Source of the DNA: an uncultured Planctomycetales bacterium
GTDB lineage: Bacteria; Omnitrophota; Gorgyraeia; Zapsychrales; JAHFFX01
Length of the DNA: 64,000 bases
Assembly (NCBI GenBank): GCA_964612665.1
Contig: CAZTCI010000004.1
Span: 270,376 to 334,375, forward strand
Direction: 5' to 3'
Every line of letters begins with the position of its first letter. Within the stretch, counting starts at the first letter, position 1. Under the pieces are notes generated by a model. That model did not search any database. It was given only the letters and a program-made list of their open reading frames with translations, and was not told the origin of the DNA. A program made the position numbers and the translations under genes. Below are positions 1 to 64,000 of this stretch, in pieces.

Positions 1-115
1 GTAATATAATTCCCTGTTATATCCCCGTCGGTAGAGACGGCCCTCTGGACCGTCTCTAGTCGAATTCTCCCCTGATTTTTCGTTATTCCTAATTTTTTGA
101 TTTGCAAAGAGCCAA

Positions 116-463
116 ATGTTCAATTTGACCAAACAAGAACGCCTCGTTTTGATTTTTTTAGCTTCCGTTTATTTGACCGGAATTTGTTTGCAAATTATTT
201 TTAAAATAAACCCGCGTTTAAAAGATTCCATCAGTTTGATCGACAGCGGTGAGGTTTATCATCAGGTTGATATTAATCGTGTCAGCATCCAGGAGCTCGA
301 ACAAATTCCTGGCATTGGATCATTGTGGGCCCAAAAGATTGTGGCGTTTAGGGATCAGACAGGGAAGATTCAGTCGCTTGAAGAATTAAAAGGTGGCACC
401 AATATGGATAAGAAAAGATTTCAAACGGTTCAAAAGTTCTTAAAGATTGCCAGAGAAGAATGA
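116..463 (+). CDS. comEA: ComEA-like competence protein with helix-hairpin-helix DNA-binding domain
   Basis: N-terminal TM anchor plus C-terminal HhH motif (DINRVSIQELEQIPGIGSLWAQKIVAFRDQTG..SLEEL). Its stop overlaps the start of a ComEC-like gene. Confidence 0.6.
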   Translation: MFNLTKQERLVLIFLASVYLTGICLQIIFKINPRLKDSISLIDSGEVYHQVDINRVSIQELEQIPGIGSLWAQKIVAFRDQTGKIQSLEELKGGTNMDKKRFQTVQKFLKIAREE

Positions 464-2115
464 TTCAAACGCATCGTCCGATAGGCCAAGTCGTTTTGTT
501 TTTCATCGGCGGCATTGTGATTGGAATACAGATTCCATCGAGCTTGGCATTTTTAATAGCTGCCGGCATTTTGATTTTACTTTTCTCGGCGTTGAGCTTG
601 TTGTTTTTGCGCCGGCAGGAATTTTCGTGTGTGTTTTTGTTAATAGCTTTTAGTTTTTTAGGAATGCTGGCCGTTGGCAATGCCCGCATGTTGAGCGTGG
701 ATGATATTGCGCACAACATTGAGCACCCGGTTTATGCGTCGGTTATAGTTGAAGGCGTTATTGTTTCGGATGTTCGGCATAGTTTTTTCCGGAATACGCG
801 GAAAACTAGTTTTACGCTGGTGGTGATGGGCGAAAGAGAGCCGGGCGGCCCTGTACCGAGTTCTGGTACAGGGCCGCCCGCGCCGGAATCAGCTCTCTTC
901 GCAAAACGCTCCGGCAAAATTATCGTAGACATCTTCCGCGACGTGAATCTCAACTACGGCGATCGTATTCAAGTGGAAGGACGCCTGCACCGGCCGTTTC
1001 GTTTCTCAAATGATTCCAGATTTTCCTACGAAAATTATTTGCGCCAGCGCGGCATCTGGCTCATTTTAAGCGTTAAAAAGATAACACCGGTTACAGTATT
1101 AAATTCAAATCAAGCTAACTTTTTACAAACTGTTGCCTTAAAATTAAGACAGCGCGCCCAGAAAATTCTCACAGAATATCTTTCAGTGAATGCGGCAGGC
1201 ATTGTCAACGCTCTTATTCTGGGTGAACGTTATGACATCGCCAAAGAGATTAAGAATTTATTTGTTCAAACCGGTACCGCGCATATCCTGGCGATCAGCG
1301 GTTTTAATGTCGGCATCGCTGCTTTCTTGATTTTTTTGATGCTGAAAATTATGCGCTTTTCTCGCCGCTGGCAATATATTCTAACGATGATGGTCTTAAT
1401 TGCTTATGCTTTCTTGACGGGAGGTCAGCCGCCGGTTGTGCGCGCGACCATTATGGCGGTTGTCTTTTTGTTAGGATTTTTACTTGAGAAAGAAAGCGAA
1501 CCTTTAAACGCGTTGGCTTTGGCGGCGATGGTACTTTTGCTGGGGAATCCTTTTAATCTCTTTGATGTTGGATTCCAGCTTTCTTTTATCAGTGTCTTTT
1601 TTATTATACGGTTTTACTCACGCGTATGGGCCAAAATAGCGCGGACGATTCACGACAATACGCCTAAAATTTTGATTTACATTCTACAATCACTCATTGT
1701 TTCAATTATTGCGTATGGTGGAGTGGCGGGATTGATTGCTTATTATTTTAATATCGTAACACCCATTACCATCTTAGCTAATGTGATTATCATTCCTTTA
1801 ACTTCTTTGATCACAGTTTTAGGGATTGGATTACTAGTGATTGGGATGATGTTTCCTTATGGTGCTGGCTTCTTTGCGATTTGTCTGAAAGCCAGTTTAA
1901 GCGGGCTTATTGGTGTCGCATGGCTGTTTAGCCAAGTGCCGGGCGCTTATTTTTATATTCGGCTAATAACTTTGTGGCAGGTTTTAGCTTACTATTTAAG
2001 TATAGGAATTGGTATTGGGATTTATTCTTGTTTAAAAATTTACTACACGCATACGAATCAATTATGGCCGCAAATTTTGCAAAAAAGCCCGTTACATCCT
2101 CGGAGCGGCGATTGA
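460..2115 (+). CDS. comEC: ComEC/Rec2-family DNA internalization channel (short form with no metallo-beta-lactamase domain)
   Basis: Polytopic membrane protein with the competence-domain motif ILAISGFNVGIAAFLIF. Only 551 aa, so the C-terminal MBL nuclease domain seems absent. Sits in a comEA-comEC operon arrangement. Confidence 0.7.
   Translation: MIQTHRPIGQVVLFFIGGIVIGIQIPSSLAFLIAAGILILLFSALSLLFLRRQEFSCVFLLIAFSFLGMLAVGNARMLSVDDIAHNIEHPVYASVIVEGVIVSDVRHSFFRNTRKTSFTLVVMGEREPGGPVPSSGTGPPAPESALFAKRSGKIIVDIFRDVNLNYGDRIQVEGRLHRPFRFSNDSRFSYENYLRQRGIWLILSVKKITPVTVLNSNQANFLQTVALKLRQRAQKILTEYLSVNAAGIVNALILGERYDIAKEIKNLFVQTGTAHILAISGFNVGIAAFLIFLMLKIMRFSRRWQYILTMMVLIAYAFLTGGQPPVVRATIMAVVFLLGFLLEKESEPLNALALAAMVLLLGNPFNLFDVGFQLSFISVFFIIRFYSRVWAKIARTIHDNTPKILIYILQSLIVSIIAYGGVAGLIAYYFNIVTPITILANVIIIPLTSLITVLGIGLLVIGMMFPYGAGFFAICLKASLSGLIGVAWLFSQVPGAYFYIRLITLWQVLAYYLSIGIGIGIYSCLKIYYTHTNQLWPQILQKSPLHPRSGD
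843..879. repeat. Perfect 15-bp GC-rich inverted repeat (GGGCGGCCCTGTACC-gagttct-GGTACAGGGCCGCCC) embedded in-frame in comEC
   Basis: Read directly from sequence. The arms are exact reverse complements. The element is about 80% GC in an AT-rich gene and encodes a Pro/Gly-rich insert (EPGGPVPSSGTGPPAPE). Confidence 0.8.
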
Positions 2116-2149
2116 CAAAGGAAATCAACTATGCTAGAGTTAACCCCAT

Positions 2150-3118
2150 ATGTTAAAGAGAAAATTTTTTTTATTATCCTTCCTTATATTAAGCTTTGGC
2201 TTGGGATTTTTTGTGACGAACGTTTCGGCGTTTTGGATGTGGACACCCGAAACCAACAAATGGGTCAACCCCAAATATGCTGTCAAAGACACGCCTAAAG
2301 CCCAACTGCAATACGCCAAAACCTTTTACAACTCCAAAAATTATAAAAAGGCAATCGATGAGTTTAACAAACTCCTCAATACTTATCCACGGGCTCGTGA
2401 AGCACCCGAAGCTCAGTTTTACATTGGAATGAGTTTAGAGAATCAGGATAAATTGTACGAAGCCTTTAAAGCCTACCAAAAGGTCGTTGAACGCTATCCG
2501 TTCAGCGAACGTTCACCGGAAATTGTTGAAAAACAATATCACATTGGCGAAAAATTATTAGAAGGTTCCACTAAGCATAAAACTATATTACAAACCGTCT
2601 CCGGCGGCGATTATGATGTCGTTGATATCTTCCGTAATGTCATTAAAAATGCTCCTTATGGACAATACGCCGCGCCGTCCCAATACAAAATCGGTTTGTA
2701 TCTTCAAGAAAAAGAGATGTACCAAGAATCCCGTGATGAATTCGAAAAAGTTGTGAATGATTATCCGGATAGCGAATGGGCCAAGGCCGCGCAATTCCAA
2801 ATTGCTCAAGTGGACGCTAGACGTTCTTCCAGCTCACAGTATGATCAAAAAGTAACCAAGGCGGCGGTTGATGAATTTTCCGATTTCGTCAAAGAGAATC
2901 CCGACGCTGAGTTATCGCATAAAGCGCAGAATCAAATCCATGATTTGCGGGAAAAGGAAGCGCACAACAGTTTCCTCATTGCTAATTTTTATGAAAAACA
3001 AAAAAATTTTAAGGCGGCTAAGATATACTATGCAGCTGTCGTTGATAAATACAAAAATACAAAATGGGCGGTCAAGGCCTTGACCAAAATACAACAATTG
3101 GAAGGTAAAATGAAATGA
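2150..3118 (+). CDS. Periplasmic TPR-repeat protein (BamD/YbgF-like)
   Basis: Signal peptide ending VSA, then several TPR-like repeats (YNSKNYKKAIDEFNKLL, FYIGMSLENQDKLYEAFKAYQKVV). Upstream of lptE. Confidence 0.4.
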   Translation: MLKRKFFLLSFLILSFGLGFFVTNVSAFWMWTPETNKWVNPKYAVKDTPKAQLQYAKTFYNSKNYKKAIDEFNKLLNTYPRAREAPEAQFYIGMSLENQDKLYEAFKAYQKVVERYPFSERSPEIVEKQYHIGEKLLEGSTKHKTILQTVSGGDYDVVDIFRNVIKNAPYGQYAAPSQYKIGLYLQEKEMYQESRDEFEKVVNDYPDSEWAKAAQFQIAQVDARRSSSSQYDQKVTKAAVDEFSDFVKENPDAELSHKAQNQIHDLREKEAHNSFLIANFYEKQKNFKAAKIYYAAVVDKYKNTKWAVKALTKIQQLEGKMK

Positions 3119-3648
3119 GAAGACAGTTTGTGAGTGTATTTTTAACGGTGTGTTGTGCGGCGATTGTTTTAAACGGCTGTGGATATTCGACCCGTTCGTT
3201 GCTCCCGAGAAATTTAAAAACAATTTATATCGCCCCTTTTAAAAATAACATTACCTATTCCACTGAATCCAACCATAATACTTATTTTCCTTTACTCGAA
3301 ACAAAAATTCAAAATGCGGTCGCGGACCGGTTTTTGTTCGACGGGAATTTGCGTGTGGCCGAAAGTGGTAACGCAGATTTAACGCTCAAAGGTGAGCTGA
3401 TTTCTTATCAAAGAGACGCATTGCGTTATACTGATAATAACGATGTCCAGGAATACCGTATTCAGATCGCTGTTTTGTTGAAATTGTATAATGCCAGCGG
3501 TGATATTGTTTGGCAGGAACCGAATTTTGTCGGCGATACGACCTATTTTGTAACGGGTTCTTTGGCTAAGTCAGAAGATACCGCTGTTCAAGATGCTGTT
3601 ACCGATCTTGCAAAACGGATTGTTGAAAGAACTATTGAGGATTGGTAA
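3115..3648 (+). CDS. lptE: LPS-assembly lipoprotein LptE-like
   Basis: Lipobox LNGC followed by GYSTRSLLPRNLKTIYIAPFKN, typical of the LptE N-terminus. Placed just upstream of holA as in the leuS-lptE-holA arrangement of proteobacteria. Confidence 0.5.
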   Translation: MRRQFVSVFLTVCCAAIVLNGCGYSTRSLLPRNLKTIYIAPFKNNITYSTESNHNTYFPLLETKIQNAVADRFLFDGNLRVAESGNADLTLKGELISYQRDALRYTDNNDVQEYRIQIAVLLKLYNASGDIVWQEPNFVGDTTYFVTGSLAKSEDTAVQDAVTDLAKRIVERTIEDW

Positions 3649-3697
3649 AGCCGCCGGGCGCCCCGGAGACGATGTTATGGCGGCGCCGGGGCGCCCA
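3649..3697 (+). other. GC-rich structured element at the lptE/holA junction with two interleaved complementary segment pairs (gccgcc/ggcggc and gggcgcccc/ggggcgccc)
   Basis: Read from sequence. Pair a is 3650-3655 with 3679-3684. Pair b is 3656-3664 with 3688-3696. The order a-b-a'-b' is pseudoknot-compatible. The element overlaps candidate holA start codons at 3672 and 3677. Confidence 0.4.
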
Positions 3698-4403
3698 CAT
3701 TCTATTTCGCCTCTGTTACGTTACAGGCTGTTCTTCCAAAGCTCTAACCAATATGATTTACCTTCTATTCGGCGATAACCCATCCGCCCAAGACGCCAAA
3801 ATTGAAGACCTTAAAAAAAAGATTCTGCCTCAAGCACAAGCTGCTTATTTTGATTTAGAAAGTTTTTCCGCACACAAATTAACTCCTGAAAATTTCAAAA
3901 AATCTCTTATCAGTTTACCGGCCGTCGCGCCTAAACGTTTGCTTATCCTCCGAGACGCTGACCGGCTTAGTCCAGCTAACCAGGAAATCTTAGAAGAATT
4001 TATTCATTCCTCGCCGAAACATGTAGACGTTATTTTGTCTTTTGAAGAAGCACCTAAAGAAACTTTTCTTAAAAAAATAAAAGGCCCTGGCGTTCAAATT
4101 TTTGATTTCTCATCCGGCCCTAAACTAAATGTTTTTGATATGACCCGCGCGATTGAAATGAATAAAAAAGCAGAGGCCTTAAGAATTCTCAGTGAATTAT
4201 TTGAACAAGGAATTCATCCCTTGCAAATTATGGGTGGTTTGATTTGGTTTTGGGGAAAAAGAAGAGAAAGGGTGTCACCAGGTGCTTTTGAAAAAGGCCT
4301 CCTTGCGCTTCAGGAGGCCGATTTAAATATTAAGCGGAGCCGTTTGGCGCCGGAACATGCACTGGAAATTGTTGTGGTTAAACTTTGTTCACCCTTGAAT
4401 TAG
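3672..4403 (+). CDS. holA: DNA polymerase III delta subunit (HolA-like), short form; start uncertain
   Basis: IYLLFGDNP followed by LLILRDADRLSPANQEILEEFI, a HolA-like N-domain pattern. Synteny after lptE. The ORF-track start at 3642 is a TTG inside the lptE stop. An ATG at 3672 with a GGAG Shine-Dalgarno is chosen here. An ATG at 3757 (MIYLLFG) is also possible. Confidence 0.45.
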   Translation: MLWRRRGAHILFRLCYVTGCSSKALTNMIYLLFGDNPSAQDAKIEDLKKKILPQAQAAYFDLESFSAHKLTPENFKKSLISLPAVAPKRLLILRDADRLSPANQEILEEFIHSSPKHVDVILSFEEAPKETFLKKIKGPGVQIFDFSSGPKLNVFDMTRAIEMNKKAEALRILSELFEQGIHPLQIMGGLIWFWGKRRERVSPGAFEKGLLALQEADLNIKRSRLAPEHALEIVVVKLCSPLN

Positions 4404-4420
4404 ATGAATAGGTGTTGCGG

Positions 4421-4461
4421 AAAAAATAAATGCTGCGTAATGGAGTTTACTTACGCAGCAT
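4421..4461 (-). terminator. rpsT intrinsic terminator: 11-bp perfect stem (atgctgcgtaa / ttacgcagcat) overlapping the stop codon, then a U-run on the minus strand
   Basis: Arms at 4430-4440 and 4451-4461 are exact reverse complements. The A-run at 4421-4429 on plus equals a T-run downstream on minus. Confidence 0.6.
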
Positions 4462-4714
4462 GAAGAAATTGTCGGCTGAAAACCGATTTACGTCGGGCAG
4501 CGGTATTTTTATGCAGGAGATTACGCTTGGCGGCTTTATCGATCTTTTTATAAAGAAGCTTTAGTGTTGATTGCGCTTCATTTTTATCTTTGGCTTCAAG
4601 CGCCGCCTTAAATTTCTTGATTGTCTTTTTAAGGTCGGTTTTAACATCCAAATTGTGTAAATGTTTTTTGCGATTGATACGAAGTGCTTTAATCGCGTTT
4701 CGTCTTTGCGGCAA
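4451..4714 (-). CDS. rpsT: 30S ribosomal protein S20
   Basis: MPQRRNAIKALRINRKK...KRNLLHKNTAARRKSV matches the S20 family. A TTG start at 4712-4714 is preceded by AAGGAGGTG and gives the expected 87 aa. The longer ORF-track start at 4789 is also a TTG with no Shine-Dalgarno. Confidence 0.7.
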   Translation of the reverse strand: MPQRRNAIKALRINRKKHLHNLDVKTDLKKTIKKFKAALEAKDKNEAQSTLKLLYKKIDKAAKRNLLHKNTAARRKSVFSRQFLHAA

Positions 4715-4782
4715 TGATATCACCTCCTTATGGCGCGAATTGTCGCGAAATGAGGCCATAATATACCAAAAGAGCCCCGAGA

Positions 4783-6375
4783 ATGTCAATCGATAAATCT
4801 TCCGTCCACGATTCCCACCGTTTTATCGTTAAATCTGCCTTTATCATCGCGTTAGGCACGCTGTTTTCCCGGATATTGGGATTTATCCGCGATATTATCT
4901 TGGCGAAATTTTTTGGAACAGCCTTTCGCGCTGATGCTTTCTTTGTCGCTTTTCGTCTTCCTAATCTTCTACGCGATTTAATGGGGGAAGGCGCGACCAA
5001 TTCCGCGGTGGTGCCGGTTTTTTCTGAATACATCAATAAAAAAAATCCCGAAGGCATGTGGCATTTTGTGAATGTGGTTTTGGTTTGGTTTTTTATCATT
5101 TTAACCGGTGCCTCTATTTTAGGAATTGTTTTAGCGCCGTGGATTGTTCCGCTCATTGCGCCTGGGTTTAAAGCTGACGCGCAAAAGATGCACCTTACGG
5201 TCCAATTAACTCAATTACTTTTTCCATATTTAATTTTTATTGGACTGACTGCCTACAGCATGGGCATTTTATATACGTTTCGATCGTTTGTTTGGCCGGC
5301 GCTCAGTCCGTGTCTGCTGAATATCGCGATGATTATTAGCGTTGCTTTCGCGGTTAAAAAAATGGATGAACCCGCCGTCGGGCTGGCCGTTGGTGTTTTG
5401 GTTGGAGGTTTTTTGCAGTTAGGGTTGCAGTTATGGGCTCTAAAGCGGATGGGAATGACCTTTACGATTCCCCGTGTTTTAAAACATCCTGGCGCCGAAA
5501 AAATTGGCAGACTGCTTTTGCCGCGGCTGTTCGGATCAGGTGTTTATCAGTTAAATGTTTTTATCGATACGTTGTGTGCTTCGTTGTCATCGATTGTTGG
5601 GCCCGGCGGAATTTCGGCGATTTATTATGCCAACCGGCTGATTCAATTTCCCCAAGGGATTTTTGGAATTGCTATGGTATCGGCGCTATTGCCGACTTTA
5701 TCCAGCTTTGTGGTTAAAAAAGATTATGAATCTCTTCGAAATACACTTTTGTTTTCTTTACGCAATATGTTCTTAGTGATGGTTCCAGTTTCTGTTATTA
5801 CGGGCGTCTTGGCAACGCCCATTGTCCGGGTTCTTTTTGAGCGGGGAGAATTTAATCAGGAATCAACCGCGATCACAGCCTGGGCGCTTTTTTGGTTTGC
5901 CCCTGGTCTTTTATTTTACGGTGTGACTCGGATCATGGTAAGCACCTTTCATGCCCTGCAAGATACGGTGACTCCGGTTAAAACCGCGGGAAGATGTCTT
6001 TTTATTAACGCCATTTTGAATTTTTGTTTAATGGTTCCTCTAAAAGTCGGCGGCATTGCGCTGGCCAGTTCAATTTCGGTTTTTGTAAACTTTACGATTC
6101 TATTTTGTTTAATGGATAAAAGGCTGGATGGGCTTAAAAGACCGCTTGTTGAATACGTAAAACGTTTAGGCATTGCCGGATTAATAATGGGTTTAGGCAT
6201 GTGGGCATTATGGAATCTTTTGAATTCCTCGTCGGAATCTATTAAAATAGCAATCGACTCTTTGTTTGGGTTAGCCTTATTTGTTGGCATGTGTTTAATG
6301 TTAGGCATTGAAGATATGAAAAAAATTTTAACCGAAACTTTACAGCGTTTAACGAAGATCTTTTCCAGCCTATGA
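4783..6375 (+). CDS. murJ: Lipid II flippase MurJ (MviN)
   Basis: N-terminus FIIALGTLFSRILGFIRDIILAKFFG...DAFFVAFRLPNLLR is the MurJ signature. About 14 TM segments. Adjacent to rpsT, as in many bacteria. Confidence 0.85.
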   Translation: MSIDKSSVHDSHRFIVKSAFIIALGTLFSRILGFIRDIILAKFFGTAFRADAFFVAFRLPNLLRDLMGEGATNSAVVPVFSEYINKKNPEGMWHFVNVVLVWFFIILTGASILGIVLAPWIVPLIAPGFKADAQKMHLTVQLTQLLFPYLIFIGLTAYSMGILYTFRSFVWPALSPCLLNIAMIISVAFAVKKMDEPAVGLAVGVLVGGFLQLGLQLWALKRMGMTFTIPRVLKHPGAEKIGRLLLPRLFGSGVYQLNVFIDTLCASLSSIVGPGGISAIYYANRLIQFPQGIFGIAMVSALLPTLSSFVVKKDYESLRNTLLFSLRNMFLVMVPVSVITGVLATPIVRVLFERGEFNQESTAITAWALFWFAPGLLFYGVTRIMVSTFHALQDTVTPVKTAGRCLFINAILNFCLMVPLKVGGIALASSISVFVNFTILFCLMDKRLDGLKRPLVEYVKRLGIAGLIMGLGMWALWNLLNSSSESIKIAIDSLFGLALFVGMCLMLGIEDMKKILTETLQRLTKIFSSL

Positions 6376-7649
6376 AAACGCAAACTTCTCTTTTAACCAA
6401 AATCGCTTTACTTCCTTTATCGAGCGGCGTTTATTTTATGAAAGACACTGAAGGGCGAGTCATTTATGTCGGCAAGGCGGTTTCAATCCGTAAACGTGTT
6501 CAATCTTATTTTAACCGCTCGGATAAGATTCTTTCCAAGACAGATCTATTGGTTTCCAACATTCAAGACGTAGATTATGTCTTGACGAGCTCTGAGGCCG
6601 AGGCGTTGATTCTAGAAGCCAGTTTGATTAAAGAATATCAGCCAAAGTTTAATATTGATTTGAGAGATGATAAAAGTTATCCGTACATTCAAATCACGAA
6701 CGACAAGTATCCACGCATCGCGGTTGTCCGCCCGGCGGTTAAACCAACAGCGCAGATCAATAAAAAAGATCCCAAACATACATACTATGGCCCATATGTG
6801 AACGCCCAGTTAATCCGCGAAGCCCTTGGAATTATTCGCAAAATTTTTCATTTTCGTACTTGTGAGCCTTTGCCCAAAAAAGCTTGTCTCGATTTTCATA
6901 TCGGGCTGTGCGATGCGCCGTGCATTGGGAACATTAATCAAGAAGAGTACCAAAAGATTATCAACCATGTCTGCTTAATTCTCGAGGGGAAGAAGGATGA
7001 GCTGTATCAGAACCTGCGCGCTGAAATGGAAGCCCACGCCAACGCGAACCGTTTCGAAGAAGCGGCCAAGGTGCGCGACCAGATTCGCGCAATTGGCGCG
7101 TTATATTCCGGAACGAAGGACATTAATTATTATAAGGAAGCCGAACAACTTCAGCGTCTTTTAAATCTACCTCGCCGCCCAGAACGCATTGAGGCGTTTG
7201 ACATTTCCAATATATTCGGGAATCAAGCGGTCGGTTCCATGGTTTCATTCTTAAATGGAAAGCCTGATAAAAATAATTACCGTCGTTTCCGCATCCGTGA
7301 AGTGGAAGGCATTGATGATTTTAAAATGATCGCAGAAGTGGTCCGCCGACGCTACCGGCGGTTGAAAGAGGAGCACCTGATTTTTCCAGATTTAATTTTA
7401 ATCGACGGGGGAAAAGGTCAATTGTCCGCGGCCGTTGAGCAATTAAATGCACTCGAAGTTAAAATTCCAATTATTTCATTGGCAAAACAAGAAGAAGAAA
7501 TTTTTGTCCCGTATAAACGCAATTCAATCCGGTTAGCGCATGATTCCCTAGGACTTCAATTATTGCAGCGTGTCCGCGATGAGGCGCATCGATTTGCCTT
7601 GAGTTATCACCGGAAATTGCGCAGCAAAAAAGTTTTTGAGCATAAATGA
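6372..7649 (+). CDS. uvrC: Excinuclease ABC subunit C (UvrC), short form with no C-terminal (HhH)2 domain
   Basis: GIY-YIG motif GVYFMKDTEGRVIYVGKA..KRVQSYF. Cys-rich region and UVR domain (FEEAAKVRDQIRAI). C-terminal endonuclease domain (ILIDGGKGQL, RDEAHRFA). Only 425 aa. Confidence 0.75.
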   Translation: MKTQTSLLTKIALLPLSSGVYFMKDTEGRVIYVGKAVSIRKRVQSYFNRSDKILSKTDLLVSNIQDVDYVLTSSEAEALILEASLIKEYQPKFNIDLRDDKSYPYIQITNDKYPRIAVVRPAVKPTAQINKKDPKHTYYGPYVNAQLIREALGIIRKIFHFRTCEPLPKKACLDFHIGLCDAPCIGNINQEEYQKIINHVCLILEGKKDELYQNLRAEMEAHANANRFEEAAKVRDQIRAIGALYSGTKDINYYKEAEQLQRLLNLPRRPERIEAFDISNIFGNQAVGSMVSFLNGKPDKNNYRRFRIREVEGIDDFKMIAEVVRRRYRRLKEEHLIFPDLILIDGGKGQLSAAVEQLNALEVKIPIISLAKQEEEIFVPYKRNSIRLAHDSLGLQLLQRVRDEAHRFALSYHRKLRSKKVFEHK

Positions 7650-7666
7650 TTTCTTTCTGCTGCATA

Positions 7667-7703
7667 CCTCAAGTTGTAGTTTGTGGCCTGTAGCTTGCAG
7701 GCC
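7667..7703. repeat. REP-like intergenic palindromic element, copy 1 (contains ttgtagtttg and the hairpin ggcctg-tagcttg-caggcc)
   Basis: Read from sequence. Related copies lie at 10741-10810 and 32569-32608. Confidence 0.45.
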
Positions 7704-7769
7704 AATCGCTCTTAAAAAATATCGATTTACTTTATGCGTTTCAAAAAATTTCGGTAGAATATTAACACT

Positions 7770-8849
7770 ATGCGTATCACTCATTTGTTCATGCAAATGG
7801 TCGCTCACGGGGCGTCGGATTTATTCCTGCGTATCAATTCCATGCCTAAGGCCCGTATCCACGGGAGGGTACGAATTATAGACACCCAACCGGTAACGCC
7901 TGAAGAAATGACCGCGATTACTAATTTTCTTTTAAGTACCGAAGAACGCAAGAAATTTTTTGCGAACAATATGGATATTGATTTTCTTTACAATGAGCCA
8001 GAGGTTGGACGTTTTCGCATTAATATTTTTCGCCAGCGCGGTACCCCCGCGATTGTGGCGAGGCATATTTATAGTCAAATCCGTTCTTTTGAACAATTGA
8101 ATCTGCCGTTGGATTTTCTAAAGAAGGTCTGTGAAGAATCGAGCGGCTTATTTTTAGTGTGCGGCCCGGCGGGCAGCGGTAAATCCACGGCAATCGCCAG
8201 TATGCTTGAATATATTAACCTGACCAGCGAAAAACATATCGTGACCATTGAAGATCCAATTGAATTTTTGTTTCAGGATAAAAAAAGTATTATTAATCAA
8301 AGAGAAATGGGATTGGATGTCCATTCGTATCCTGTTGCTTTAAGACAAGTAACCCAGCAAAGTCCGGACATTATTTTTATTGGCAACACGCGTGATAAAG
8401 AAACGATGGAAGCGGTTATAAACGCGACTGAATTGGGCGCTTTTACCGTGACGACGTTTCATACCGTTAACGCCGTGCAGTCGCTCCATCGGATTATTAA
8501 TTTTTTCCCGCCGCATCTGCATGATGAAATCCGGATTCAACTGTCTTTGCTTTTGAAAGGTATCATTTCGCTTCGATTAGTTCCGCTTAAAGACGGTTCT
8601 GGCCGTATTCCTGCCTATGAAACCGTTTATATCACACCCACCATCGCCCGTCTGATCCGTGAGGGGACGACCAAAGAAATCCAAGCCTATATTGATGAAG
8701 GTGAGCTTTTCGGCATGCGCTCTTTTAAACAATCGCTCGTGCGTCTGGTTAACGAAGGATGGGTTGATGAAGAAGATGCGCGCAAAGTTTCCGACAGCAA
8801 AGACGAATTCAATTTGGAACTTAAAGGCATCAGACGGTTTAACAAATAA
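7770..8849 (+). CDS. pilT: Type IV pilus retraction ATPase PilT
   Basis: Walker A GPAGSGKST. Motifs IVTIEDPIEF and the PilT/PilU-family C-terminus. About 360 aa. Confidence 0.8.
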   Translation: MRITHLFMQMVAHGASDLFLRINSMPKARIHGRVRIIDTQPVTPEEMTAITNFLLSTEERKKFFANNMDIDFLYNEPEVGRFRINIFRQRGTPAIVARHIYSQIRSFEQLNLPLDFLKKVCEESSGLFLVCGPAGSGKSTAIASMLEYINLTSEKHIVTIEDPIEFLFQDKKSIINQREMGLDVHSYPVALRQVTQQSPDIIFIGNTRDKETMEAVINATELGAFTVTTFHTVNAVQSLHRIINFFPPHLHDEIRIQLSLLLKGIISLRLVPLKDGSGRIPAYETVYITPTIARLIREGTTKEIQAYIDEGELFGMRSFKQSLVRLVNEGWVDEEDARKVSDSKDEFNLELKGIRRFNK

Positions 8850-8880
8850 ATCCTGCCCAGATTTTTTTCCTAAATAATTT

Positions 8881-9567
8881 ATGAATAAAAATGCGCAGAA
8901 AATTGTCATTGCGGGTCTTTTGATTGGATCGACTTTGATTTTTTATATGACAGCGATTCATTTTAAAAAGAAGTCAGCAAAATTAATTCCTGAAAACACT
9001 CGGGCTCTTTTGAAGTCGGCCCTTGTGAATTTGCATAATCAAAATAAACAGCAGGCTTTGAGGGACTTGGAGCAGGCTTTAAAAATAAGTCCTGACAGCG
9101 ATGAGATAAACCATTTTTTAGGAATGATTTATTATCAGGAAGGAAATTTTGCGCAGAGCTATCCATTTTTTCAGACCGCTTATGCGCATAACCCAGATGA
9201 CATCGACAATCTTCTCTATTTGGCGCTGACAACTTTTTTGGCCAAAAGCCAAGCGGAAGGTGAAAAACTTTTTGATAAGGCGATTGCTGAATCACCTAAT
9301 GACAGTTTTGCAGTCCGATTCATCGCTGCCGAATTATATGGACATGGCCATCCTAACGAAGCGCTCAGCTACTTAAATCCAGGCGCACAGTTTTTTGACA
9401 AAGATGCTGAGACCTGGATTCTTTTAGGGAAGATGTACGCGAATCTAGGTCAATATACCAAAGCCATACAATGCTGGCATTACGTGCTGACTTTTGCACC
9501 AGATCAAAAAGAAGTGCATCAATTACTCGCAGAAAATAAAGACCGTCCTGTTGTCCTAAATTATTAA
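8881..9567 (+). CDS. Membrane-anchored TPR-repeat protein
   Basis: N-terminal TM helix, then TPR-like repeats (ALRDLEQALKISPDSDEINHFLGMIYYQEGNF...). Confidence 0.4.
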   Translation: MNKNAQKIVIAGLLIGSTLIFYMTAIHFKKKSAKLIPENTRALLKSALVNLHNQNKQQALRDLEQALKISPDSDEINHFLGMIYYQEGNFAQSYPFFQTAYAHNPDDIDNLLYLALTTFLAKSQAEGEKLFDKAIAESPNDSFAVRFIAAELYGHGHPNEALSYLNPGAQFFDKDAETWILLGKMYANLGQYTKAIQCWHYVLTFAPDQKEVHQLLAENKDRPVVLNY

Positions 9568-9644
9568 ACGTATTTTTACGGCTTATGTTATAATGTCCCT
9601 CCATCAGTTTTGTTCTCGAGGGAAAAAGGCACGCACAGAAAATT

Positions 9645-10737
9645 ATGATAGACACAATTAAGAAGCAAATTGATCTTTTAGAGGCGAAGTTAGAGCACCT
9701 CAGGGGGTTTCTTTGACCTGCCCAAGAAAATAGAAACTATCGCGGTCATTCAGGCTAAAATGAATGAATCTTCTTTTTGGGATGACTCAGCGAAAGCCAA
9801 TAAAGCCATGCAGGACTTGAAGGCGCTTAAATCTTTAGTTGAACCTTTTGAAAGCAACACCAAGAAAGTTTTAGAATTAAAAGAACTCATTGATCTTTCT
9901 GATATTGAGCCTGAATTTGTTTCGCAAATCGAAGAAGAAGTAAAGATTTTAGAAAAAGAAATCGGCCAGCTCGAAATCCAAACGATTTTAGCTGGACCGT
10001 TTGACCGCAACCACGCGCTGTTGAGCATAAATGCCGGCGCTGGCGGGACCGAATCCTGCGACTGGGCGCAAATGCTCTTGCGAATGTATACGCGTTTTGC
10101 GGAGCAGAAAAACTTTAAAGTGAAAGCGCTCGACGTACTGCAAGGCGAAGAAGCCGGCATCAAAAACGCCACGATCCGTATTGAAGGCCCGATGGCGTAC
10201 GGTTTATTGAAAAGCGAAAAAGGTGTTCACCGTTTGGTGCGCATCTCGCCGTTTGACGCGAATAAAAGACGGCACACGTCGTTTGCTTCCGTCGATGTCA
10301 TTCCGGAAATTGAAGATGATATCGAAGTTGAAATCAAACCGGATGATTTGCGCATTGATGTCTATCGTTCTTCCGGGCCGGGCGGTCAGAGTGTTAATAC
10401 GACTGATTCAGCCGTACGCATTACGCATATTCCAACGGGAATCGTTGTTCAATGTCAAAACGAACGTTCTCAATTACAAAACCGCCAAACCGCGATGAAA
10501 GTTTTGCGCGCCAAACTCTATGAGCTTAAAACCAAAGAGCAAGAAGAGCGGATGCAAAGCGAGTATGGTGCGAAACAAAAAATTGAGTGGGGCAGCCAAA
10601 TCCGCTCTTATGTTCTTTTTCCTTATCAATTAGTCAAAGATCACCGCACCTACGTTGAAACCTCGCAGGTTGAAAGTGTGTTGGACGGTGATCTGGATTT
10701 GTTTATTGAGGCGTTTCTTAAAAGAAAACCTGCATAA
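9645..10737 (+). CDS. prfB: Peptide chain release factor 2, with programmed +1 ribosomal frameshift at CTT TGA C (9711-9717)
   Basis: A frame-0 ORF from the ATG at 9645 encodes MIDTIKKQIDLLEAKLEHLRGFL, then an in-frame TGA at 9714. This is preceded by a Shine-Dalgarno-like AGGGGG and followed by C, the classic RF2 shift cassette. The +1 frame continues into the 9760 ORF, which carries SPFDANKRRHTSFA and the GGQ motif. Confidence 0.85.
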
Positions 10738-10740
10738 GCC

Positions 10741-10810
10741 ACAGGCTACAAGCTTCAGGCCGCATTCGGAAAGTAGTCTATTGTAGTTTGAAGCCTGAGA
10801 CACTGAAGCC
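10741..10810. repeat. REP-like intergenic palindromic element, copy 2 (ggctacaagcttcaggcc ... ttgtagtttgaagcctgag)
   Basis: Shares ttgtagtttg and ggcctg(t/a)agcttg(c/t)ag(g)cc with the element at 7667-7703. Confidence 0.45.
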
Positions 10811-10834
10811 ATAAAGGAATTTCAAAAAGGAACC

Positions 10835-13834
10835 ATGATCGACTTCATCATTCGAAAACCAATCGTTCAAAGTGCCCAGGGATTTGTTAACGGATTAAAT
10901 CCCAAGGTTAAAATTCATATCCCGCCAGATTTACCTTTACCATCGGTAGGTATCATCAAACGCATGGCCGCGGTTGTTTCGCGCATTAACGCGTTAGAAC
11001 CTACAATTAGCGCGATGACCGACGAGCAATTGCGCGCCAAGACTCCTGAATTCAAAATAAAAATCAAACAAACGCTTGATCCTTTACGTGAAGAAATTTC
11101 CCGCGTCGAAAAATCGCTCAACGAAGCCGCGACCAATGAGGAACGCGATCCACTTTTAAACGAACTCACCAGCCTCAAAGAAAATTTTAAGAAAACCCGC
11201 CAGGCTGTTCTTGATGAAACTCTTCCTGAAGCTTTCGCGGTTGTCCGCGAAGTCGGCAAACGGATTTTAAACATGCGGCATTTCGATGTTCAAATGGTTG
11301 GCGGCATGGTGCTTCATGAAGGGAAAATCGCCGAAATGACGACAGGTGAAGGTAAGACGTTGGTCGCAACCCTTCCTGCCTATCTTAACGCTTTAACCGG
11401 AAGCGGCGTGCATGTTGTTACGGTCAACGATTATTTGGCCAAACGCGACCGCCAATGGATGGGGCCGGTTTACGAATTTTTGGGACTTTCCGTCGGTGTC
11501 ATTCAACATGACATGAATGCCGAAGCCCGTCAGCAGGCTTATGGTTGTGATATCACTTACGGGACGAACAATGAGTTCGGGTTTGATTATCTGCGCGACA
11601 ACATGGTGAACTTTAGAGAAGAAATGGTCCAGCGGGGACATCATTTCGCGATTGTGGATGAGGTCGACAGTATTTTGATTGATGAAGCCCGGACGCCGCT
11701 CATTATTTCCGGTCCGGCGGAAGAATCCACCGATAAATATTACCGAGCCAATGATATTGTCCGGCAGCTTAAAGGCCGTCGGGTCACGGACAAAGAAGAG
11801 ATCGACGCCAAATACCGCAATGAAGATCTGGGCAAAGGTTTTGATTATGTTGCGGATGAAAAAGCGAAGTCCGTTTCTTTAACGGAAGACGGCGAGCATA
11901 AAGCCGCCCGGCTTTTTGGCATCGATAATCTTCATGAAATGGAAACGGTTGAATACCGTCATCACGTTTTGCAGGCGCTGCGCGCCAAAGAATTTTTTAA
12001 ATTGGATGTCGATTACGTGATCCGCGACGGGCATGTGATTATCGTCGATGAGTTTACCGGCCGCATGATGCCAGGCCGCCGCTGGTCCGATGGTTTACAT
12101 CAAGCGGTCGAAGCCAAAGAAGGCATAAAAATTGAACGCGAAAATCAAACGCTCGCCACGATCACCTTTCAAAATTATTTTAGAATGTATGAAAAACTCG
12201 CCGGGATGACCGGTACCGCTTACACTGAAGCGAATGAGTTTAAACAAATTTATAATTTAGACTGCGTTGTGATTCCCACCAACCGCCCGCTTAGCCGCAT
12301 CAACAATTCCGATTGCGTTTATAAAAGCGTGCGCGAAAAATTTAACGCGGTCGTTGAAGAGATTTCTCAGCTCAATCAAAAAGGTCAGCCTGTTCTCGTC
12401 GGTACAATCTCGATTGAGAAATCCGAACTGCTTTCCCGACTTTTGAAAGCCAAAGGCATTCCTCACCAAGTATTAAACGCCAAATATCATGACCTCGAAG
12501 CCCATATCATCGCCCAAGCTGGACGACACAAAGCGGTCACCATCGCCACCAACATGGCCGGCCGCGGTACAGATATTATGCTGGGCGGTAATGCCGAACA
12601 TCTGGCCAAGAATCTGGTTGAACAAAAAGCCAAAGAGTCTTCCGACTCGCCTAACGTTTCTTCACCCGACGAGCAAATCGCTAAATTTATTCAACAATTT
12701 AAAGTCCAGGTGGATGAAGAACACAAAAAAGTAGTTCAAGTCGGTGGGTTGCATGTCTTGGGTACGGAACGTCACGAATCTCGTCGGATCGACAACCAGT
12801 TGCGTGGGCGTTCGGGCCGTCAGGGCGATCCCGGCTCATCGCGTTTTTATGTTTCACTGGAAGATGATTTGATGCGGTTATTTGCTTCTGACCGGATTGT
12901 CAGCATCATGGATAAACTTGGTATGGAAGAAGGCCAGGTCATTGAACATCCGCTCGTCACGCGGGCGATTGAAGTTGCGCAAAAGCGCGTCGAGGCGCAC
13001 AACTTTGAAATCCGTAAACAGCTTTTGGAATACGATAATGTCATGAACAAACAGCGCGAGGCCATTTATAGTCTGCGCAAAAATGTTTTGGAATCGGATA
13101 ACGTCAAGCCGCGGATTTTGGAAGCGTTTGAAGAAACCATCGTCCAAAATGTTCAGCTGTTTATGAATACAACCGTCGAGGAAGGCGGGTGGGACGCGCC
13201 CGGGCTGATTGAATTCTTGAAAACCAAATTTAATTTAGATTTGCAGTTGAATCCAGATCAACTTCGGGAAGCCAAACAAGAAGAGCTGGTTGAAATTATT
13301 TTAAAAGCACTCAACGAACTTTATGATCAAAAAGAAAAAGAGATGGATCCCAAAGAATTGCGGTTCCTGGAGCGCATGATTCTTTTGCATACGATTGATT
13401 CCAAATGGAAAGATCATCTGTACGCGATGGATCAATTGAAAGACGGCATCAGCCTGCGGGCGTTTGCGCAGCGTGATCCGTTGATCGAATATAAACGCGA
13501 AGGGTTTTCGATGTTTACTTTGATGTATGAATCGATTTCGCAGGAAGTCGCTGAAACGATCTTCCGAGTGCAAGGAACGAAGAAACCAGAAATGATGAAA
13601 GGCGTTTTTAGTTCTTTGCCGCAGCAGTTGGTCCATAATGAATTTACCAGCCTTCCCGCTGGCGGCGCACCGGTTGCTCCCGCTTCCGTTGGAGAAATGA
13701 TCCGCCCGCGTCCTCAAGAACCTGCAGAAACCCCTGCCGCTAAACCCTATCAAAAAGAAGGCCCCAAAGTCGGACGAAACGATCCGTGCCCTTGCGGCAG
13801 CGGCAAAAAATATAAAAAATGTTGCGGTCAGTAA
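10835..13834 (+). CDS. secA: Preprotein translocase ATPase SecA
   Basis: INALEPTISAMTDEQLRAKT. DEAD-like motor motifs. C-terminal zinc-binding tail CPCGSGKKYKKCCG. The N-terminus is about 20 aa longer than usual, so the true start may be internal. Confidence 0.9.
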   Translation: MIDFIIRKPIVQSAQGFVNGLNPKVKIHIPPDLPLPSVGIIKRMAAVVSRINALEPTISAMTDEQLRAKTPEFKIKIKQTLDPLREEISRVEKSLNEAATNEERDPLLNELTSLKENFKKTRQAVLDETLPEAFAVVREVGKRILNMRHFDVQMVGGMVLHEGKIAEMTTGEGKTLVATLPAYLNALTGSGVHVVTVNDYLAKRDRQWMGPVYEFLGLSVGVIQHDMNAEARQQAYGCDITYGTNNEFGFDYLRDNMVNFREEMVQRGHHFAIVDEVDSILIDEARTPLIISGPAEESTDKYYRANDIVRQLKGRRVTDKEEIDAKYRNEDLGKGFDYVADEKAKSVSLTEDGEHKAARLFGIDNLHEMETVEYRHHVLQALRAKEFFKLDVDYVIRDGHVIIVDEFTGRMMPGRRWSDGLHQAVEAKEGIKIERENQTLATITFQNYFRMYEKLAGMTGTAYTEANEFKQIYNLDCVVIPTNRPLSRINNSDCVYKSVREKFNAVVEEISQLNQKGQPVLVGTISIEKSELLSRLLKAKGIPHQVLNAKYHDLEAHIIAQAGRHKAVTIATNMAGRGTDIMLGGNAEHLAKNLVEQKAKESSDSPNVSSPDEQIAKFIQQFKVQVDEEHKKVVQVGGLHVLGTERHESRRIDNQLRGRSGRQGDPGSSRFYVSLEDDLMRLFASDRIVSIMDKLGMEEGQVIEHPLVTRAIEVAQKRVEAHNFEIRKQLLEYDNVMNKQREAIYSLRKNVLESDNVKPRILEAFEETIVQNVQLFMNTTVEEGGWDAPGLIEFLKTKFNLDLQLNPDQLREAKQEELVEIILKALNELYDQKEKEMDPKELRFLERMILLHTIDSKWKDHLYAMDQLKDGISLRAFAQRDPLIEYKREGFSMFTLMYESISQEVAETIFRVQGTKKPEMMKGVFSSLPQQLVHNEFTSLPAGGAPVAPASVGEMIRPRPQEPAETPAAKPYQKEGPKVGRNDPCPCGSGKKYKKCCGQ

Positions 13835-15354
13835 AAACAGCTGGGCTGTGTTTCCTAACGCCCCTGCTTTTAATTCTTTCTTTTCCGTTGTGGGACTGGT
13901 GGCTGTGCGTATGGATAGCCTTGGTCCCACTTTTTTTTGTGCTCGACGGAAAATCAGGCCGTGCCGCTTTTGGCTGGGGTTATTTATGCGGGCTTATTTT
14001 TTTTGGCGGAACACTTTGGTGGTTTGTCCATGTTACGCTGCCGGGCGCCGTTCTTTTAATCATGTATCTGGCCGTTTATTTTGGATTATTCGGCTGGGGC
14101 TATGCGCTGTTTTCTCGTCATAAATTGCTTTTAAAATTATTTTTGCTGCCGTGTCTTTGGGTTGTGTTGGAATATACTAGGGCAAATTTTTTGACAGGTT
14201 TTGGCTGGGTCTGCTTGGGGCATTCGCAGTATAAAAATCTCGCCATGATTCAAATCGCTGATATCACGGGTGTCTATGGCGTTTCGTTTTTAATTGTACT
14301 GGTGAACTTTTTTATAAAGAAGGCCGTTGAAATTTTTTGGCTTAAGCGCGAGCAAATTTCGCGTGAATTTATGTTTGCGAGTCTGTGGGTTTTTAAAATA
14401 ACGGCTTTATGTTTTTTGTATGGTTTGATTTGTTTGTTTTTTACGAAGACAGAGCCGGGACTTACCGTCGCTGTTATTCAAGCGAATATCGCCCAGTCCG
14501 ATAAATGGGAACCCAGCCAGTGGCCCGCCATCATGGAAAAATATATGCGGTTAACGAGAGAGGCCGCCCGTCAAAAGCCTGATGTGATCATTTGGCCTGA
14601 GACCGCTTTCCCGGGATTTGAGTGGCAGGCGCCGGAGCTTTTTTCCAACTTAAAAGATATGGTGCGTGACATTAAGATCCCGCTCATCTTTGGGCTGGTA
14701 ACGACGGGAGAAGGGCAATATTACAATTCCGCGCTTTTAATGTCTAAAGAAGGCGAGAAGGTACAGCAATACGATAAATTGCATTTGGTTCCTTTTGGTG
14801 AATATGTCCCTTTGCGCAAAGTTTTTCCTTTTTTATCTGACATCGTTCCAATTGGTGACTTCAACGAAGGGAAGGAACATACTATTTTTAATGTAACTCC
14901 GGCGAATGAAACTCAAGCTTACCGTTTGGCGCTTTTAATTTGTTTTGAAGACACGTTGCCTTATATCGCCAGGGATTTTGTTAGGCTCGGTACCAATATT
15001 TTGGTTAATATTACAAACGACGCCTGGTTTTTGGATACGGCGGCGCCGTTTATGCATTTGCAGGCGGCGGTTTTTCGTACGATTGAAAACCGGCGCAGTT
15101 TGGTGCGCGCCGCTAACACCGGCGTGAGCGCTTTTATTGATCCTTTAGGAAAAATTCGGCAGACATTTCATAATACAGCTGGGAAAATGACTTTCATTGA
15201 AGGCTCAGCAATCGGACGTCTTCAAATCAGCCAACAAAATACCGTCTACACAAAATTGGGAGATATTTTTACATATCTTTGTTTTGGAGGTATACTAGTC
15301 GCGCTGTTATTCACGGCGAATAAGAAATTTTTCGTGGGTAAACGTTTGCATTAG
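13819..15354 (+). CDS. lnt: Apolipoprotein N-acyltransferase (Lnt)
   Basis: N-terminal polytopic membrane region plus C-terminal CN-hydrolase domain (IWPETAFP, YDKLHLVPFGEYVP). Confidence 0.75.
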   Translation: MLRSVKTAGLCFLTPLLLILSFPLWDWWLCVWIALVPLFFVLDGKSGRAAFGWGYLCGLIFFGGTLWWFVHVTLPGAVLLIMYLAVYFGLFGWGYALFSRHKLLLKLFLLPCLWVVLEYTRANFLTGFGWVCLGHSQYKNLAMIQIADITGVYGVSFLIVLVNFFIKKAVEIFWLKREQISREFMFASLWVFKITALCFLYGLICLFFTKTEPGLTVAVIQANIAQSDKWEPSQWPAIMEKYMRLTREAARQKPDVIIWPETAFPGFEWQAPELFSNLKDMVRDIKIPLIFGLVTTGEGQYYNSALLMSKEGEKVQQYDKLHLVPFGEYVPLRKVFPFLSDIVPIGDFNEGKEHTIFNVTPANETQAYRLALLICFEDTLPYIARDFVRLGTNILVNITNDAWFLDTAAPFMHLQAAVFRTIENRRSLVRAANTGVSAFIDPLGKIRQTFHNTAGKMTFIEGSAIGRLQISQQNTVYTKLGDIFTYLCFGGILVALLFTANKKFFVGKRLH

Positions 15355-15390
15355 GGCTTGAGAATTAAATGCTTTTCTTAATAATTATTA

Positions 15391-15873
15391 ATGAAGGAAA
15401 TAGCTATGCCCCAAAAATCCAAACGCACATCGCACAAAAAGACATCAACTTCAAAGACTAAGCTGAATAAATGGAACAGGAGGTTAACGATGCACAATTC
15501 CCTCGGCAAAAAAATTTTAATTGTCGACGATGATAAAACACTTTTGAAAATGGTCAGATCCGGTCTCATGTTTAACGGGTTTGATGTGGTGACGGCAGAG
15601 ACAGGTGAAGAAGGTATCAAGTTAGCCGCCGCCGAAGACCCGGATTTAATCATCCTTGATGTCATCTTGCCGGGATTAAAAGGCCGGGAAGTCTGCGCGC
15701 AGCTTAAAGAAGAAGCGAAAACCAAGACGATCCCAGTGATTTTTTTGACCTCCAAGAATTCTCCAGATGATGTTCAAGCCGAAATGGCTGCCGGAGGTAT
15801 TATGCATATCACCAAACCGGTTAATATGCCAAAGCTGGTCGAGGAAGTTAAGAAAATATTAAAGGTATCATAA
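15391..15873 (+). CDS. Single-domain response regulator (CheY-like receiver) with Lys-rich N-terminal extension
   Basis: KKILIVDDDKTLLKMV...DLIILDVILPGLKGREV. Conserved receiver Asp and Lys positions are present. No output domain. Confidence 0.65.
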   Translation: MKEIAMPQKSKRTSHKKTSTSKTKLNKWNRRLTMHNSLGKKILIVDDDKTLLKMVRSGLMFNGFDVVTAETGEEGIKLAAAEDPDLIILDVILPGLKGREVCAQLKEEAKTKTIPVIFLTSKNSPDDVQAEMAAGGIMHITKPVNMPKLVEEVKKILKVS

Positions 15874-16019
15874 AGAAAACCTCATGAAAGCATTTACCTG
15901 TTTTAAATTCTAAGCGCTAAATTCAAAACAAATCTAAATTGCAAATCCCAATGTTCGAACCAACCGTTTGAAATTAAATATCCATTTAAAATTTAGGATG
16001 TCGTTCCTTAAAGGCCTAA

Positions 16020-16970
16020 TTGACTATGACCAATGAAGAAAGAATCAAAATATTTAAACGTTCACTCGCCCGCCGGGGTTTATATACTTCATCGTGGGTA
16101 CTAGACCGTTTGCCGTACGGCGCAATGCGTACTTTTTCTAATATTCTGCTCAACATAGGATTTCGTTTCACAATTAAACAAAAGCGACTCGCTCAAGAAA
16201 GTCTCCACATCGCTTTTGGGCAGGAGAAGTCCCCGAAAGAAATCGACGAAATTATCCGCCGTTGTTTTGATAATCTGGGCCGCGGCATGATAGAGCTTCT
16301 TTATTTTATGTCCCGGCCGAAGCTTGTGGCGCAAAAGGTTTCTTTTGAAGGCCGCCATCATTTGGACGCCGCCATTAAAAAAGGAAATGGGGTGATCGCT
16401 GTCACCGCGCATTTCGGTAATTTTCCTTTAATGATGCTTGTCTGTGCGCGGGAAGGTTATAAAACTAACGCCATTATTCGTCCGACGAGAGATCAGGACT
16501 TGGAAAAATTTTTGCTTCAAAAAAGAACAGTAGCCGGATTAAAAACCATTTATGCTATTCCCCGTAAACAATGCGTTGCTCAATCCTTGAAAGTTTTGCG
16601 CAACAAAGAACTTCTTTTTATTCCTTTGGATCAAAACTTCGGCAGTGACGGTGGCGTTTTTGTAGATTTTTTTGGTCAGCAGGCCGCGACCGCGACCGGT
16701 CCAATTGTCATGGCTCGACGGACTCAGTCGGTTATTTTACCAATGTTTATTATCCGTGATAAAGACGATCATCACACAATTATCATTGAGCCGCCTTTTG
16801 AAATTGAGGAAAAGTCTTCAGAAGACGAAACTATTCAATTTAATATTGCTAAAATTACCAAGCTAATCGAAAATTATATCCGCCGTCATCCGCACGAATG
16901 GGGATGGATGCATCGTCGCTGGAAAAGCCGCCCGGCCGGAGACACCCAAACTCAAATCGTCCATGCCTAA
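16020..16970 (+). CDS. Lipid A biosynthesis lauroyl/myristoyl acyltransferase (LpxL/HtrB family)
   Basis: Family length about 310 aa. C-terminal HPHEWGWMHRRWK resembles the LpxL PEQYLWxHRRFK motif. Has the acyltransferase HX4D context. Confidence 0.65.
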   Translation: MTMTNEERIKIFKRSLARRGLYTSSWVLDRLPYGAMRTFSNILLNIGFRFTIKQKRLAQESLHIAFGQEKSPKEIDEIIRRCFDNLGRGMIELLYFMSRPKLVAQKVSFEGRHHLDAAIKKGNGVIAVTAHFGNFPLMMLVCAREGYKTNAIIRPTRDQDLEKFLLQKRTVAGLKTIYAIPRKQCVAQSLKVLRNKELLFIPLDQNFGSDGGVFVDFFGQQAATATGPIVMARRTQSVILPMFIIRDKDDHHTIIIEPPFEIEEKSSEDETIQFNIAKITKLIENYIRRHPHEWGWMHRRWKSRPAGDTQTQIVHA

Positions 16971-17130
16971 AAAATTAATTTTATTTATCACGGGAACATT
17001 TTTGCTCATCACAGGGATTACTCTTGTTTTAAAGGAATGGGAATATGTGGTTGGGTTTTTTAAAGGCGTCGGGGGGATGGCGCTGGCGGTTGTGGGGCTG
17101 GTTGTTTTGATGTTTATTAAAAGTGATTAA
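16963..17130 (+). CDS. Small hypothetical two-TM membrane protein (55 aa), not in the ORF track
   Basis: ATG overlaps the lpxL stop. Encodes MPKKLILFITGTFLLITGITLVLKEWEYVVGFFKGVGGMALAVVGLVVLMFIKSD. Speculative call. Confidence 0.3.
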   Translation: MPKKLILFITGTFLLITGITLVLKEWEYVVGFFKGVGGMALAVVGLVVLMFIKSD

Positions 17131-17225
17131 TCGTTGTTCGTCGTTCGTTTTTCGTGGGATTCGTATTTTAATTTTTCTAAAAACGTAAAGAACGAATTCC
17201 ACGAAAAACGAACGACGAACGACAA
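17131..17225. repeat. Long near-perfect hairpin (about 28-bp stem, core ttcgtcgttcgtttttcgtgg / ccacgaaaaacgaacgacgaa, about 24-nt AT loop)
   Basis: Read from sequence. The left arm (17137-17157) is the exact reverse complement of 17199-17219. Additional flanking pairs exist. A related hairpin lies at 25008-25048. Confidence 0.75.
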
Positions 17226-17236
17226 TAAAGTTACCT

Positions 17237-17830
17237 ATGCTAGCTAAATTACGACGCTATTTCATCTCAGGGCTGATTGTCTTTCTGCCGTTGGCCTTAA
17301 CAATTAATCTTTTTATCTTAACAATCCAATTTGCCGACGGAATTTTGGGCCGGTATATTCAGCCTTATTTTTCACGTGAGTTTGGTTTTTATTTCCGCGG
17401 GTTAAGTATTCTTATCGCGGTTTTTATCATTTTGATAATGGGTGTGATTGTGACCAATTTTGGTCAGTCATTTTTCGCCCGCCTTGAACGATTTCTGCTC
17501 ACACTTCCCTTTTTTAAACAGGTTTATCCGGCCATCAAAGAGATGGCGGTTTTTCTGTTCAGCCGTGAAAAAATTACTTTTCAAAAAGTGGTTTTGATTG
17601 AATATCCTCGCAAAGGCGCTTACTCGATTGGGTTTTTAACCAATGATTCTCCGGCCAAGATAAATGCAAAGTTAAACCAAGAATTATGTAATGTATTTGT
17701 GCCCAGCACCCCGAGCCCGGTCACGGGATTTTTGGTTTTAGTTAATAAGAGTGAACTGATTTTCCCTGAGATCACTATTGAAGAAGCCCTGAAAATGGTT
17801 GTCTCCGGCGGAGTTATTGCACCGGCGTAA
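17237..17830 (+). CDS. DUF502-family membrane protein
   Basis: N-terminus FISGLIVFLPLALTINLFILTIQFADGIL is typical of the DUF502 (COG2928) family. Confidence 0.55.
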   Translation: MLAKLRRYFISGLIVFLPLALTINLFILTIQFADGILGRYIQPYFSREFGFYFRGLSILIAVFIILIMGVIVTNFGQSFFARLERFLLTLPFFKQVYPAIKEMAVFLFSREKITFQKVVLIEYPRKGAYSIGFLTNDSPAKINAKLNQELCNVFVPSTPSPVTGFLVLVNKSELIFPEITIEEALKMVVSGGVIAPA

Positions 17831-17859
17831 CAGTTCTTCGAGAGAAGAAAATTTTTTCA

Positions 17860-18525
17860 ATGAAATTGAAGCCTGCTTATCACCCCAAATTGCAATTGAT
17901 TATCTTTGATTTAGACGGAACTTTGGTCGATGCTTATCCAGCGGTCGCAAGCAGTGTGAATTTTACATTACAGGCGCTGGGTTTTGTGAAGAAAGATAAA
18001 GAGACAATCCGCCGCGCGGTAGGCTGGGGCGACCGGCAGCTGCTGACCACGTTTGTCGGTGAAAAGCTTGTCGACAAAGCTTTGAAAATTTACCGGCGCC
18101 ATCACGCGCAGGCGCTTAAAACCGGTACGCATTTTTTGCCCGGGGCTTTAAAAGTTTTAAAGACGCTTAAAAAACAGAAGTACAAACTCGCGATTGCCAG
18201 CAACCGTCCGACGCGATACACGCTGATTATTTTAAAGATTTTAGAAATCCGAGATTATTTTAATTACGTATTGTGTGCGGATAAATTAAAAAAAGGTAAA
18301 CCTGACCCGCAAATCCTTCTGAAAATTTTAGAACGAATGAAGGTGCCGGCTGACGAGGCCTTGTATGCAGGTGATATGACAATCGATGTCCAGACGGGAA
18401 AAAGGGCTAAGGTTAAGACAGTGGCAGTCACGACGGGTTCGAGTGAGTTCCAGGAACTAAATGCATTAAAACCGCTTTGTATTATTCCGCGCATCGATGA
18501 TTTAATAAAGGTCATCAAAAAGTAA
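17860..18525 (+). CDS. HAD-superfamily hydrolase (phosphoglycolate phosphatase-like)
   Basis: Motif I IIFDLDGTLVD. Motif IV at the C-terminus GDMTIDVQTGKRA. Confidence 0.65.
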   Translation: MKLKPAYHPKLQLIIFDLDGTLVDAYPAVASSVNFTLQALGFVKKDKETIRRAVGWGDRQLLTTFVGEKLVDKALKIYRRHHAQALKTGTHFLPGALKVLKTLKKQKYKLAIASNRPTRYTLIILKILEIRDYFNYVLCADKLKKGKPDPQILLKILERMKVPADEALYAGDMTIDVQTGKRAKVKTVAVTTGSSEFQELNALKPLCIIPRIDDLIKVIKK

Positions 18526-18567
18526 ACCTGTTAAGTTATAATTTGATTTCAAAAAAAGGAGACGACG

Positions 18568-18648
18568 ATGAGTAAAAGAAAAAGAAGAGGAAAATTAAAC
18601 TGGCGTTCGAAAAAAGCCAACCATGGCAAAGCGCCGGCACGAGGTTAG
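18568..18648 (+). CDS. 26-aa highly basic peptide, possible ribosomal protein bTHX-like
   Basis: Strong Shine-Dalgarno AAAGGAG 7 nt upstream. Peptide MSKRKRRGKLNWRSKKANHGKAPARG resembles Thx (..[20 protein letters not shown]). Too short to be in the ORF track. Confidence 0.3.
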   Translation: MSKRKRRGKLNWRSKKANHGKAPARG

Positions 18649-18750
18649 TGAGCGCATTCTTTCCTCCGTAAAGGAATAAGACGGGGTAAAGAGAAGCGCG
18701 AATTAAGGTTAAATTTCCCTAACTCGCTCGTAGGGTTAAGCATTCTAATT

Positions 18751-19149
18751 ATGTATCCACTGATTAAATCAAAGAAAATTCATGCGGTTATCTTAGCGCT
18801 TTCGCTGTCATTAAGCGGTTGTGTTTTTTTGGTCGCGGGCGGCATCGGCGCACTGGGCGGGTTGGCGATCAGTTCTGATACCGTTCAAGGGACCATTCAA
18901 AAGAATTATGATGACGTTTGGGAAGAAGCCATTTCAGTTGTCACAATCATGGGCCGGATCACAAAACAATCTCAAAACCAAGGGCGGCTGGAGGCGATCG
19001 TGAATAACACGCGCGTGACAGTAACCGTCGCGCAATTCACGCCGAAAATTGTGCGCCTGACCGTTAAAGCGCGTAAATCATTTTTTCCAAGCATTTCGAC
19101 CGCGCAGGATGTTTACATTAAGATTGTGAGTCATTTTAAAGATGAGTAA
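18751..19149 (+). CDS. Hypothetical lipoprotein
   Basis: Signal peptide with lipobox LSGC and a Gly-zipper segment. No family recognized. Confidence 0.4.
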   Translation: MYPLIKSKKIHAVILALSLSLSGCVFLVAGGIGALGGLAISSDTVQGTIQKNYDDVWEEAISVVTIMGRITKQSQNQGRLEAIVNNTRVTVTVAQFTPKIVRLTVKARKSFFPSISTAQDVYIKIVSHFKDE

Positions 19150-19326
19150 TCGAGCCTTTTACCAGGGAAGAATCTGTTGACTTTTCAAATGGTATTCAAT
19201 AAAATGGCTCCCTGAATTTTCCACACCTGAAAAAATTTGCTTTGAATGAGATCCCTCGCTGAAAAAAATAATATGAAGCTCGGGATATCAGCATTAACCT
19301 TTCTAAAAGGTATTAAGGTAGTTAAT

Positions 19327-19399
19327 GCCGAGATAGCTCAGGTAGTAGAGCGCAGGCCTGAAAAGCCTGGCGTCGCCAGTGCAAGTCTGGCTCTCGGCA
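19327..19399 (+). tRNA. tRNA-Phe (GAA), with an unusual T-loop (G instead of the near-universal U at position 55)
   Basis: Cloverleaf folded by hand. Acceptor gccgaga/tctcggc. D-arm gctc-aggtagta-gagc. Anticodon stem caggc/gcctg with loop ctGAAaa. T-stem gccag/ctggc with loop tgcaagt. Confidence 0.8.
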
Positions 19400-19496
19400 C
19401 TCTACTTCGCTCTAATACTTTCGTGTTGGAGCTTCGTAGCAGTAAACTCTTAAGAACTCTACTTCGCACCCAAGCAAATCTCATTCTATCCAAGAT

Positions 19497-19569
19497 GCCG
19501 ACGTAGCTCAGTTGGTAGAGCAGCGCATTCGTAATGCGCGGGTCGTAGGTTCAATTCCTATCGTCGGCT
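19497..19569 (+). tRNA. tRNA-Thr (CGT)
   Basis: Acceptor gccgacg/cgtcggc. D-arm gctc-agttggta-gagc. Anticodon stem gcgca/tgcgc with loop ttCGTaa. T-arm gtagg-ttcaatt-cctat. Discriminator t. Confidence 0.9.
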
Positions 19570-19607
19570 TTTATTTAGTGTTGAGAAATCTTTAGCTTAA
19601 CGAAGAA

Positions 19608-20144
19608 TTGGGGTACATGACCATATTCGTACTTTTGTTGTTTATATGCTTAATAGCATTAGCGACGGTCGCCTACCTATTAGTTGTCGACAGAAAATCC
19701 CAAACTCAGCAGCATACCGTTAATCCCCACTATATCCCAGAGACAAAAGCCCAAGTAGAAGAAGGCTATCACTCCCAAGAATCCTGGACACTCTCGTCTA
19801 TCCAAGAAGAATTTAACGACGTTAAGAATCAAATTCATCACTTTGATGAAATTCAACAAAAACCATCAAAGGGAGAGGCTTTAAAAGGATTTTTCTCTTA
19901 TGTTTGGTATTCTTTAAGACTTATGTTTAGAGAGAAAGCAATATTTACATTCGCTTTATTGCAATGGGCGGCGATAGGTACAGGATATTATTTGTGGGTT
20001 CAGATTATTGGGTGGATTCCTCGGGAAGTTTGGGAGAGCACGGAACATTCCCATAGTGGCTCAATTGCAGATATTTTTTTATTGTTGTGGTCTTTTGTTT
20101 GCGTAGGGATTGTAGCCTTTCCCTTAAGTATATTTTCTGCTTGA
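19608..20144 (+). CDS. Hypothetical membrane protein (3 predicted TM segments) in the tRNA-Thr-linked islet
   Basis: ORF with an N-terminal TM, a hydrophilic region of about 70 aa, then two C-terminal TMs. No recognizable family. Confidence 0.4.
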   Translation: MGYMTIFVLLLFICLIALATVAYLLVVDRKSQTQQHTVNPHYIPETKAQVEEGYHSQESWTLSSIQEEFNDVKNQIHHFDEIQQKPSKGEALKGFFSYVWYSLRLMFREKAIFTFALLQWAAIGTGYYLWVQIIGWIPREVWESTEHSHSGSIADIFLLLWSFVCVGIVAFPLSIFSA

Positions 20145-20248
20145 ACCCAGAATTAGAACAAGAGATTACAGCCCGCAAGCGCTCAATATTAAGGAGGTAA
20201 TCTACGTTTCTTTCTATCTTTGCTATTATTGTTTCAGTAGCTATTCCA

Positions 20249-20719
20249 TTGTGTTTTCAAGCTATTAGAGTATATGAAGTGCTCGATGTACGGAGCCCTA
20301 TTATTTATTCGCTATGGTGCAGTCTTCCCGTATTCATAATTTTTGCCATTGTACTGATTCAAAATTTTAGATCAAAGCCATTTCCCCATCGTCAATTAAT
20401 AGCAGGACTGATATTAGGTCTTATAAGCATTTCCGTGTTGACGTATACTGCCATTGCAACTTACAATGCAAAATGTGATAAGGGTATTATTAGTGAACAT
20501 GAGGCTTTAGTTGTTGATAAAACAATAGAGACGAGTAGCAAAGGCAATCGCAGCTACTATATTCACGTACCATCGTGGGGAAAGAGAAAGAAGTTTGAAG
20601 AATTTGAAGTTTCAAACGATGGTTACTCTACAATTACGGTTGGTTCGACAATGATGCGCATTCTAACCAAACCTGGAAAATTTGGATTTGAATGGCTGGT
20701 AAGAATAGAAAAAATCTAA
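20249..20719 (+). CDS. Hypothetical membrane protein (2 TM segments plus a soluble C-terminal domain of about 85 aa) in the islet; start codon uncertain
   Basis: The ORF-track start is a TTG. An AAGGAGG Shine-Dalgarno lies upstream at about 20193 with no in-frame ATG. No recognizable family. Confidence 0.35.
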   Translation: MCFQAIRVYEVLDVRSPIIYSLWCSLPVFIIFAIVLIQNFRSKPFPHRQLIAGLILGLISISVLTYTAIATYNAKCDKGIISEHEALVVDKTIETSSKGNRSYYIHVPSWGKRKKFEEFEVSNDGYSTITVGSTMMRILTKPGKFGFEWLVRIEKI

Positions 20720-20855
20720 CGGCAAACGACTTTCTGAAGGAGCACCGGATTTTTACACCGCTGCCCAGGTTTTTAAATCAATTTTTGGGAACTTTTACGC
20801 CAATTTAGTGCCTTGCACACGTCCCCAGGTTATTTTTTGAGTACGTTATAAAATG

Positions 20856-20906
20856 GAGCAGCGCATTCGTAATGCGCAGGTCGGGGTTCAATTCCCTTCG
20901 CCAGCT
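20856..20906 (+). repeat. Degenerate direct repeat of the 3' half of tRNA-Thr (putative att remnant)
   Basis: gagcagcgcattcgtaatgcgcaggtcggggttcaattcccttcgccagct matches tRNA-Thr 19517-19569 at about 43 of 51 positions. The anticodon arm is identical and the T-arm and acceptor diverge. The 5' acceptor and D-arm are missing. Confidence 0.6.
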
Positions 20907-21008
20907 TTCTATCATTCTTCAGGAATTCCTTTTTTTTACTTCCTTTCCAGGTAAAATAAACTTCAAAAGATTTATATCCTTGCAATCTTCCCTAAAAAGG
21001 ATTATTAC

Positions 21009-22859
21009 TTGGAAATGTCATTACATAATCAAACCATATCATCCCAATCCTCAAGCTTCCTGAAATCTTCTTTGTGTCAAATCCTCATTATCATCACCCT
21101 CACCTTCAGCGCTTATTCGTTTATGGTCAGCGATTCGTTTAAGACGATGGATGATTATTATTCTATTATTGACGATCCTGATATCAGAAGTTTTGATAAT
21201 TTAGAAAAGGTTTTTCACCGGGGATTTTTTCGTGATCAATCATATTATCGTCCGCTGGTGATCACGAGTTTTATGCTTGAGTATCATTGTTTCGGTTTGA
21301 ATCCTTTTTTTTATTACCTAACGAATATTTTTCTACATATCTCAAGCGCGGTCGTGGTTCTTTACATCGCGCGGATGCTTTTGAATAATTCTTGGCAGAG
21401 TTTTAATGCCGCGCTTTTGTTCGGCATTCATCCGGTTCAAACTGAAGCGGTCGCTAACATTGCCGGGCGGTCGATTCTTTTGTGCGGTCTTTTTTCTTTG
21501 TTTGCGTTTTGGTTTTTCTTACTTTTTTTAAAACAGCGTCGGAAGATTCTCTATTTAAGTTCTTTGGGATTTTTTATCCTGGCGCTTTTATCCAAGGAGG
21601 CGGCCGTGATGCTGCCGGTTCTGATCTTCAGCTATTTGTTAATTATTTCTTCAACACAACAAAAACGGAATCGAGTGTTTGAAGCCTGTCTGCCGCTCTG
21701 GCCGTTTGCCGTTGTTTTGGGCGGTTATTTTTTTGTCCGTCATCACTTGGGAATTACCCATCTTTTTTATTGGCCGTCGCTGTCGGATTGGACCTTGGGC
21801 GTGCTAACGTTTGCTCGAGGAGTCATAACCTACTTGCGGCTTTTTATTTTTCCCGTTGATCTTCACTTTGACCGTTCACGCGTTGTCTTCCAAAGTTTTT
21901 ATAATATTGAAATTGGGGGAACCTTGCTTTTTTGGCTGCTTATTTTTATTTTGATAAGGCGGAAAAAATTGTCCCGGGAGATTTTATTTTCATTGAGCTG
22001 GTTTTTTATCGGGCTCTTTCCTGTTTCGCAGATAATAAGCTCCATTGGCGTTCAACCCGGGTCCATTTCGCTGGCCGAACATTTTCTTTATTTACCGTCG
22101 GTGGGCATCTTTATTTTAATGAGTGTGGTTTTTAAAGATGTTGATGCGTCTTGTTTGCGAAGACAGGTGATCCCACGGATTTCTTTATGGATTGTTGCCA
22201 TAAGTTTCGGCCTGTTTTTATTTTTAACAACCGTTCAAAACAATATCGCGATGCGGGATGAGAAAACAATGGTCGCCAGATCACTTGCGTTTGATCCGAA
22301 TAACAGCCGTCTGCTTTATGCGTTAGGCATGCTTGAGGTGAAAGACGCCCATTTTAATAAGGCGCAGAATATTTTCGCTAAAATTTTAACCTTGGATCCG
22401 GACAACGTTCGGGCGCGCATCGCGTTGGGCAAGAGTCTTTGTGATCAAGGAAAGTATTGGGAAGGTTTGCAGGAATATGACAAAGTTGGGCCAACGGATC
22501 CGCATTTACAAAAATTGTTGGATGATAACCGCTCGCGGACTTACGCGCTTTTAATTAAAAGATATGAAGACATCGTGAAGAACGATCCGCAAAATGCAAA
22601 AGCATATTACAGTTTGGGCGTCATCTATACTAAAATGAATCAATTGCCAGAGGCGATCGCTTATTATGAGAAGGCGGCCAATATCGACGCGCATTTCACA
22701 AACGCTTTATTTAATTTAGCTTCAACCTTGGAAGGCGTTGGCCGGCGGGAAGAGGCTAAGGTTTATTATGAACAGATTATGAATCAGCCTGACGTTGATC
22801 AATTTCAGAAGAATTATGCGACCGCTCATTTGCAAGCGTTAAACAAGCAAGGCCAGTAA
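21009..22859 (+). CDS. PMT/ArnT-like (TMTC-type) polytopic membrane glycosyltransferase with C-terminal TPR repeats
   Basis: About 11 N-terminal TM helices, then at least 4 TPR repeats in the last 200 aa (YALGMLEVKDAHFNKAQNIFAKILTLDPDN ..., AYYSLGVIYTKMNQLPEAIAYYEKA). This is the domain architecture of PMT_2/TMTC-like protein O-glycosyltransferases. Confidence 0.5.
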   Translation: MEMSLHNQTISSQSSSFLKSSLCQILIIITLTFSAYSFMVSDSFKTMDDYYSIIDDPDIRSFDNLEKVFHRGFFRDQSYYRPLVITSFMLEYHCFGLNPFFYYLTNIFLHISSAVVVLYIARMLLNNSWQSFNAALLFGIHPVQTEAVANIAGRSILLCGLFSLFAFWFFLLFLKQRRKILYLSSLGFFILALLSKEAAVMLPVLIFSYLLIISSTQQKRNRVFEACLPLWPFAVVLGGYFFVRHHLGITHLFYWPSLSDWTLGVLTFARGVITYLRLFIFPVDLHFDRSRVVFQSFYNIEIGGTLLFWLLIFILIRRKKLSREILFSLSWFFIGLFPVSQIISSIGVQPGSISLAEHFLYLPSVGIFILMSVVFKDVDASCLRRQVIPRISLWIVAISFGLFLFLTTVQNNIAMRDEKTMVARSLAFDPNNSRLLYALGMLEVKDAHFNKAQNIFAKILTLDPDNVRARIALGKSLCDQGKYWEGLQEYDKVGPTDPHLQKLLDDNRSRTYALLIKRYEDIVKNDPQNAKAYYSLGVIYTKMNQLPEAIAYYEKAANIDAHFTNALFNLASTLEGVGRREEAKVYYEQIMNQPDVDQFQKNYATAHLQALNKQGQ

Positions 22860-22959
22860 TTAATGCCAGCGAGCGGATCACCGCGGTAGGACCCGCTGCT
22901 TTCGACTAATTTATGAGATAAGTTCTAGATTTATGAATGTTGAAAAAATAAAATAATTT

Positions 22960-24210
22960 ATGCCACGCTTTCTTGAAAGTTTCAAAAATAAAGACTTCAG
23001 CTGTCTATGGCTCGCGCAAATCATTTCGCAGTTCGGCGACCGTATAAACCAAATGGCTTTAATTGGTCTGATTGCCAGCCGCACGCCCGGATCTGCTTTT
23101 GATTTAGCTAAGGTGATGAGCTTTACAATTATTCCGGTTTTTGTCATCGGGCCGATCGCCGGAGTTTATGTGGACCGGTGGGACAGGCGGCGGACGCTTT
23201 TTGTCTGTGATTTTTTACGCGGGATTTTGATATTGCTAATCCCCTTTGTTTTTATTCCCAAGAATTCCATGATCTTGATTTATCTCGCTGTGTTTCTGGC
23301 CTTTTGTTTAAGCCGTTTTTATGTCCCGGCTAAAATGTCGATCATTCCTGATATCGTTAAAGAAGAAGATCTTTTAATCGCGAATTCGCTTGTGTCAGTG
23401 ACCGGGATGATTGCTTTTGTCTTGGGATGCGCTTTAGGCGGTTATATCGTCGAGAAATTTGGGGCGCGAGGTGGATTTATTTGGGATGCGGTCACGTTTT
23501 TTATCTCAGGATTGCTTGTTTTTAATATCCGGCCGAAGTTTTCATGGCGGTTTAACCGGAAAAGATTTTTAGTCACCGGGCGGGTTCTTATAAAAAAGAT
23601 CCGTCATTCGGTCATTGGTGAAGTGAAAGAAGGCATCAGTTATTTAGGTAAGCATCCGGATATTCGGTTTATTATGAATATGCTTTTTATTTTGTTTGCC
23701 GCGGCCGGCGCTGTTTATGTTGTGATTATTGTTTTTGTGCAAGAAGCTTTTAATAGTGTCGTGCGGGATTTAGCGGTGTTGGCTGTTGTTCTTGGACTTG
23801 GATTGTTTAGCGGCGCGATTTTATATGGGCGTTTCGGTGAGAAGGCTTCAAAATTTCAGACGATCTTTGTGTGTTTGGTTATCGGCGGGCTTATGCTGGC
23901 TAGTTTTGCCGTGATCATTCAGCACACGCACAATATTCTGACGGCGATTGGAATGTCGTTTTTATTAGGATTGATCGTCGGGCCGATTGTGATTGCGGCG
24001 AACACGGTCATTCATGAAGTCAGTCATAGCGAAATGCGCGGAAAAGTTTTTAGCAGTATCGAAATCGTCATCCATTTCGCGTTTTTGGTCGCGATGCTTT
24101 TAAGTTCGTTTCTTTCTAAATTTGTTCCGCCCTTCACAATCTTGGTTAGCGTTGGGGGAATCTTTGCGGTCGTGGGATTGGTGGGATTGGTGCGGTTTAA
24201 TTCGAAATAA
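22960..24210 (+). CDS. MFS transporter
   Basis: 12 TM-like segments. MFS motif region GPIAGVYVDRWDRRRTLF. Confidence 0.75.
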   Translation: MPRFLESFKNKDFSCLWLAQIISQFGDRINQMALIGLIASRTPGSAFDLAKVMSFTIIPVFVIGPIAGVYVDRWDRRRTLFVCDFLRGILILLIPFVFIPKNSMILIYLAVFLAFCLSRFYVPAKMSIIPDIVKEEDLLIANSLVSVTGMIAFVLGCALGGYIVEKFGARGGFIWDAVTFFISGLLVFNIRPKFSWRFNRKRFLVTGRVLIKKIRHSVIGEVKEGISYLGKHPDIRFIMNMLFILFAAAGAVYVVIIVFVQEAFNSVVRDLAVLAVVLGLGLFSGAILYGRFGEKASKFQTIFVCLVIGGLMLASFAVIIQHTHNILTAIGMSFLLGLIVGPIVIAANTVIHEVSHSEMRGKVFSSIEIVIHFAFLVAMLLSSFLSKFVPPFTILVSVGGIFAVVGLVGLVRFNSK

Positions 24211-24324
24211 AGTATATGATGGATATACCATAAGCAAATTTCCCGACGAAAGGCCAATGTTTGACAATCTTACTCATGAATGTTATTCTTCAGTTATTTC
24301 AACTTGAAACGAGAGGAACTAATT

Positions 24325-24606
24325 ATGATTAAAATACATGACGATGTGACCATGGTTGGCATTTCTGAATTACAAATGCATCCTGAAAAAATTCTTCAAG
24401 AAATCAAGAAGCATAAAGTTATTATCGGAAAACGTAATAAACCGGTTGCTGTTTTGTTGAATATGAAAAAGTATCGTCAAATGGAGACTACCTTGGACCT
24501 CTTGGAGAATTTTGCCCTAGGTTATTTGGCGAAGGACAGAGAAGTCCGTACGAAGAAATCTTATGTTGACATCAAAGACGCTTTGAAAAAAATTAAACAT
24601 CAGTAA
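24325..24606 (+). CDS. Type II antitoxin, Phd/YefM family
   Basis: MIKIHDDVTMVGISELQMHPEKILQEI..KPVAVLLNMKKYRQMETTLDLLEN fits the Phd/YefM fold pattern. An ATG at 24325 with a GAGAGGA Shine-Dalgarno is preferred over the longer ORF-track start. Confidence 0.6.
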   Translation: MIKIHDDVTMVGISELQMHPEKILQEIKKHKVIIGKRNKPVAVLLNMKKYRQMETTLDLLENFALGYLAKDREVRTKKSYVDIKDALKKIKHQ

Positions 24607-24612
24607 CCATTC

Positions 24613-24915
24613 ATGTGGCAAATCAAAATAAACCCGCTAGTTCTTCTTGAAGATTTTAAAAATATCGATTTACCTCAACAAAGAAACATTCTTAGGACCA
24701 TCCACAAAAAATTATCTGTTAATCCTAAAGCTTATGGCAAGCCGCTGACCGGTGAATTTTCAGGTTACTGGCGTCTTCGTATTGGCGATTACAGAGTTGT
24801 TTACCGTATCCTCAATGACCAAGTTGTTGTGCTTGTTATTAAGGTTGGTATCCGCAAAGATGACAGAGTTTATCGGGAATTATTTTCTAGATTGCGTCGA
24901 TTGAGCCGTCCTTAA
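24613..24915 (+). CDS. Type II toxin, RelE/ParE family mRNA interferase
   Basis: WRLRIGDYRVVYRILNDQVVVLVIKVGIRKDDRVY is the RelE/ParE signature. Sits 6 nt downstream of the antitoxin. Confidence 0.7.
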   Translation: MWQIKINPLVLLEDFKNIDLPQQRNILRTIHKKLSVNPKAYGKPLTGEFSGYWRLRIGDYRVVYRILNDQVVVLVIKVGIRKDDRVYRELFSRLRRLSRP

Positions 24916-24936
24916 TCGTAGACTAAGGGACTCAAA

Positions 24937-25005
24937 ATGAATTTTGCAGTTTTAGCGTTGGGCGTTCTTTCAGTCGTGGGATTGGTGCGGTTTAATTCGA
25001 AGTAA
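24937..25005 (+). other. Chimeric junction scar: 22-codon mini-ORF fusing the purN 5' end (MNFAVLA) to the MFS gene 3' end (..SVVGLVRFNSK*)
   Basis: atgaattttgcagttttagcg mimics the purN start at 25064 (atgaatttcgcagtgctcgca). cagtcgtgggattggtgcggtttaattcgaagtaa duplicates the MFS 3' end at 24168-24210, minus one 9-bp tandem unit. Confidence 0.6.
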
Positions 25006-25007
25006 TT

Positions 25008-25048
25008 TCGTCGTTCGTGCTTCGTCGAAAAACGAACAACGAACGACG
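25008..25048. repeat. Hairpin of the cgtcgttcgt family (ttcgtcgttcgtgcttcg-tcgaaaaa-cgaacaacgaacgacg), between the junction scar and purN
   Basis: Imperfect 16-bp stem. Shares the 12-mer ttcgtcgttcgt with the long hairpin at 17131-17225. Confidence 0.55.
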
Positions 25049-25063
25049 CTAAAGGAGAACCCA

Positions 25064-25666
25064 ATGAATTTCGCAGTGCTCGCATCCGGATATGGATCGA
25101 ACCTTCAGGCCATTATTACGGCAGTTAAACAAAAGAAGATTAGAGCGGATTTAAAATTAGTTTTATCAGATAAGAAGGAAGCGGTCGCGTTAGAACGGGC
25201 CCGCAAAGTCAAAATCAGAGCGGTTTTTGTGGATCCGTCGATGTTTACGGATCGGGAAAGTTTTGACCGCGAACTCATTCAACATTTGACGGCTGAGAAG
25301 ATTGATTTTATTGTGCTCGCCGGATTTATGCGGATTTTGAGCGCGCATTTTATCCAGCAATATCCTGATAAAATTCTCAATATCCATCCGTCACTGCTTC
25401 CAGCTTTTAAAGGCGCGAAAGCGATCAAAGACGCTTATGAATCTGGAGGAAGGCTGACCGGTGTAACGGTCCATTTTGTCGAGGAGAAAGTGGATGGCGG
25501 GCCCATTATTATTCAGGAAGCGGTTGCGATTAAACCGAATGATACGTTATTGTCATTAGAAGCACGGATTCACAATGTAGAGCACAGACTTTACCCGAAG
25601 GCGATCGATGCGTTTGCGCGGGGGAAGTTGAAGATTGTTGGGAGGAAAGTGATCGTTGGTTCGTAG
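25064..25666 (+). CDS. purN: Phosphoribosylglycinamide formyltransferase
   Basis: NIHPSLLPAFKG and the folate-binding region. About 200 aa. Confidence 0.85.
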   Translation: MNFAVLASGYGSNLQAIITAVKQKKIRADLKLVLSDKKEAVALERARKVKIRAVFVDPSMFTDRESFDRELIQHLTAEKIDFIVLAGFMRILSAHFIQQYPDKILNIHPSLLPAFKGAKAIKDAYESGGRLTGVTVHFVEEKVDGGPIIIQEAVAIKPNDTLLSLEARIHNVEHRLYPKAIDAFARGKLKIVGRKVIVGS

Positions 25667-25688
25667 TCGACGGGCTAAATAAAAACAC

Positions 25689-25740
25689 GGGCGGCTGCGC
25701 TGGAAATTTTACGGTCCGGCGCAGCCGCCCGGCGTTTTTA
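25689..25740. terminator. Convergent-gene terminator: perfect 12-bp GC stem (gggcggctgcgc / gcgcagccgccc) with flanking T/A runs
   Basis: Arms at 25689-25700 and 25719-25730 are exact reverse complements. A T-run follows on the plus strand and an A-run precedes it. Confidence 0.7.
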
Positions 25741-25774
25741 GTTTCATTCTAACCCCTAAAACCTGACCCCTGCC

Positions 25775-26770
25775 TTATTCCACCATCCGCTGAATTTGTT
25801 CCTTATCAAAAAGATATTCTTTCCCCGTCGCCAAATTATGCAGCCGCACACCGGCGAAATTGTTAATGACTTCCTGGGGGGGCGCAGACTGCGGCGCGGC
25901 AGGGACTTGAAAATGTTTAGGCGCGGCATTTTGAAAATTCTCCGGCTGATACCCTTTCACGGTGTCGTTGACAGTTTTGAGAATTTCGATTTCCGGATCG
26001 TCGGCAGGCTTAAAATCGCTTTGCTGGTATTTAAAGCGAATGCGGTTTAAAATTTGTTTCGTTAAGAATTCCATCCAGGTCACATCGTGATAATCCACAT
26101 GCTGGCCCAGTTTATCGCCAATCATTTTTTCTTCACCCGTAAATTCTGAAATGCTCCGCTGTGCTAATTCTTCAAGAGGAAACGCCCCCAGCGCCGAATA
26201 TTTGAAATCCTGAAAAGCCATATAATTCCGAACCACGACGCCGGTTTTAACATTTGCCACCACCAGCACGATAAAGTCCGGCGGCGCCTCGGCTGTTTTT
26301 TTGCCATACTTTTCGCCTAAATCCGTATAGGAACGGTACAGCGTCGTTGCGATATCATTTTGCTTTTTGCGAAAGCTTTCCGTATAAGTTGGATTGAGTC
26401 CTTTATCATCCAGGTATTTGGCTTCTTTACGGATGTCGTATTCGATGTCGAACAAAGTTTTATCCGGGCGCCCGTCTAAGTAACGGATATTTAAACTGTC
26501 CGTCGGCGTACTGGAACGCCGCGGCCCGTCGGGCGTAGATTTATAATCCAGAATCGGTTCTTCAACCGGTAAATAAATCCACAACGTATGCCCGACAACT
26601 CGAATTAAAGGATTGAGCTTGTATTCTTCCCGAATGGTTTTAAGAAACTTTTTGTTGGCTTCGTTAAGCGTTTGGACAGGTGGAGTTGGTTTGACACAGC
26701 CCGCGTTCCCAAAAGAAAGGAAGGCGAGAAGGAGAATGATTCTTAAAGAAATTTTTTGGGTGAGTTCCAT
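25775..26770 (-). CDS. Hypothetical lipoprotein co-transcribed downstream of ftsH
   Basis: Signal peptide with Cys (FGNAGC). Its start codon overlaps the ftsH stop in an ATGA arrangement. No family recognized. Confidence 0.4.
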   Translation of the reverse strand: MELTQKISLRIILLLAFLSFGNAGCVKPTPPVQTLNEANKKFLKTIREEYKLNPLIRVVGHTLWIYLPVEEPILDYKSTPDGPRRSSTPTDSLNIRYLDGRPDKTLFDIEYDIRKEAKYLDDKGLNPTYTESFRKKQNDIATTLYRSYTDLGEKYGKKTAEAPPDFIVLVVANVKTGVVVRNYMAFQDFKYSALGAFPLEELAQRSISEFTGEEKMIGDKLGQHVDYHDVTWMEFLTKQILNRIRFKYQQSDFKPADDPEIEILKTVNDTVKGYQPENFQNAAPKHFQVPAAPQSAPPQEVINNFAGVRLHNLATGKEYLFDKEQIQRMVE

Positions 26771-28452
26771 TAGACATTGAGTGAAGGCCGGCCAGAGATA
26801 GGTTTGACATTAAATTGGTCAAAGATGGCCTGGATTTCATCGTATTCCAATTCTTCTTTTCTAAGAAGTTCTTGAGAAAAGTATTCTAGTAAGTCTTTAT
26901 GCTGTATCAAAATATCAGTTACTTCTTTCAAACAGGTTTGTAAAATATCTTGAACATCTTGATCCAAAATTTCTCGTGTCTTCATTGACACTAAATGTCC
27001 GTCGTTTTCATTATTTAATGAGCCATAATCCCCAAGTAGTCCGGATTTTCCCATGCCGTAACTCCATACCATTCCTTGAGCAATGCTCAAAGCCGTCGAG
27101 AAATCACTACCCGGTCCGCCGCCAACGCCGCTGGTCGTCGACCCGAATTTAATTCTTTCCGCCGCATAACTGGCGACTGAAATTTTAATTTGCGCCAGAA
27201 AGAATTCTTTATTACGAGAATAAAATTCTTCCTGCGGCCGGTGTGACACAAAACCCAACATACCTTTGCGGGGAACAATCGTTGCTTTTACAACGTCATC
27301 TTTAGGATGAATCAAATAAGCCAAAATCGCGTGGCCAGCTTCATGATAGGCCGTCCAGGTTTTGTCTTCCTGCGTCATGATGATGTTGGATTTATCTCCA
27401 AAGGTCACGCGGTCGTAGGCTTCAGAAAGATCTTTCATACTAATGACGGCGCGTTTGTCTCGAAGAGCAATCAATCCAGCTTCTCTAACCATGGCATCAA
27501 TTTCAGAAGGAGTAAACCAAAGTGATCGACGAGCAAGAATATTGGATTTGACATTAAGATCAGTTTTTACGCGGCCTAAGTAAAAATCAAAAAGTTCTTT
27601 GCGTTCTTTGAGATTGGGACGGGTGATATAAATTTTTCGGTCGAAACGTCCGGCGCGGGTGATAGCTTGATCAAGTAAATATTCGGAAACGTTCGTTGCG
27701 GCGAGCACGACAATATTATTTTCATGTTGTCTTAAGCCATCCATCTCCGTCAGGAATTGATTGATTGTGGCGTTATGACTAATGCCGCCGCCAAATCCAG
27801 TGTCCGCCATACGCGGCCGCGCGAACGAATCAATTTCATCAATAAAAATAATGCAGCCGCCTTCCATTTTCGCAAGTGCCCTGGCTTGGCGGAAAAGCGA
27901 CTTCATTTGAGAAGCGCCTTGCCCGACAAAAATCCCGACGAAGTCGCTACCCACCGCTGATAATAAAGGAAGCCCGCATTCGGTGGCGATCGCTTTGGCC
28001 AAATAAGTTTTCCCGCAGCCCGGCGGGCCGATCATCAAAGTTCCTTTGATAATTTTGCCGCCGATTGTTTTTAGAAGATGCCGGTCTTTAAGAAGTTTTA
28101 CAATTTCCCAAGCTTCTTTCTTGGCGCTTTCCATGCCAATGACTTCATCCCATTTAACATTGGTCTTCGCTTTGGTCATTTTTTCGTTGCCGAACCGACC
28201 GAAGCTTCCATACATCAAATAATATTGAGTAATAAAAATAAAAGGAAGAGATAGGAGTTGAACTAATAGAAACATTGGCAGCAGAAGTGCCATCTGCCCG
28301 GAGACTTGTTTGCGGGTATAGGCTTCGAGGTTGTAATAATTATCAACGCAGTAATAAACAAAAAAAGCACTGCCGATAACAGCAATGGTAAGGACAACAA
28401 TGGTAAGAATTTTGACCCAATGAACGCGCAAAAAAATAAAGAATTTTTTCAT
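26770..28452 (-). CDS. ftsH: ATP-dependent zinc metalloprotease FtsH
   Basis: Two N-terminal TMs. AAA Walker A GPPGCGKT and the SRH region. Zinc motif HEAGHA. Confidence 0.85.
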   Translation of the reverse strand: MKKFFIFLRVHWVKILTIVVLTIAVIGSAFFVYYCVDNYYNLEAYTRKQVSGQMALLLPMFLLVQLLSLPFIFITQYYLMYGSFGRFGNEKMTKAKTNVKWDEVIGMESAKKEAWEIVKLLKDRHLLKTIGGKIIKGTLMIGPPGCGKTYLAKAIATECGLPLLSAVGSDFVGIFVGQGASQMKSLFRQARALAKMEGGCIIFIDEIDSFARPRMADTGFGGGISHNATINQFLTEMDGLRQHENNIVVLAATNVSEYLLDQAITRAGRFDRKIYITRPNLKERKELFDFYLGRVKTDLNVKSNILARRSLWFTPSEIDAMVREAGLIALRDKRAVISMKDLSEAYDRVTFGDKSNIIMTQEDKTWTAYHEAGHAILAYLIHPKDDVVKATIVPRKGMLGFVSHRPQEEFYSRNKEFFLAQIKISVASYAAERIKFGSTTSGVGGGPGSDFSTALSIAQGMVWSYGMGKSGLLGDYGSLNNENDGHLVSMKTREILDQDVQDILQTCLKEVTDILIQHKDLLEYFSQELLRKEELEYDEIQAIFDQFNVKPISGRPSLNV

Positions 28453-28649
28453 AAAGGAATGATTTAGTTGTCTGTTTCTAGTCGAGAAATGATGTTAAAG
28501 TGTTGGCGGAAGCGGCGAAGAATAATGCTTAAAGGCTAGCATAATCATTTTTAGAAGTAAACTATAATTTAAGTGTCTTGAAAAACTCTTGGAACGCGAA
28601 TGCCCGCAAATTACACGCGAATTTTCGCGTTAAGTATAATTAATTCAAG

Positions 28650-29111
28650 CTACTCAGTACAATTCGGCGTCTGGTTCTTTTTGTAAACCAGCTGTGTCGT
28701 CACCGTTAAAGATTTATATTCTTTTTTTAAGGCATGGGGAAAAGGAGGAAAAGGCGCGGCTCTTTTGACTGCAAGGATGGTTTGATCAATAAGGGCTTGG
28801 GTGGCTTGAGTGCGTTCATAATCAATGTCAACTTTTTTTAACCGGCCATTCGATTTTACTTCGAGGGTGACTAAGACAGTACCGGTTTGATCAGCGTGGG
28901 AATATCTAAGCGCACTTTTATTGATTTTATTACGGATTGTTTTTAAATAGTCTTGATAGTCCGCGCTTCCTTTATCGACGGTGGGTTCGGGACCGCAGTT
29001 CTGCACAGGCAAAATAGGAGTTAGGACTTTTCGAACAAAATTGCAGCCGCCCATTACAAAGCAAAGGACAATAATCAATAAAGTTCGCCATCTCATTTTT
29101 ATTTTTTCCAT
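28650..29111 (-). CDS. Small membrane-anchored protein with a TonB/TolA C-terminal-like domain
   Basis: N-terminal TM/signal segment. C-terminal GTVLVTLEVKSNGRLKKVDIDYE...ILAVKRAAPFPPFP resembles the TonB_C fold pattern. Confidence 0.4.
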   Translation of the reverse strand: MEKIKMRWRTLLIIVLCFVMGGCNFVRKVLTPILPVQNCGPEPTVDKGSADYQDYLKTIRNKINKSALRYSHADQTGTVLVTLEVKSNGRLKKVDIDYERTQATQALIDQTILAVKRAAPFPPFPHALKKEYKSLTVTTQLVYKKNQTPNCTE

Positions 29112-29272
29112 AGAAGCCCTCCCAAGAAGTTTTTTTGATCAATAAATATCCTAGCATACAAACATAATCGGTCAATGGGACAAACCTGGACTGATCTCAA
29201 ATGAACGGTTGACTTTAAAAATCTTCTATGTTATTTTGATGCACCATTGGGACAAACCACACCCAATACTTC

Positions 29273-29304
29273 AATCCCTAAAATCCGGATGGATTTTAGG
29301 GATT
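29273..29304 (+). promoter_or_regulatory. Perfect 14-bp stem / 4-nt loop hairpin (aatccctaaaatcc-ggat-ggattttagggatt) in the eno leader, 47 nt upstream of the ATG
   Basis: Read from sequence. The arms are exact reverse complements. No U-run follows, so it is not a canonical terminator. Possibly an operator, a processing site or a stabilizing hairpin. Confidence 0.6.
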
Positions 29305-29311
29305 TGTTTAG

Positions 29312-30622
<1,311 letters not shown>

Positions 30623-30691
30623 GTGTTAGGTGTTTGGTCTTAGGGGTTAGAAGTGCCTAAAACCTAACACCCAAAACCTAAGACCTAAGAG

Positions 30692-31075
30692 ATGATAAAA
30701 AACGCCCTAGGTTTATTTATTGTCGCGATTATTGTGCTCGTCATTTTCTTGCCGTCTTATACGAAGCTTCAAGATTTGAAACAAAAAAATTTGGATTACC
30801 AGAACCAGATTGAGCAGTTGACGAAGAAAAATGAGGAGCTGCGGGAAGAAAAACGTCGTCTAGAAGAAGACCCTGTATATCTAGAGAAAGTGGCCCGCGA
30901 AAAAATGGGCTTGATTCGGCAGGGGGAAGTGATGTATAAGATAACTCCAGAGGCAACTTCGGGCCCGGCCGTTGTAACATCTCAGCCGGTTAAAGCTCAA
31001 ACAACACCGACCGTAGCGCCGAAAAAAGTCTCAACAGTAACATCAACAAAAAGCTCGACTAAGAAAACGCAATAA
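30692..31075 (+). CDS. ftsB: Cell division protein FtsB/DivIC family
   Basis: N-terminal TM then a coiled-coil (KLQDLKQKNLDYQNQIEQLTKKNEELREE) and PVYLEKVAREKMGL. eno-ftsB synteny as in E. coli. Ser/Thr-rich tail. Confidence 0.6.
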   Translation: MIKNALGLFIVAIIVLVIFLPSYTKLQDLKQKNLDYQNQIEQLTKKNEELREEKRRLEEDPVYLEKVAREKMGLIRQGEVMYKITPEATSGPAVVTSQPVKAQTTPTVAPKKVSTVTSTKSSTKKTQ

Positions 31076-31110
31076 TAGTGCAACAATGATACGGCAACTT
31101 GGAAAGTTTA

Positions 31111-31339
31111 ATGTTTTTCGTTTATCTTTTGTTAAGCCAAAAGGACAAAAAATTTTATATTGGATATAGTGAAGATGTGAGCCGTAGAGTTGAGGATCAT
31201 AACGCAGGTAAAGTAAACTCAACTGCTCATCGAAGACCACTGGATTTAATACGAAGCCTATACTAATCAGCGTGATGCCCAAGGGCGTGAGAAGTTTTTA
31301 AAGAGTGGGTCTGGCATAGATATATTAAGCATCAACTGA
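31111..31339 (+). pseudogene. GIY-YIG (COG2827/UPF0213) small nuclease gene, disrupted by a frameshift
   Basis: MFFVYLLLSQKDKKFYIGYSEDVSRRVEDHNAGKVNSTAHRRPLDLI then a premature stop at 31264. The family C-terminus (..QGREKFLKSGSG..) continues in the +1 frame from 31268 to a TGA at 31337. Confidence 0.45.
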
Positions 31340-31509
31340 AATATTTTTTATCCGAAAATTGCGCGGTTCCCGTAGAGCCCGGTTAATGACATAAAGGCAT
31401 ACTCCCGGGCCACGGGTCTTCCGCGTAAAATGAAATTCTTACTACAAAGTGTACATAAGCGCGGCAAAGCCGCGTGATGAAATTTTTATGAAATAAAAAT
31501 TTCATTTTA

Positions 31510-31583
31510 CGCGGGGTGGAGCAGGCTGGTAGCTCGTCAGGCTCATAACCTGAAGGCCGCAGGTTCAAATCCTGCCCCCGCAA
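31510..31583 (+). tRNA. tRNA-Met (CAT), initiator-like (C1-A72 mismatch; near-identical to E. coli tRNA-fMet)
   Basis: cgcggggtggagcaggctggtagctcgtcaggctcataacctgaaggccgcaggttcaaatcctgcccccgcaa. An inverted-repeat-rich promoter region lies upstream (ccgcgtaaaatgaaat ... atttcattttacgcgg). Confidence 0.85.
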
Positions 31584-31596
31584 CTCTAACAAACGA

Positions 31597-31639
31597 AAGC
31601 CAGTCAGTGAGTTACATCATTGGCTGGCTTTTTTGTTTT
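31597..31639 (+). terminator. Intrinsic terminator after tRNA-Met (agccagtcagtga...tcattggctggc followed by ttttttgtttt)
   Basis: Stem-loop plus U-run. A closely related motif recurs at 38111-38148. Confidence 0.6.
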
Positions 31640-31686
31640 GTACTAAAATGGCTGCATGCTAATGCGGTGCTAATGTTCGCGTCAGA

Positions 31687-32357
31687 TTATTTTAAGTTTT
31701 CCCAAAAAAGTCCATAACGGGAAAGCAATTTTTTTAACCGGTTCGCATCATTGATGTTTGTTCTGCGTTGTCTTGAAGCTGAGTAGAGAATCCGTCCGGC
31801 CTCGGATAGGCTTCTTGATTTGCGGCATATTTTAATCACTTCTGCTAATTCAACCTTTTCTATATGGTCCATTGCCTCAATTGAGGCAGTGCTTAAGATT
31901 TCTTCTAATAAACTTGAGTCGTTACTTTCTTGAGATTTTTTTCATAGATTAAGAAGTCGTTGGATTTCTTGTTCGACGATATCGACGTCAATTCTTCCAC
32001 CGGCGGCTAATGTTGCCATTCGCGTAATGGCAGCATTCAGGTCTCGGAAGTTCGCGGTCCACGCTACTTTTTCTGATTTGGCGAATTTTAAGAATTTTTC
32101 CTTTGCTTCTTTGTTAAAAGTAATATTGAGTCCGTGATCTTTGGCGAATTTGTCTAATTCATATTGTAAATTAGCCTCGATGTCTTCCCATCTTTCTTTA
32201 AGGGCCGGCAAATAAAACGTCCATAAATTTATTCTGGTATACAGGTCCTCTCTAAAATTACCTTTCTGAACTTCTAACCCAAGATCGCGATTAGTTCCCG
32301 CAATCAGTTGAAAATCACTTTTAATTTCTTTATCAGCTTCGATTAGAGCATTTAATC
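31687..32357 (-). pseudogene. Remnant of a sigma54-dependent (NtrC/RtcR-like) transcriptional activator: C-terminal AAA+ half and Fis-type HTH, frame-disrupted and N-terminally truncated
   Basis: Manual translation gives ..IAGTNRDLGLEVQKGNFREDLYTRINLWTFYLPALKERWEDI.. (the sigma54 activator AAA+ signature), bounded upstream by an in-frame TAA. A separate ORF at 31687-31872 carries the HTH tail (SEAGRILYSASRQRRTNINDANRLKKLLSRYGL). No Walker A or N-terminal domain was found. Confidence 0.5.
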
Positions 32358-32568
32358 GCTTCAGATTTCCGTGTTAACACTCCTGCTGACACCTGCCTGC
32401 CGACGGGCAGGAGGTAAGCTTAAGTAGGGCACAAGCGATAATAGCAAATGGGTTTATTCTTCGGAGAGAGACAGCAAAAAGTTAGCTGGTTATTTGAGTC
32501 AGAATTAAGTAGAATAAAAGAAGTTTTTATTTTATTAAAAATTACAATTGCTGAGTAACTTATAAGGA

Positions 32569-32608
32569 ATCCGTTAGGCTTCAAGTTGTGTCGGCTAGCG
32601 GATTTTTA
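32569..32608 (+). repeat. REP-like element, copy 3 / terminator-like hairpin (atccgttag...ctagcggat followed by tttttattttt), containing aggcttcaagttgtg
   Basis: Read from sequence. Shares aggcttcaa and caagttgt with the elements at 7667 and 10741. Confidence 0.4.
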
Positions 32609-32638
32609 TTTTTAGGTTATAAAATGGGGCCGATTTAA

Positions 32639-32965
32639 ATGCACGAAATGGCTTATAAAGTGAAAGCGGATTTTTTGAGAGTTTTGAGTCATCCTGTTCG
32701 TTTGAAATTAATTGAAGAACTTAAAACAGGCGAAAAAAGTGTGGGGCATCTTGTCGCCAAATTAAAGATGGGGCAATCGAATATTTCCCGTCATCTTTTG
32801 GCTTTACGCAATGCCGGAATATTATCGTCCCGCCAGGAAAAGACAGTTGTTTACTACGATATCGCTGACCACGATATTTTTCATGTTTTACGTCCTATCG
32901 CCGTCATGCTTCGCAAAAAGTTTAAAGAATCAGAAAAGGTGTTTAGGACTTTAGGCAAAGACTAA
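32639..32965 (+). CDS. ArsR/SmtB-family transcriptional regulator
   Basis: Winged-helix motif LSHPVRLKLIEELKTGEKSVGHLVAKLKMGQSNISRHLLALRNAGIL. Confidence 0.7.
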   Translation: MHEMAYKVKADFLRVLSHPVRLKLIEELKTGEKSVGHLVAKLKMGQSNISRHLLALRNAGILSSRQEKTVVYYDIADHDIFHVLRPIAVMLRKKFKESEKVFRTLGKD

Positions 32966-33101
32966 TCTTTTCATTCCCGCCACAGGATCCTCTTGTCTCT
33001 ATTTTGATCCCCAATATTTTTAGTGTTTATTCTTGACATGAGAATAATGTATATACTAATATGCAAATATTAGAATATTTAAATAAAATAAAGGAATATC
33101 T

Positions 33102-34445
33102 TTGCGGAATCTATTTTGCAATCCGGGGACCTATTTAGCTCTTTTTCTTTTAACTCCCACCACTTCATTTGCCGAGATTAACCACAAAGAATTTCTCTCC
33201 ACCGACTTCATCCAATCTTTTCAGAAACAAGAATACGAAAAAGCTATACAAGAAAGCGATGCACTTCTTAAAAAGTATCCCAATGATCCTCTTGTCCTGC
33301 GTTATCGGGCGCTTACTTTAGAAAAACTTCATCATCCTGATCAAGCCATAAATCTCTACCATGAAATTTTAGCGGCTCATCCTAACGATGAGCCGACACG
33401 TTTATTCTTAGGGTTGACTTATATAAGGGAAGGGGAAAATCACAAAGCCGCTGAAGAACTGCATCAGGTCGTTGAGCATAGCCACTTGCCAGAATACCGG
33501 CATTGGGCGCAGGAGCAATTAGACCGTTTGCATTCATACGAAATTTCCGTCGGCAAGTCTATCCATAAGAAAGCTTATTTTGTTGGGAAAACAGGAATTA
33601 TTTATGACAGCAATCCTTTGCTTATTCCCGATAATCAAAGTTTGTCGTCGACAGAAAAGAATCCTGCGGCGCTGTATGAATTTGAATTGAGCGCCGGATA
33701 TCCGTTGCGGTTGGAAAAAGATTTTCGTTTGGATGCTTTGTATATCGGCGAAACATATCAGCATAGTCATGGCGCTCAGAGTGTTGATTTCACATCTCAG
33801 GGCTTTGCTTTGGATGCTAAAAAACGAACCTTTGCTGGCAGGCGTCCATTTTTGTTGAGTGGCCGATATGATTTTCGCGCGAACTTTTTAAGAAGTGACC
33901 TGTTTTCGATCGTTAATCGGTTTTATGTCAGCGCGGACACATCTTTCTGGCACAAAACGCTCACCAATTTCTTTGCGCGTTTTGCTGTTTCCAATTACGG
34001 TCCCGATGGCGCTAATCCCGATCAATCCTCGCGTGATGGCATTCGCGAAGGCATTGGTGTAACGCAATATTTTTATACCAAAAATCGTAAAAGCTTTTTC
34101 TTCATCAAGGGCGAAGGTGATTTCAATCAAACCCGCGGAGAGAATTTTAATCGTGAAGGTGCGCTCGCCACTATCGGTCTTCATACACCATTTTTTTATA
34201 AAACTGATTTGGATGTGTCTAGTTCATTTAATTGGGGCGTTTATCCGGACTTTACATCGTTATCGTCATTGGATCCGAGCGAACGGCGTGATAAAGGCTG
34301 GGATGCTTACGTCGGCGTGACGCATCATTGGAAGCCAAGTCTTGCGACACGGGTTTTTTATCGTTTTATCAATTCGGATAATAGCAATAATTTATTGGAC
34401 AGTAGCCGGCATCTGGCTGGTTGGGAAGTCATCTTCTTATTTTAA
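33102..34445 (+). CDS. Outer-membrane protein with N-terminal TPR domain and C-terminal beta-barrel (Slam/DUF560-like or PgaA/BcsC-like architecture)
   Basis: Signal peptide ending SFA. TPR repeats over about 120 aa. C-terminal half has alternating-hydrophobic strands and the canonical beta-signal ...GWEVIFLF (terminal Phe, hydrophobics at -1, -3, -5, -7). Confidence 0.45.
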   Translation: MRNLFCNPGTYLALFLLTPTTSFAEINHKEFLSTDFIQSFQKQEYEKAIQESDALLKKYPNDPLVLRYRALTLEKLHHPDQAINLYHEILAAHPNDEPTRLFLGLTYIREGENHKAAEELHQVVEHSHLPEYRHWAQEQLDRLHSYEISVGKSIHKKAYFVGKTGIIYDSNPLLIPDNQSLSSTEKNPAALYEFELSAGYPLRLEKDFRLDALYIGETYQHSHGAQSVDFTSQGFALDAKKRTFAGRRPFLLSGRYDFRANFLRSDLFSIVNRFYVSADTSFWHKTLTNFFARFAVSNYGPDGANPDQSSRDGIREGIGVTQYFYTKNRKSFFFIKGEGDFNQTRGENFNREGALATIGLHTPFFYKTDLDVSSSFNWGVYPDFTSLSSLDPSERRDKGWDAYVGVTHHWKPSLATRVFYRFINSDNSNNLLDSSRHLAGWEVIFLF

Positions 34446-34446
34446 T

Positions 34447-37275
34447 ATGCCTAACAAAATAAAAAATATAGAAGCGATCATCTTTTGCGGGATTTTATTG
34501 TGTATGTTTCTTTCTGTTTCTTCGGTATCGGCTGAGGACAGGAATGTTGCGGTCGACCAGAAGATAGGCGGCATGGAACAAGGACGGCGGATTCAATCGC
34601 CAGGGAATTACAATAATAAGGGGATAACCTCTGGTGAACCAGGAAGTACAACAACACCGGCGCATGATATCCATACGCTTTCGCAAGAATCCCAAAAAGC
34701 GGAAAGCTCTCAAGGAAGGAATATTTCCAATGGTGGGAATCATGGATTTCTTTATGTTCAGGGGCAAGCGAGCAATTCTGCGGACAATCAAAATGGGACT
34801 AATCAAGCCAGCCGCGAACAAACAAATGGCCTGCCTGCCGGACAGGCAGGTTCAACAAGTGCCAATACAAGCCAATCCCCGACGGGACAAGAAAATAGTT
34901 CTCCCAATGTAGGGAGCAGTCAGTCTGGGACTGGGCAATCCAACGGATCGGCAACTGTTAATACTGGTGAAACGCCGACGGGACAAACTGGCTCAGCGCA
35001 TGTGAGTACGGGTGAAACGTCGAGTGGGCAGACAGGTGGATCGGTCAACGTAAATGCGGGACAAACGGGCGGATCATCTGAAGTCAATGTCCCCTCGACG
35101 GGAACTGAACAAACCAGTGGCTCTGTTGGAACTGGAACAGTCCAAACAACAACCGGGCAGATTACGAATCCTGTCAATACAGGATCTCCTGGTACTACAG
35201 CTCCGACAGAAACATCTCCGACGGGACAAATTGAGACCGGAGAAACTCAAACGGGAAGCGGGAATTCAGGAACGAACACGGAATCGTCGGGAACTTCGAA
35301 TAATCCGATCGTTAGTGTTGATGCCAATGTCAATCCGAATTCGGGAGCAGCTGATACGAGTGTTCATACCGATACCAGCGGCCAGTTGGAAGATCGACAA
35401 ATCATTGATGCTGGTGCGACAACCGGACAAACATCGACTCAAACAGAAACAGGCAGTGCGAGTGGAATTACTGGATCCGAAATGGTTCACCAAACTGATA
35501 TAACGATACAACCAGTTGCCCAAACTACACAACAATTTGGAACAACAACTCCCAACACAACGGAAACAAATGTAGGAGCCGGCAATGGTGGAATTATCGT
35601 CGGAGGAGAAACGTCTCCGACCGGCCAAGTCGGAATAGGAGAAACTCAAACGGGAAGCGGCACTTCGCCGACAACAACAGAATCATCGGAAAGTTCAAGT
35701 AATCCGATTGTAGGCGTTGATGTGAATGCCAATCCGAATACAGGAGAAGTTAGTACCGGCATTCGCACAGATACCAGCGGCCAACTGGAAGATCGACAGA
35801 TTATTGATGCAGGCGTTGCTACCGGGCAAACAGAATCAACAGGAACTCAAACAGGCAGTGCGTCACAAATTACCGGGTCGGAAACGATCCATCAAGCGGA
35901 TGTAACAACACAACCAGTTGCCGACGCTGCCGGTCAAACGGGAGACACGACAACAAATGTTGGAACGGGCAACGGCGGAGTTTTGGTTGGCGGAGAGACA
36001 TCGCCGACGGGACAAGTTGAAGCTGGAGAAACTCAAACAGGAAACGGCCCTTCGCAGACAACCACAGAGTCATCCGGAACTTCAAATAATCCCATTGTGG
36101 CTGTCGATGTAAATGCAAATCCGAATTCGGGAGCAGTTGATACTGGCGTTCATACGGATACGAGTGGTCAGTTGGAAGACAGGCAAATCATCGACGCTGG
36201 TGCAACGGGAGAACATACGGGGTCGACTGGAGTTCAAACCGGCAGTGCATCACAGATAACCGGATCCGAAACGGTTCACCAAACTGATCTAACGACACAA
36301 CCTGTTACCGAAGCCACTGGACAAACAGGAACAGGGGAAGTGACAACGAGTACCGGCAATGGTGGAATTCTCATCGGTGGAGAAACATCACCGACGGGAC
36401 AAGTGGGCACGCAAGAAAATATCGGAGGCAGTTCAAGGACAACGCAAGAATCTTCGTCGGGAACTTCTAACCCAATTGTTGATGTTGAAGCTGGTGTCGA
36501 TCAAAATTCAGGAATGCCTCATGCCGAAGTCACTCTTGACACCAGCGGTGAGCTTGAAGAAAGACAAATTCTTGACGCAGACTTAACAGGAGAAACGACG
36601 GGTTCGACGGGCGCGGAAATAGGCGGCGCGACCGATATTACAGATGCAGATCTCGTTGAAGAAGCAGATATAACAACAGAAGTAGTGGGTGGCACAATAG
36701 GTCAAACTGTCCCAGATCAGATCAGCGGTTCAACAAATGGCGGAACTAGTTCTGGTTCTCAAACGCATACCGAAGAATCTTCCAGTACTTCAAGTAATCC
36801 TATCGTTGATATTGGAACAAATATCAATCCCGAATCCGGCACAGCTGATGTCAACGTCGGTGTAGATACAAGCGGTGAACTTGAAGACAGACAAATTTTA
36901 CAATTGGATTTAGCCGCAGACGGCGTTGGTTCCGGAGTAGAAACAGGCAGCGCCTCAGGTATGACGGGATCAGAGACTGTTCATGATGCCAATGTCACAA
37001 CAACACATGTCGCGACGACAGAACAAACGGTTAGCAGAACTTCAGAAACTCAAACGGGAACGAGTGGGATTTCCTCCGAAACACAAACGAGTGGCACCGT
37101 CGAAAGTATAATTTCGGCTCCCGCGGATTTCGGTGCAGAAATCGACACGACCGGTCAGACGGCCGGTGGAGAAGCCGATGTCGGAATAGCGGCTGAGGTT
37201 GATGGTGTTGGTGAAGGTGCTGATGTTGCGAGCGATCCTGCCGACGGACTTTCTACAGGTGGTCCCGGTCTTTAG
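34447..37275 (+). CDS. Large secreted Ser/Thr/Gly/Gln-rich repetitive protein (about 942 aa) with about 5 tandem 125-130-aa modules
   Basis: Signal peptide MPNKIKNIEAIIFCGILLCMFLSVSSVSA (start at 34447 preferred over the ORF-track 34342, which overlaps the upstream gene). Repeat module: GETSPTGQ..GETQTGSG..SNNPIV.VD.N.NPNSG..DT.VHTDTSGQLEDRQIIDAGAT..QTGSASQITGSETVHQTD.TTQPV. Confidence 0.6.
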   Translation: MPNKIKNIEAIIFCGILLCMFLSVSSVSAEDRNVAVDQKIGGMEQGRRIQSPGNYNNKGITSGEPGSTTTPAHDIHTLSQESQKAESSQGRNISNGGNHGFLYVQGQASNSADNQNGTNQASREQTNGLPAGQAGSTSANTSQSPTGQENSSPNVGSSQSGTGQSNGSATVNTGETPTGQTGSAHVSTGETSSGQTGGSVNVNAGQTGGSSEVNVPSTGTEQTSGSVGTGTVQTTTGQITNPVNTGSPGTTAPTETSPTGQIETGETQTGSGNSGTNTESSGTSNNPIVSVDANVNPNSGAADTSVHTDTSGQLEDRQIIDAGATTGQTSTQTETGSASGITGSEMVHQTDITIQPVAQTTQQFGTTTPNTTETNVGAGNGGIIVGGETSPTGQVGIGETQTGSGTSPTTTESSESSSNPIVGVDVNANPNTGEVSTGIRTDTSGQLEDRQIIDAGVATGQTESTGTQTGSASQITGSETIHQADVTTQPVADAAGQTGDTTTNVGTGNGGVLVGGETSPTGQVEAGETQTGNGPSQTTTESSGTSNNPIVAVDVNANPNSGAVDTGVHTDTSGQLEDRQIIDAGATGEHTGSTGVQTGSASQITGSETVHQTDLTTQPVTEATGQTGTGEVTTSTGNGGILIGGETSPTGQVGTQENIGGSSRTTQESSSGTSNPIVDVEAGVDQNSGMPHAEVTLDTSGELEERQILDADLTGETTGSTGAEIGGATDITDADLVEEADITTEVVGGTIGQTVPDQISGSTNGGTSSGSQTHTEESSSTSSNPIVDIGTNINPESGTADVNVGVDTSGELEDRQILQLDLAADGVGSGVETGSASGMTGSETVHDANVTTTHVATTEQTVSRTSETQTGTSGISSETQTSGTVESIISAPADFGAEIDTTGQTAGGEADVGIAAEVDGVGEGADVASDPADGLSTGGPGL
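35200..36950 (+). repeat. Coding tandem repeat array (period about 330-390 bp, about 5 units) inside the Ser/Thr-rich protein gene
   Basis: DTSGQLEDRQIIDAG-encoding segments recur at about 35371, 35772, 36153, 36539 and 36867. Confidence 0.7.
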
Positions 37276-37362
37276 GAAATATCACCAATAGAATAAATTT
37301 TCGTGCTAGCACTGTGCTAGCAAAATAAGCCGCAACTAGGGTAAAAACGGTAAACCACCAAC

Positions 37363-37405
37363 GCTCATAACCTGAAGGCCGTTGGTTCAAATCCCACCCC
37401 CGCAA
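37363..37405 (+). repeat. Direct repeat of the 3' half of tRNA-Met (putative att remnant of a 5.8-kb island)
   Basis: gctcataacctgaaggccgttggttcaaatcccacccccgcaa versus tRNA-Met 31541-31583. The anticodon loop through the variable region is 19/19 identical, the T-loop 9/9 and the acceptor 3' end 7/7. The 5' half of the tRNA is absent. Confidence 0.65.
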
Positions 37406-37631
37406 CCTTAATAAAGCTGCCGATAGGCAGCCATCCAAGAAAAGTCCCGTATACCTCTTAAGAATATTTTAGAAAGTGCGGGGGGCAACCAATATAAAAC
37501 CCGATTTCTCGACGAGTAATCGGGTTTTATAGTCTGTTTCGATGAGGTATGTAATTGAATACCTGTCCCAGAAAATTCAGACCATTTCCTTGGGCAGTAT
37601 TGAGAATGAGACAACCTAAGAGGAGGCATCC

Positions 37632-38022
37632 ATGAAGAATTACTTATTCTTGATTATGTTATTGTTAGTTTTCTTGCCGATAAGAGCAGAAGCGGATTCC
37701 AGCATTGATGTTGATTAACAGGAAATGAAGTCGTCCTCGCTCATGATTTTCCCTATTTGAATACTAATGTTTATCAAGGACTTGGATTAGGACAATCGAT
37801 GGTCAGAACAGTCGAAATTATTCAGGTTTTGAGATTCCGTTTGAAACGGAATTAACACCTGGGAAGAAATATTGGATATGGGCAGAAGATCCGCAGTTCA
37901 GCGGCGTGACGTTTAATTACAATACCGCGTTTGTTGGTCATGTTGTCCCCGAACCTGCCACGTTGTTGCTTTTAGGTCCAGCTATCCTGGGGATGGCTGG
38001 GTTGAGAAGAAATAGGGGATGA
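37632..38022 (+). pseudogene. Decayed PEP-CTERM sorting-signal protein gene (signal peptide, body and PEP-CTERM tail in three different frames)
   Basis: Strong Shine-Dalgarno (AGGAGG) then an ATG at 37632 encoding the signal peptide MKNYLFLIMLLLVFLPIRAEA, then a stop at 37716. The 3' end in another frame encodes ..VGHVVPEPATLLLLGPAILGMAGLRRNRG*, the classic PEP-CTERM motif. Multiple stops lie between. Confidence 0.45.
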
Positions 38023-38110
38023 CGGGACCAGAAGCGGGGAGCTCTTGTGTGTTGTTTAGAATTTTAAAAGTTGAGAAATTGGAATGCCTAGACAATGCGG
38101 GCAACTATTT

Positions 38111-38148
38111 AGCCAGTCAGTGACTTTCGTCGTTGGCTGGTTTTTTTG
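38111..38148 (+). terminator. Terminator-like hairpin plus T-run (agccagtcagtga...ttggctgg then tttttttgtttt), paralog of the motif at 31597
   Basis: Read from sequence. Confidence 0.5.
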
Positions 38149-38192
38149 TTTTACTTTCCCTTTTACTTTTCTGAAATGATTTTATTGCATTA

Positions 38193-38597
38193 TTACTTCT
38201 TCAGACTAATCTTCCCATCCGCGCTGGAACTCAATTCAATCTCCTTATTCTGATTCGTGTGCACATTCAACAGCACAACGGAGTTCTCTTTAATTTCTAA
38301 AAGTTTATAATCTCCGAACGCTGCTCCGATTTCATAAATCATTCCATTAATCAACGCCAAAGCCTTGTTGTCTTGGTGCGTAATGCCTTGGAGCTTGACT
38401 GAGGCGTCGGCATTTGGGTTGGCTTTCATTTTTGCAACCATTTCTTTTTCCTTTTGGACTCTTTTCAAGGTCGCCATTTGGTTCTGTTTATAATTAAAGA
38501 GAAGGAAAACGGTAGTAAGCAGAAGCAATAAAATAACCGCTTGAATCTGAAATCTTCCGTCGGACAATAAAAAGGATAAATATTTTGAGTTTTTCAT
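38193..38597 (-). CDS. PilP/GspC-like pilus/secretion assembly protein (N-terminal TM plus HR-like beta domain)
   Basis: C-terminal SVKLQGITHQDNKALALINGMIYEIGAAFGDYKLLEIKENSVVLL fits the PilP/GspC HR-domain pattern. Last gene of the pilus operon. Confidence 0.4.
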   Translation of the reverse strand: MKNSKYLSFLLSDGRFQIQAVILLLLLTTVFLLFNYKQNQMATLKRVQKEKEMVAKMKANPNADASVKLQGITHQDNKALALINGMIYEIGAAFGDYKLLEIKENSVVLLNVHTNQNKEIELSSSADGKISLKK

Positions 38598-39532
38598 TTT
38601 TGGCCTTTCGTTAAACGTTTTGCGTATTCGTAATCCGATTTTGTATAAGAGTTCGCGATTTTCTGGGTTTGGGCTTTAAGTTGGGCGATATTGGCTGTCA
38701 GATAAATGCAAGTTAACATGACGATCAATAAGAGGCCTTGCATTGCTAACATAATTTTTTGCCGTTCTTGAGCTGAGATAGAGTGCCCTCGCATAAAATC
38801 GAGATTCAAAAAAGCTGGCAACGATTCCTGTGCCGGCGCATCGGGCATGGTTGTCAGGTCGCCGCCATTTTTCTTGATGTCTTCTTTCAACTGCTCAATC
38901 AGATCTCCTTTGATATTCCCCGTCGTGAAAAACTGTCCCCAATTTTTATCCGCGCTTTTGGCGGTCACGCTTCGTAAGGATTGAATGACCTCATCGCGGG
39001 CTTCTTTAAATCCTTCATAGCGGATCTCCCGCAAAAGTTCGCATTCACCGCCGCAGAAAATCGCCACATGCAGACGGTTATCTGAATCAAAATAAATCAC
39101 ACACCAACGTCCGGTTTGTTTTTCTTGCTGCTGTATAAATGTATCTATTTTCATCAATATCGCAGAAGTGACACGGGCTGGGGTGATTCCGGATTTGTGA
39201 GCCGCTTTAAGATATTCCTGTAAAACTGATTTTGGTATGCACATAAAAATCCCTTTAAGCTCGTCTTTGTCGTTTACCAAAACTTGATAATCTAACTCAA
39301 TCTCACTGGATGGTAAAGATAAAAGCCCTACCGCTTCAAACATTAACCTGGCCCGCAAATCTTTCAAACCAATCGTGCTTACATTAAAAGGATAGACCAG
39401 GCATTTTGGATCAGATAATGCCAGCGCAATCGGGTTTTTCGACGATAAATCGGCCAATGTGATTTCGTGTAATGACTGGCCTAAATCTAAAGGAGATGAT
39501 GCGGTTAGCGTTGATAAAGATGCGATAGTCAT
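38594..39532 (-). CDS. PilM/GspL-like assembly protein (cytoplasmic actin-like domain plus C-terminal TM)
   Basis: Position in the operon. A cytoplasmic domain of about 250 aa followed by the TM helix LLLIVMLTCIYLTANIA. Confidence 0.4.
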   Translation of the reverse strand: MTIASLSTLTASSPLDLGQSLHEITLADLSSKNPIALALSDPKCLVYPFNVSTIGLKDLRARLMFEAVGLLSLPSSEIELDYQVLVNDKDELKGIFMCIPKSVLQEYLKAAHKSGITPARVTSAILMKIDTFIQQQEKQTGRWCVIYFDSDNRLHVAIFCGGECELLREIRYEGFKEARDEVIQSLRSVTAKSADKNWGQFFTTGNIKGDLIEQLKEDIKKNGGDLTTMPDAPAQESLPAFLNLDFMRGHSISAQERQKIMLAMQGLLLIVMLTCIYLTANIAQLKAQTQKIANSYTKSDYEYAKRLTKGQK

Positions 39533-39536
39533 ATTT

Positions 39537-40763
39537 TTAAAGCTCCTGCCACTTGCGTGTGTTTGAATTGATTGTCCCTCCTAAAACCTGGTCATAATGG
39601 ATTTGACCATTTTGAAGAAGGGTTACAGTTTTTCCGACGACAGCGCCGTAATATCCATTGTTGTTACTAATTGTGACGCCCGTGCCAGGAGCGTAAACCG
39701 CGCCGTAAAAACTGCCGTTGTTGGTGATTTGAACGCCGTTGTTACCGGTATAGGTGCTGAAAATTTGAAACTTGGATGGGGTCCCGCCGTTATTGACGCT
39801 TCCGTTGTTACTTAAATTGATGGGCCCGTCGGTATAGATCGTTACACTGGCGCCGGCATTTAAAACAAATAAAAAATTATTCCCCGTTGAGACCGCTGAT
39901 GTTGTGCTGGTTAAATAAAGATTAACAGTGCCATTGAACGTAACGGTTTTGTTATTACTCAAACTAATGGCCGTATATTTGTAATTTCCGGCGGCGAGTG
40001 TTGTATTATTGGTAATGCTGCCGCTGTTTGAAAGACTGGTTAAATTTGATGGAACACTGACCGAGGGTAAAGTAATGTTGTTCGTATTGGTCGTTGATCC
40101 ATTGACTGGTGTATTCCCGACGCTGACGGTGCCTCCCGCGCCGGTGCTGACATCACCATTAACATGAGCATTGTTATCAATTGTAATGGCGTTCGCCGTT
40201 GTTCCGTCTGTACCGACGTCGCCGTTCGTTTGAATATTGGCGCCGCCGTAGGCACCGCTGTTTGAATCATAACTATTGATGAGCGTATTGTTGTTTAAGG
40301 TAATTGAATTTTGAGCAAAGGCTGCATACTTAAAAAGTGAACCGCTGTCCAATTGGATCGTGCGCGAAACTTTGTTCGCTGCCGTGCGGCTTGGGTACCA
40401 GCCTTTGGCCACGACGATCATGTTGCCGTCATCAAATGAAATATCGTAATCGCCATAGACGGTTGAAGCATCGAACTTTAATTGAGTGTTGAGAACTTTG
40501 TTCCCGCCGCCGCAATTAAGACAGCTGGTGCAATGCGTTGTTGTTCCTTCTTGAAATAAAGCCGCGCAGCTATTGTGATTGTATTCCCATAATGTTTTTT
40601 GAATGCCAGCCTCGGCGAGCCAAAAAGCCCTGTTATAAAGGACCTCTTTTTCGGCGCGTTCCTTTTGTACCATCGACAAGTACATCGATCCCAATCCTAA
40701 GAGCGTGAAGGTCAAGATAAACATTAATGTGATGACGAGAATAGATCCGCGTTCATTTCTCAT
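39537..40763 (-). CDS. Large minor pseudopilin (GspK/PilX-like) with Asn/Thr/Ser-rich beta-rich C-terminal region
   Basis: N-terminal hydrophobic prepilin-like segment MRNERGSILVITLMFILTFTLLGLG. 408 aa. Operon context. Confidence 0.45.
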   Translation of the reverse strand: MRNERGSILVITLMFILTFTLLGLGSMYLSMVQKERAEKEVLYNRAFWLAEAGIQKTLWEYNHNSCAALFQEGTTTHCTSCLNCGGGNKVLNTQLKFDASTVYGDYDISFDDGNMIVVAKGWYPSRTAANKVSRTIQLDSGSLFKYAAFAQNSITLNNNTLINSYDSNSGAYGGANIQTNGDVGTDGTTANAITIDNNAHVNGDVSTGAGGTVSVGNTPVNGSTTNTNNITLPSVSVPSNLTSLSNSGSITNNTTLAAGNYKYTAISLSNNKTVTFNGTVNLYLTSTTSAVSTGNNFLFVLNAGASVTIYTDGPINLSNNGSVNNGGTPSKFQIFSTYTGNNGVQITNNGSFYGAVYAPGTGVTISNNNGYYGAVVGKTVTLLQNGQIHYDQVLGGTINSNTRKWQEL

Positions 40764-41239
40764 GGATTTCTCCTGCGTACGGTTGTGCCTTCCACAAAAT
40801 TAATATTGTCTTTTGTCCCGGATATTTCAATCTTGACGGAATTGCTGGTTACTCCCGGAGAGGGGAATGTTAACGTAATCGTGCCAGGCTGCGGCACCGA
40901 TAAAATGGTTTGGCGTTGAACACCGTTGTCATACACTAAATCGACTGTTGAGGCGTTCGTTTGGTAAAGGCCGAAAATAGCGGCATCAATCAAAAAGTGT
41001 TTGCCGCTGATCCAAGGCGAAGGCTGATTGGTCAAAGTCAGAGTCTTCGCGACGCGGACCTTGTTTTGTAATAATTTAAATGCGTAAGAAAGATCATTAT
41101 AAATTTGCTGTTGGCTGTTTAATTTTTTATATGAACTGTTGCCGATCGTCGAGAGTGTTCCTATCGTCAAAATCAAAATAGACGCGATCATGATCGCGAG
41201 CAGAAATTCAATTAATGAGTGGCCATGCGTATTTTTCAT
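40760..41239 (-). CDS. Minor pseudopilin (prepilin-type N-terminal methylation domain)
   Basis: GHSLIEFLLAIMIASILIL class III signal-like N-terminus. Confidence 0.55.
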   Translation of the reverse strand: MKNTHGHSLIEFLLAIMIASILILTIGTLSTIGNSSYKKLNSQQQIYNDLSYAFKLLQNKVRVAKTLTLTNQPSPWISGKHFLIDAAIFGLYQTNASTVDLVYDNGVQRQTILSVPQPGTITLTFPSPGVTSNSVKIEISGTKDNINFVEGTTVRRRNP

Positions 41240-41631
41240 GGGGCTATAAAGGTTGCTAAATCAATTTCCTGATTTTGTTTGCCGGGTTCGGCCCAAGTAA
41301 ATTTCATTTCTACTAATTTTAGGGAGCCCGCTCCCGATTGATCGGTTACCCGTCGCTGTTTTTGAACAATAAAGTCAGAGCTTCCGAAGTAAATATTCTG
41401 GGCCGTTTCCCAGCTTCCCGAGGCCGGGTTCGGCAAACTGGCATAGCCATCGACTCTCATTTGTTCTATTTGCTGTGTCCCTAATTCCATGGCGATTTTT
41501 TTATGCATGTTTAACGCCATGACCTCTTGAGGATGACAATAAAATCCAATACTTCCCGCCAGGACCATAGTCAAAAGGACAATTGAAACCAAAACTTCAA
41601 CTAAGGTATAACCTTTGAAATTTTTTCTCAT
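41236..41631 (-). CDS. Minor pseudopilin (prepilin-type N-terminal methylation domain)
   Basis: KGYTLVEVLVSIVLLTMVLAG N-terminus. Confidence 0.55.
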   Translation of the reverse strand: MRKNFKGYTLVEVLVSIVLLTMVLAGSIGFYCHPQEVMALNMHKKIAMELGTQQIEQMRVDGYASLPNPASGSWETAQNIYFGSSDFIVQKQRRVTDQSGAGSLKLVEMKFTWAEPGKQNQEIDLATFIAP

Positions 41632-41654
41632 GATGAATACCCGAGATATGCAAA

Positions 41655-41739
41655 TTGTGTCATTGCGAGGAGTGCTTTTTGCGGCGAAGCCATCGAAGAG
41701 ATCGCTTCGCTAAAAAAGCGCACGCTCGCAATGACACAA
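41655..41739 (-). promoter_or_regulatory. Long imperfect hairpin just downstream of the major pilin gene (outer 15-bp perfect arms ttgtgtcattgcgag / ctcgcaatgacacaa, inner gcgaagc/gcttcgc); probable attenuating terminator
   Basis: Read from sequence. An internal U-run (gcgcttttttagcg) appears on the transcribed strand. Confidence 0.55.
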
Positions 41740-41756
41740 AATTGCACGAGCGTTTA

Positions 41757-42353
41757 TTAGTAAGCGCTCCAGTTCGTAGCCGTTCCGCAGTTTGCGTAGC
41801 AAACAAAAATACGGCCGCTGTTATCCATTTCTAATTCATAACCAGCAATTTCATCTGCATGGACTGCGCAGCTGGTATCTGTATTCGCAGCGCATTTGTA
41901 GCTGTTATCACCCTTCATACTGATTAAAAATCCGACAGGAGCTGGATTCGTGAACAGCTGTGAGCGGGTGTTGGCGTTGGTTGGCGCCGGAGCTTCGACA
42001 TAAAATGAAGCGTTGGAGAAATATTGAGACACGCCGACATTGACATCGACACCGGACGGATCAGGTGTTGGAACACCCGTCGCTGCCACAACACTTGAGG
42101 GTAATGGTTTTTGGATATTTCCGGCGGTATTTGAGAGGTTTGTGTCCTGAGCAACATCAAAGAACGTGTTGTGATTCACGTTATAGTCACGTTCGGCCTG
42201 GCGGACTAAACCGGCCGTGGCCACTGCTTCTGACATTTTTGATTTCTTGGTGTTGGCCAAATAGATCGGTGTGGCGACCGCTGCCAAAATGGCGACGATG
42301 ATCAACACGACCAATAATTCGACCATGGTAAAACCTTGCTTGTTGTTTAACAT
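41757..42353 (-). CDS. Major type IV pilin / pseudopilin
   Basis: Class III prepilin leader MLNNKQGFTMVELLVVLIIVAILAAVATP (G-F/T-MVE cleavage/methylation motif). 198 aa. Strong AAGGAGA Shine-Dalgarno. Followed by the long hairpin. Confidence 0.65.
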   Translation of the reverse strand: MLNNKQGFTMVELLVVLIIVAILAAVATPIYLANTKKSKMSEAVATAGLVRQAERDYNVNHNTFFDVAQDTNLSNTAGNIQKPLPSSVVAATGVPTPDPSGVDVNVGVSQYFSNASFYVEAPAPTNANTRSQLFTNPAPVGFLISMKGDNSYKCAANTDTSCAVHADEIAGYELEMDNSGRIFVCYANCGTATNWSAY

Positions 42354-42518
42354 TGCTGTTTCTCCTTGTTGTTTGTTTTTCTTGTTGCTTGCTGTTTATT
42401 TATACTGATGTCCATCAAATGATGTGATTTCAGTGCTTATTATTAACGGCGCTTTTTTTTCAGTGAAGTGTTCAACTCAAAGAATTAAAAAGACTAGCTC
42501 CCCCAAAGGAGCGTCACT

Positions 42519-43727
42519 TCACCTCAAAGCTCCGGAAATTTTAAAAATTGGCAGATACAACGCCAAAACTACAACCAATACAATCCCGCCGATAAAAATA
42601 ATCAGCGCGGGTTCCAACAAAACTGTTAAGCGGCTTAATGTATTATCAAGTTCATCATCATAATAGTCGGCGGTGCGTTTGAGCATCTCAGAGACCTTGC
42701 CGGTTTTTTCTCCGACGGCAACCATTTTTTTAACCATGCCTGAGAAAATTTTCTGCCCACGGATTTCTGAGGTCAAATCTGAACCGGCCACGACCCGTTG
42801 GCGTACATTCATAATTGCTTCGGCAAGAGGGCGATGATTGACGACCTGGGCGGTAATTTCGAGCGACGTGGATAAACCTACGCTCCCTTCGATTAGGACA
42901 CTCAATGTCCGGCAGAAACTTGAAATGCAACCTTTATAAATGACATTTTTACCGACGATGGGAATTTTGAATTTGGCATAGTCAACAGCATGGCGGAATT
43001 TAGGATTCTTTAGCGCAATCCAAAATGCGAAGAAAGCCGCCACGATTCCTAAAAGAACAATAGGGAACGCATGGATCATTGTTTCGCTTATACCGACCAC
43101 AATCCTTGTTAAAAGCGGTAATTGTCCTCCAGCGCTTTCAAACATGCTTTTAAATTTCGGAATCAAAAATAGAACAATGATAAGCACCACAGCAATGGCA
43201 AAACCAATGACGAATAACGGATAACGAAGGGCAGTGACAACTTTTTCTTTCATCCGTTCGGAATTTTCTATATATCTAGCCAGCTCGTTTGTTGTCCTGT
43301 CCAGGCGGCCGGTCGCTTCTCCCGATTTGATGATTGCGGTGTAGGTTTTTGGAAAAATCCTTGGGTATTTTAGAAGTGTCGTCGAGAAATCAGCCCCGCC
43401 GCGGATGTCTTTGGCGATTGAGAGGATGACCGTTTGAAAATATTTATTTTCCACATCTTCGGCAATTGTTTCCAAAGCATCTGTCAAAAGTAATCCCGAA
43501 GCCAAGGTTGCTGCCAGCTGGCGCGTGAAAACAACCAACTCCTTGCTTTTAACGCGGCCTGCCGTCAAAAAGCCTTTAGGCAATTGTTCTTTGTTTTGAA
43601 TGGCTTTGATTTTGATGGGCAGTAGCCCTTCTTTACTTAGACGAAAGACAACACTACTGACGTCATCAGCGTGGATTGTTCCAGTTATGTTGCGTCCATC
43701 TTTTTGGGCCGTGTATTTGAATATCAT
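42519..43727 (-). CDS. Type IV pilus / T2SS platform protein (GspF/PilC family)
   Basis: Two T2SSF domains and 3 TM segments. About 400 aa. Confidence 0.85.
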   Translation of the reverse strand: MIFKYTAQKDGRNITGTIHADDVSSVVFRLSKEGLLPIKIKAIQNKEQLPKGFLTAGRVKSKELVVFTRQLAATLASGLLLTDALETIAEDVENKYFQTVILSIAKDIRGGADFSTTLLKYPRIFPKTYTAIIKSGEATGRLDRTTNELARYIENSERMKEKVVTALRYPLFVIGFAIAVVLIIVLFLIPKFKSMFESAGGQLPLLTRIVVGISETMIHAFPIVLLGIVAAFFAFWIALKNPKFRHAVDYAKFKIPIVGKNVIYKGCISSFCRTLSVLIEGSVGLSTSLEITAQVVNHRPLAEAIMNVRQRVVAGSDLTSEIRGQKIFSGMVKKMVAVGEKTGKVSEMLKRTADYYDDELDNTLSRLTVLLEPALIIFIGGIVLVVVLALYLPIFKISGALR

Positions 43728-43736
43728 AGGCGTTCC

Positions 43737-45425
43737 TTAAAATTCTATGGTTTGTTGAGTCACTCTTAAAAGTTCTTCGGCTGTTGTGATGCCTTCTTTA
43801 AGTTTTTCAATTCCGGCTTCACGCAGGGTTTTCATCCCGCCTTTTTTGGCGAGAGCTAAGACTTCGTCAGCTGAGCTTCGTTGTAAAATTAATTGGCGGA
43901 TGGAATCATCTGGAATTAAAAGCTCATAAATAGCGACGCGGCCTTTATAACCACTGTTGAAACATTTTGAACATCCTGAACCGCGGGAAAAAGTTTTGAT
44001 TTGTCCGTCGAGCGCTAATTTTTCGAGGACATCGCGCGAAGGACGATAAGTTTGCTGGCAGTCGGGACAAATCGTGCGGATTAAACGCTGGGCCACGACG
44101 CACAAAAGTGAAGAAGTGATTAAATAGGGTTCGACTCCCATATTGGCCAAACGTACAGCGGCGCCGCAGGCATCGTTCGTATGAAGTGTTGTAAAAACCA
44201 AGTGGCCGGTTAAGGCGGCGTGAGTGGCGATTTCGGCGGTTTCGCGGTCACGGATTTCACCGACCATGATGACATCGGGATCTTGCCGGAGAATCGAACG
44301 TAATCCGCGGGCGAAATCAAAACCAATTTGAGTGTTCACTTGAGATTGTTGAATGAAAGGCAATCGATATTCGACGGGATCTTCTAAGGTAATAATATTT
44401 TTTTCATCGGATTTGATGGCGTTAAGCGCTGTATACAAAGTGGTCGTCTTTCCGCTTCCCGTCGGGCCAGTGACCAAGATCATGCCGTAAGAAGAAAGAA
44501 TGAGGCTGTTAATTTTCTGTAAGTCGCAAGCCGAAAAACCCAAAGCATCTAAGCCAAGCAAAGGATGCGACGTGTCCAAAAGGCGCATGACAATGCTTTC
44601 GCCATAGATCGTCGGAAAACAAGAGGTCCGGATGTCAATTTCTTTGCGGCCGATATTTATTTTGAAACGGCCGTCCTGGGGCAATCGCCGTTCAGCAATG
44701 TCGAGTCCGGCCATGATCTTAATGCGGGCCGTGATGGCCGAGAGCATCTCTTTGGGCGGTGGATCGATTGGATGTAAAACGCCGTCGATCCGCAGCCGCA
44801 ATTCGACGCGTTCTTGTTTAGGCTGGATATGAATGTCGCTCGCTGATTTCGTCATCGCCTCCACAATCAGATCGCGGACATATTGGACGACTGGCTGGTC
44901 GTCGGCTTCAAAAATCTTTTCTTCCTGGACTACAGCGGCTGGCTGTTCGGTGCGCGTCTCTGAATCGATAAAATCCTCGACGTGCTTTTTTAAACGCGGC
45001 AGGTGCTGGTAACAATATTCAATGGCTTCGATGATTTCATCTTCGTTGGCGACGACGTATTGGATTTTAAATCCAGTTCTGAGGCGAAGTGTATCGATAG
45101 CTAACAGGTCAAGCGGATCAAACATCGCGACCGTCAGCGTTTTATCTTTAAGATCAATAGGAAGAGTGCTAAACCGGTGAGCCAGTTCCCGGGGAATCGC
45201 TGCAATGACATCGTGTTTAATGTCTTTATAAATGTCTTTAAGGGGGATATAAGGAATATGAAAATATTTGGCAAGAAAGGGAGCCATCTTTTGCGGCGTA
45301 ATGTATCCCATTTTCAAAAGAATATCGCCGAGACGGTCGTGAGTCCGTTCCTGCTCGGTTAAAGCAATCTTTAATTCTTGGGCCGTAATGAGTCCTTCAC
45401 GCGTCAAAGATTCGCCGATTCTCAT
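43737..45425 (-). CDS. Type IV pilus / T2SS assembly ATPase (GspE/PilB/MshE family) with tandem MshEN-like N-terminal motifs
   Basis: Walker A GPTGSGKTT, Asp box, His box and the tetracysteine CPDC..C..C. The N-terminus has two RxGxxLxxxGxI..xxL repeats (RIGESLTREGLITAQELKIAL; RLGDILLKMGYITPQKMAPFL) resembling the c-di-GMP-binding MshEN domain. Confidence 0.85.
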   Translation of the reverse strand: MRIGESLTREGLITAQELKIALTEQERTHDRLGDILLKMGYITPQKMAPFLAKYFHIPYIPLKDIYKDIKHDVIAAIPRELAHRFSTLPIDLKDKTLTVAMFDPLDLLAIDTLRLRTGFKIQYVVANEDEIIEAIEYCYQHLPRLKKHVEDFIDSETRTEQPAAVVQEEKIFEADDQPVVQYVRDLIVEAMTKSASDIHIQPKQERVELRLRIDGVLHPIDPPPKEMLSAITARIKIMAGLDIAERRLPQDGRFKINIGRKEIDIRTSCFPTIYGESIVMRLLDTSHPLLGLDALGFSACDLQKINSLILSSYGMILVTGPTGSGKTTTLYTALNAIKSDEKNIITLEDPVEYRLPFIQQSQVNTQIGFDFARGLRSILRQDPDVIMVGEIRDRETAEIATHAALTGHLVFTTLHTNDACGAAVRLANMGVEPYLITSSLLCVVAQRLIRTICPDCQQTYRPSRDVLEKLALDGQIKTFSRGSGCSKCFNSGYKGRVAIYELLIPDDSIRQLILQRSSADEVLALAKKGGMKTLREAGIEKLKEGITTAEELLRVTQQTIEF

Positions 45426-45661
45426 GACGCACCTCTCTGAGATTTGGCCGATTTATATAGGGAAGATAATAATTCTTGTTTGTTGATCCGGTAATGACCG
45501 CCCGGTGTGCGGATGGTGGGGATTTTACCGCCGGCAATCAGTTTTTTTAAAGTGCCTAAACTGATGTGCAATAATTTTGCTGCTTCGGTTGAAGTTAAAA
45601 AAACGGAGTCCTGTTGTCTAATCACGTTGTCGGTCTTTCTTCGGAGGTCATCAATTGGCAA
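45422..45661 (-). CDS. Small HTH DNA-binding protein (excisionase/MerR-like HTH_17) at the head of the pilus operon
   Basis: LTSTEAAKLLHISLGTLKKLIAGGKIPTIRTPGGHYRINKQEL. Its stop overlaps the ATPase start. Confidence 0.5.
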   Translation of the reverse strand: MPIDDLRRKTDNVIRQQDSVFLTSTEAAKLLHISLGTLKKLIAGGKIPTIRTPGGHYRINKQELLSSLYKSAKSQRGAS

Positions 45662-45886
45662 AATCGAACAAAATCGACTAAATTCAGTCTATATGACATA
45701 AATCAGCAATAAATATGCCAAAACTGTTTCCGACGGGAACTCTTTGTACTATCAGGAGTTAAGAAATAGAATATCGACGAGGGAAGGCGAAGTTTGATTA
45801 GATTTCTAAACGAAGTTGAGTTTCATTCAAATTTCTCAACAGCGCATTAAATTACGATCAAAAGGAATCATTCGTTATATTAAATC

Positions 45887-45915
45887 TTGACAACATCCTC
45901 AGCGTCGATTATATT
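45887..45915 (+). promoter_or_regulatory. Near-consensus sigma70 promoter (TTGACA-17 nt-TATATT)
   Basis: -35 at 45887-45892 and -10 at 45910-45915. The ORF-track 'start codon' of the 45887 ORF is the TTG of this -35 box. Confidence 0.6.
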
Positions 45916-45925
45916 TGAAACGTCT

Positions 45926-46022
45926 TTACTGACTTTTGCACTGCAAAAGTCTAGTACTAGGCCTTTTCTCTTCGATAACGAAAAGAACGGCTTATCTTGG
46001 GAAAGGAAAAGGCCAGTAAACG
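45926..46022 (+). promoter_or_regulatory. Conserved leader/operator element, copy A. A 21-bp perfect palindrome (GACTTTTGCA-c-TGCAAAAGTC) starts 8 nt after the predicted TSS. A second helix follows (ggccttttctc...g(g/a)gaaaaggcc)
   Basis: Read from sequence. Copy B at 60676-60777 shares the first 45 bp almost identically and the closing aaaaggcca(g/a)taaa. Confidence 0.6.
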
Positions 46023-46059
46023 GTGGCGCTGAAGCCGCCAAAATTTTATCAGGCAAAGA

Positions 46060-46096
46060 GGCCCTGAACCGAAAACGGTTCGGGGTTTTTTATTTT
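46060..46096 (+). terminator. Intrinsic terminator-like hairpin (ccctgaaccg-aaaa-cggttcgggg followed by ttttttatttt) abutting the ATG of the PAS-LuxR gene
   Basis: 9/10-bp stem and an 11-nt U-rich tract. Lies between the promoter/leader and the CDS, suggesting attenuation control. Confidence 0.55.
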
Positions 46097-46990
46097 ATGG
46101 TGAATAAAAATCCCATGGCCAGCAAATTACCTTCCCAAAATTACCAACACGATCTACTTTTATCCGACGAAGAATTCTTAAGGGATTTTTTTGAAAACTC
46201 GCCCATTGGTTTCCATGTTTTCGGACCTGATAAAATTATTCAGGCCATTAATCAAGCCGAATTGAATATGCTGGGCTATCTTCGCGAGGAAATTATTGGG
46301 CGTAAAAAATGGTCAGATCTAATCATTCCACAACAGCGCGCTCAATTTGAACAGCATTGGAAAGATATTTTAAAGGTGGGGCGGGTCATTGACCTGCGTT
46401 ATACATTGCGTACAAAAACCGGTGGGTCGATCGACGTCATGTTAAACGCCTCGGCGCGGTTTAGCCCGTCGGGAAATCTTCTGAACACCCGCGGCACGGT
46501 TTTGGAAATCAGTCATTTTAATAAAGCTTATCAGGCCTTGCAGAATTCTGTCATTTCTTTAAAACAGCAAAAACAATTGCTGGAACAGCAGAACCAAGCG
46601 CTTAATGTTCTGCTCGCCAATCTTGAGATTGAAAAACAGACGCTTAAAAACAATGTGAATGCGAATTTAGAAAAATTGATCCTGCCGCTTTTAAAGAAAC
46701 TCAAACACCGCTCCAACACGTCGGATGAACAGTATCTAGAACTTTTAGAAAAGAATTTTTTAGGGCTCACATCCGGTTTCGGCCATAAGCTGCTTAATCC
46801 GCGCTGGAAACTCAGCCCGCGGGAAATTGAAATCTGTAATATGATCAAAAGCGGACTGTCAACCAAGGCGATCGCCGATACACTATGCGTCTCGGAACGG
46901 ACGATCGAGCATCACCGTAATCATATCCGTAAAAAACTGGCGTTAACGAAAAATCGGATGAACTTGGTTAGTTATTTGCAATCTTTATAG
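46097..46990 (+). CDS. PAS-domain transcriptional regulator with C-terminal LuxR/FixJ-type HTH
   Basis: PAS-like N-terminal region (FFENSPIGFHVFGPD..). C-terminal LSPREIEICNMIKSGLSTKAIADTLCVSERTIEHHRNHIRKKL. The 5' extension to 45887 is rejected. Confidence 0.6.
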   Translation: MVNKNPMASKLPSQNYQHDLLLSDEEFLRDFFENSPIGFHVFGPDKIIQAINQAELNMLGYLREEIIGRKKWSDLIIPQQRAQFEQHWKDILKVGRVIDLRYTLRTKTGGSIDVMLNASARFSPSGNLLNTRGTVLEISHFNKAYQALQNSVISLKQQKQLLEQQNQALNVLLANLEIEKQTLKNNVNANLEKLILPLLKKLKHRSNTSDEQYLELLEKNFLGLTSGFGHKLLNPRWKLSPREIEICNMIKSGLSTKAIADTLCVSERTIEHHRNHIRKKLALTKNRMNLVSYLQSL

Positions 46991-47179
46991 AGAATAAAAT
47001 ACCTAGTGATATAGGTGTTTTGTAGGCGATTGAAGTTTTTAAGCTAACCGGTGCTCTTGTCTTTCCGTCGGAGATCTAAAAATGTGTGTGGTCTTTTACA
47101 ATTTAAAAAGCAGCCAGGTCGTCTTGAGGTTAACTTTCCCGACGAGATTAATCTCAAATAGATTTTAGAAGAATGGGTA

Positions 47180-47375
47180 TTGACGACAAACGCGGATGAA
47201 ATATACTTAGACCGCTAATAGATTTTAAGGTAAGCGCAGACGGTTACCTTAAGTAAGTTTCGGTGAAGAAACATTTTGGACAATGAAGCCCAATATCCCT
47301 CGAGGGGGAAATTGGGGTTTTTGTTTATGGGCAATGAAGCCTTGAACCACGTTTGGTTCAGGGCTTTTTGTTTTT
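47180..47375 (+). promoter_or_regulatory. nirB leader: sigma70-like promoter (TTGACG-16-TATACT, 47180-47207), a 9-bp perfect hairpin (47225-47252), then an intrinsic terminator (47338-47375) about 125 nt before nirB
   Basis: Read from sequence. The terminator stem is agccttgaacc/ggttcagggct plus ttttgttttt. A GC-rich nested-palindrome tract (47420-47460) follows. Confidence 0.45.
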
Positions 47376-47498
47376 ACATCACCCCGCTACTCCGCTGCTT
47401 CCTTGCTAACTACAAGAGCGTGATACCCGCGGGGGGATTGATCCACCCCCGGCGGGTGGGGTGATTTTAGGAAAATGACATTTGAATTGGGAGTGAGA

Positions 47499-49991
47499 AT
47501 GAAAAAATTAGTTGTCATCGGAAACGGCATGGCGGGGGCGCGCGTGGTTGAAGAAATTTTGGGACGGGCGCCGGATAAGTTTGAAATCGTTATGTTCGGC
47601 GCTGAACCTTACGGCAATTATAACCGTATCCTGCTCAGTAACGTGTTGAATCAAACTCAAGAGCCCGACGACATTTTTATTAATCCTTTAAGCTGGTATA
47701 AAGAAAACCGCATTACCCTGCACGCGGGCGTGAAAGCGGTCAAGATTGATACCGAACGCCGTGTGGTTATTGGTCGTCCACTTCAGCCGCGCGCCGCGGC
47801 CTATGCGGTACATGATGACAATGCTTTTGTCTTTGAGAAGATTGAGGAACCTTATGACTATCTTATTATCGCGACGGGTTCCCGGCCTTTTGTTCCGCCG
47901 ATGGAAGGATTTTCCGGACAAGGAACATTTTTGTTTAGGACAATTGACGATTGTGAACGCATCGCCTCTTACGCGAAAAATTGCCGCAAAGCGGTTGTGA
48001 TCGGCGGCGGATTGTTGGGGCTGGAAGCTGCCCGGGGGTTAATGACCCATCATGTGGACGTAGCAATTGTGGAAGCTGCCGCGCAGTTAATGCCGGCTCA
48101 GTTAGATGTCGAATCCGCGCAGATTTTAAGACGCACTATGGAGGGTATGGGATTAACGATCTTGACCGACCGTAAGACGGCGCGCATTCATAAAGTGGAT
48201 AGTAAGATTCATTCATTGATTTTTGCCGACGGATCAACGCTGCCTGCCGATATGGTCGTGGTCAGCGCTGGCATCCGTCCGATTACTGAGGTGGCTCAAG
48301 ATTCAGGCTTAAAAATCAACAAAGGCATTGTGTGCAACGATCAAATGCAGACGAGTGATCCAAACATTTTTGCGGTCGGCGAATGCGTTGAACACCGCGG
48401 CAAATTATACGGATTGGTTGAACCGATTTGGGAGCAGGCGCGGATGATTGCGGATATCTTAAGTGACTTTAATCCTAAAGCAGCTTATCAGGGTTCGAAG
48501 ACCGGGACCAAATTAAAAGTGATGGGCGTTGATTTAATTTCTTTAGGTGAAAAAGAACCGGGAATGGATAGCGACGAGGTTGTGGTGTATCGCGAACCCA
48601 ATCGTGGCATTTATAAAAAGTTAATCATCCGCGACAATAAATTGTACGGCGCGATTCTGCTTGGTGATGCCGCCGCGTCGGATGCATTAATACAGATGTT
48701 TCTTAATGAACAAGTTGTTCCAGAAAATCGTTCCAATCTCTTGTTCGGCGAAGTTAAAGGAACCGCGTTTGTTGAAGCGGCGGATTTGCCGGACCACGCG
48801 CAGATCTGCAATTGTAACGGTGTTTCAAAAAGTAAAATTCTAAACGCGATCGACAGCGGCTGCGAGACTGTCGCCAGCGTCGGGGCCAGGACCAAGGCTG
48901 GTAAAGGCTGCGGATCATGCCGTGATTTAATCGCCCAGATCATTGAATCAAAATTAGGCAAGGTAGCTTACGATCCAAGCGAGCATTATTACGCGCCTGG
49001 AATTCCTTTGGAAAAATCACAATTGGTCGCGGAAATAAAAGCGAAAAATTTGAAATCGGTCAGCGCTGTTTTTCAAGCTTTGGCCGATGGAAAAGAAGAC
49101 CCGGACAGCAAAACTGGACTGGCGTCTTTATTAAAAACGATTTGGCCGAAAGATTATGAAGACGAACGCGACGCGCGTTTTATTAACGACCGCGTGCATG
49201 CGAATATTCAAAAAGACGGGACGTATTCGGTTGTGCCCCGGATCTACGGCGGTGTCACAACGCCCGATGAGTTAATGCGCATCGCCCAGGCCGCGGTCAA
49301 ATACAAAGTCAAGATGGTCAAAATCACCGGCGGGCAGCGGATTGATTTGCTCGGTATCAAAAAAGCGGATTTACCTTCCATTTGGAAAGAACTCGGGATG
49401 CCAAGCGGCCACGCGTACACAAAAGCGTTTCGCACCTGCAAAAGTTGCGTGGGCACAGATTTTTGCCGCTATGGTTTGGGCGATTCAATCAGCCTCGCCC
49501 AGAAAATCGAATACCGTTTTCAAGGGATTGAATCCCCGCACAAAATGAAATTAGCGACGGCCGGTTGTCCGCGCAATTGTTCAGAAGCTTATGTCAAGGA
49601 CATCGGGGCGGTCGCGATCGGCGATGATAAATGGGAAATTTATATTGGCGGTGCCGCAGGTAGTTCGGTGCGCAAAGGCGATCTTCTTTACACGGCGACC
49701 GGTCATGACGAAACATTGAAGATCGTCGGGCGGTTCATTCAATACTACCGTGAACATGGAAAATATTTGGAGCGCACTTACGCGTTTGCGGAACGGATCG
49801 GGATCAATGTTTTAAAAAGTATTCTGATCGAGGATTCTTTAGGAATCTGCGGTCAATTGGATGAACGCATTCAAGAAGCGGTTGATGCTTATAAAGATCC
49901 ATGGAAAGAAGCCGAGCTGCCGTTTTATCCGTCTCAGTTTGAAGGGCCGCAATTAGTCGAAGTTCTTAAGGAAGCTGAAAATAATGGTTAA
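47499..49991 (+). CDS. nirB: Assimilatory NAD(P)H nitrite reductase large subunit
   Basis: N-terminal FAD/NAD fold (KKLVVIGNGMAG). Central BFD-like [2Fe-2S] Cys pairs. C-terminal siroheme/[4Fe-4S] motifs (TCKSCVGTDFC...AGCPRNC). The ATG at 47499 with a GGAG Shine-Dalgarno is preferred. The ORF-track start is 47475. Confidence 0.85.
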   Translation: MKKLVVIGNGMAGARVVEEILGRAPDKFEIVMFGAEPYGNYNRILLSNVLNQTQEPDDIFINPLSWYKENRITLHAGVKAVKIDTERRVVIGRPLQPRAAAYAVHDDNAFVFEKIEEPYDYLIIATGSRPFVPPMEGFSGQGTFLFRTIDDCERIASYAKNCRKAVVIGGGLLGLEAARGLMTHHVDVAIVEAAAQLMPAQLDVESAQILRRTMEGMGLTILTDRKTARIHKVDSKIHSLIFADGSTLPADMVVVSAGIRPITEVAQDSGLKINKGIVCNDQMQTSDPNIFAVGECVEHRGKLYGLVEPIWEQARMIADILSDFNPKAAYQGSKTGTKLKVMGVDLISLGEKEPGMDSDEVVVYREPNRGIYKKLIIRDNKLYGAILLGDAAASDALIQMFLNEQVVPENRSNLLFGEVKGTAFVEAADLPDHAQICNCNGVSKSKILNAIDSGCETVASVGARTKAGKGCGSCRDLIAQIIESKLGKVAYDPSEHYYAPGIPLEKSQLVAEIKAKNLKSVSAVFQALADGKEDPDSKTGLASLLKTIWPKDYEDERDARFINDRVHANIQKDGTYSVVPRIYGGVTTPDELMRIAQAAVKYKVKMVKITGGQRIDLLGIKKADLPSIWKELGMPSGHAYTKAFRTCKSCVGTDFCRYGLGDSISLAQKIEYRFQGIESPHKMKLATAGCPRNCSEAYVKDIGAVAIGDDKWEIYIGGAAGSSVRKGDLLYTATGHDETLKIVGRFIQYYREHGKYLERTYAFAERIGINVLKSILIEDSLGICGQLDERIQEAVDAYKDPWKEAELPFYPSQFEGPQLVEVLKEAENNG

Positions 49992-50013
49992 CTTCTTTCA
50001 AAAGGGATGAGCC

Positions 50014-50391
50014 ATGGAAAAAATTTTACAAATCAATTTGGGCGCGGTGGGACAAATTCCTCTTGGCCAAGGACGTTGTTATGTGGTCAACGGCCATGAT
50101 ATCGCGGTATTCTGCAGCCGTAACCGTAAATTTTTTGCCGTTGAGAATCGTTGTCCGCACCGCGGCGGCCCTTTATCCGACGGAGTAATAGGTGAAGACC
50201 GGGTGGTCTGTCCATTGCATGGCCATAAATTTGATTTAACAACTGGTAAAGGCAGTGAACCGCATGAATGTATTCAAGTATTTCGCGTGCGTGAAGAAAA
50301 TGGTGATCTTTGGATCGAGTACCCAATGTCGCTTTTAAATTTTTCATCTCAGTCTAAAGCTGATATTACAGATTTGATGAAAGAAAATTAA
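50014..50391 (+). CDS. nirD: Nitrite reductase small subunit (Rieske-type)
   Basis: CPHRGGPLSDG...CPLHGHKFDLTTG Rieske motifs. 125 aa. Confidence 0.8.
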   Translation: MEKILQINLGAVGQIPLGQGRCYVVNGHDIAVFCSRNRKFFAVENRCPHRGGPLSDGVIGEDRVVCPLHGHKFDLTTGKGSEPHECIQVFRVREENGDLWIEYPMSLLNFSSQSKADITDLMKEN

Positions 50392-50423
50392 TTCCAAGAA
50401 CAAGCCCTGGGTTATCCAGCGAA

Positions 50424-51815
50424 TTGAACTACAGGCAAAAACGAAGGGGGTTGGTCATGCGCAGATTGTTGACAAGATGTTTGATACCGACGAAATTTTG
50501 GTTTTATGTGATGGTGGTTGGAAGTTTGCTGTGCGGGTCTATCATTCAAAGCCATGCAGCGAATTTGGAAAAGGATGAACTGACCATAGGGTTCATCAAG
50601 CTCGCTGATTGTGTCCCGTTAGTGGTGGCTAAGGAAAAAGGTTTTTTTGAAGAAGAAGGCCTTTTTGTCACGCTTCAACCCCAGGCGAATTGGAAAGTTT
50701 TGATGGACCGGGTCATTGACGGCCAGCTCGACGGAGCGCACATGTTAGCTGCCGCGCCGTTGGGCCACACGATCGGTCTTTTAACTAAAGCTCATATCAT
50801 TATTCCCTATGTGTTAAGTGTCAACGGCGCTGGTATCACGGTTTCGAATGAGGTCTGGCAAAAAATGAAACCGCATGTGAAACAAGAAGACGGCAAGCCC
50901 GTTCATCCGATTAGTGCTGAAGCTTTGAAACCAGTCGTCGATGAATTTAAAGGAGAAGGAAAAAGTTTTAAGATGGCGATCACTTATCCCATCGGAACGC
51001 ACAATTATGTGGAAAGGTATTGGCTGGCCGCCGGCGGTATTAATCCGGGTATGTATACGGCAACAGATAGTTCGGGGATGACGGATGCCGATGTTCAACT
51101 TTCCGTAACGCCGCCGCCGCAGATGGCGGCGACCCTTGAGTCGGGCACGATTCATGGTTTTTGCGTCGGAGAGCCATGGAACCAGCAATGCGTTTTTAAA
51201 GGAATTGGTGTCCCGGTCACCTCAAGTTATTTTGTGAACCGGGGAATCCCGGATAAAGCTTTTGGTGTCACTAAACAATGGGCGGATGAACACCCGAACA
51301 CGCTTAAAGCTTTAGTAAAAGCGCTCATTCGCGCCGGTCAATGGCTCGACGAAGATAACGGCAAAAACCGTGATGAAGCCGCGAACCTTTTGTCCAAACC
51401 CGAATACGTCGGCGCTGATTATAAAGTCATTCGGCAAATGATGACGGGTAATTTCGAATATGAAAAAGGTGATAAACGCTCTGAACCGGATTGGGATTTG
51501 TTTTTCCGGGACAATGCTTCCTATCCTTTTTACAGCGGTGCGATTTGGTATTTAACTCAAATGCGTCGCTGGGGGCAAATCGCGGAGCCCAAGCCGGATA
51601 AATGGTACGACGACACGGCAAAAAAAGTTTACCGGCCCGACATTTGGCTGGCCGCGGCCCAAGAATTGGTGAAGGAAAAAAAGTTAAGCGAAGCCGATAT
51701 TCCTCAAACCGAAGGCTACAAAGCCCCGGCTTCAGAATTTATCGACGGGTTTACTTATGACGGGCGTAAACCTAATGAATATCTTAAGAATTTTAAAATC
51801 GGTAATAACAATTAA
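50424..51815 (+). CDS. nrtA: Nitrate ABC transporter substrate-binding protein (NrtA/CmpA family)
   Basis: Signal peptide plus an NMT1/NrtA-like periplasmic domain. Operon with the permease and two ATPases. Confidence 0.75.
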   Translation: MNYRQKRRGLVMRRLLTRCLIPTKFWFYVMVVGSLLCGSIIQSHAANLEKDELTIGFIKLADCVPLVVAKEKGFFEEEGLFVTLQPQANWKVLMDRVIDGQLDGAHMLAAAPLGHTIGLLTKAHIIIPYVLSVNGAGITVSNEVWQKMKPHVKQEDGKPVHPISAEALKPVVDEFKGEGKSFKMAITYPIGTHNYVERYWLAAGGINPGMYTATDSSGMTDADVQLSVTPPPQMAATLESGTIHGFCVGEPWNQQCVFKGIGVPVTSSYFVNRGIPDKAFGVTKQWADEHPNTLKALVKALIRAGQWLDEDNGKNRDEAANLLSKPEYVGADYKVIRQMMTGNFEYEKGDKRSEPDWDLFFRDNASYPFYSGAIWYLTQMRRWGQIAEPKPDKWYDDTAKKVYRPDIWLAAAQELVKEKKLSEADIPQTEGYKAPASEFIDGFTYDGRKPNEYLKNFKIGNNN

Positions 51816-51837
51816 ACAAGCTAATTAAGGAAACACA

Positions 51838-52851
51838 ATGTTATTAAAAAAGCAAATTTTAAAAAATTCCAAAGGGCAGGTATCCATAAGTTCAGCCCAG
51901 GCTTTTTCCGGAGGAATAAATAAAGATCTGCGTTTCTTTTTAAAATCTTTATGGCTAACGCTGGGCATTCCTTTTATAGCGATTGCTATTTTTTTAATGA
52001 TCTGGTCGGCGACCGCGCAGAACATTCATACAAGTTTAGGGAGCCTGCCTGGTCCGCGTGATGTTTTTGCTCAGGCCAAAACATTGTGGCAGGAACACTG
52101 GCAGGAACAGGAGAAGCAGAAAGAATTTTATCAAAAACAAAAAGACGCGAACGCCAAAAAATTAGCGGAAGACCCGACGGCAAAAGTCAAAATCCGCAAG
52201 TATACAGGCAAGCCGACATACTTTGATCAAATCTTAAGAAGCTTGCTCACTGTTTTCACCGGATTTTTGATCGCCTCGGCCGTTGCTATTCCGCTGGGCA
52301 TTGTCTGCGGACTTAACCGCACAATACTGGCGGCGTTGAATCCTTTTATTCAGATCTTTCGTCCAATCTCACCGCTGGCGTGGCTGCCTTTGGTGACCAT
52401 GGTTGTGAGCGCGGTCTATACAACCTCGAACGGACCGGTTGAAAAATGTTTTATTATTTCGGCAGTTACAGTTTCATTGTGTTCATTGTGGCCGACGCTG
52501 ATTAATACGGCGCAAGGTGTCGCGTCGGTAGATAAGGATATCGTGAATGTCTCACGCGTTCTTCGCTTGGGGCCGATGACGCATGTTTTAAAAATTATTT
52601 TGCCCGCTTCACTGCCTTTGGTCTTTACGGGTTTACGCATTTCACTTGGCGTCGGATGGATGGTTTTGATCGCTTCCGAAATGCTCGCGCAAAATCCAGG
52701 TTTGGGAAAATTTGTTTGGGATGAATTTCAAAACGGCAGCAGTGAATCGCTGGCGCGGATAATGGTCGCGGTTTTAACGATCGGGCTCATCGGTTTTGTT
52801 TTGGACCGCGTTATGGTCCTTCTGCAGAAGACGGCAAGCTTTAATAGATAA
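51838..52851 (+). CDS. nrtB: Nitrate ABC transporter permease
   Basis: BPD-transport permease with the EAA-like loop ([16 protein letters not shown]). Confidence 0.8.
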
Positions 52852-52861
52852 GGAGAGAGCG

Positions 52862-53725
52862 TTGGCTTTTTTAGAGTTAATTGAGGTCGATAAAGGATAC
52901 GGCGAAGGCAACAGCCGCAGTGAGGTTTTAAAAGGCATCAATCTTACCGTCGAGAAAGGCGAGTTTGTCGCGATTATCGGTTTTTCCGGAAGCGGAAAAA
53001 CGACTTTGATTAATTTGATCGGCGGGCTTTTGAAAGCGGATGACGGCATTGTTTTATTGCGGGGGAAACATATCGAAAAACCCGGCCCAGACCGCGGGAT
53101 GGTTTTTCAAAATTATTCTTTATTGCCGTGGCTCAGTGTTTACGGCAACATCGCGCTCGCCGTGAATAATCTGTTCCCGCAGTGGTCGAAGGAAAAACGC
53201 GACGAACATATCCGCCGTTACATTGACATGGTGCATTTGACGCCGGCGTTAGATAAAAAACCGATGGAACTTTCCGGCGGGATGCGCCAGCGCGTTTCGG
53301 TCGCCCGGGCACTCGCCATGGACCCGGAGATTCTTCTTTTAGATGAACCGTTAAGCGCGCTGGATGCTTTAACCCGCGGCACACTTCAAAAAGAAATTGA
53401 AACGATTTATCGCACCGAGAAAAAAACTGTTGTCTTGATTACCAATGATGTGGATGAAGGGTTGATATTAGCGGACCGGATTATCCCGCTTAATCCCGGT
53501 CCTCGCGCGACGTTAGGCCCTATCTTTTCAATTGATCTGCCACGTCCTCGAGATAAAGCGGCCATGAATCACAATCCTCAATATAAAAAATTACGTAACG
53601 CGATCATTGAATATCTTCTCGACGTTGGATCGAAACGAAACGTCAAGAACAATGAGATAGACTCTTTGACTCTGCCGGATCTGAACCCGATCGATGTGCG
53701 CCAGAGCCGGTATGTGAATGTATAA
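52862..53725 (+). CDS. nrtD: Nitrate ABC transporter ATP-binding protein
   Basis: Walker [10 protein letters not shown], signature LSGGMRQRV and Walker B LLLDEP. A TTG at 52862 with an AAGGAGAG Shine-Dalgarno is preferred over the ORF-track start at 52796, which lies inside nrtB. Confidence 0.8.
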
Positions 53726-53736
53726 AGAAAGGAACC

Positions 53737-54603
53737 ATGAACGATTATCTGGAATTTGCGAATCTTTCCAAAGAATACACGACGGCAAAAGGCAATTTTG
53801 TCGCTGTTGAGGGATTTCATCTTAATGTGAGCAAAGGCGAATTTGTTTCCATTATTGGTCATTCCGGATGCGGCAAATCAACCGTGCTCATGATGGCTGC
53901 CGGATTAATTGAAATCACTTCCGGCTATATTTGTTTAGCCACCCGAGAAATCGACGGGCCGGGGCCGGACCGTGGGATTGTGTTTCAATCGCCAAGTTTG
54001 TTGCCGTGGATGACGGCGCTTGAGAATGTAATGTTAGGTGTTAAACAAGTTTTTCCCCATGGAACGCAAAAGCAGCGTGAAGATATTTGTAAATACTATC
54101 TGACCCGCGTCGGGCTTGGCGACGCGTTTTATAAAAAAGCCTGCGATCTTTCTAACGGCATGAGACAACGCGTCGGTATCGCCCGGGCTTTCGCGCTTAA
54201 ACCCAAGCTGCTTCTTTTGGATGAACCGTTTGGAATGCTCGATTCGTTGACAAGGGCCGAATTGCAGGAAGTATTGCTGGAAGTCTGGAGCCGCGAACAG
54301 ATAACGGCCTTGATGGTTACTCACGACGTGGATGAAGCGTTGTTTCTTTCGGACCGCATTGTGATGATGACGAGCGGTCCCCGCGCGAAAGTTGGGAAAA
54401 TTTTGAATGTCGATTTTGAAAGGCCGCGTCACCGCAAAGATGTGATTGAACATCCACGCTATTACGACTGTCGCGGATCTTTATTGAACTTTTTAGAAGG
54501 AAGGGAATCTGAGGTCACTCACAAAGGCCAGACAAAGACGTCAGAGCCGCAGGCCCTTCGGCTCAAGACAGAACCAAAGAAGGATTATGTCAACGCCTCC
54601 TGA
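53737..54603 (+). CDS. nrtC: Nitrate ABC transporter ATP-binding protein (second ATPase)
   Basis: Walker [10 protein letters not shown], signature LSNGMRQRV and Walker B LLLDEP. Confidence 0.8.
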
Positions 54604-54681
54604 GATATCCTCTCACATCGCCACACAATGGAACGACATCTAAAAATAAAGCGTGAATAATGCGAGAAATGGAATCTCTCT

Positions 54682-56019
54682 ATGACTAATCGAAAATCTT
54701 TGATGGCGGTTTTGGCTGTTTTATTGATGGGAACGGTCAGCGAAGCTGGCGACTGGATTAATAAAAAATTACCCGATGCGATTAAAGCGGATCTTCAGGT
54801 ACGTTATCGCCTGGAGTATCGCAGTGACTTTGATTTCAATGAAAGCAAGGACGACAACGACGCTTATAATCTTTATCGCACACGTTTGAATTTAAAGTTT
54901 ACACCCATCAAACAATTGTATCTGTTCACGCAAGCGCAGGACGCGCGAATCACACATTCGCAATTCATTGATAAATCCCCGTATGAAAATTTTATGGATA
55001 CCCGCCAGCTATATCTTAATTACGAAGATGAAGTGCAGTTTGAACCCTTGTCGATGAATAAAGTTTCACTTCGTGCGGGGCGTCAGGAATTTGCTTATGG
55101 TGCGGAACGGTTGATCGGCGGATTTAACTGGTCGAATGTGGCGCAAACGTTCGACGGCGGGAAAATCGGTTTTCATTTTATTCCACTGCATTTGCAAGTC
55201 GATTTTTTCGGCGGCGATAAAACTTCGATTAAATCCCCGCGGGAAGCGGACGATCTTTTTGACGGTTCATCCAAAGACAGGATGTACGCGTATTACGCGA
55301 CGGCCAAACCGTATAAAGATTTGATTGTGGAAAATTATTTAATCCGCCGTAAGACCGGCAAAAACATTTCCTTTGGTCCCAGCGGATCAGGGGCCGTCGA
55401 TGAGTTTACTTTTGGCGGGCGGCTTTTGAAGCCTGCTTCGTCGGGTCATTTTGATTATGAATTAGAAACCGCCGGGCAATGGGGCGATTTCAATGACAAG
55501 GATGTCCGCGCGGCGATGGCGGTCGGAATTATTGGCTATACGATTAAGCACCGTTTTGCGCCGCGTTTTGCTTTTGAGTATGATTACGGCACGGGTGATT
55601 CCAACCCAACGGATGGAACCCGCCGGACATTTGACAATCTTTATCCGACAAACCATCCGTTTTATGGATTCATGGATTTGTTCAGCATTCAAAACCTGAA
55701 TGATTACCGGTATCAAGCGAGTTTCAAGCCGCATAGTAAATGGAAATTGCAGTCAGATTATCATTTGTTGTTTTTAGACACGCCGAAAGATTCGTTTTAT
55801 TCCGCCGGACGGGCCGTGACCCGGACAGCGTCGGCGTCGCTTTCGGATGTCAATCCGCACGTCGGTGATGAAGTCGATTTAACGGCCGAATATAAAGCAA
55901 CGCCATGGCTCAATATGTTGTTTGGCTATTCGCATTTTTTTGCCGGTAAATATTTGCAAGAAACCGGCGCCAATGATGACGCGGACTTCTTTTATCTACA
56001 AACTCAGTTTACCTTATGA
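54682..56019 (+). CDS. Outer-membrane porin (alginate-export/OprO-P-like family often linked to anion uptake loci)
   Basis: Signal peptide (..VSEA). About 420-aa beta-rich protein with alternating patterns and an aromatic-rich C-terminus (FFYLQTQFTL). Sits inside the nitrate gene cluster. Confidence 0.5.
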   Translation: MTNRKSLMAVLAVLLMGTVSEAGDWINKKLPDAIKADLQVRYRLEYRSDFDFNESKDDNDAYNLYRTRLNLKFTPIKQLYLFTQAQDARITHSQFIDKSPYENFMDTRQLYLNYEDEVQFEPLSMNKVSLRAGRQEFAYGAERLIGGFNWSNVAQTFDGGKIGFHFIPLHLQVDFFGGDKTSIKSPREADDLFDGSSKDRMYAYYATAKPYKDLIVENYLIRRKTGKNISFGPSGSGAVDEFTFGGRLLKPASSGHFDYELETAGQWGDFNDKDVRAAMAVGIIGYTIKHRFAPRFAFEYDYGTGDSNPTDGTRRTFDNLYPTNHPFYGFMDLFSIQNLNDYRYQASFKPHSKWKLQSDYHLLFLDTPKDSFYSAGRAVTRTASASLSDVNPHVGDEVDLTAEYKATPWLNMLFGYSHFFAGKYLQETGANDDADFFYLQTQFTL

Positions 56020-56028
56020 CGCTAAGTG

Positions 56029-56066
56029 ACCCATCTACACCTACGGGGTGTAGATGGGTAAGTTTT
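56029..56066 (+). terminator. Intrinsic terminator: perfect 13-bp stem (acccatctacacc-tacgg-ggtgtagatgggt) followed by aagttttt
   Basis: Arms at 56029-56041 and 56047-56059 are exact reverse complements. Confidence 0.7.
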
Positions 56067-56076
56067 TAAATAACTT

Positions 56077-57702
56077 ATGGATAGAAAATTGAATGAACAT
56101 AATTTTCTTGAGGGAACAGATCTCACGGCGGTCGAGAAATTTTCGTTGCAGCATGACTTCCGTCAGATTTCTAAGGGCGATAGTCTTTACGAAGATCTTA
56201 TTCCTAAAACAACACCCGGCGACGGAGAACAATACGCTTTTAATGTTGATCTCGACAAATGCACCGGCTGTAAAGCGTGCGTGGCGGGCTGTCACAGTGA
56301 AAATGGTTTAGAAGACGATGAGATTTGGCGGTCGGTTGGGATCATTCACACCATCGAGGAAACGAAGCCCGTCATTCAACATATCACCAGTGCCTGCCAT
56401 CATTGTCTGGACCCGGCCTGTTTGGAAGGCTGCCCCGTTGATGCTTATGAAAAAAATCCGAAAACCGGCGTCGTCAAACATCTGGATGACCAATGTATCG
56501 GCTGTCAGTACTGCACTTTCAAATGTCCTTACGATGTTCCGAAATACAATAAGAAAAAAGGCATCGTCCATAAATGTGACATGTGCATCAGCCGTTTAGA
56601 AGTCGGCCAAGCCCCAGCCTGCGTGCGCGCGTGTCCTAACGGCGCCATCACAATCAAAATTATTAACCAAGCACAAGTGCGCGAGAATCCGACGGCGTAT
56701 GTCAATATTCCGCGGGCGCCGGATTCAAACTACACTCTTCCTACAACCCAATACCAGACCACAAAAACCTTAAGCGCCAGCATGGTCACTGGAGATTTTA
56801 ATAAAGTGCATTTGGAACATTCGCATTGGCCGCTTATTGTGATGCTCGTCTTGACCCAGCTTTCCGTCGGGACTTTGGGGTTTAGTCTTTTGGCGCAAAT
56901 GTTTTTGCCGTTTGATTGCCAGATGACTTTTTATCCATACCATGCGCTGGTGGGATTGGGCGCGGGGATTTTGGCTTTGATCGTGAGTGTTTTTCATCTC
57001 GGCCGGCCGTTGTATGCGTTTCGGGCGGTTATTGGATTGGGACATTCCTGGTTGAGCCGGGAGATTGTGACCTTCGGCGCGTTCGCTTTTTTAGCGATCG
57101 TATTGACCTTGCGTTTGTGGATTCATCATGATTTAGAAAATGTTGTGAATATTCTAGCGGCGGCAACGGTACTCGTCGGAATTTTCGGTGTTTTTTGTTC
57201 GGTTAAAGTTTATCGGGACACGCGCCGGCCGTTTTGGGACCATCCGGTTACCGACGTGAAATTCTTTCTAACGACGACCATTTTAGGCACGGCGACGGTT
57301 TTATGTTCGAGTTTGATTTATTCGGAACTATCCGCGCTTCAAATCATGAAATGGTTCGGCGTCAGATTTTGTTGGATCATTGCGACTTGTTCCTGTGCCA
57401 AAATGATTTTAGAAGCATCCTTTTTTAAATATTTATACGATCCACAACAAACCCTTTTAAAAAAATCCGCCTGGATCATGACCGAGCCTCTAAAAAATGT
57501 GACAAGGAATCGTTTTGGATGGGGAATTGTGGGTGGAATTATTTTACCCGTGGTTTGCGCCACGCAATTTATGTCTTGGAATCTTTTGGGAATCCTTTCT
57601 TGCAGTTTATTGATTTTAATCTTATCGCTCATCGCGGAATTTTGTGAACGTTATTTATTCTTCCGTTCGGTTGTGGCCTTAAAGATGCCGGGAGGGCTTT
57701 GA
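56077..57702 (+). CDS. Fusion of a 4Fe-4S ferredoxin-type subunit (DmsB/NrfC-like, 4 Cys clusters) with a polytopic NrfD/DmsC-like membrane anchor
   Basis: [41 protein letters not shown] and CDMCISRL...CVRACP. About 8 TM helices from residue 240. The stop overlaps the start of the molybdoenzyme gene. Confidence 0.65.
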
Positions 57703-59903
57703 TGAAATCTTCCAATAATATTTGGATGCAAAAAAACGGGCCGCTTTCCGACGAGCTGGCGCTGGATCTCGTTTCTGAAGATTTAGGAAAACTGCCGCGC
57801 CGGTTAATCCCGGATAAAATTATTAACAGCGTCTGCGGTTTTTGTTCAACGGGATGCAGTTTATCCGTTCATATGAAAGGAAACCAGCCGGTCAATTTAA
57901 CGCCGAACCGAAATTATCCGGTTAACTTAGGCGAGGCGTGCCCGAAGGGGTGGGAATCGTTGACGCCTTTAAAAGCATCAGACCGCGCAACAACGCCGTA
58001 TCTTCGCGATAAAAACGGTCGCTTCATCAAAGTGAATTGGGACACCGCTTTAAGTTTTTTTGTAAGCCGGTTTAAAGCAATTCAACAGAAATACGGACCA
58101 GAGAGTCTGGCTTTCTTGAGTACGGGACAAATTTGTACCGAGGAGATGGCGTTTCTGGGAGCTCTGGCTAAATTTGGGATGGGCATTCTTCATGGCGACG
58201 GGAACACCCGTCAATGTATGGCCACCTCCGTCGTGAGTTACAAAGAGGCCTTCGGATTTGACGCGCCGCCTTTTACCTATCAGGATTTTGAAGAGTCCGA
58301 CTGCGTTATTTTTATCGGCGCCAATCCCTGCATTGCGCATCCGATCATGTGGCAGCGGGTGTGCCGTAATAAAAATGAACCGCTTATTATCGTCGTCGAT
58401 CCGCGCAAAACCGAGACCGCCATGGCCGCCACCCATCATTATGCGATTCAGCCTAAAAGCGATTTAGTTTTATTATATGGGCTGGCCTATATTTTGATTA
58501 AGAAAGGTTGGGTTGATGAAACTTACATCAAGAATCATACGCAGGGATTCGAGGCCTTTCGGCAACATGTACGTGTGTTCACCCCGATGTTTGTTTCTAG
58601 ACAGACTGGTTTATCCAAAGAAGACCTCTGCGATTTTGCGGCGATGATCCATTATGGCCGTCGGGTGTCGTTTTGGTGGACGATGGGCGTTAATCAAAGT
58701 TATGAAGGCGTGCGGACCGCGCAGGCGATTATTAATTTATGTTTAATGACCGGGAACATCGGACGTCCAGGCACCGGACCCAACTCGATTACCGGCCAAT
58801 GTAATGCGATGGGGTCGAGATTGTTCAGCAACACGACGAATCTTTTGGGCGGTCATAGTTTCTTAAAAGAAGCTGATCGACGTAAGATCGCGCAGATTTT
58901 AGGCATCGATGTTAATTTGATTCCAACGCAAGAGAGCTTAGCTTATGATCAAATTATTGACCAAATAGCTGTTGGCAAAATTAAAGGGCTGTGGGTCATT
59001 GCCACCAATCCCGCGCATTCGTGGATTGATCAAAAAGAAGTGAGAGGGATCTTGGGTAATTTAGATTTTCTGGTCGTTCAGGATATGTACACGACAACGC
59101 AGACCGCGAAGATGGCGGATTTGATTCTTCCAGCGGCGGGGTGGGGTGAAAAGGAAGGCACGGTGATTAATTCCGAACGGCGGATTGGATTGTTCAGAAA
59201 GGCCGCTCGCCCGCCGGGCGATGCCTTGAGTGATTTTGAAATTTTTAAATTGATCGCCCAGTACTGGGGATGCTCAGGGCTTTTTAAAGAATGGAATACA
59301 CCCGAGGATGTTTTTCAAAGCATGAAAAAAATTTCCAGAGGCACACCTTGCGATATCACCGGAATCAAAAATTACGCAATGTTAGAAGAGTACGGCGGTA
59401 TTCAATGGCCGTTTCCTGAAGGTGAACGCTTAAAAGACAATCAGCGGCGGCTTTTCGAAGACGGAAAATTCTTTCATGACAATAAAAAGGCACGCTTCAT
59501 TTTTGAAGATCCCAAGGAAAATCCAGAAAAACCTGATCACAAATATCCATTTATTCTTTTAACCGGCCGCGGGACATCAGCTCAGTGGCACACGCAAACG
59601 CGCACGGAAAAATCTCCGGTGCTGCGGACGATGTATCCGCCGGAAGTTTATGTGGAAGTCAATCCCAACGATGCTCAGGCGCTTGCGTTACATGATCAAC
59701 AATGGATTTATGTGACTTCTCGTCGGGCACAGATTAAAGCCCGGGCTTTTGTTGTGCCGTCAGTTCAACCAGGACAAGTGTTTATCCCGATGCATTATGA
59801 AGAAACCAACCGGCTGACGTTTTCGCTGGTTGATCCTTATTCAAGACAGCCGTCGTATAAAATATGTGCGGTGCAATTGTCGGTGAAGCCGTATTATCCA
59901 TAA
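57699..59903 (+). CDS. nasA: Molybdopterin (bis-MGD) oxidoreductase, assimilatory nitrate reductase-like catalytic subunit, no Tat signal
   Basis: N-terminal [4Fe-4S] motif [11 protein letters not shown]...C. About 730 aa with typical MopB-superfamily spacing. No RR twin-arginine motif, so it is cytoplasmic. Nitrate-assimilation context. Confidence 0.75.
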
Positions 59904-59941
59904 ATTTGAAGGGTCACCAAGTCACCCGTCACAAAGTCACC

Positions 59942-60430
59942 ATGATACAGAACAATCCAGAAGTTCTTGCTGTTTGCACTTCCAATGGAGGAATTCCGAA
60001 AATTCCTCGAGCCTTCGCTTACGTCTTTAAAACCGGTTTGGCCGGTGACGGACATAATCATGATAAACACAAAACACCATTACAGGCGGTTTGTTTACAG
60101 GATGTTGAATTTTTGGAAGAGTTAATGCGAGAGGGTTTTCCTTTGACCTTGGGAACAATTGGGGAAAATGTCACGGTGCGGGATTTATTCGTCCAGAAAC
60201 TTCCGATTGGAACGGTTCTCGAATTTTCCGGCGGCGTTGTCATTGAATTAACAAAAGTTCGCAAACCGTGTTATGTGTTAGATGCCATTGACCCAAAATT
60301 AAAAGAAGTGATTATGGGACGCTGTGGTTATTATGCCAGAGTGATTCGTGAAGGTGTCATTAAGCCGGGCGACAAAATTATTTTACATAAAGAGTGTTGT
60401 TCAAATTTAAGTTATGTCCATGTAATTTAA
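59942..60430 (+). CDS. MOSC-domain protein (YiiM/YcbX-like)
   Basis: GENVTVRDL...GGVVIELTKVRKPCYVLD...GVIKPGDKIIL is the MOSC beta-barrel signature with the conserved Cys. The ATG at 59942 is preferred over the ORF-track start at 59864, which lies inside nasA. Confidence 0.6.
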   Translation: MIQNNPEVLAVCTSNGGIPKIPRAFAYVFKTGLAGDGHNHDKHKTPLQAVCLQDVEFLEELMREGFPLTLGTIGENVTVRDLFVQKLPIGTVLEFSGGVVIELTKVRKPCYVLDAIDPKLKEVIMGRCGYYARVIREGVIKPGDKIILHKECCSNLSYVHVI

Positions 60431-60675
60431 GCCGGCAAAATTACCCGCGGCGAAAATTTTAGATTTGCCTTTGCCCGCCTAATAATATTTAATCCCGCCT
60501 GCCAGCCTTTGCCTTGCTTCGCCAGCATGACAACGGAGCCGCCAAACCTGCCGCCAGTCAAACACGCGCCAATAATGTCCGGTTCCTTTGCCGATTCAAT
60601 GACGAGCCAATCGATTTCCGGAATCGAAACGGCAAAGTCGTCGCGTAAGGAATCATGTGACGCATAAAATAATTC
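60427..60675 (-). pseudogene. galK: C-terminal 85-aa remnant of a galactokinase-like GHMP kinase, truncated at the palindromic element copy B
   Basis: ..LFYASHDSLRDDFAVSIPEIDWLV..IIGACLTGGRFGGSVVML.. matches the GalK C-terminal region (SHxSxRDDxEVSxPExDxLV; GxRMTGGGFGGC). Homology starts exactly where element B ends. No N-terminal 300 aa lies upstream. Confidence 0.5.
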
Positions 60676-60777
60676 TCTTACTGACTTTTGCATTGCAAAA
60701 GTCTAGTATTAGGCCTTTTCTCCACGAGAATAATAGAACAACCTTATCTTTGGGAGAGAAAAGGCCAATAAAGCGTT
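60676..60777 (+). promoter_or_regulatory. Conserved leader/operator element, copy B. Palindrome GACTTTTGCA-t-TGCAAAAGTC at 60683-60703. Helix ggccttttctc...gagaaaaggcc. Lies 180 nt upstream of the FMN reductase gene
   Basis: Aligned by eye with copy A. Differences fall in loops or are compensatory (the palindrome centre is c in A and t in B). Confidence 0.6.
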
Positions 60778-60955
60778 GAGGTTTTCGCTTCTAAGCGCTT
60801 GAACGGTTTTAATCACCCGTTCATTCTCACCAACCCGATGAGAAAAATTTGTGAAGAAAACTAAAAACAGTTGAAGTTCATGGTCATGAAATTGTATGAT
60901 GGAAGTCCTCATTGTTATTGTTTGATTGTTTTGTAAATTGAGAAAGGAGTTTGTT

Positions 60956-61537
60956 ATGGCCGAGCCAAAAATTGTTGCGTTTGCCGGAAGCACGCGGACG
61001 GATTCTTACAATAAGAAACTCATCAGAGTAGCCGTTGAAGCGGCTAAGAACGCGGGAGCGGAAGTCACGCTTATTGATTTGCGGGATATTCCAATGCCGC
61101 TTTACGACGGAGATCTTGAAAAAGAGAAGGGACTGCCAGATAACGCCAAGAAATTTAAGAAGCTCTTGATTGAACATCCAGGTTTTCTTATTTCAACGCC
61201 GGAATACAATAGTTCCATTCCGGGTGTTTTAAAGAATGCGATTGATTGGGCATCACGGGCGGAAAAACCAGATGAACCGCCGCTGGTTTGTTTTGCCAAC
61301 AAAGTCGTTGGACTCATGTCTGCTTCTCCCGGTGGATTAGGCGGTTTGCGGAGTTTAACTCATGTCCGCGCCATTTTAGAAAACATCGGCGCACTTGTGA
61401 TCCCGCAACAGATCGCCATCTCTAAAGCCCACGAAGCTTTTGACGCTAACGGGAAGCTCAAGGATGCTAAACAGCAAAGCGCCGTCGAGAATGTTAGCAA
61501 ACGACTGGTTCAAATTTTAACTAAACTTTCACAATAA
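60956..61537 (+). CDS. NAD(P)H-dependent FMN reductase (SsuE/flavodoxin-like fold)
   Basis: KIVAFAGSTRTDSYNKKL...ISTPEYNSSIPGVLKNAIDW. ATG at 60956 with an AAGGAG Shine-Dalgarno. Confidence 0.75.
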   Translation: MAEPKIVAFAGSTRTDSYNKKLIRVAVEAAKNAGAEVTLIDLRDIPMPLYDGDLEKEKGLPDNAKKFKKLLIEHPGFLISTPEYNSSIPGVLKNAIDWASRAEKPDEPPLVCFANKVVGLMSASPGGLGGLRSLTHVRAILENIGALVIPQQIAISKAHEAFDANGKLKDAKQQSAVENVSKRLVQILTKLSQ

Positions 61538-61557
61538 ATTTTTCAAAGGAAACAAAT

Positions 61558-62190
61558 ATGATTTTAAGAAAATTATTGTCAAAATTCAGTTGGGCAGCGG
61601 TTATCCTTTTGACATTGATTGCTAGCTGGACCAGCAATGGTTTTGCCGAAGTGCCGCACTTGGAGACCGCCACATTTGCAGGTGGATGTTTTTGGTGCAT
61701 GGAGCCGTTTTTGGCACATCTTAAAGGTGTTAAAAGCGTGACCGTCGGCTATACTGGCGGTCAAAAAGCCAATCCCACGTATGAAGAAGTTTCCAGCGGC
61801 ACAACCGGCCACGCCGAATCGATTCAAGTTGTTTTTGATCCAACCATCATTTCTTATGCACGTCTTTTAAAAATTTATTGGCACAATATTGATCCAACCA
61901 TGGTTAATGGCCAATTCGCTGATCAAGGCACACAATATCGCACGGCAATTTTTTATCGTAACGACGAGCAAAAGCGTTTGGCTGAAGAATCGAAGAAAGA
62001 ACTCGCAGCCTCTGGCAAATTTGACAGAGCCATTGTGACGGAAATTGTGCCCGCTTCAACGTTTTATCCCGCGGAAGATTATCATCAGCACTATTATAAA
62101 ACGCATGCTTTACAATATAATCTGTATCACGCCGCGTCGGGACGCGATCAATTTTTAAAGCGTATTTGGGGTAATGAAAAGCCTGAATAG
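61558..62190 (+). CDS. msrA: Peptide methionine sulfoxide reductase MsrA, secreted/periplasmic form
   Basis: Signal peptide, then the active site ATFAGGCFWCME. Confidence 0.85.
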   Translation: MILRKLLSKFSWAAVILLTLIASWTSNGFAEVPHLETATFAGGCFWCMEPFLAHLKGVKSVTVGYTGGQKANPTYEEVSSGTTGHAESIQVVFDPTIISYARLLKIYWHNIDPTMVNGQFADQGTQYRTAIFYRNDEQKRLAEESKKELAASGKFDRAIVTEIVPASTFYPAEDYHQHYYKTHALQYNLYHAASGRDQFLKRIWGNEKPE

Positions 62191-62274
62191 CAATTTGCTT
62201 TTTGATGAGAAATAGATTATGTTTGTTGAGCATTAAATAAATTCTTAAATAGTTCATGGAAACAAATTATAAGC

Positions 62275-63027
62275 ATGTATCCCAAACTCGAAGCTATCCG
62301 CAAACAAAACGTCATTCTCGCGAAGCAATCGCCTTACAACCACTGTGACCGGTGGTGTGAGCGTTGTCCCGTCGATATTCAAAAAAATTGCACGCTTTAT
62401 CTTGATGAGATGGGCCGGCAGGCGTTTAACATCGCTCACGGCCGTGAACCTGATGATTTGGAAGTTTTAAAAGAAGATCTTGAAAAAATGGCCGAAGAAC
62501 TGGAAACAGCGATAGATGTCTCTGACCACGAAGAGTTTCTTGAAGATCTTGACCCTCAAGAAGAGCAATCGATGATTGATGAACTCAATTTACTCCGTCA
62601 AAAAGTTAATCAGCATCCTTTGATGAAGGCCGTGGACCAATACTCGGTTAAATCTGGAGAGTTTTTAAAAAAGGTTGGATTTCCTCAATCAAAATTTGAC
62701 GGATCAATCCTTTGCCATTTGAATACGGTCGCCTGGTATCATACGCTTCTCGTCGCTAAAATGAACCGGATGCTGATGGGATTTTATGAAATGGATAATC
62801 AACGACGACATAGTGACTTTGCTCCTTATGATACCGTAGCCCAGCTCGATGTTTGCAAAAAAGGAACAAATGAATCGTTAAAAGCATTTAAAGTCTTAGT
62901 TGATCTCTTGCCCAACATGCCCGCCGCGACTCCTTTTGTCGCGATGTTAAATAATATCAATGACCAAATTGGTATTATTGAACAAGACATCGAAGACAAA
63001 CTGCAACCCTCTTCTCCTACTTTTTAG
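62275..63027 (+). CDS. Hypothetical protein with N-terminal Cys cluster (CDRWCERC) and acidic coiled-coil region
   Basis: ORF only. No family recognized. Confidence 0.35.
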   Translation: MYPKLEAIRKQNVILAKQSPYNHCDRWCERCPVDIQKNCTLYLDEMGRQAFNIAHGREPDDLEVLKEDLEKMAEELETAIDVSDHEEFLEDLDPQEEQSMIDELNLLRQKVNQHPLMKAVDQYSVKSGEFLKKVGFPQSKFDGSILCHLNTVAWYHTLLVAKMNRMLMGFYEMDNQRRHSDFAPYDTVAQLDVCKKGTNESLKAFKVLVDLLPNMPAATPFVAMLNNINDQIGIIEQDIEDKLQPSSPTF

Positions 63028-63193
63028 TTTTACTTAATGAAAATTTTTTAATTCTTTTTTAATCCTCCAATAATCCCTGTCTTATTAAAATTACTCTTGA
63101 AAAACTTACCTACATTTAGTTCAGCGACTAAAAGTGGCGTCCATCAATCAAATAATCAAATCCAAAATTTGCTTTAAATAACAGGAGGCTATC

Positions 63194-64000
63194 ATGAAAA
63201 AGATACTCATTTTAATAATGGGGGGATCGGTTTTTCTCATTTCAAATGCGCTTTGTTACAGTTTTGATCAATTTGCTGTCGACAGCAGCCGTCTGGCCCA
63301 AGCTGCCGGCGGATCAACCGGAACTTCATCGGGAGCCACTACGGGAACTTCTACTTCTACAGGAAGTCCAACGGGCACAGGCACAACGACAGGCAGCAGT
63401 AACGGGAGTTTTGGCAACACAGGTACGGGAAAAAGTTCTTCCGATACGACGGGAATAATGAGCGGGACCGGTTCCGGCCTTGATATTTCGACGAGCGGGA
63501 CTGGGACGACAACTTCGGGCAGTACTGGAATCACGGACGGCAGTGGTATGGGAACTTCAACAGAAACAACAACTGGCACAGGTTCAACTTCTGGCATGTC
63601 TGGTTCGTTGACAAATCCTTCTGATGTAGGTGTTGGTACAATTGGGTCGTCTCCTTCAAATCGATTTGGTCCGATCGATGCGAATGGCACAGGTTCTAAC
63701 ACAAGCAGTTCGAGTGGAACCTCAGGAAACACTATGCCAGGATCAACTGATTCTACGACGAACACAGATTTTGGGAACACGAGGAGCACGGGTTCTTTTT
63801 CCGCATCTTCGACGGAATCTTCATCATCGCAAGGCGGACCGTCGAGCTCTTCAGGTATGAGAATATTTCGTGTCGGTTCGGGAACATCACTTCCTATCGG
63901 TACAAATATCCTTTCGCAAGGAACTATTACGAATATTGACCGCAGTCAACGGCAGATTTCAGTTAAGAATTCAGACACTGGCAATGTTACGACCTACAGA
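63194..64000 (+). CDS. Secreted Ser/Thr/Gly-rich low-complexity protein (partial; runs off the window end)
   Basis: AGGAGG Shine-Dalgarno then an ATG at 63194. Signal peptide MKKILILIMGGSVFLISNA, then more than 230 aa of GS/T-rich sequence (TGTSTSTGSPTGTGTTTGSS...). Confidence 0.55.
   Translation, partial: MKKILILIMGGSVFLISNALCYSFDQFAVDSSRLAQAAGGSTGTSSGATTGTSTSTGSPTGTGTTTGSSNGSFGNTGTGKSSSDTTGIMSGTGSGLDISTSGTGTTTSGSTGITDGSGMGTSTETTTGTGSTSGMSGSLTNPSDVGVGTIGSSPSNRFGPIDANGTGSNTSSSSGTSGNTMPGSTDSTTNTDFGNTRSTGSFSASSTESSSSQGGPSSSSGMRIFRVGSGTSLPIGTNILSQGTITNIDRSQRQISVKNSDTGNVTTYR

Follow-up and report, generated by a model that had tools for sequence, protein, structure and literature searches.

A small TA-flanked palindromic repeat, probably mobile, lies inside a galactokinase gene remnant of an uncultured bacterium

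Within the window, that is, the whole 64-kb stretch of DNA analysed here, a minus-strand ORF of 88 aa (60427-60693) resembles a galactokinase gene (galK) cut short beside a palindromic repeat that is found twice in the window (copies A and B), which raises the question of whether this repeat marks the point at which galK was truncated or lies inside what is left of the gene. An earlier note, made from the letters of the sequence, had favored the first option: homology to galactokinase would begin precisely at the edge of copy B, no upstream remainder would exist, and the repeat or its neighborhood would be tied to a rearrangement that deleted most of galK, hinting at a mobile, MITE-like family. 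The nature of the ORF, read in that note as the C-terminal part of a galactokinase only, is well borne out: it matches the NCBIfam galactokinase profile NF003006 at positions 261-338 of 352 (E 2.6e-14), TIGR00131 at positions 297-354 of 388 and Pfam GHMP_kinases_C (E 4e-5), and this distal block shares 53-55% identity with JGI galactokinases. Its first galactokinase-like codon, R/E, lies at 60676-60678 and adjoins copy B, such that the repeat edge is indeed where homology begins as far as the 88-aa ORF is concerned.

As a limit of the gene, this edge does not hold, for galactokinase homology resumes on the far side of the repeat. Past copy B, in the minus-strand frame of the 88-aa ORF, we found a second, proximal block of galK sequence (...FSHRVGENERVIKTVQALRSENLNAL; table 1), and the translation of this frame from 60993 to 60427 reads ...FFTNFSHRVGENERVIKTVQALRSENLNAL[LAFSLPKIRLFYYSRGEKA*Y*TFAMQKSV]RELFYASHDSLRDDF..., the outer brackets enclosing the inserted segment. 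Taken alone, the proximal block matches NF003006 at positions 232-261, the distal block taking over at 261, and it matches residues 66-114 of a JGI galactokinase (P0002; E 2e-6). When the 90 nt made up of the 88-nt repeat body (60681-60768) and one TA are taken out to restore galK, the remnant aligns to NF003006 in one stretch (233-337) that scores 81 bits, as opposed to 53 bits for the distal block alone, and to galactokinase over 134 residues with zero gaps (112 bits, E 7e-37). Likewise, each of four galactokinase queries gave, in tblastn, a single alignment spanning copy B, in which the gap was exactly 30 codons. Homology to galK is thus present on both flanks of copy B, and the repeat therefore sits inside the remnant rather than at its truncation point. 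The absence of any upstream remainder, as claimed earlier, is contradicted by these ~50 in-frame codons. As for a full-length galK running in frame across the junction, an outcome that the earlier note had also envisaged, the frame does continue, for ~50 codons only, and no intact gene is there.

The insert contributes two stop codons to the galK frame as well as an ATG (60691-60693), which is the start codon of the 88-aa ORF and sits within copy B. As a result of this repeat-borne ATG, the distal fragment was called as a gene and deposited in NCBI as an 88-aa protein (P0001), which is an annotation artefact. Once spliced, the remnant still falls below a full-length equivalog, with 81 bits against a curated NF003006 cut-off of 443 and a span limited to positions 233-337 of 352, and signs of decay are visible in its motifs (TGGGFGG has become TGGRFGG, and RHV.TEN has become HRVGEN). 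It is a gene fragment rather than a kinase, a pseudogene piece that retains about the last 135 codons only. A better description of the locus in databases would be that of a galK pseudogene with a small repeat inserted in it.

Table 1. Coordinates, in the window, of the galK remnant, the repeat copies and the neighboring features
Feature	Position	Strand	Basis or remark
Sigma-70-like promoter	45887..45915	+	TTGACA-17-TATATT, 11/12 matches; ends 11 nt before copy A
Element copy A	45927..46018	+	TA + 88-nt body (45929-46016) + TA; orientation as in copy B
Two terminator-like hairpins	46022..46091	+	After copy A, before the PAS-LuxR start
MOSC-domain gene	59864..60430	+	Last gene of the nitrate-assimilation cluster
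galK remnant, distal block	60427..60678	-	~84 C-terminal codons + stop; NF003006 and GHMP_kinases_C matches
TA, left copy, inferred TSD of copy B	60679..60680		Only direct repeat fitting the 90-nt insertion
Element copy B, body	60681..60768	+	88 nt; inverted repeats, folding, 83% identity to copy A
Hairpin 1, copy B	60683-60703	+	GACTTTTGCA/TGCAAAAGTC, of the form GACTTTTGCA-y-TGCAAAAGTC
Hairpin 2, copy B	arms 60712-60722, 60756-60766	+	Arms GGCCTTTTCTC, GAGAAAAGGCC; 33-nt loop
TA, right copy, inferred TSD of copy B	60769..60770		Restored site tcTTAAag
galK remnant, proximal block	60771..60924	-	~51 codons; frame shared with the distal block
galK truncation junction	60925..60955		tblastn homology limit 60924; FMN-reductase gene begins 60956
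NADPH-dependent FMN reductase / flavodoxin_2 gene	60956..61537	+	Pfam FMN_red, Flavodoxin_2; msrA (PMSR) next

The continuity of galK around copy B gives access to the ends of the repeat and to its target. When the 90-nt frame is slid along the junction, which reads GCTT[TA]TTGGCC...GTCAG[TA]AGAGAA on the minus strand, TA are the sole bases repeated on both sides, and the restored gene reads GCT TTA AGA GAA (A-L-R-E), with a leucine that is conserved in 4/4 homologues; the restored site itself, obtained by joining 60640-60680 to 60771-60800, is ...TTCTCTTAAAGCG.... Copy A has the same layout, with its TAs at 45927-45928 and 46017-46018, so that the short target-site duplications (TSDs) that the earlier note had proposed to look for around both copies are found at each of them as TA/TA. 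Both restored sites are TTAA (cTTTAAAc in the case of copy A), a tetranucleotide that covers 0.85% of the positions of the window. The empty site of copy B is deduced here from distant galactokinases (~50% identity), and the element ends and TSD are defined from two DNA copies, together with protein-level hints from a third one. Two other configurations were considered and ruled out: a 5-bp TSD (AAACG) at copy A, the equivalent positions of copy B being the conserved galK codons ELFYASH, which put the left boundary at 60676 or later, and a composite transposon in which copies A and B would bracket the 14.7-kb nitrate cluster, the two halves of galK flanking copy B alone. Copy B represents a rare clean filled site, in which the limits of a repeat family from an uncultured lineage can be made out together with the TA that it duplicates.

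The repeated and palindromic character of the element, already pointed out in the earlier note, is confirmed by 75 identical columns out of 90 in the alignment of copies A and B (83%; blastn E 1.9e-15; nhmmer ~1e-30 for each) and by the presence of two hairpins in each copy. Identity is unevenly distributed in this alignment: 43 bases are shared among the first 45 of the alignment, the loop of hairpin 2 is only ~40% identical, and overall the element ends are nearly invariant and this loop is variable. The pairing of hairpin 2 is nonetheless retained in both copies despite their sequence differences. Both copies fold strongly on both strands, with z-scores against shuffled sequences ranging from -4.1 to -5.1 as RNA (-5.1 for copy B) and from -6.2 to -7.1 as single-stranded DNA (-6.2 for copy B). 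The two ends of the element form a separate hairpin each, with no end-to-end pairing, and the basal stems of these hairpins are alike (GAC-TTTT...AAAA-GTC and GGCC-TTTT...AAAA-GGCC). A perfect inverted repeat, TTACTG/CAGTAA, can be drawn in copy A, but it takes in TSD and target bases, and an extended terminal inverted repeat (TIR) match of ~13/17 with one indel could equally well reflect two similar hairpins, each end being a palindrome. Outside the hairpins, the element-internal TIR is limited to 2 nt, CT/AG in copy A and CT/AA in copy B. The 88-nt body holds read-through frames only and no ORF of its own. Its GC content is 43.2% in copy A and 38.6% in copy B, that of the window being 43.8%, and no clear AT richness emerges from this comparison.

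Although no further full or half copy was detected in the 64-kb window beyond A and B (including by nhmmer), which lie 14.75 kb apart, the element is a dispersed multi-copy family. Indeed, when the translations of the two frames open through the element were used as queries against protein collections, two additional copies emerged, as spurious ORF tails, from NCBI contigs: on a 228-kb contig, the element is captured as the tail of a 61-aa ORF (P0135; ...INLF-LLTFALQKSSIRPFLLENDRTTLSWEEKRPI-ISYSKV), and on a 401-kb contig, it makes up the 3' end of an unrelated gene, which encodes a 137-aa signal-peptide protein ending in ...LLAFAFQKFSPRPFLPENDRTTLSLG (P0136). The codons of the former (CCA ATA ATH) imply that, in this third copy, the base after the right TA is an A. 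We infer that the 340-kb contig to which the window belongs and the 228-kb and 401-kb contigs come from one assembly.

Short-read data provide another, indirect view of this dispersion. In the Logan contigs (k=31) of four runs (SRR12313477-SRR12313480), those covering the locus show 100% identity throughout the span that they have in common with the window, and all end inside a copy of the element. At copy A, the left contigs stop at 45971 in two runs and the right contigs begin at 45960, again in two runs (SRR12313477, read directly in contig L021, and SRR12313478, deduced from contig extent). At copy B, the left contigs stop at 60706 in three runs and the right ones begin at 60743/60744 in two runs, the central 36 nt (60707-60742) being outside all retrieved contigs. 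Such breaks inside both copies are expected from the splitting of a de Bruijn graph wherever 30-mers are common to other copies or variants, and strain variants could be an alternative cause of them. In this regard, the repeat accounts for the fragmentation of the short-read assembly of this organism at copies A and B.

If copy B is not where galK ends, the actual break must be looked for elsewhere. It is located at ~60925, about 155 bp past copy B, beside the start of the FMN-reductase gene, which occupies the place of the absent 5' part of galK. What is missing is the N-terminal two thirds or so of the kinase (~230 profile positions), and tblastn recovered this part neither at the locus nor anywhere else in the 64-kb window. 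No element-like sequence was detected by nhmmer at the junction (60925-60955), and the N-terminal loss of galK is an event separate from the insertion of the element. The earlier proposal that copy B is the truncation point is refuted on these grounds, and a link between the element and the rearrangement that removed most of the gene finds no support in them. The junction itself is well supported, since it is found together with the element flanks at 100% identity in contigs of two to three independent runs; two of these contigs (L009 and L010) run onward from 60743/60744 and match the window, L010 being 100% identical over its full length. On its other side, the galK remnant converges on the MOSC gene, the stop codons of the two overlapping. 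The closest named relatives of this MOSC protein are found in Candidatus Omnitrophica MAGs (73% identity), on account of which the bacterium is likely to belong to the Omnitrophota. Three relatives that share the nitrate reductase-MOSC arrangement (L014, L015, and L016), and whose MOSC proteins are 62-73% identical to that of the window, lose synteny at MOSC, and downstream of it neither galK nor the element is present in any of the three. In one of them, the genes after MOSC are those of a toxin-antitoxin pair and of a type I methylase.

How, then, did the repeat come to lie in galK? A mobile element is the simplest answer, as local sequence evolution cannot break a reading frame so cleanly, and the reading that we judge probable is that copy B is a non-autonomous, MITE-like element that entered galK at the TA in the middle of a TTAA, with duplication of this TA. 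This interpretation is adopted because of the TA repeat, because body size and TA positions are equal at an unrelated second site, and because further copies exist. The mobile, MITE-like family anticipated in the earlier note is thereby retained on grounds other than those first put forward, namely a clean 90-nt in-frame insertion, TA flanks, and a galK that is contiguous around it. Mechanistically, an 88-bp body without coding capacity and with two adjacent hairpins would enter the central TA of TTAA, being moved in trans by an IS630/Tc1-mariner-like DDE transposase that duplicates TA and is presumably encoded elsewhere in the genome, and would bring two in-frame stops and an ATG into galK; in the window, none of the ~40 ORFs scanned against Pfam is a transposase. 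The main rival to the MITE reading invokes a hairpin-recognising HUH enzyme (IS200/IS605 TnpA or RAYT): the repeat would be a hairpin-dependent single-strand element, either an IS200/IS605-derived PATE or a REP/REPIN-like sequence moved by an HUH tyrosine transposase, inserted 3' of TTA or TTAC (+ strand) with no true duplication, the right TA being the element's own end. We consider this unlikely. In its favor, each element end folds into its own stable hairpin, the basal stems of hairpins 1 and 2 are alike, copies A and B have an identical orientation (n=2), and the true TIR outside the hairpins comes down to 2 nt without the TSD and target bases. Moreover, TTAC is found ahead of each DNA copy. 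This tetranucleotide is the target of IS608. IS200/IS605 elements are also devoid of TIRs and recognise terminal stem-loops (PMC2817692). However, the symmetric T-TA...TA-A arrangement at both copies, along with the A of the third copy, is a better fit to a palindromic TTAA with TA duplication, the loop of hairpin 2, at 33 nt, differs from those of REPs and IS200/IS605 ends, which are short, neither hairpin is preceded by GTAG or GTGG (hairpin 2 being preceded by CTAG/TTAG), and the Pfam scan found no TnpA or RAYT gene in the 64-kb window.

The other alternatives relate to what the repeat does or to how the locus was assembled, rather than to the enzyme that moved it. That the repeat is, first and foremost, a functional module and not a selfish element, either a structured small or leader RNA or a palindromic operator (hairpin 1 being a perfect 10-bp inverted repeat), appears very unlikely to us. 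Such a role would agree with the succession of a promoter, copy A, and two terminators upstream of the PAS-LuxR gene, with the position of copies A and B, co-oriented and upstream of plus-strand genes, at the flanks of a segment (45929-60768) that carries nirBD, nrt, nasA-like, and MOSC genes, and with strong folds on both strands in which the pairing of hairpin 2 is kept across the A/B differences. Yet the promoter and terminators lie outside the repeat and are missing at copy B, copy B is within a dead gene, the P0136 copy tails an unrelated gene, no Rfam family matches, and a fixed functional site would leave unexplained the clean 90-nt break in a coding frame. Far less credit still can be given to the idea that the element, or a block accompanying it, sits at the exact breakpoint of the rearrangement that removed galK: the 88-aa ORF does start in the element and its galK homology does start at the element edge, but the ~50 in-frame codons on the far side make the two flanks adjacent parts of one gene, and the actual break, at ~60925, is free of element-like sequence in nhmmer searches. 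An assembly or sequencing artefact, that is, a mis-join at the repeat or a frameshift giving a false truncation, is just as improbable. Short-read graphs do break at the element and 60707-60742 falls outside the retrieved Logan contigs; nevertheless, what the element separates are neighboring stretches of one gene in one frame, unlike the two sides of a mis-join, the flanks and the truncation junction recur at 100% identity in two to three independent runs, and no frameshift is needed or found.

From the perspective of known small mobile elements, the repeat resembles a miniature transposable element of the ordinary kind. Bacterial MITEs are described as shorter than 200 bp, with TA termini, target duplication, base pairing, fusions to host ORFs, and insertions in pseudogenes (PMC2229807; PMC3049150; PMC10969869), and the present element shows a size of 88 nt, no coding capacity, dispersed copies, TA termini, a TA/TA duplication, and strong pairing. 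Its nearest counterparts in this respect are RUP of S. pneumoniae (107 bp, linked to IS630-Spn1), Correia/NEMIS of Neisseria, and ERIC/IRU, which, like it, are noncoding sequences of ~100 bp with TA ends and TA target duplications, base-paired, dispersed, and sometimes found in ORFs or pseudogenes, and whose open frames likewise join host ORFs, as happens with the element in P0136. In contrast with these MITEs, its TIR is very short, its ends are in separate hairpins, and it is not clearly AT-rich. The same two-hairpin layout is found in CIR, the CerM-associated repeat of Caulobacter/Brucella, which has TA termini, no TIR, and 5' and 3' stem-loops that fold independently (PMC2229807); CIR carries a GANTC methyltransferase motif, is not known to occur inside genes, and has no described TSD, and the likeness drawn here is by description only. 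Conspicuous terminal or subterminal hairpins without long TIRs are likewise shared with IS200/IS605-derived and REP/BIME sequences (PMC2817692). REPs are defined by a GTAG or GTGG head, a GC-rich palindrome, and more than 100 occurrences per genome (PMC2817692), whereas the element has a CTAG/TTAG head, AT-rich stems, a 33-nt loop, and TA direct repeats at its flanks, which sets it apart from REP/REPIN sequences. Finally, RPE of Rickettsia is, like the element, a palindromic repeat of ~100 bp that occurs in coding frames with a size that is a multiple of three (PMC2229807), but RPE insertions preserve both the host reading frame and the function of its protein, when the element brings two stops and its host is a truncated pseudogene.

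Sequence similarity to the element was absent from the plasmid, phage, viral, JGI metagenome, and GTDB representative collections. Specifically, blastn gave no match in plasmids and phages, viral contigs gave 0 matches, and two different element patterns gave 0 matches in JGI metagenomes. The hairpin-1 palindrome alone has eight matches in GTDB species representatives, which belong to unrelated taxa and never include the adjoining linker (0/8), and these were set aside as chance occurrences since the linker is absent. An RNA family known to Rfam was likewise rejected as the identity of the repeat, neither copy reaching the gathering threshold of any family and the best local matches falling far below it; three tRNAs are the only features of the window that pass this threshold.

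The window otherwise has the appearance of ordinary chromosome, with comEC, murJ, uvrC, prfB, secA, lnt, ftsH, eno, and type IV pilus genes. Copy A is intergenic in this setting, between a divergent HTH_17/pilus operon and the gene of a PAS-LuxR regulator, upstream of the latter, and the PAS-LuxR gene is followed by a nitrite/nitrate assimilation cluster comprising nirBD-like genes, an ABC transporter, a porin, Fe-S/DmsC and molybdopterin subunits, and MOSC. No counterpart of the promoter or the terminators was found at copy B, and these signals of copy A belong to host sequence, outside the repeat. We regard as quite unlikely the broader proposal that the repeat is an undescribed kind of mobile element of Omnitrophota-like bacteria, with dissimilar hairpin ends and a TTAA target, possibly moved by an HUH enzyme, and whose copy A would have been domesticated as a structured 5' leader or sRNA of the PAS-LuxR regulator at the head of the nitrate cluster. 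A broader biological question would arise only if the mobilising enzyme, or a regulatory role of copy A, proved unusual. With regard to the latter, the predicted promoter before copy A and the predicted terminators after it suggest that copy A is probably transcribed within a host leader or small RNA, and a co-opted role of this copy is possible on the same predictions, being compatible with the insertion of a MITE-like element.

The two copies of the 88-nt two-hairpin repeat, A and B, share one orientation at a distance of 14.75 kb (45929-60768) and enclose a PAS-LuxR regulator gene together with the entire nitrite/nitrate assimilation cluster through its terminal MOSC-domain gene. Recombination between copies A and B could delete this cluster. 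A composite transposon with the two copies as its ends is ruled out, because sequence of the decayed galactokinase gene (galK) lies on either side of copy B. At 60427-60430 (TTAA), the MOSC gene on the + strand and the galK remnant on the - strand have overlapping stop codons, so galK, before its decay, must have converged on MOSC with hardly any space between the two.

At copy B, the ends of Logan contigs (k=31 assemblies of sequencing runs covering the locus) imply that 30-mers within 60743-60773 and 60677-60706 are shared with other sequences, and these 30-mers extend 2-4 bases into the flank past the TA. Such flank bases would be unexpected if the other sequences were insertions at unrelated sites; they could instead stem from population allelic variants of copy B, or from other copies with similar TTAA-rich flanks.

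Copy A stands within an ordered series of regulatory-like elements (see table), the PAS-LuxR gene starting directly 3' of the two hairpins. This arrangement is reminiscent of either a ~170-nt small RNA or a leader of the attenuator type; Rfam returned no family match for the interval, the top hit being the trpB motif at 25.6 bits versus a gathering score of 59.

Features around copy A and the tRNA (window positions)
Feature	Position	Strand	Remark
Sigma-70-like promoter, copy A, two terminator-like hairpins, PAS-LuxR start, in that order	45887-46115		promoter near-consensus, TTGACA-17-TATATT
tRNA	31510-31583		short ORFs like further gene fragments around and downstream, 31099-32211
GIY-YIG-like N-terminus, short ORF	31099-31266	+	translation judged by eye only
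Two pieces resembling a sigma-54-type activator in its C-terminal part	31687-31872 and 31942-32211	-	translations judged by eye only

In L014 (GCA_016206745.1, JACQQW010000086.1, 6949-10300), the closest named relative, a PhdYeFM/ParE-like toxin-antitoxin pair follows the MOSC gene, and beyond it lies an apparent methylase of a type I restriction-modification system, divided between two frames (translations read by eye). Given this content, the region downstream of MOSC appears to vary among these Omnitrophota genomes.

Pfam gave zero matches for the large ORFs 34342-37275 (+) and 63268-63789 (-), the latter being of low complexity and rich in proline, valine and glutamate. Finally, the short ORFs near the tRNA suggest, from translations judged by eye, that gene decay in the window extends beyond galK.
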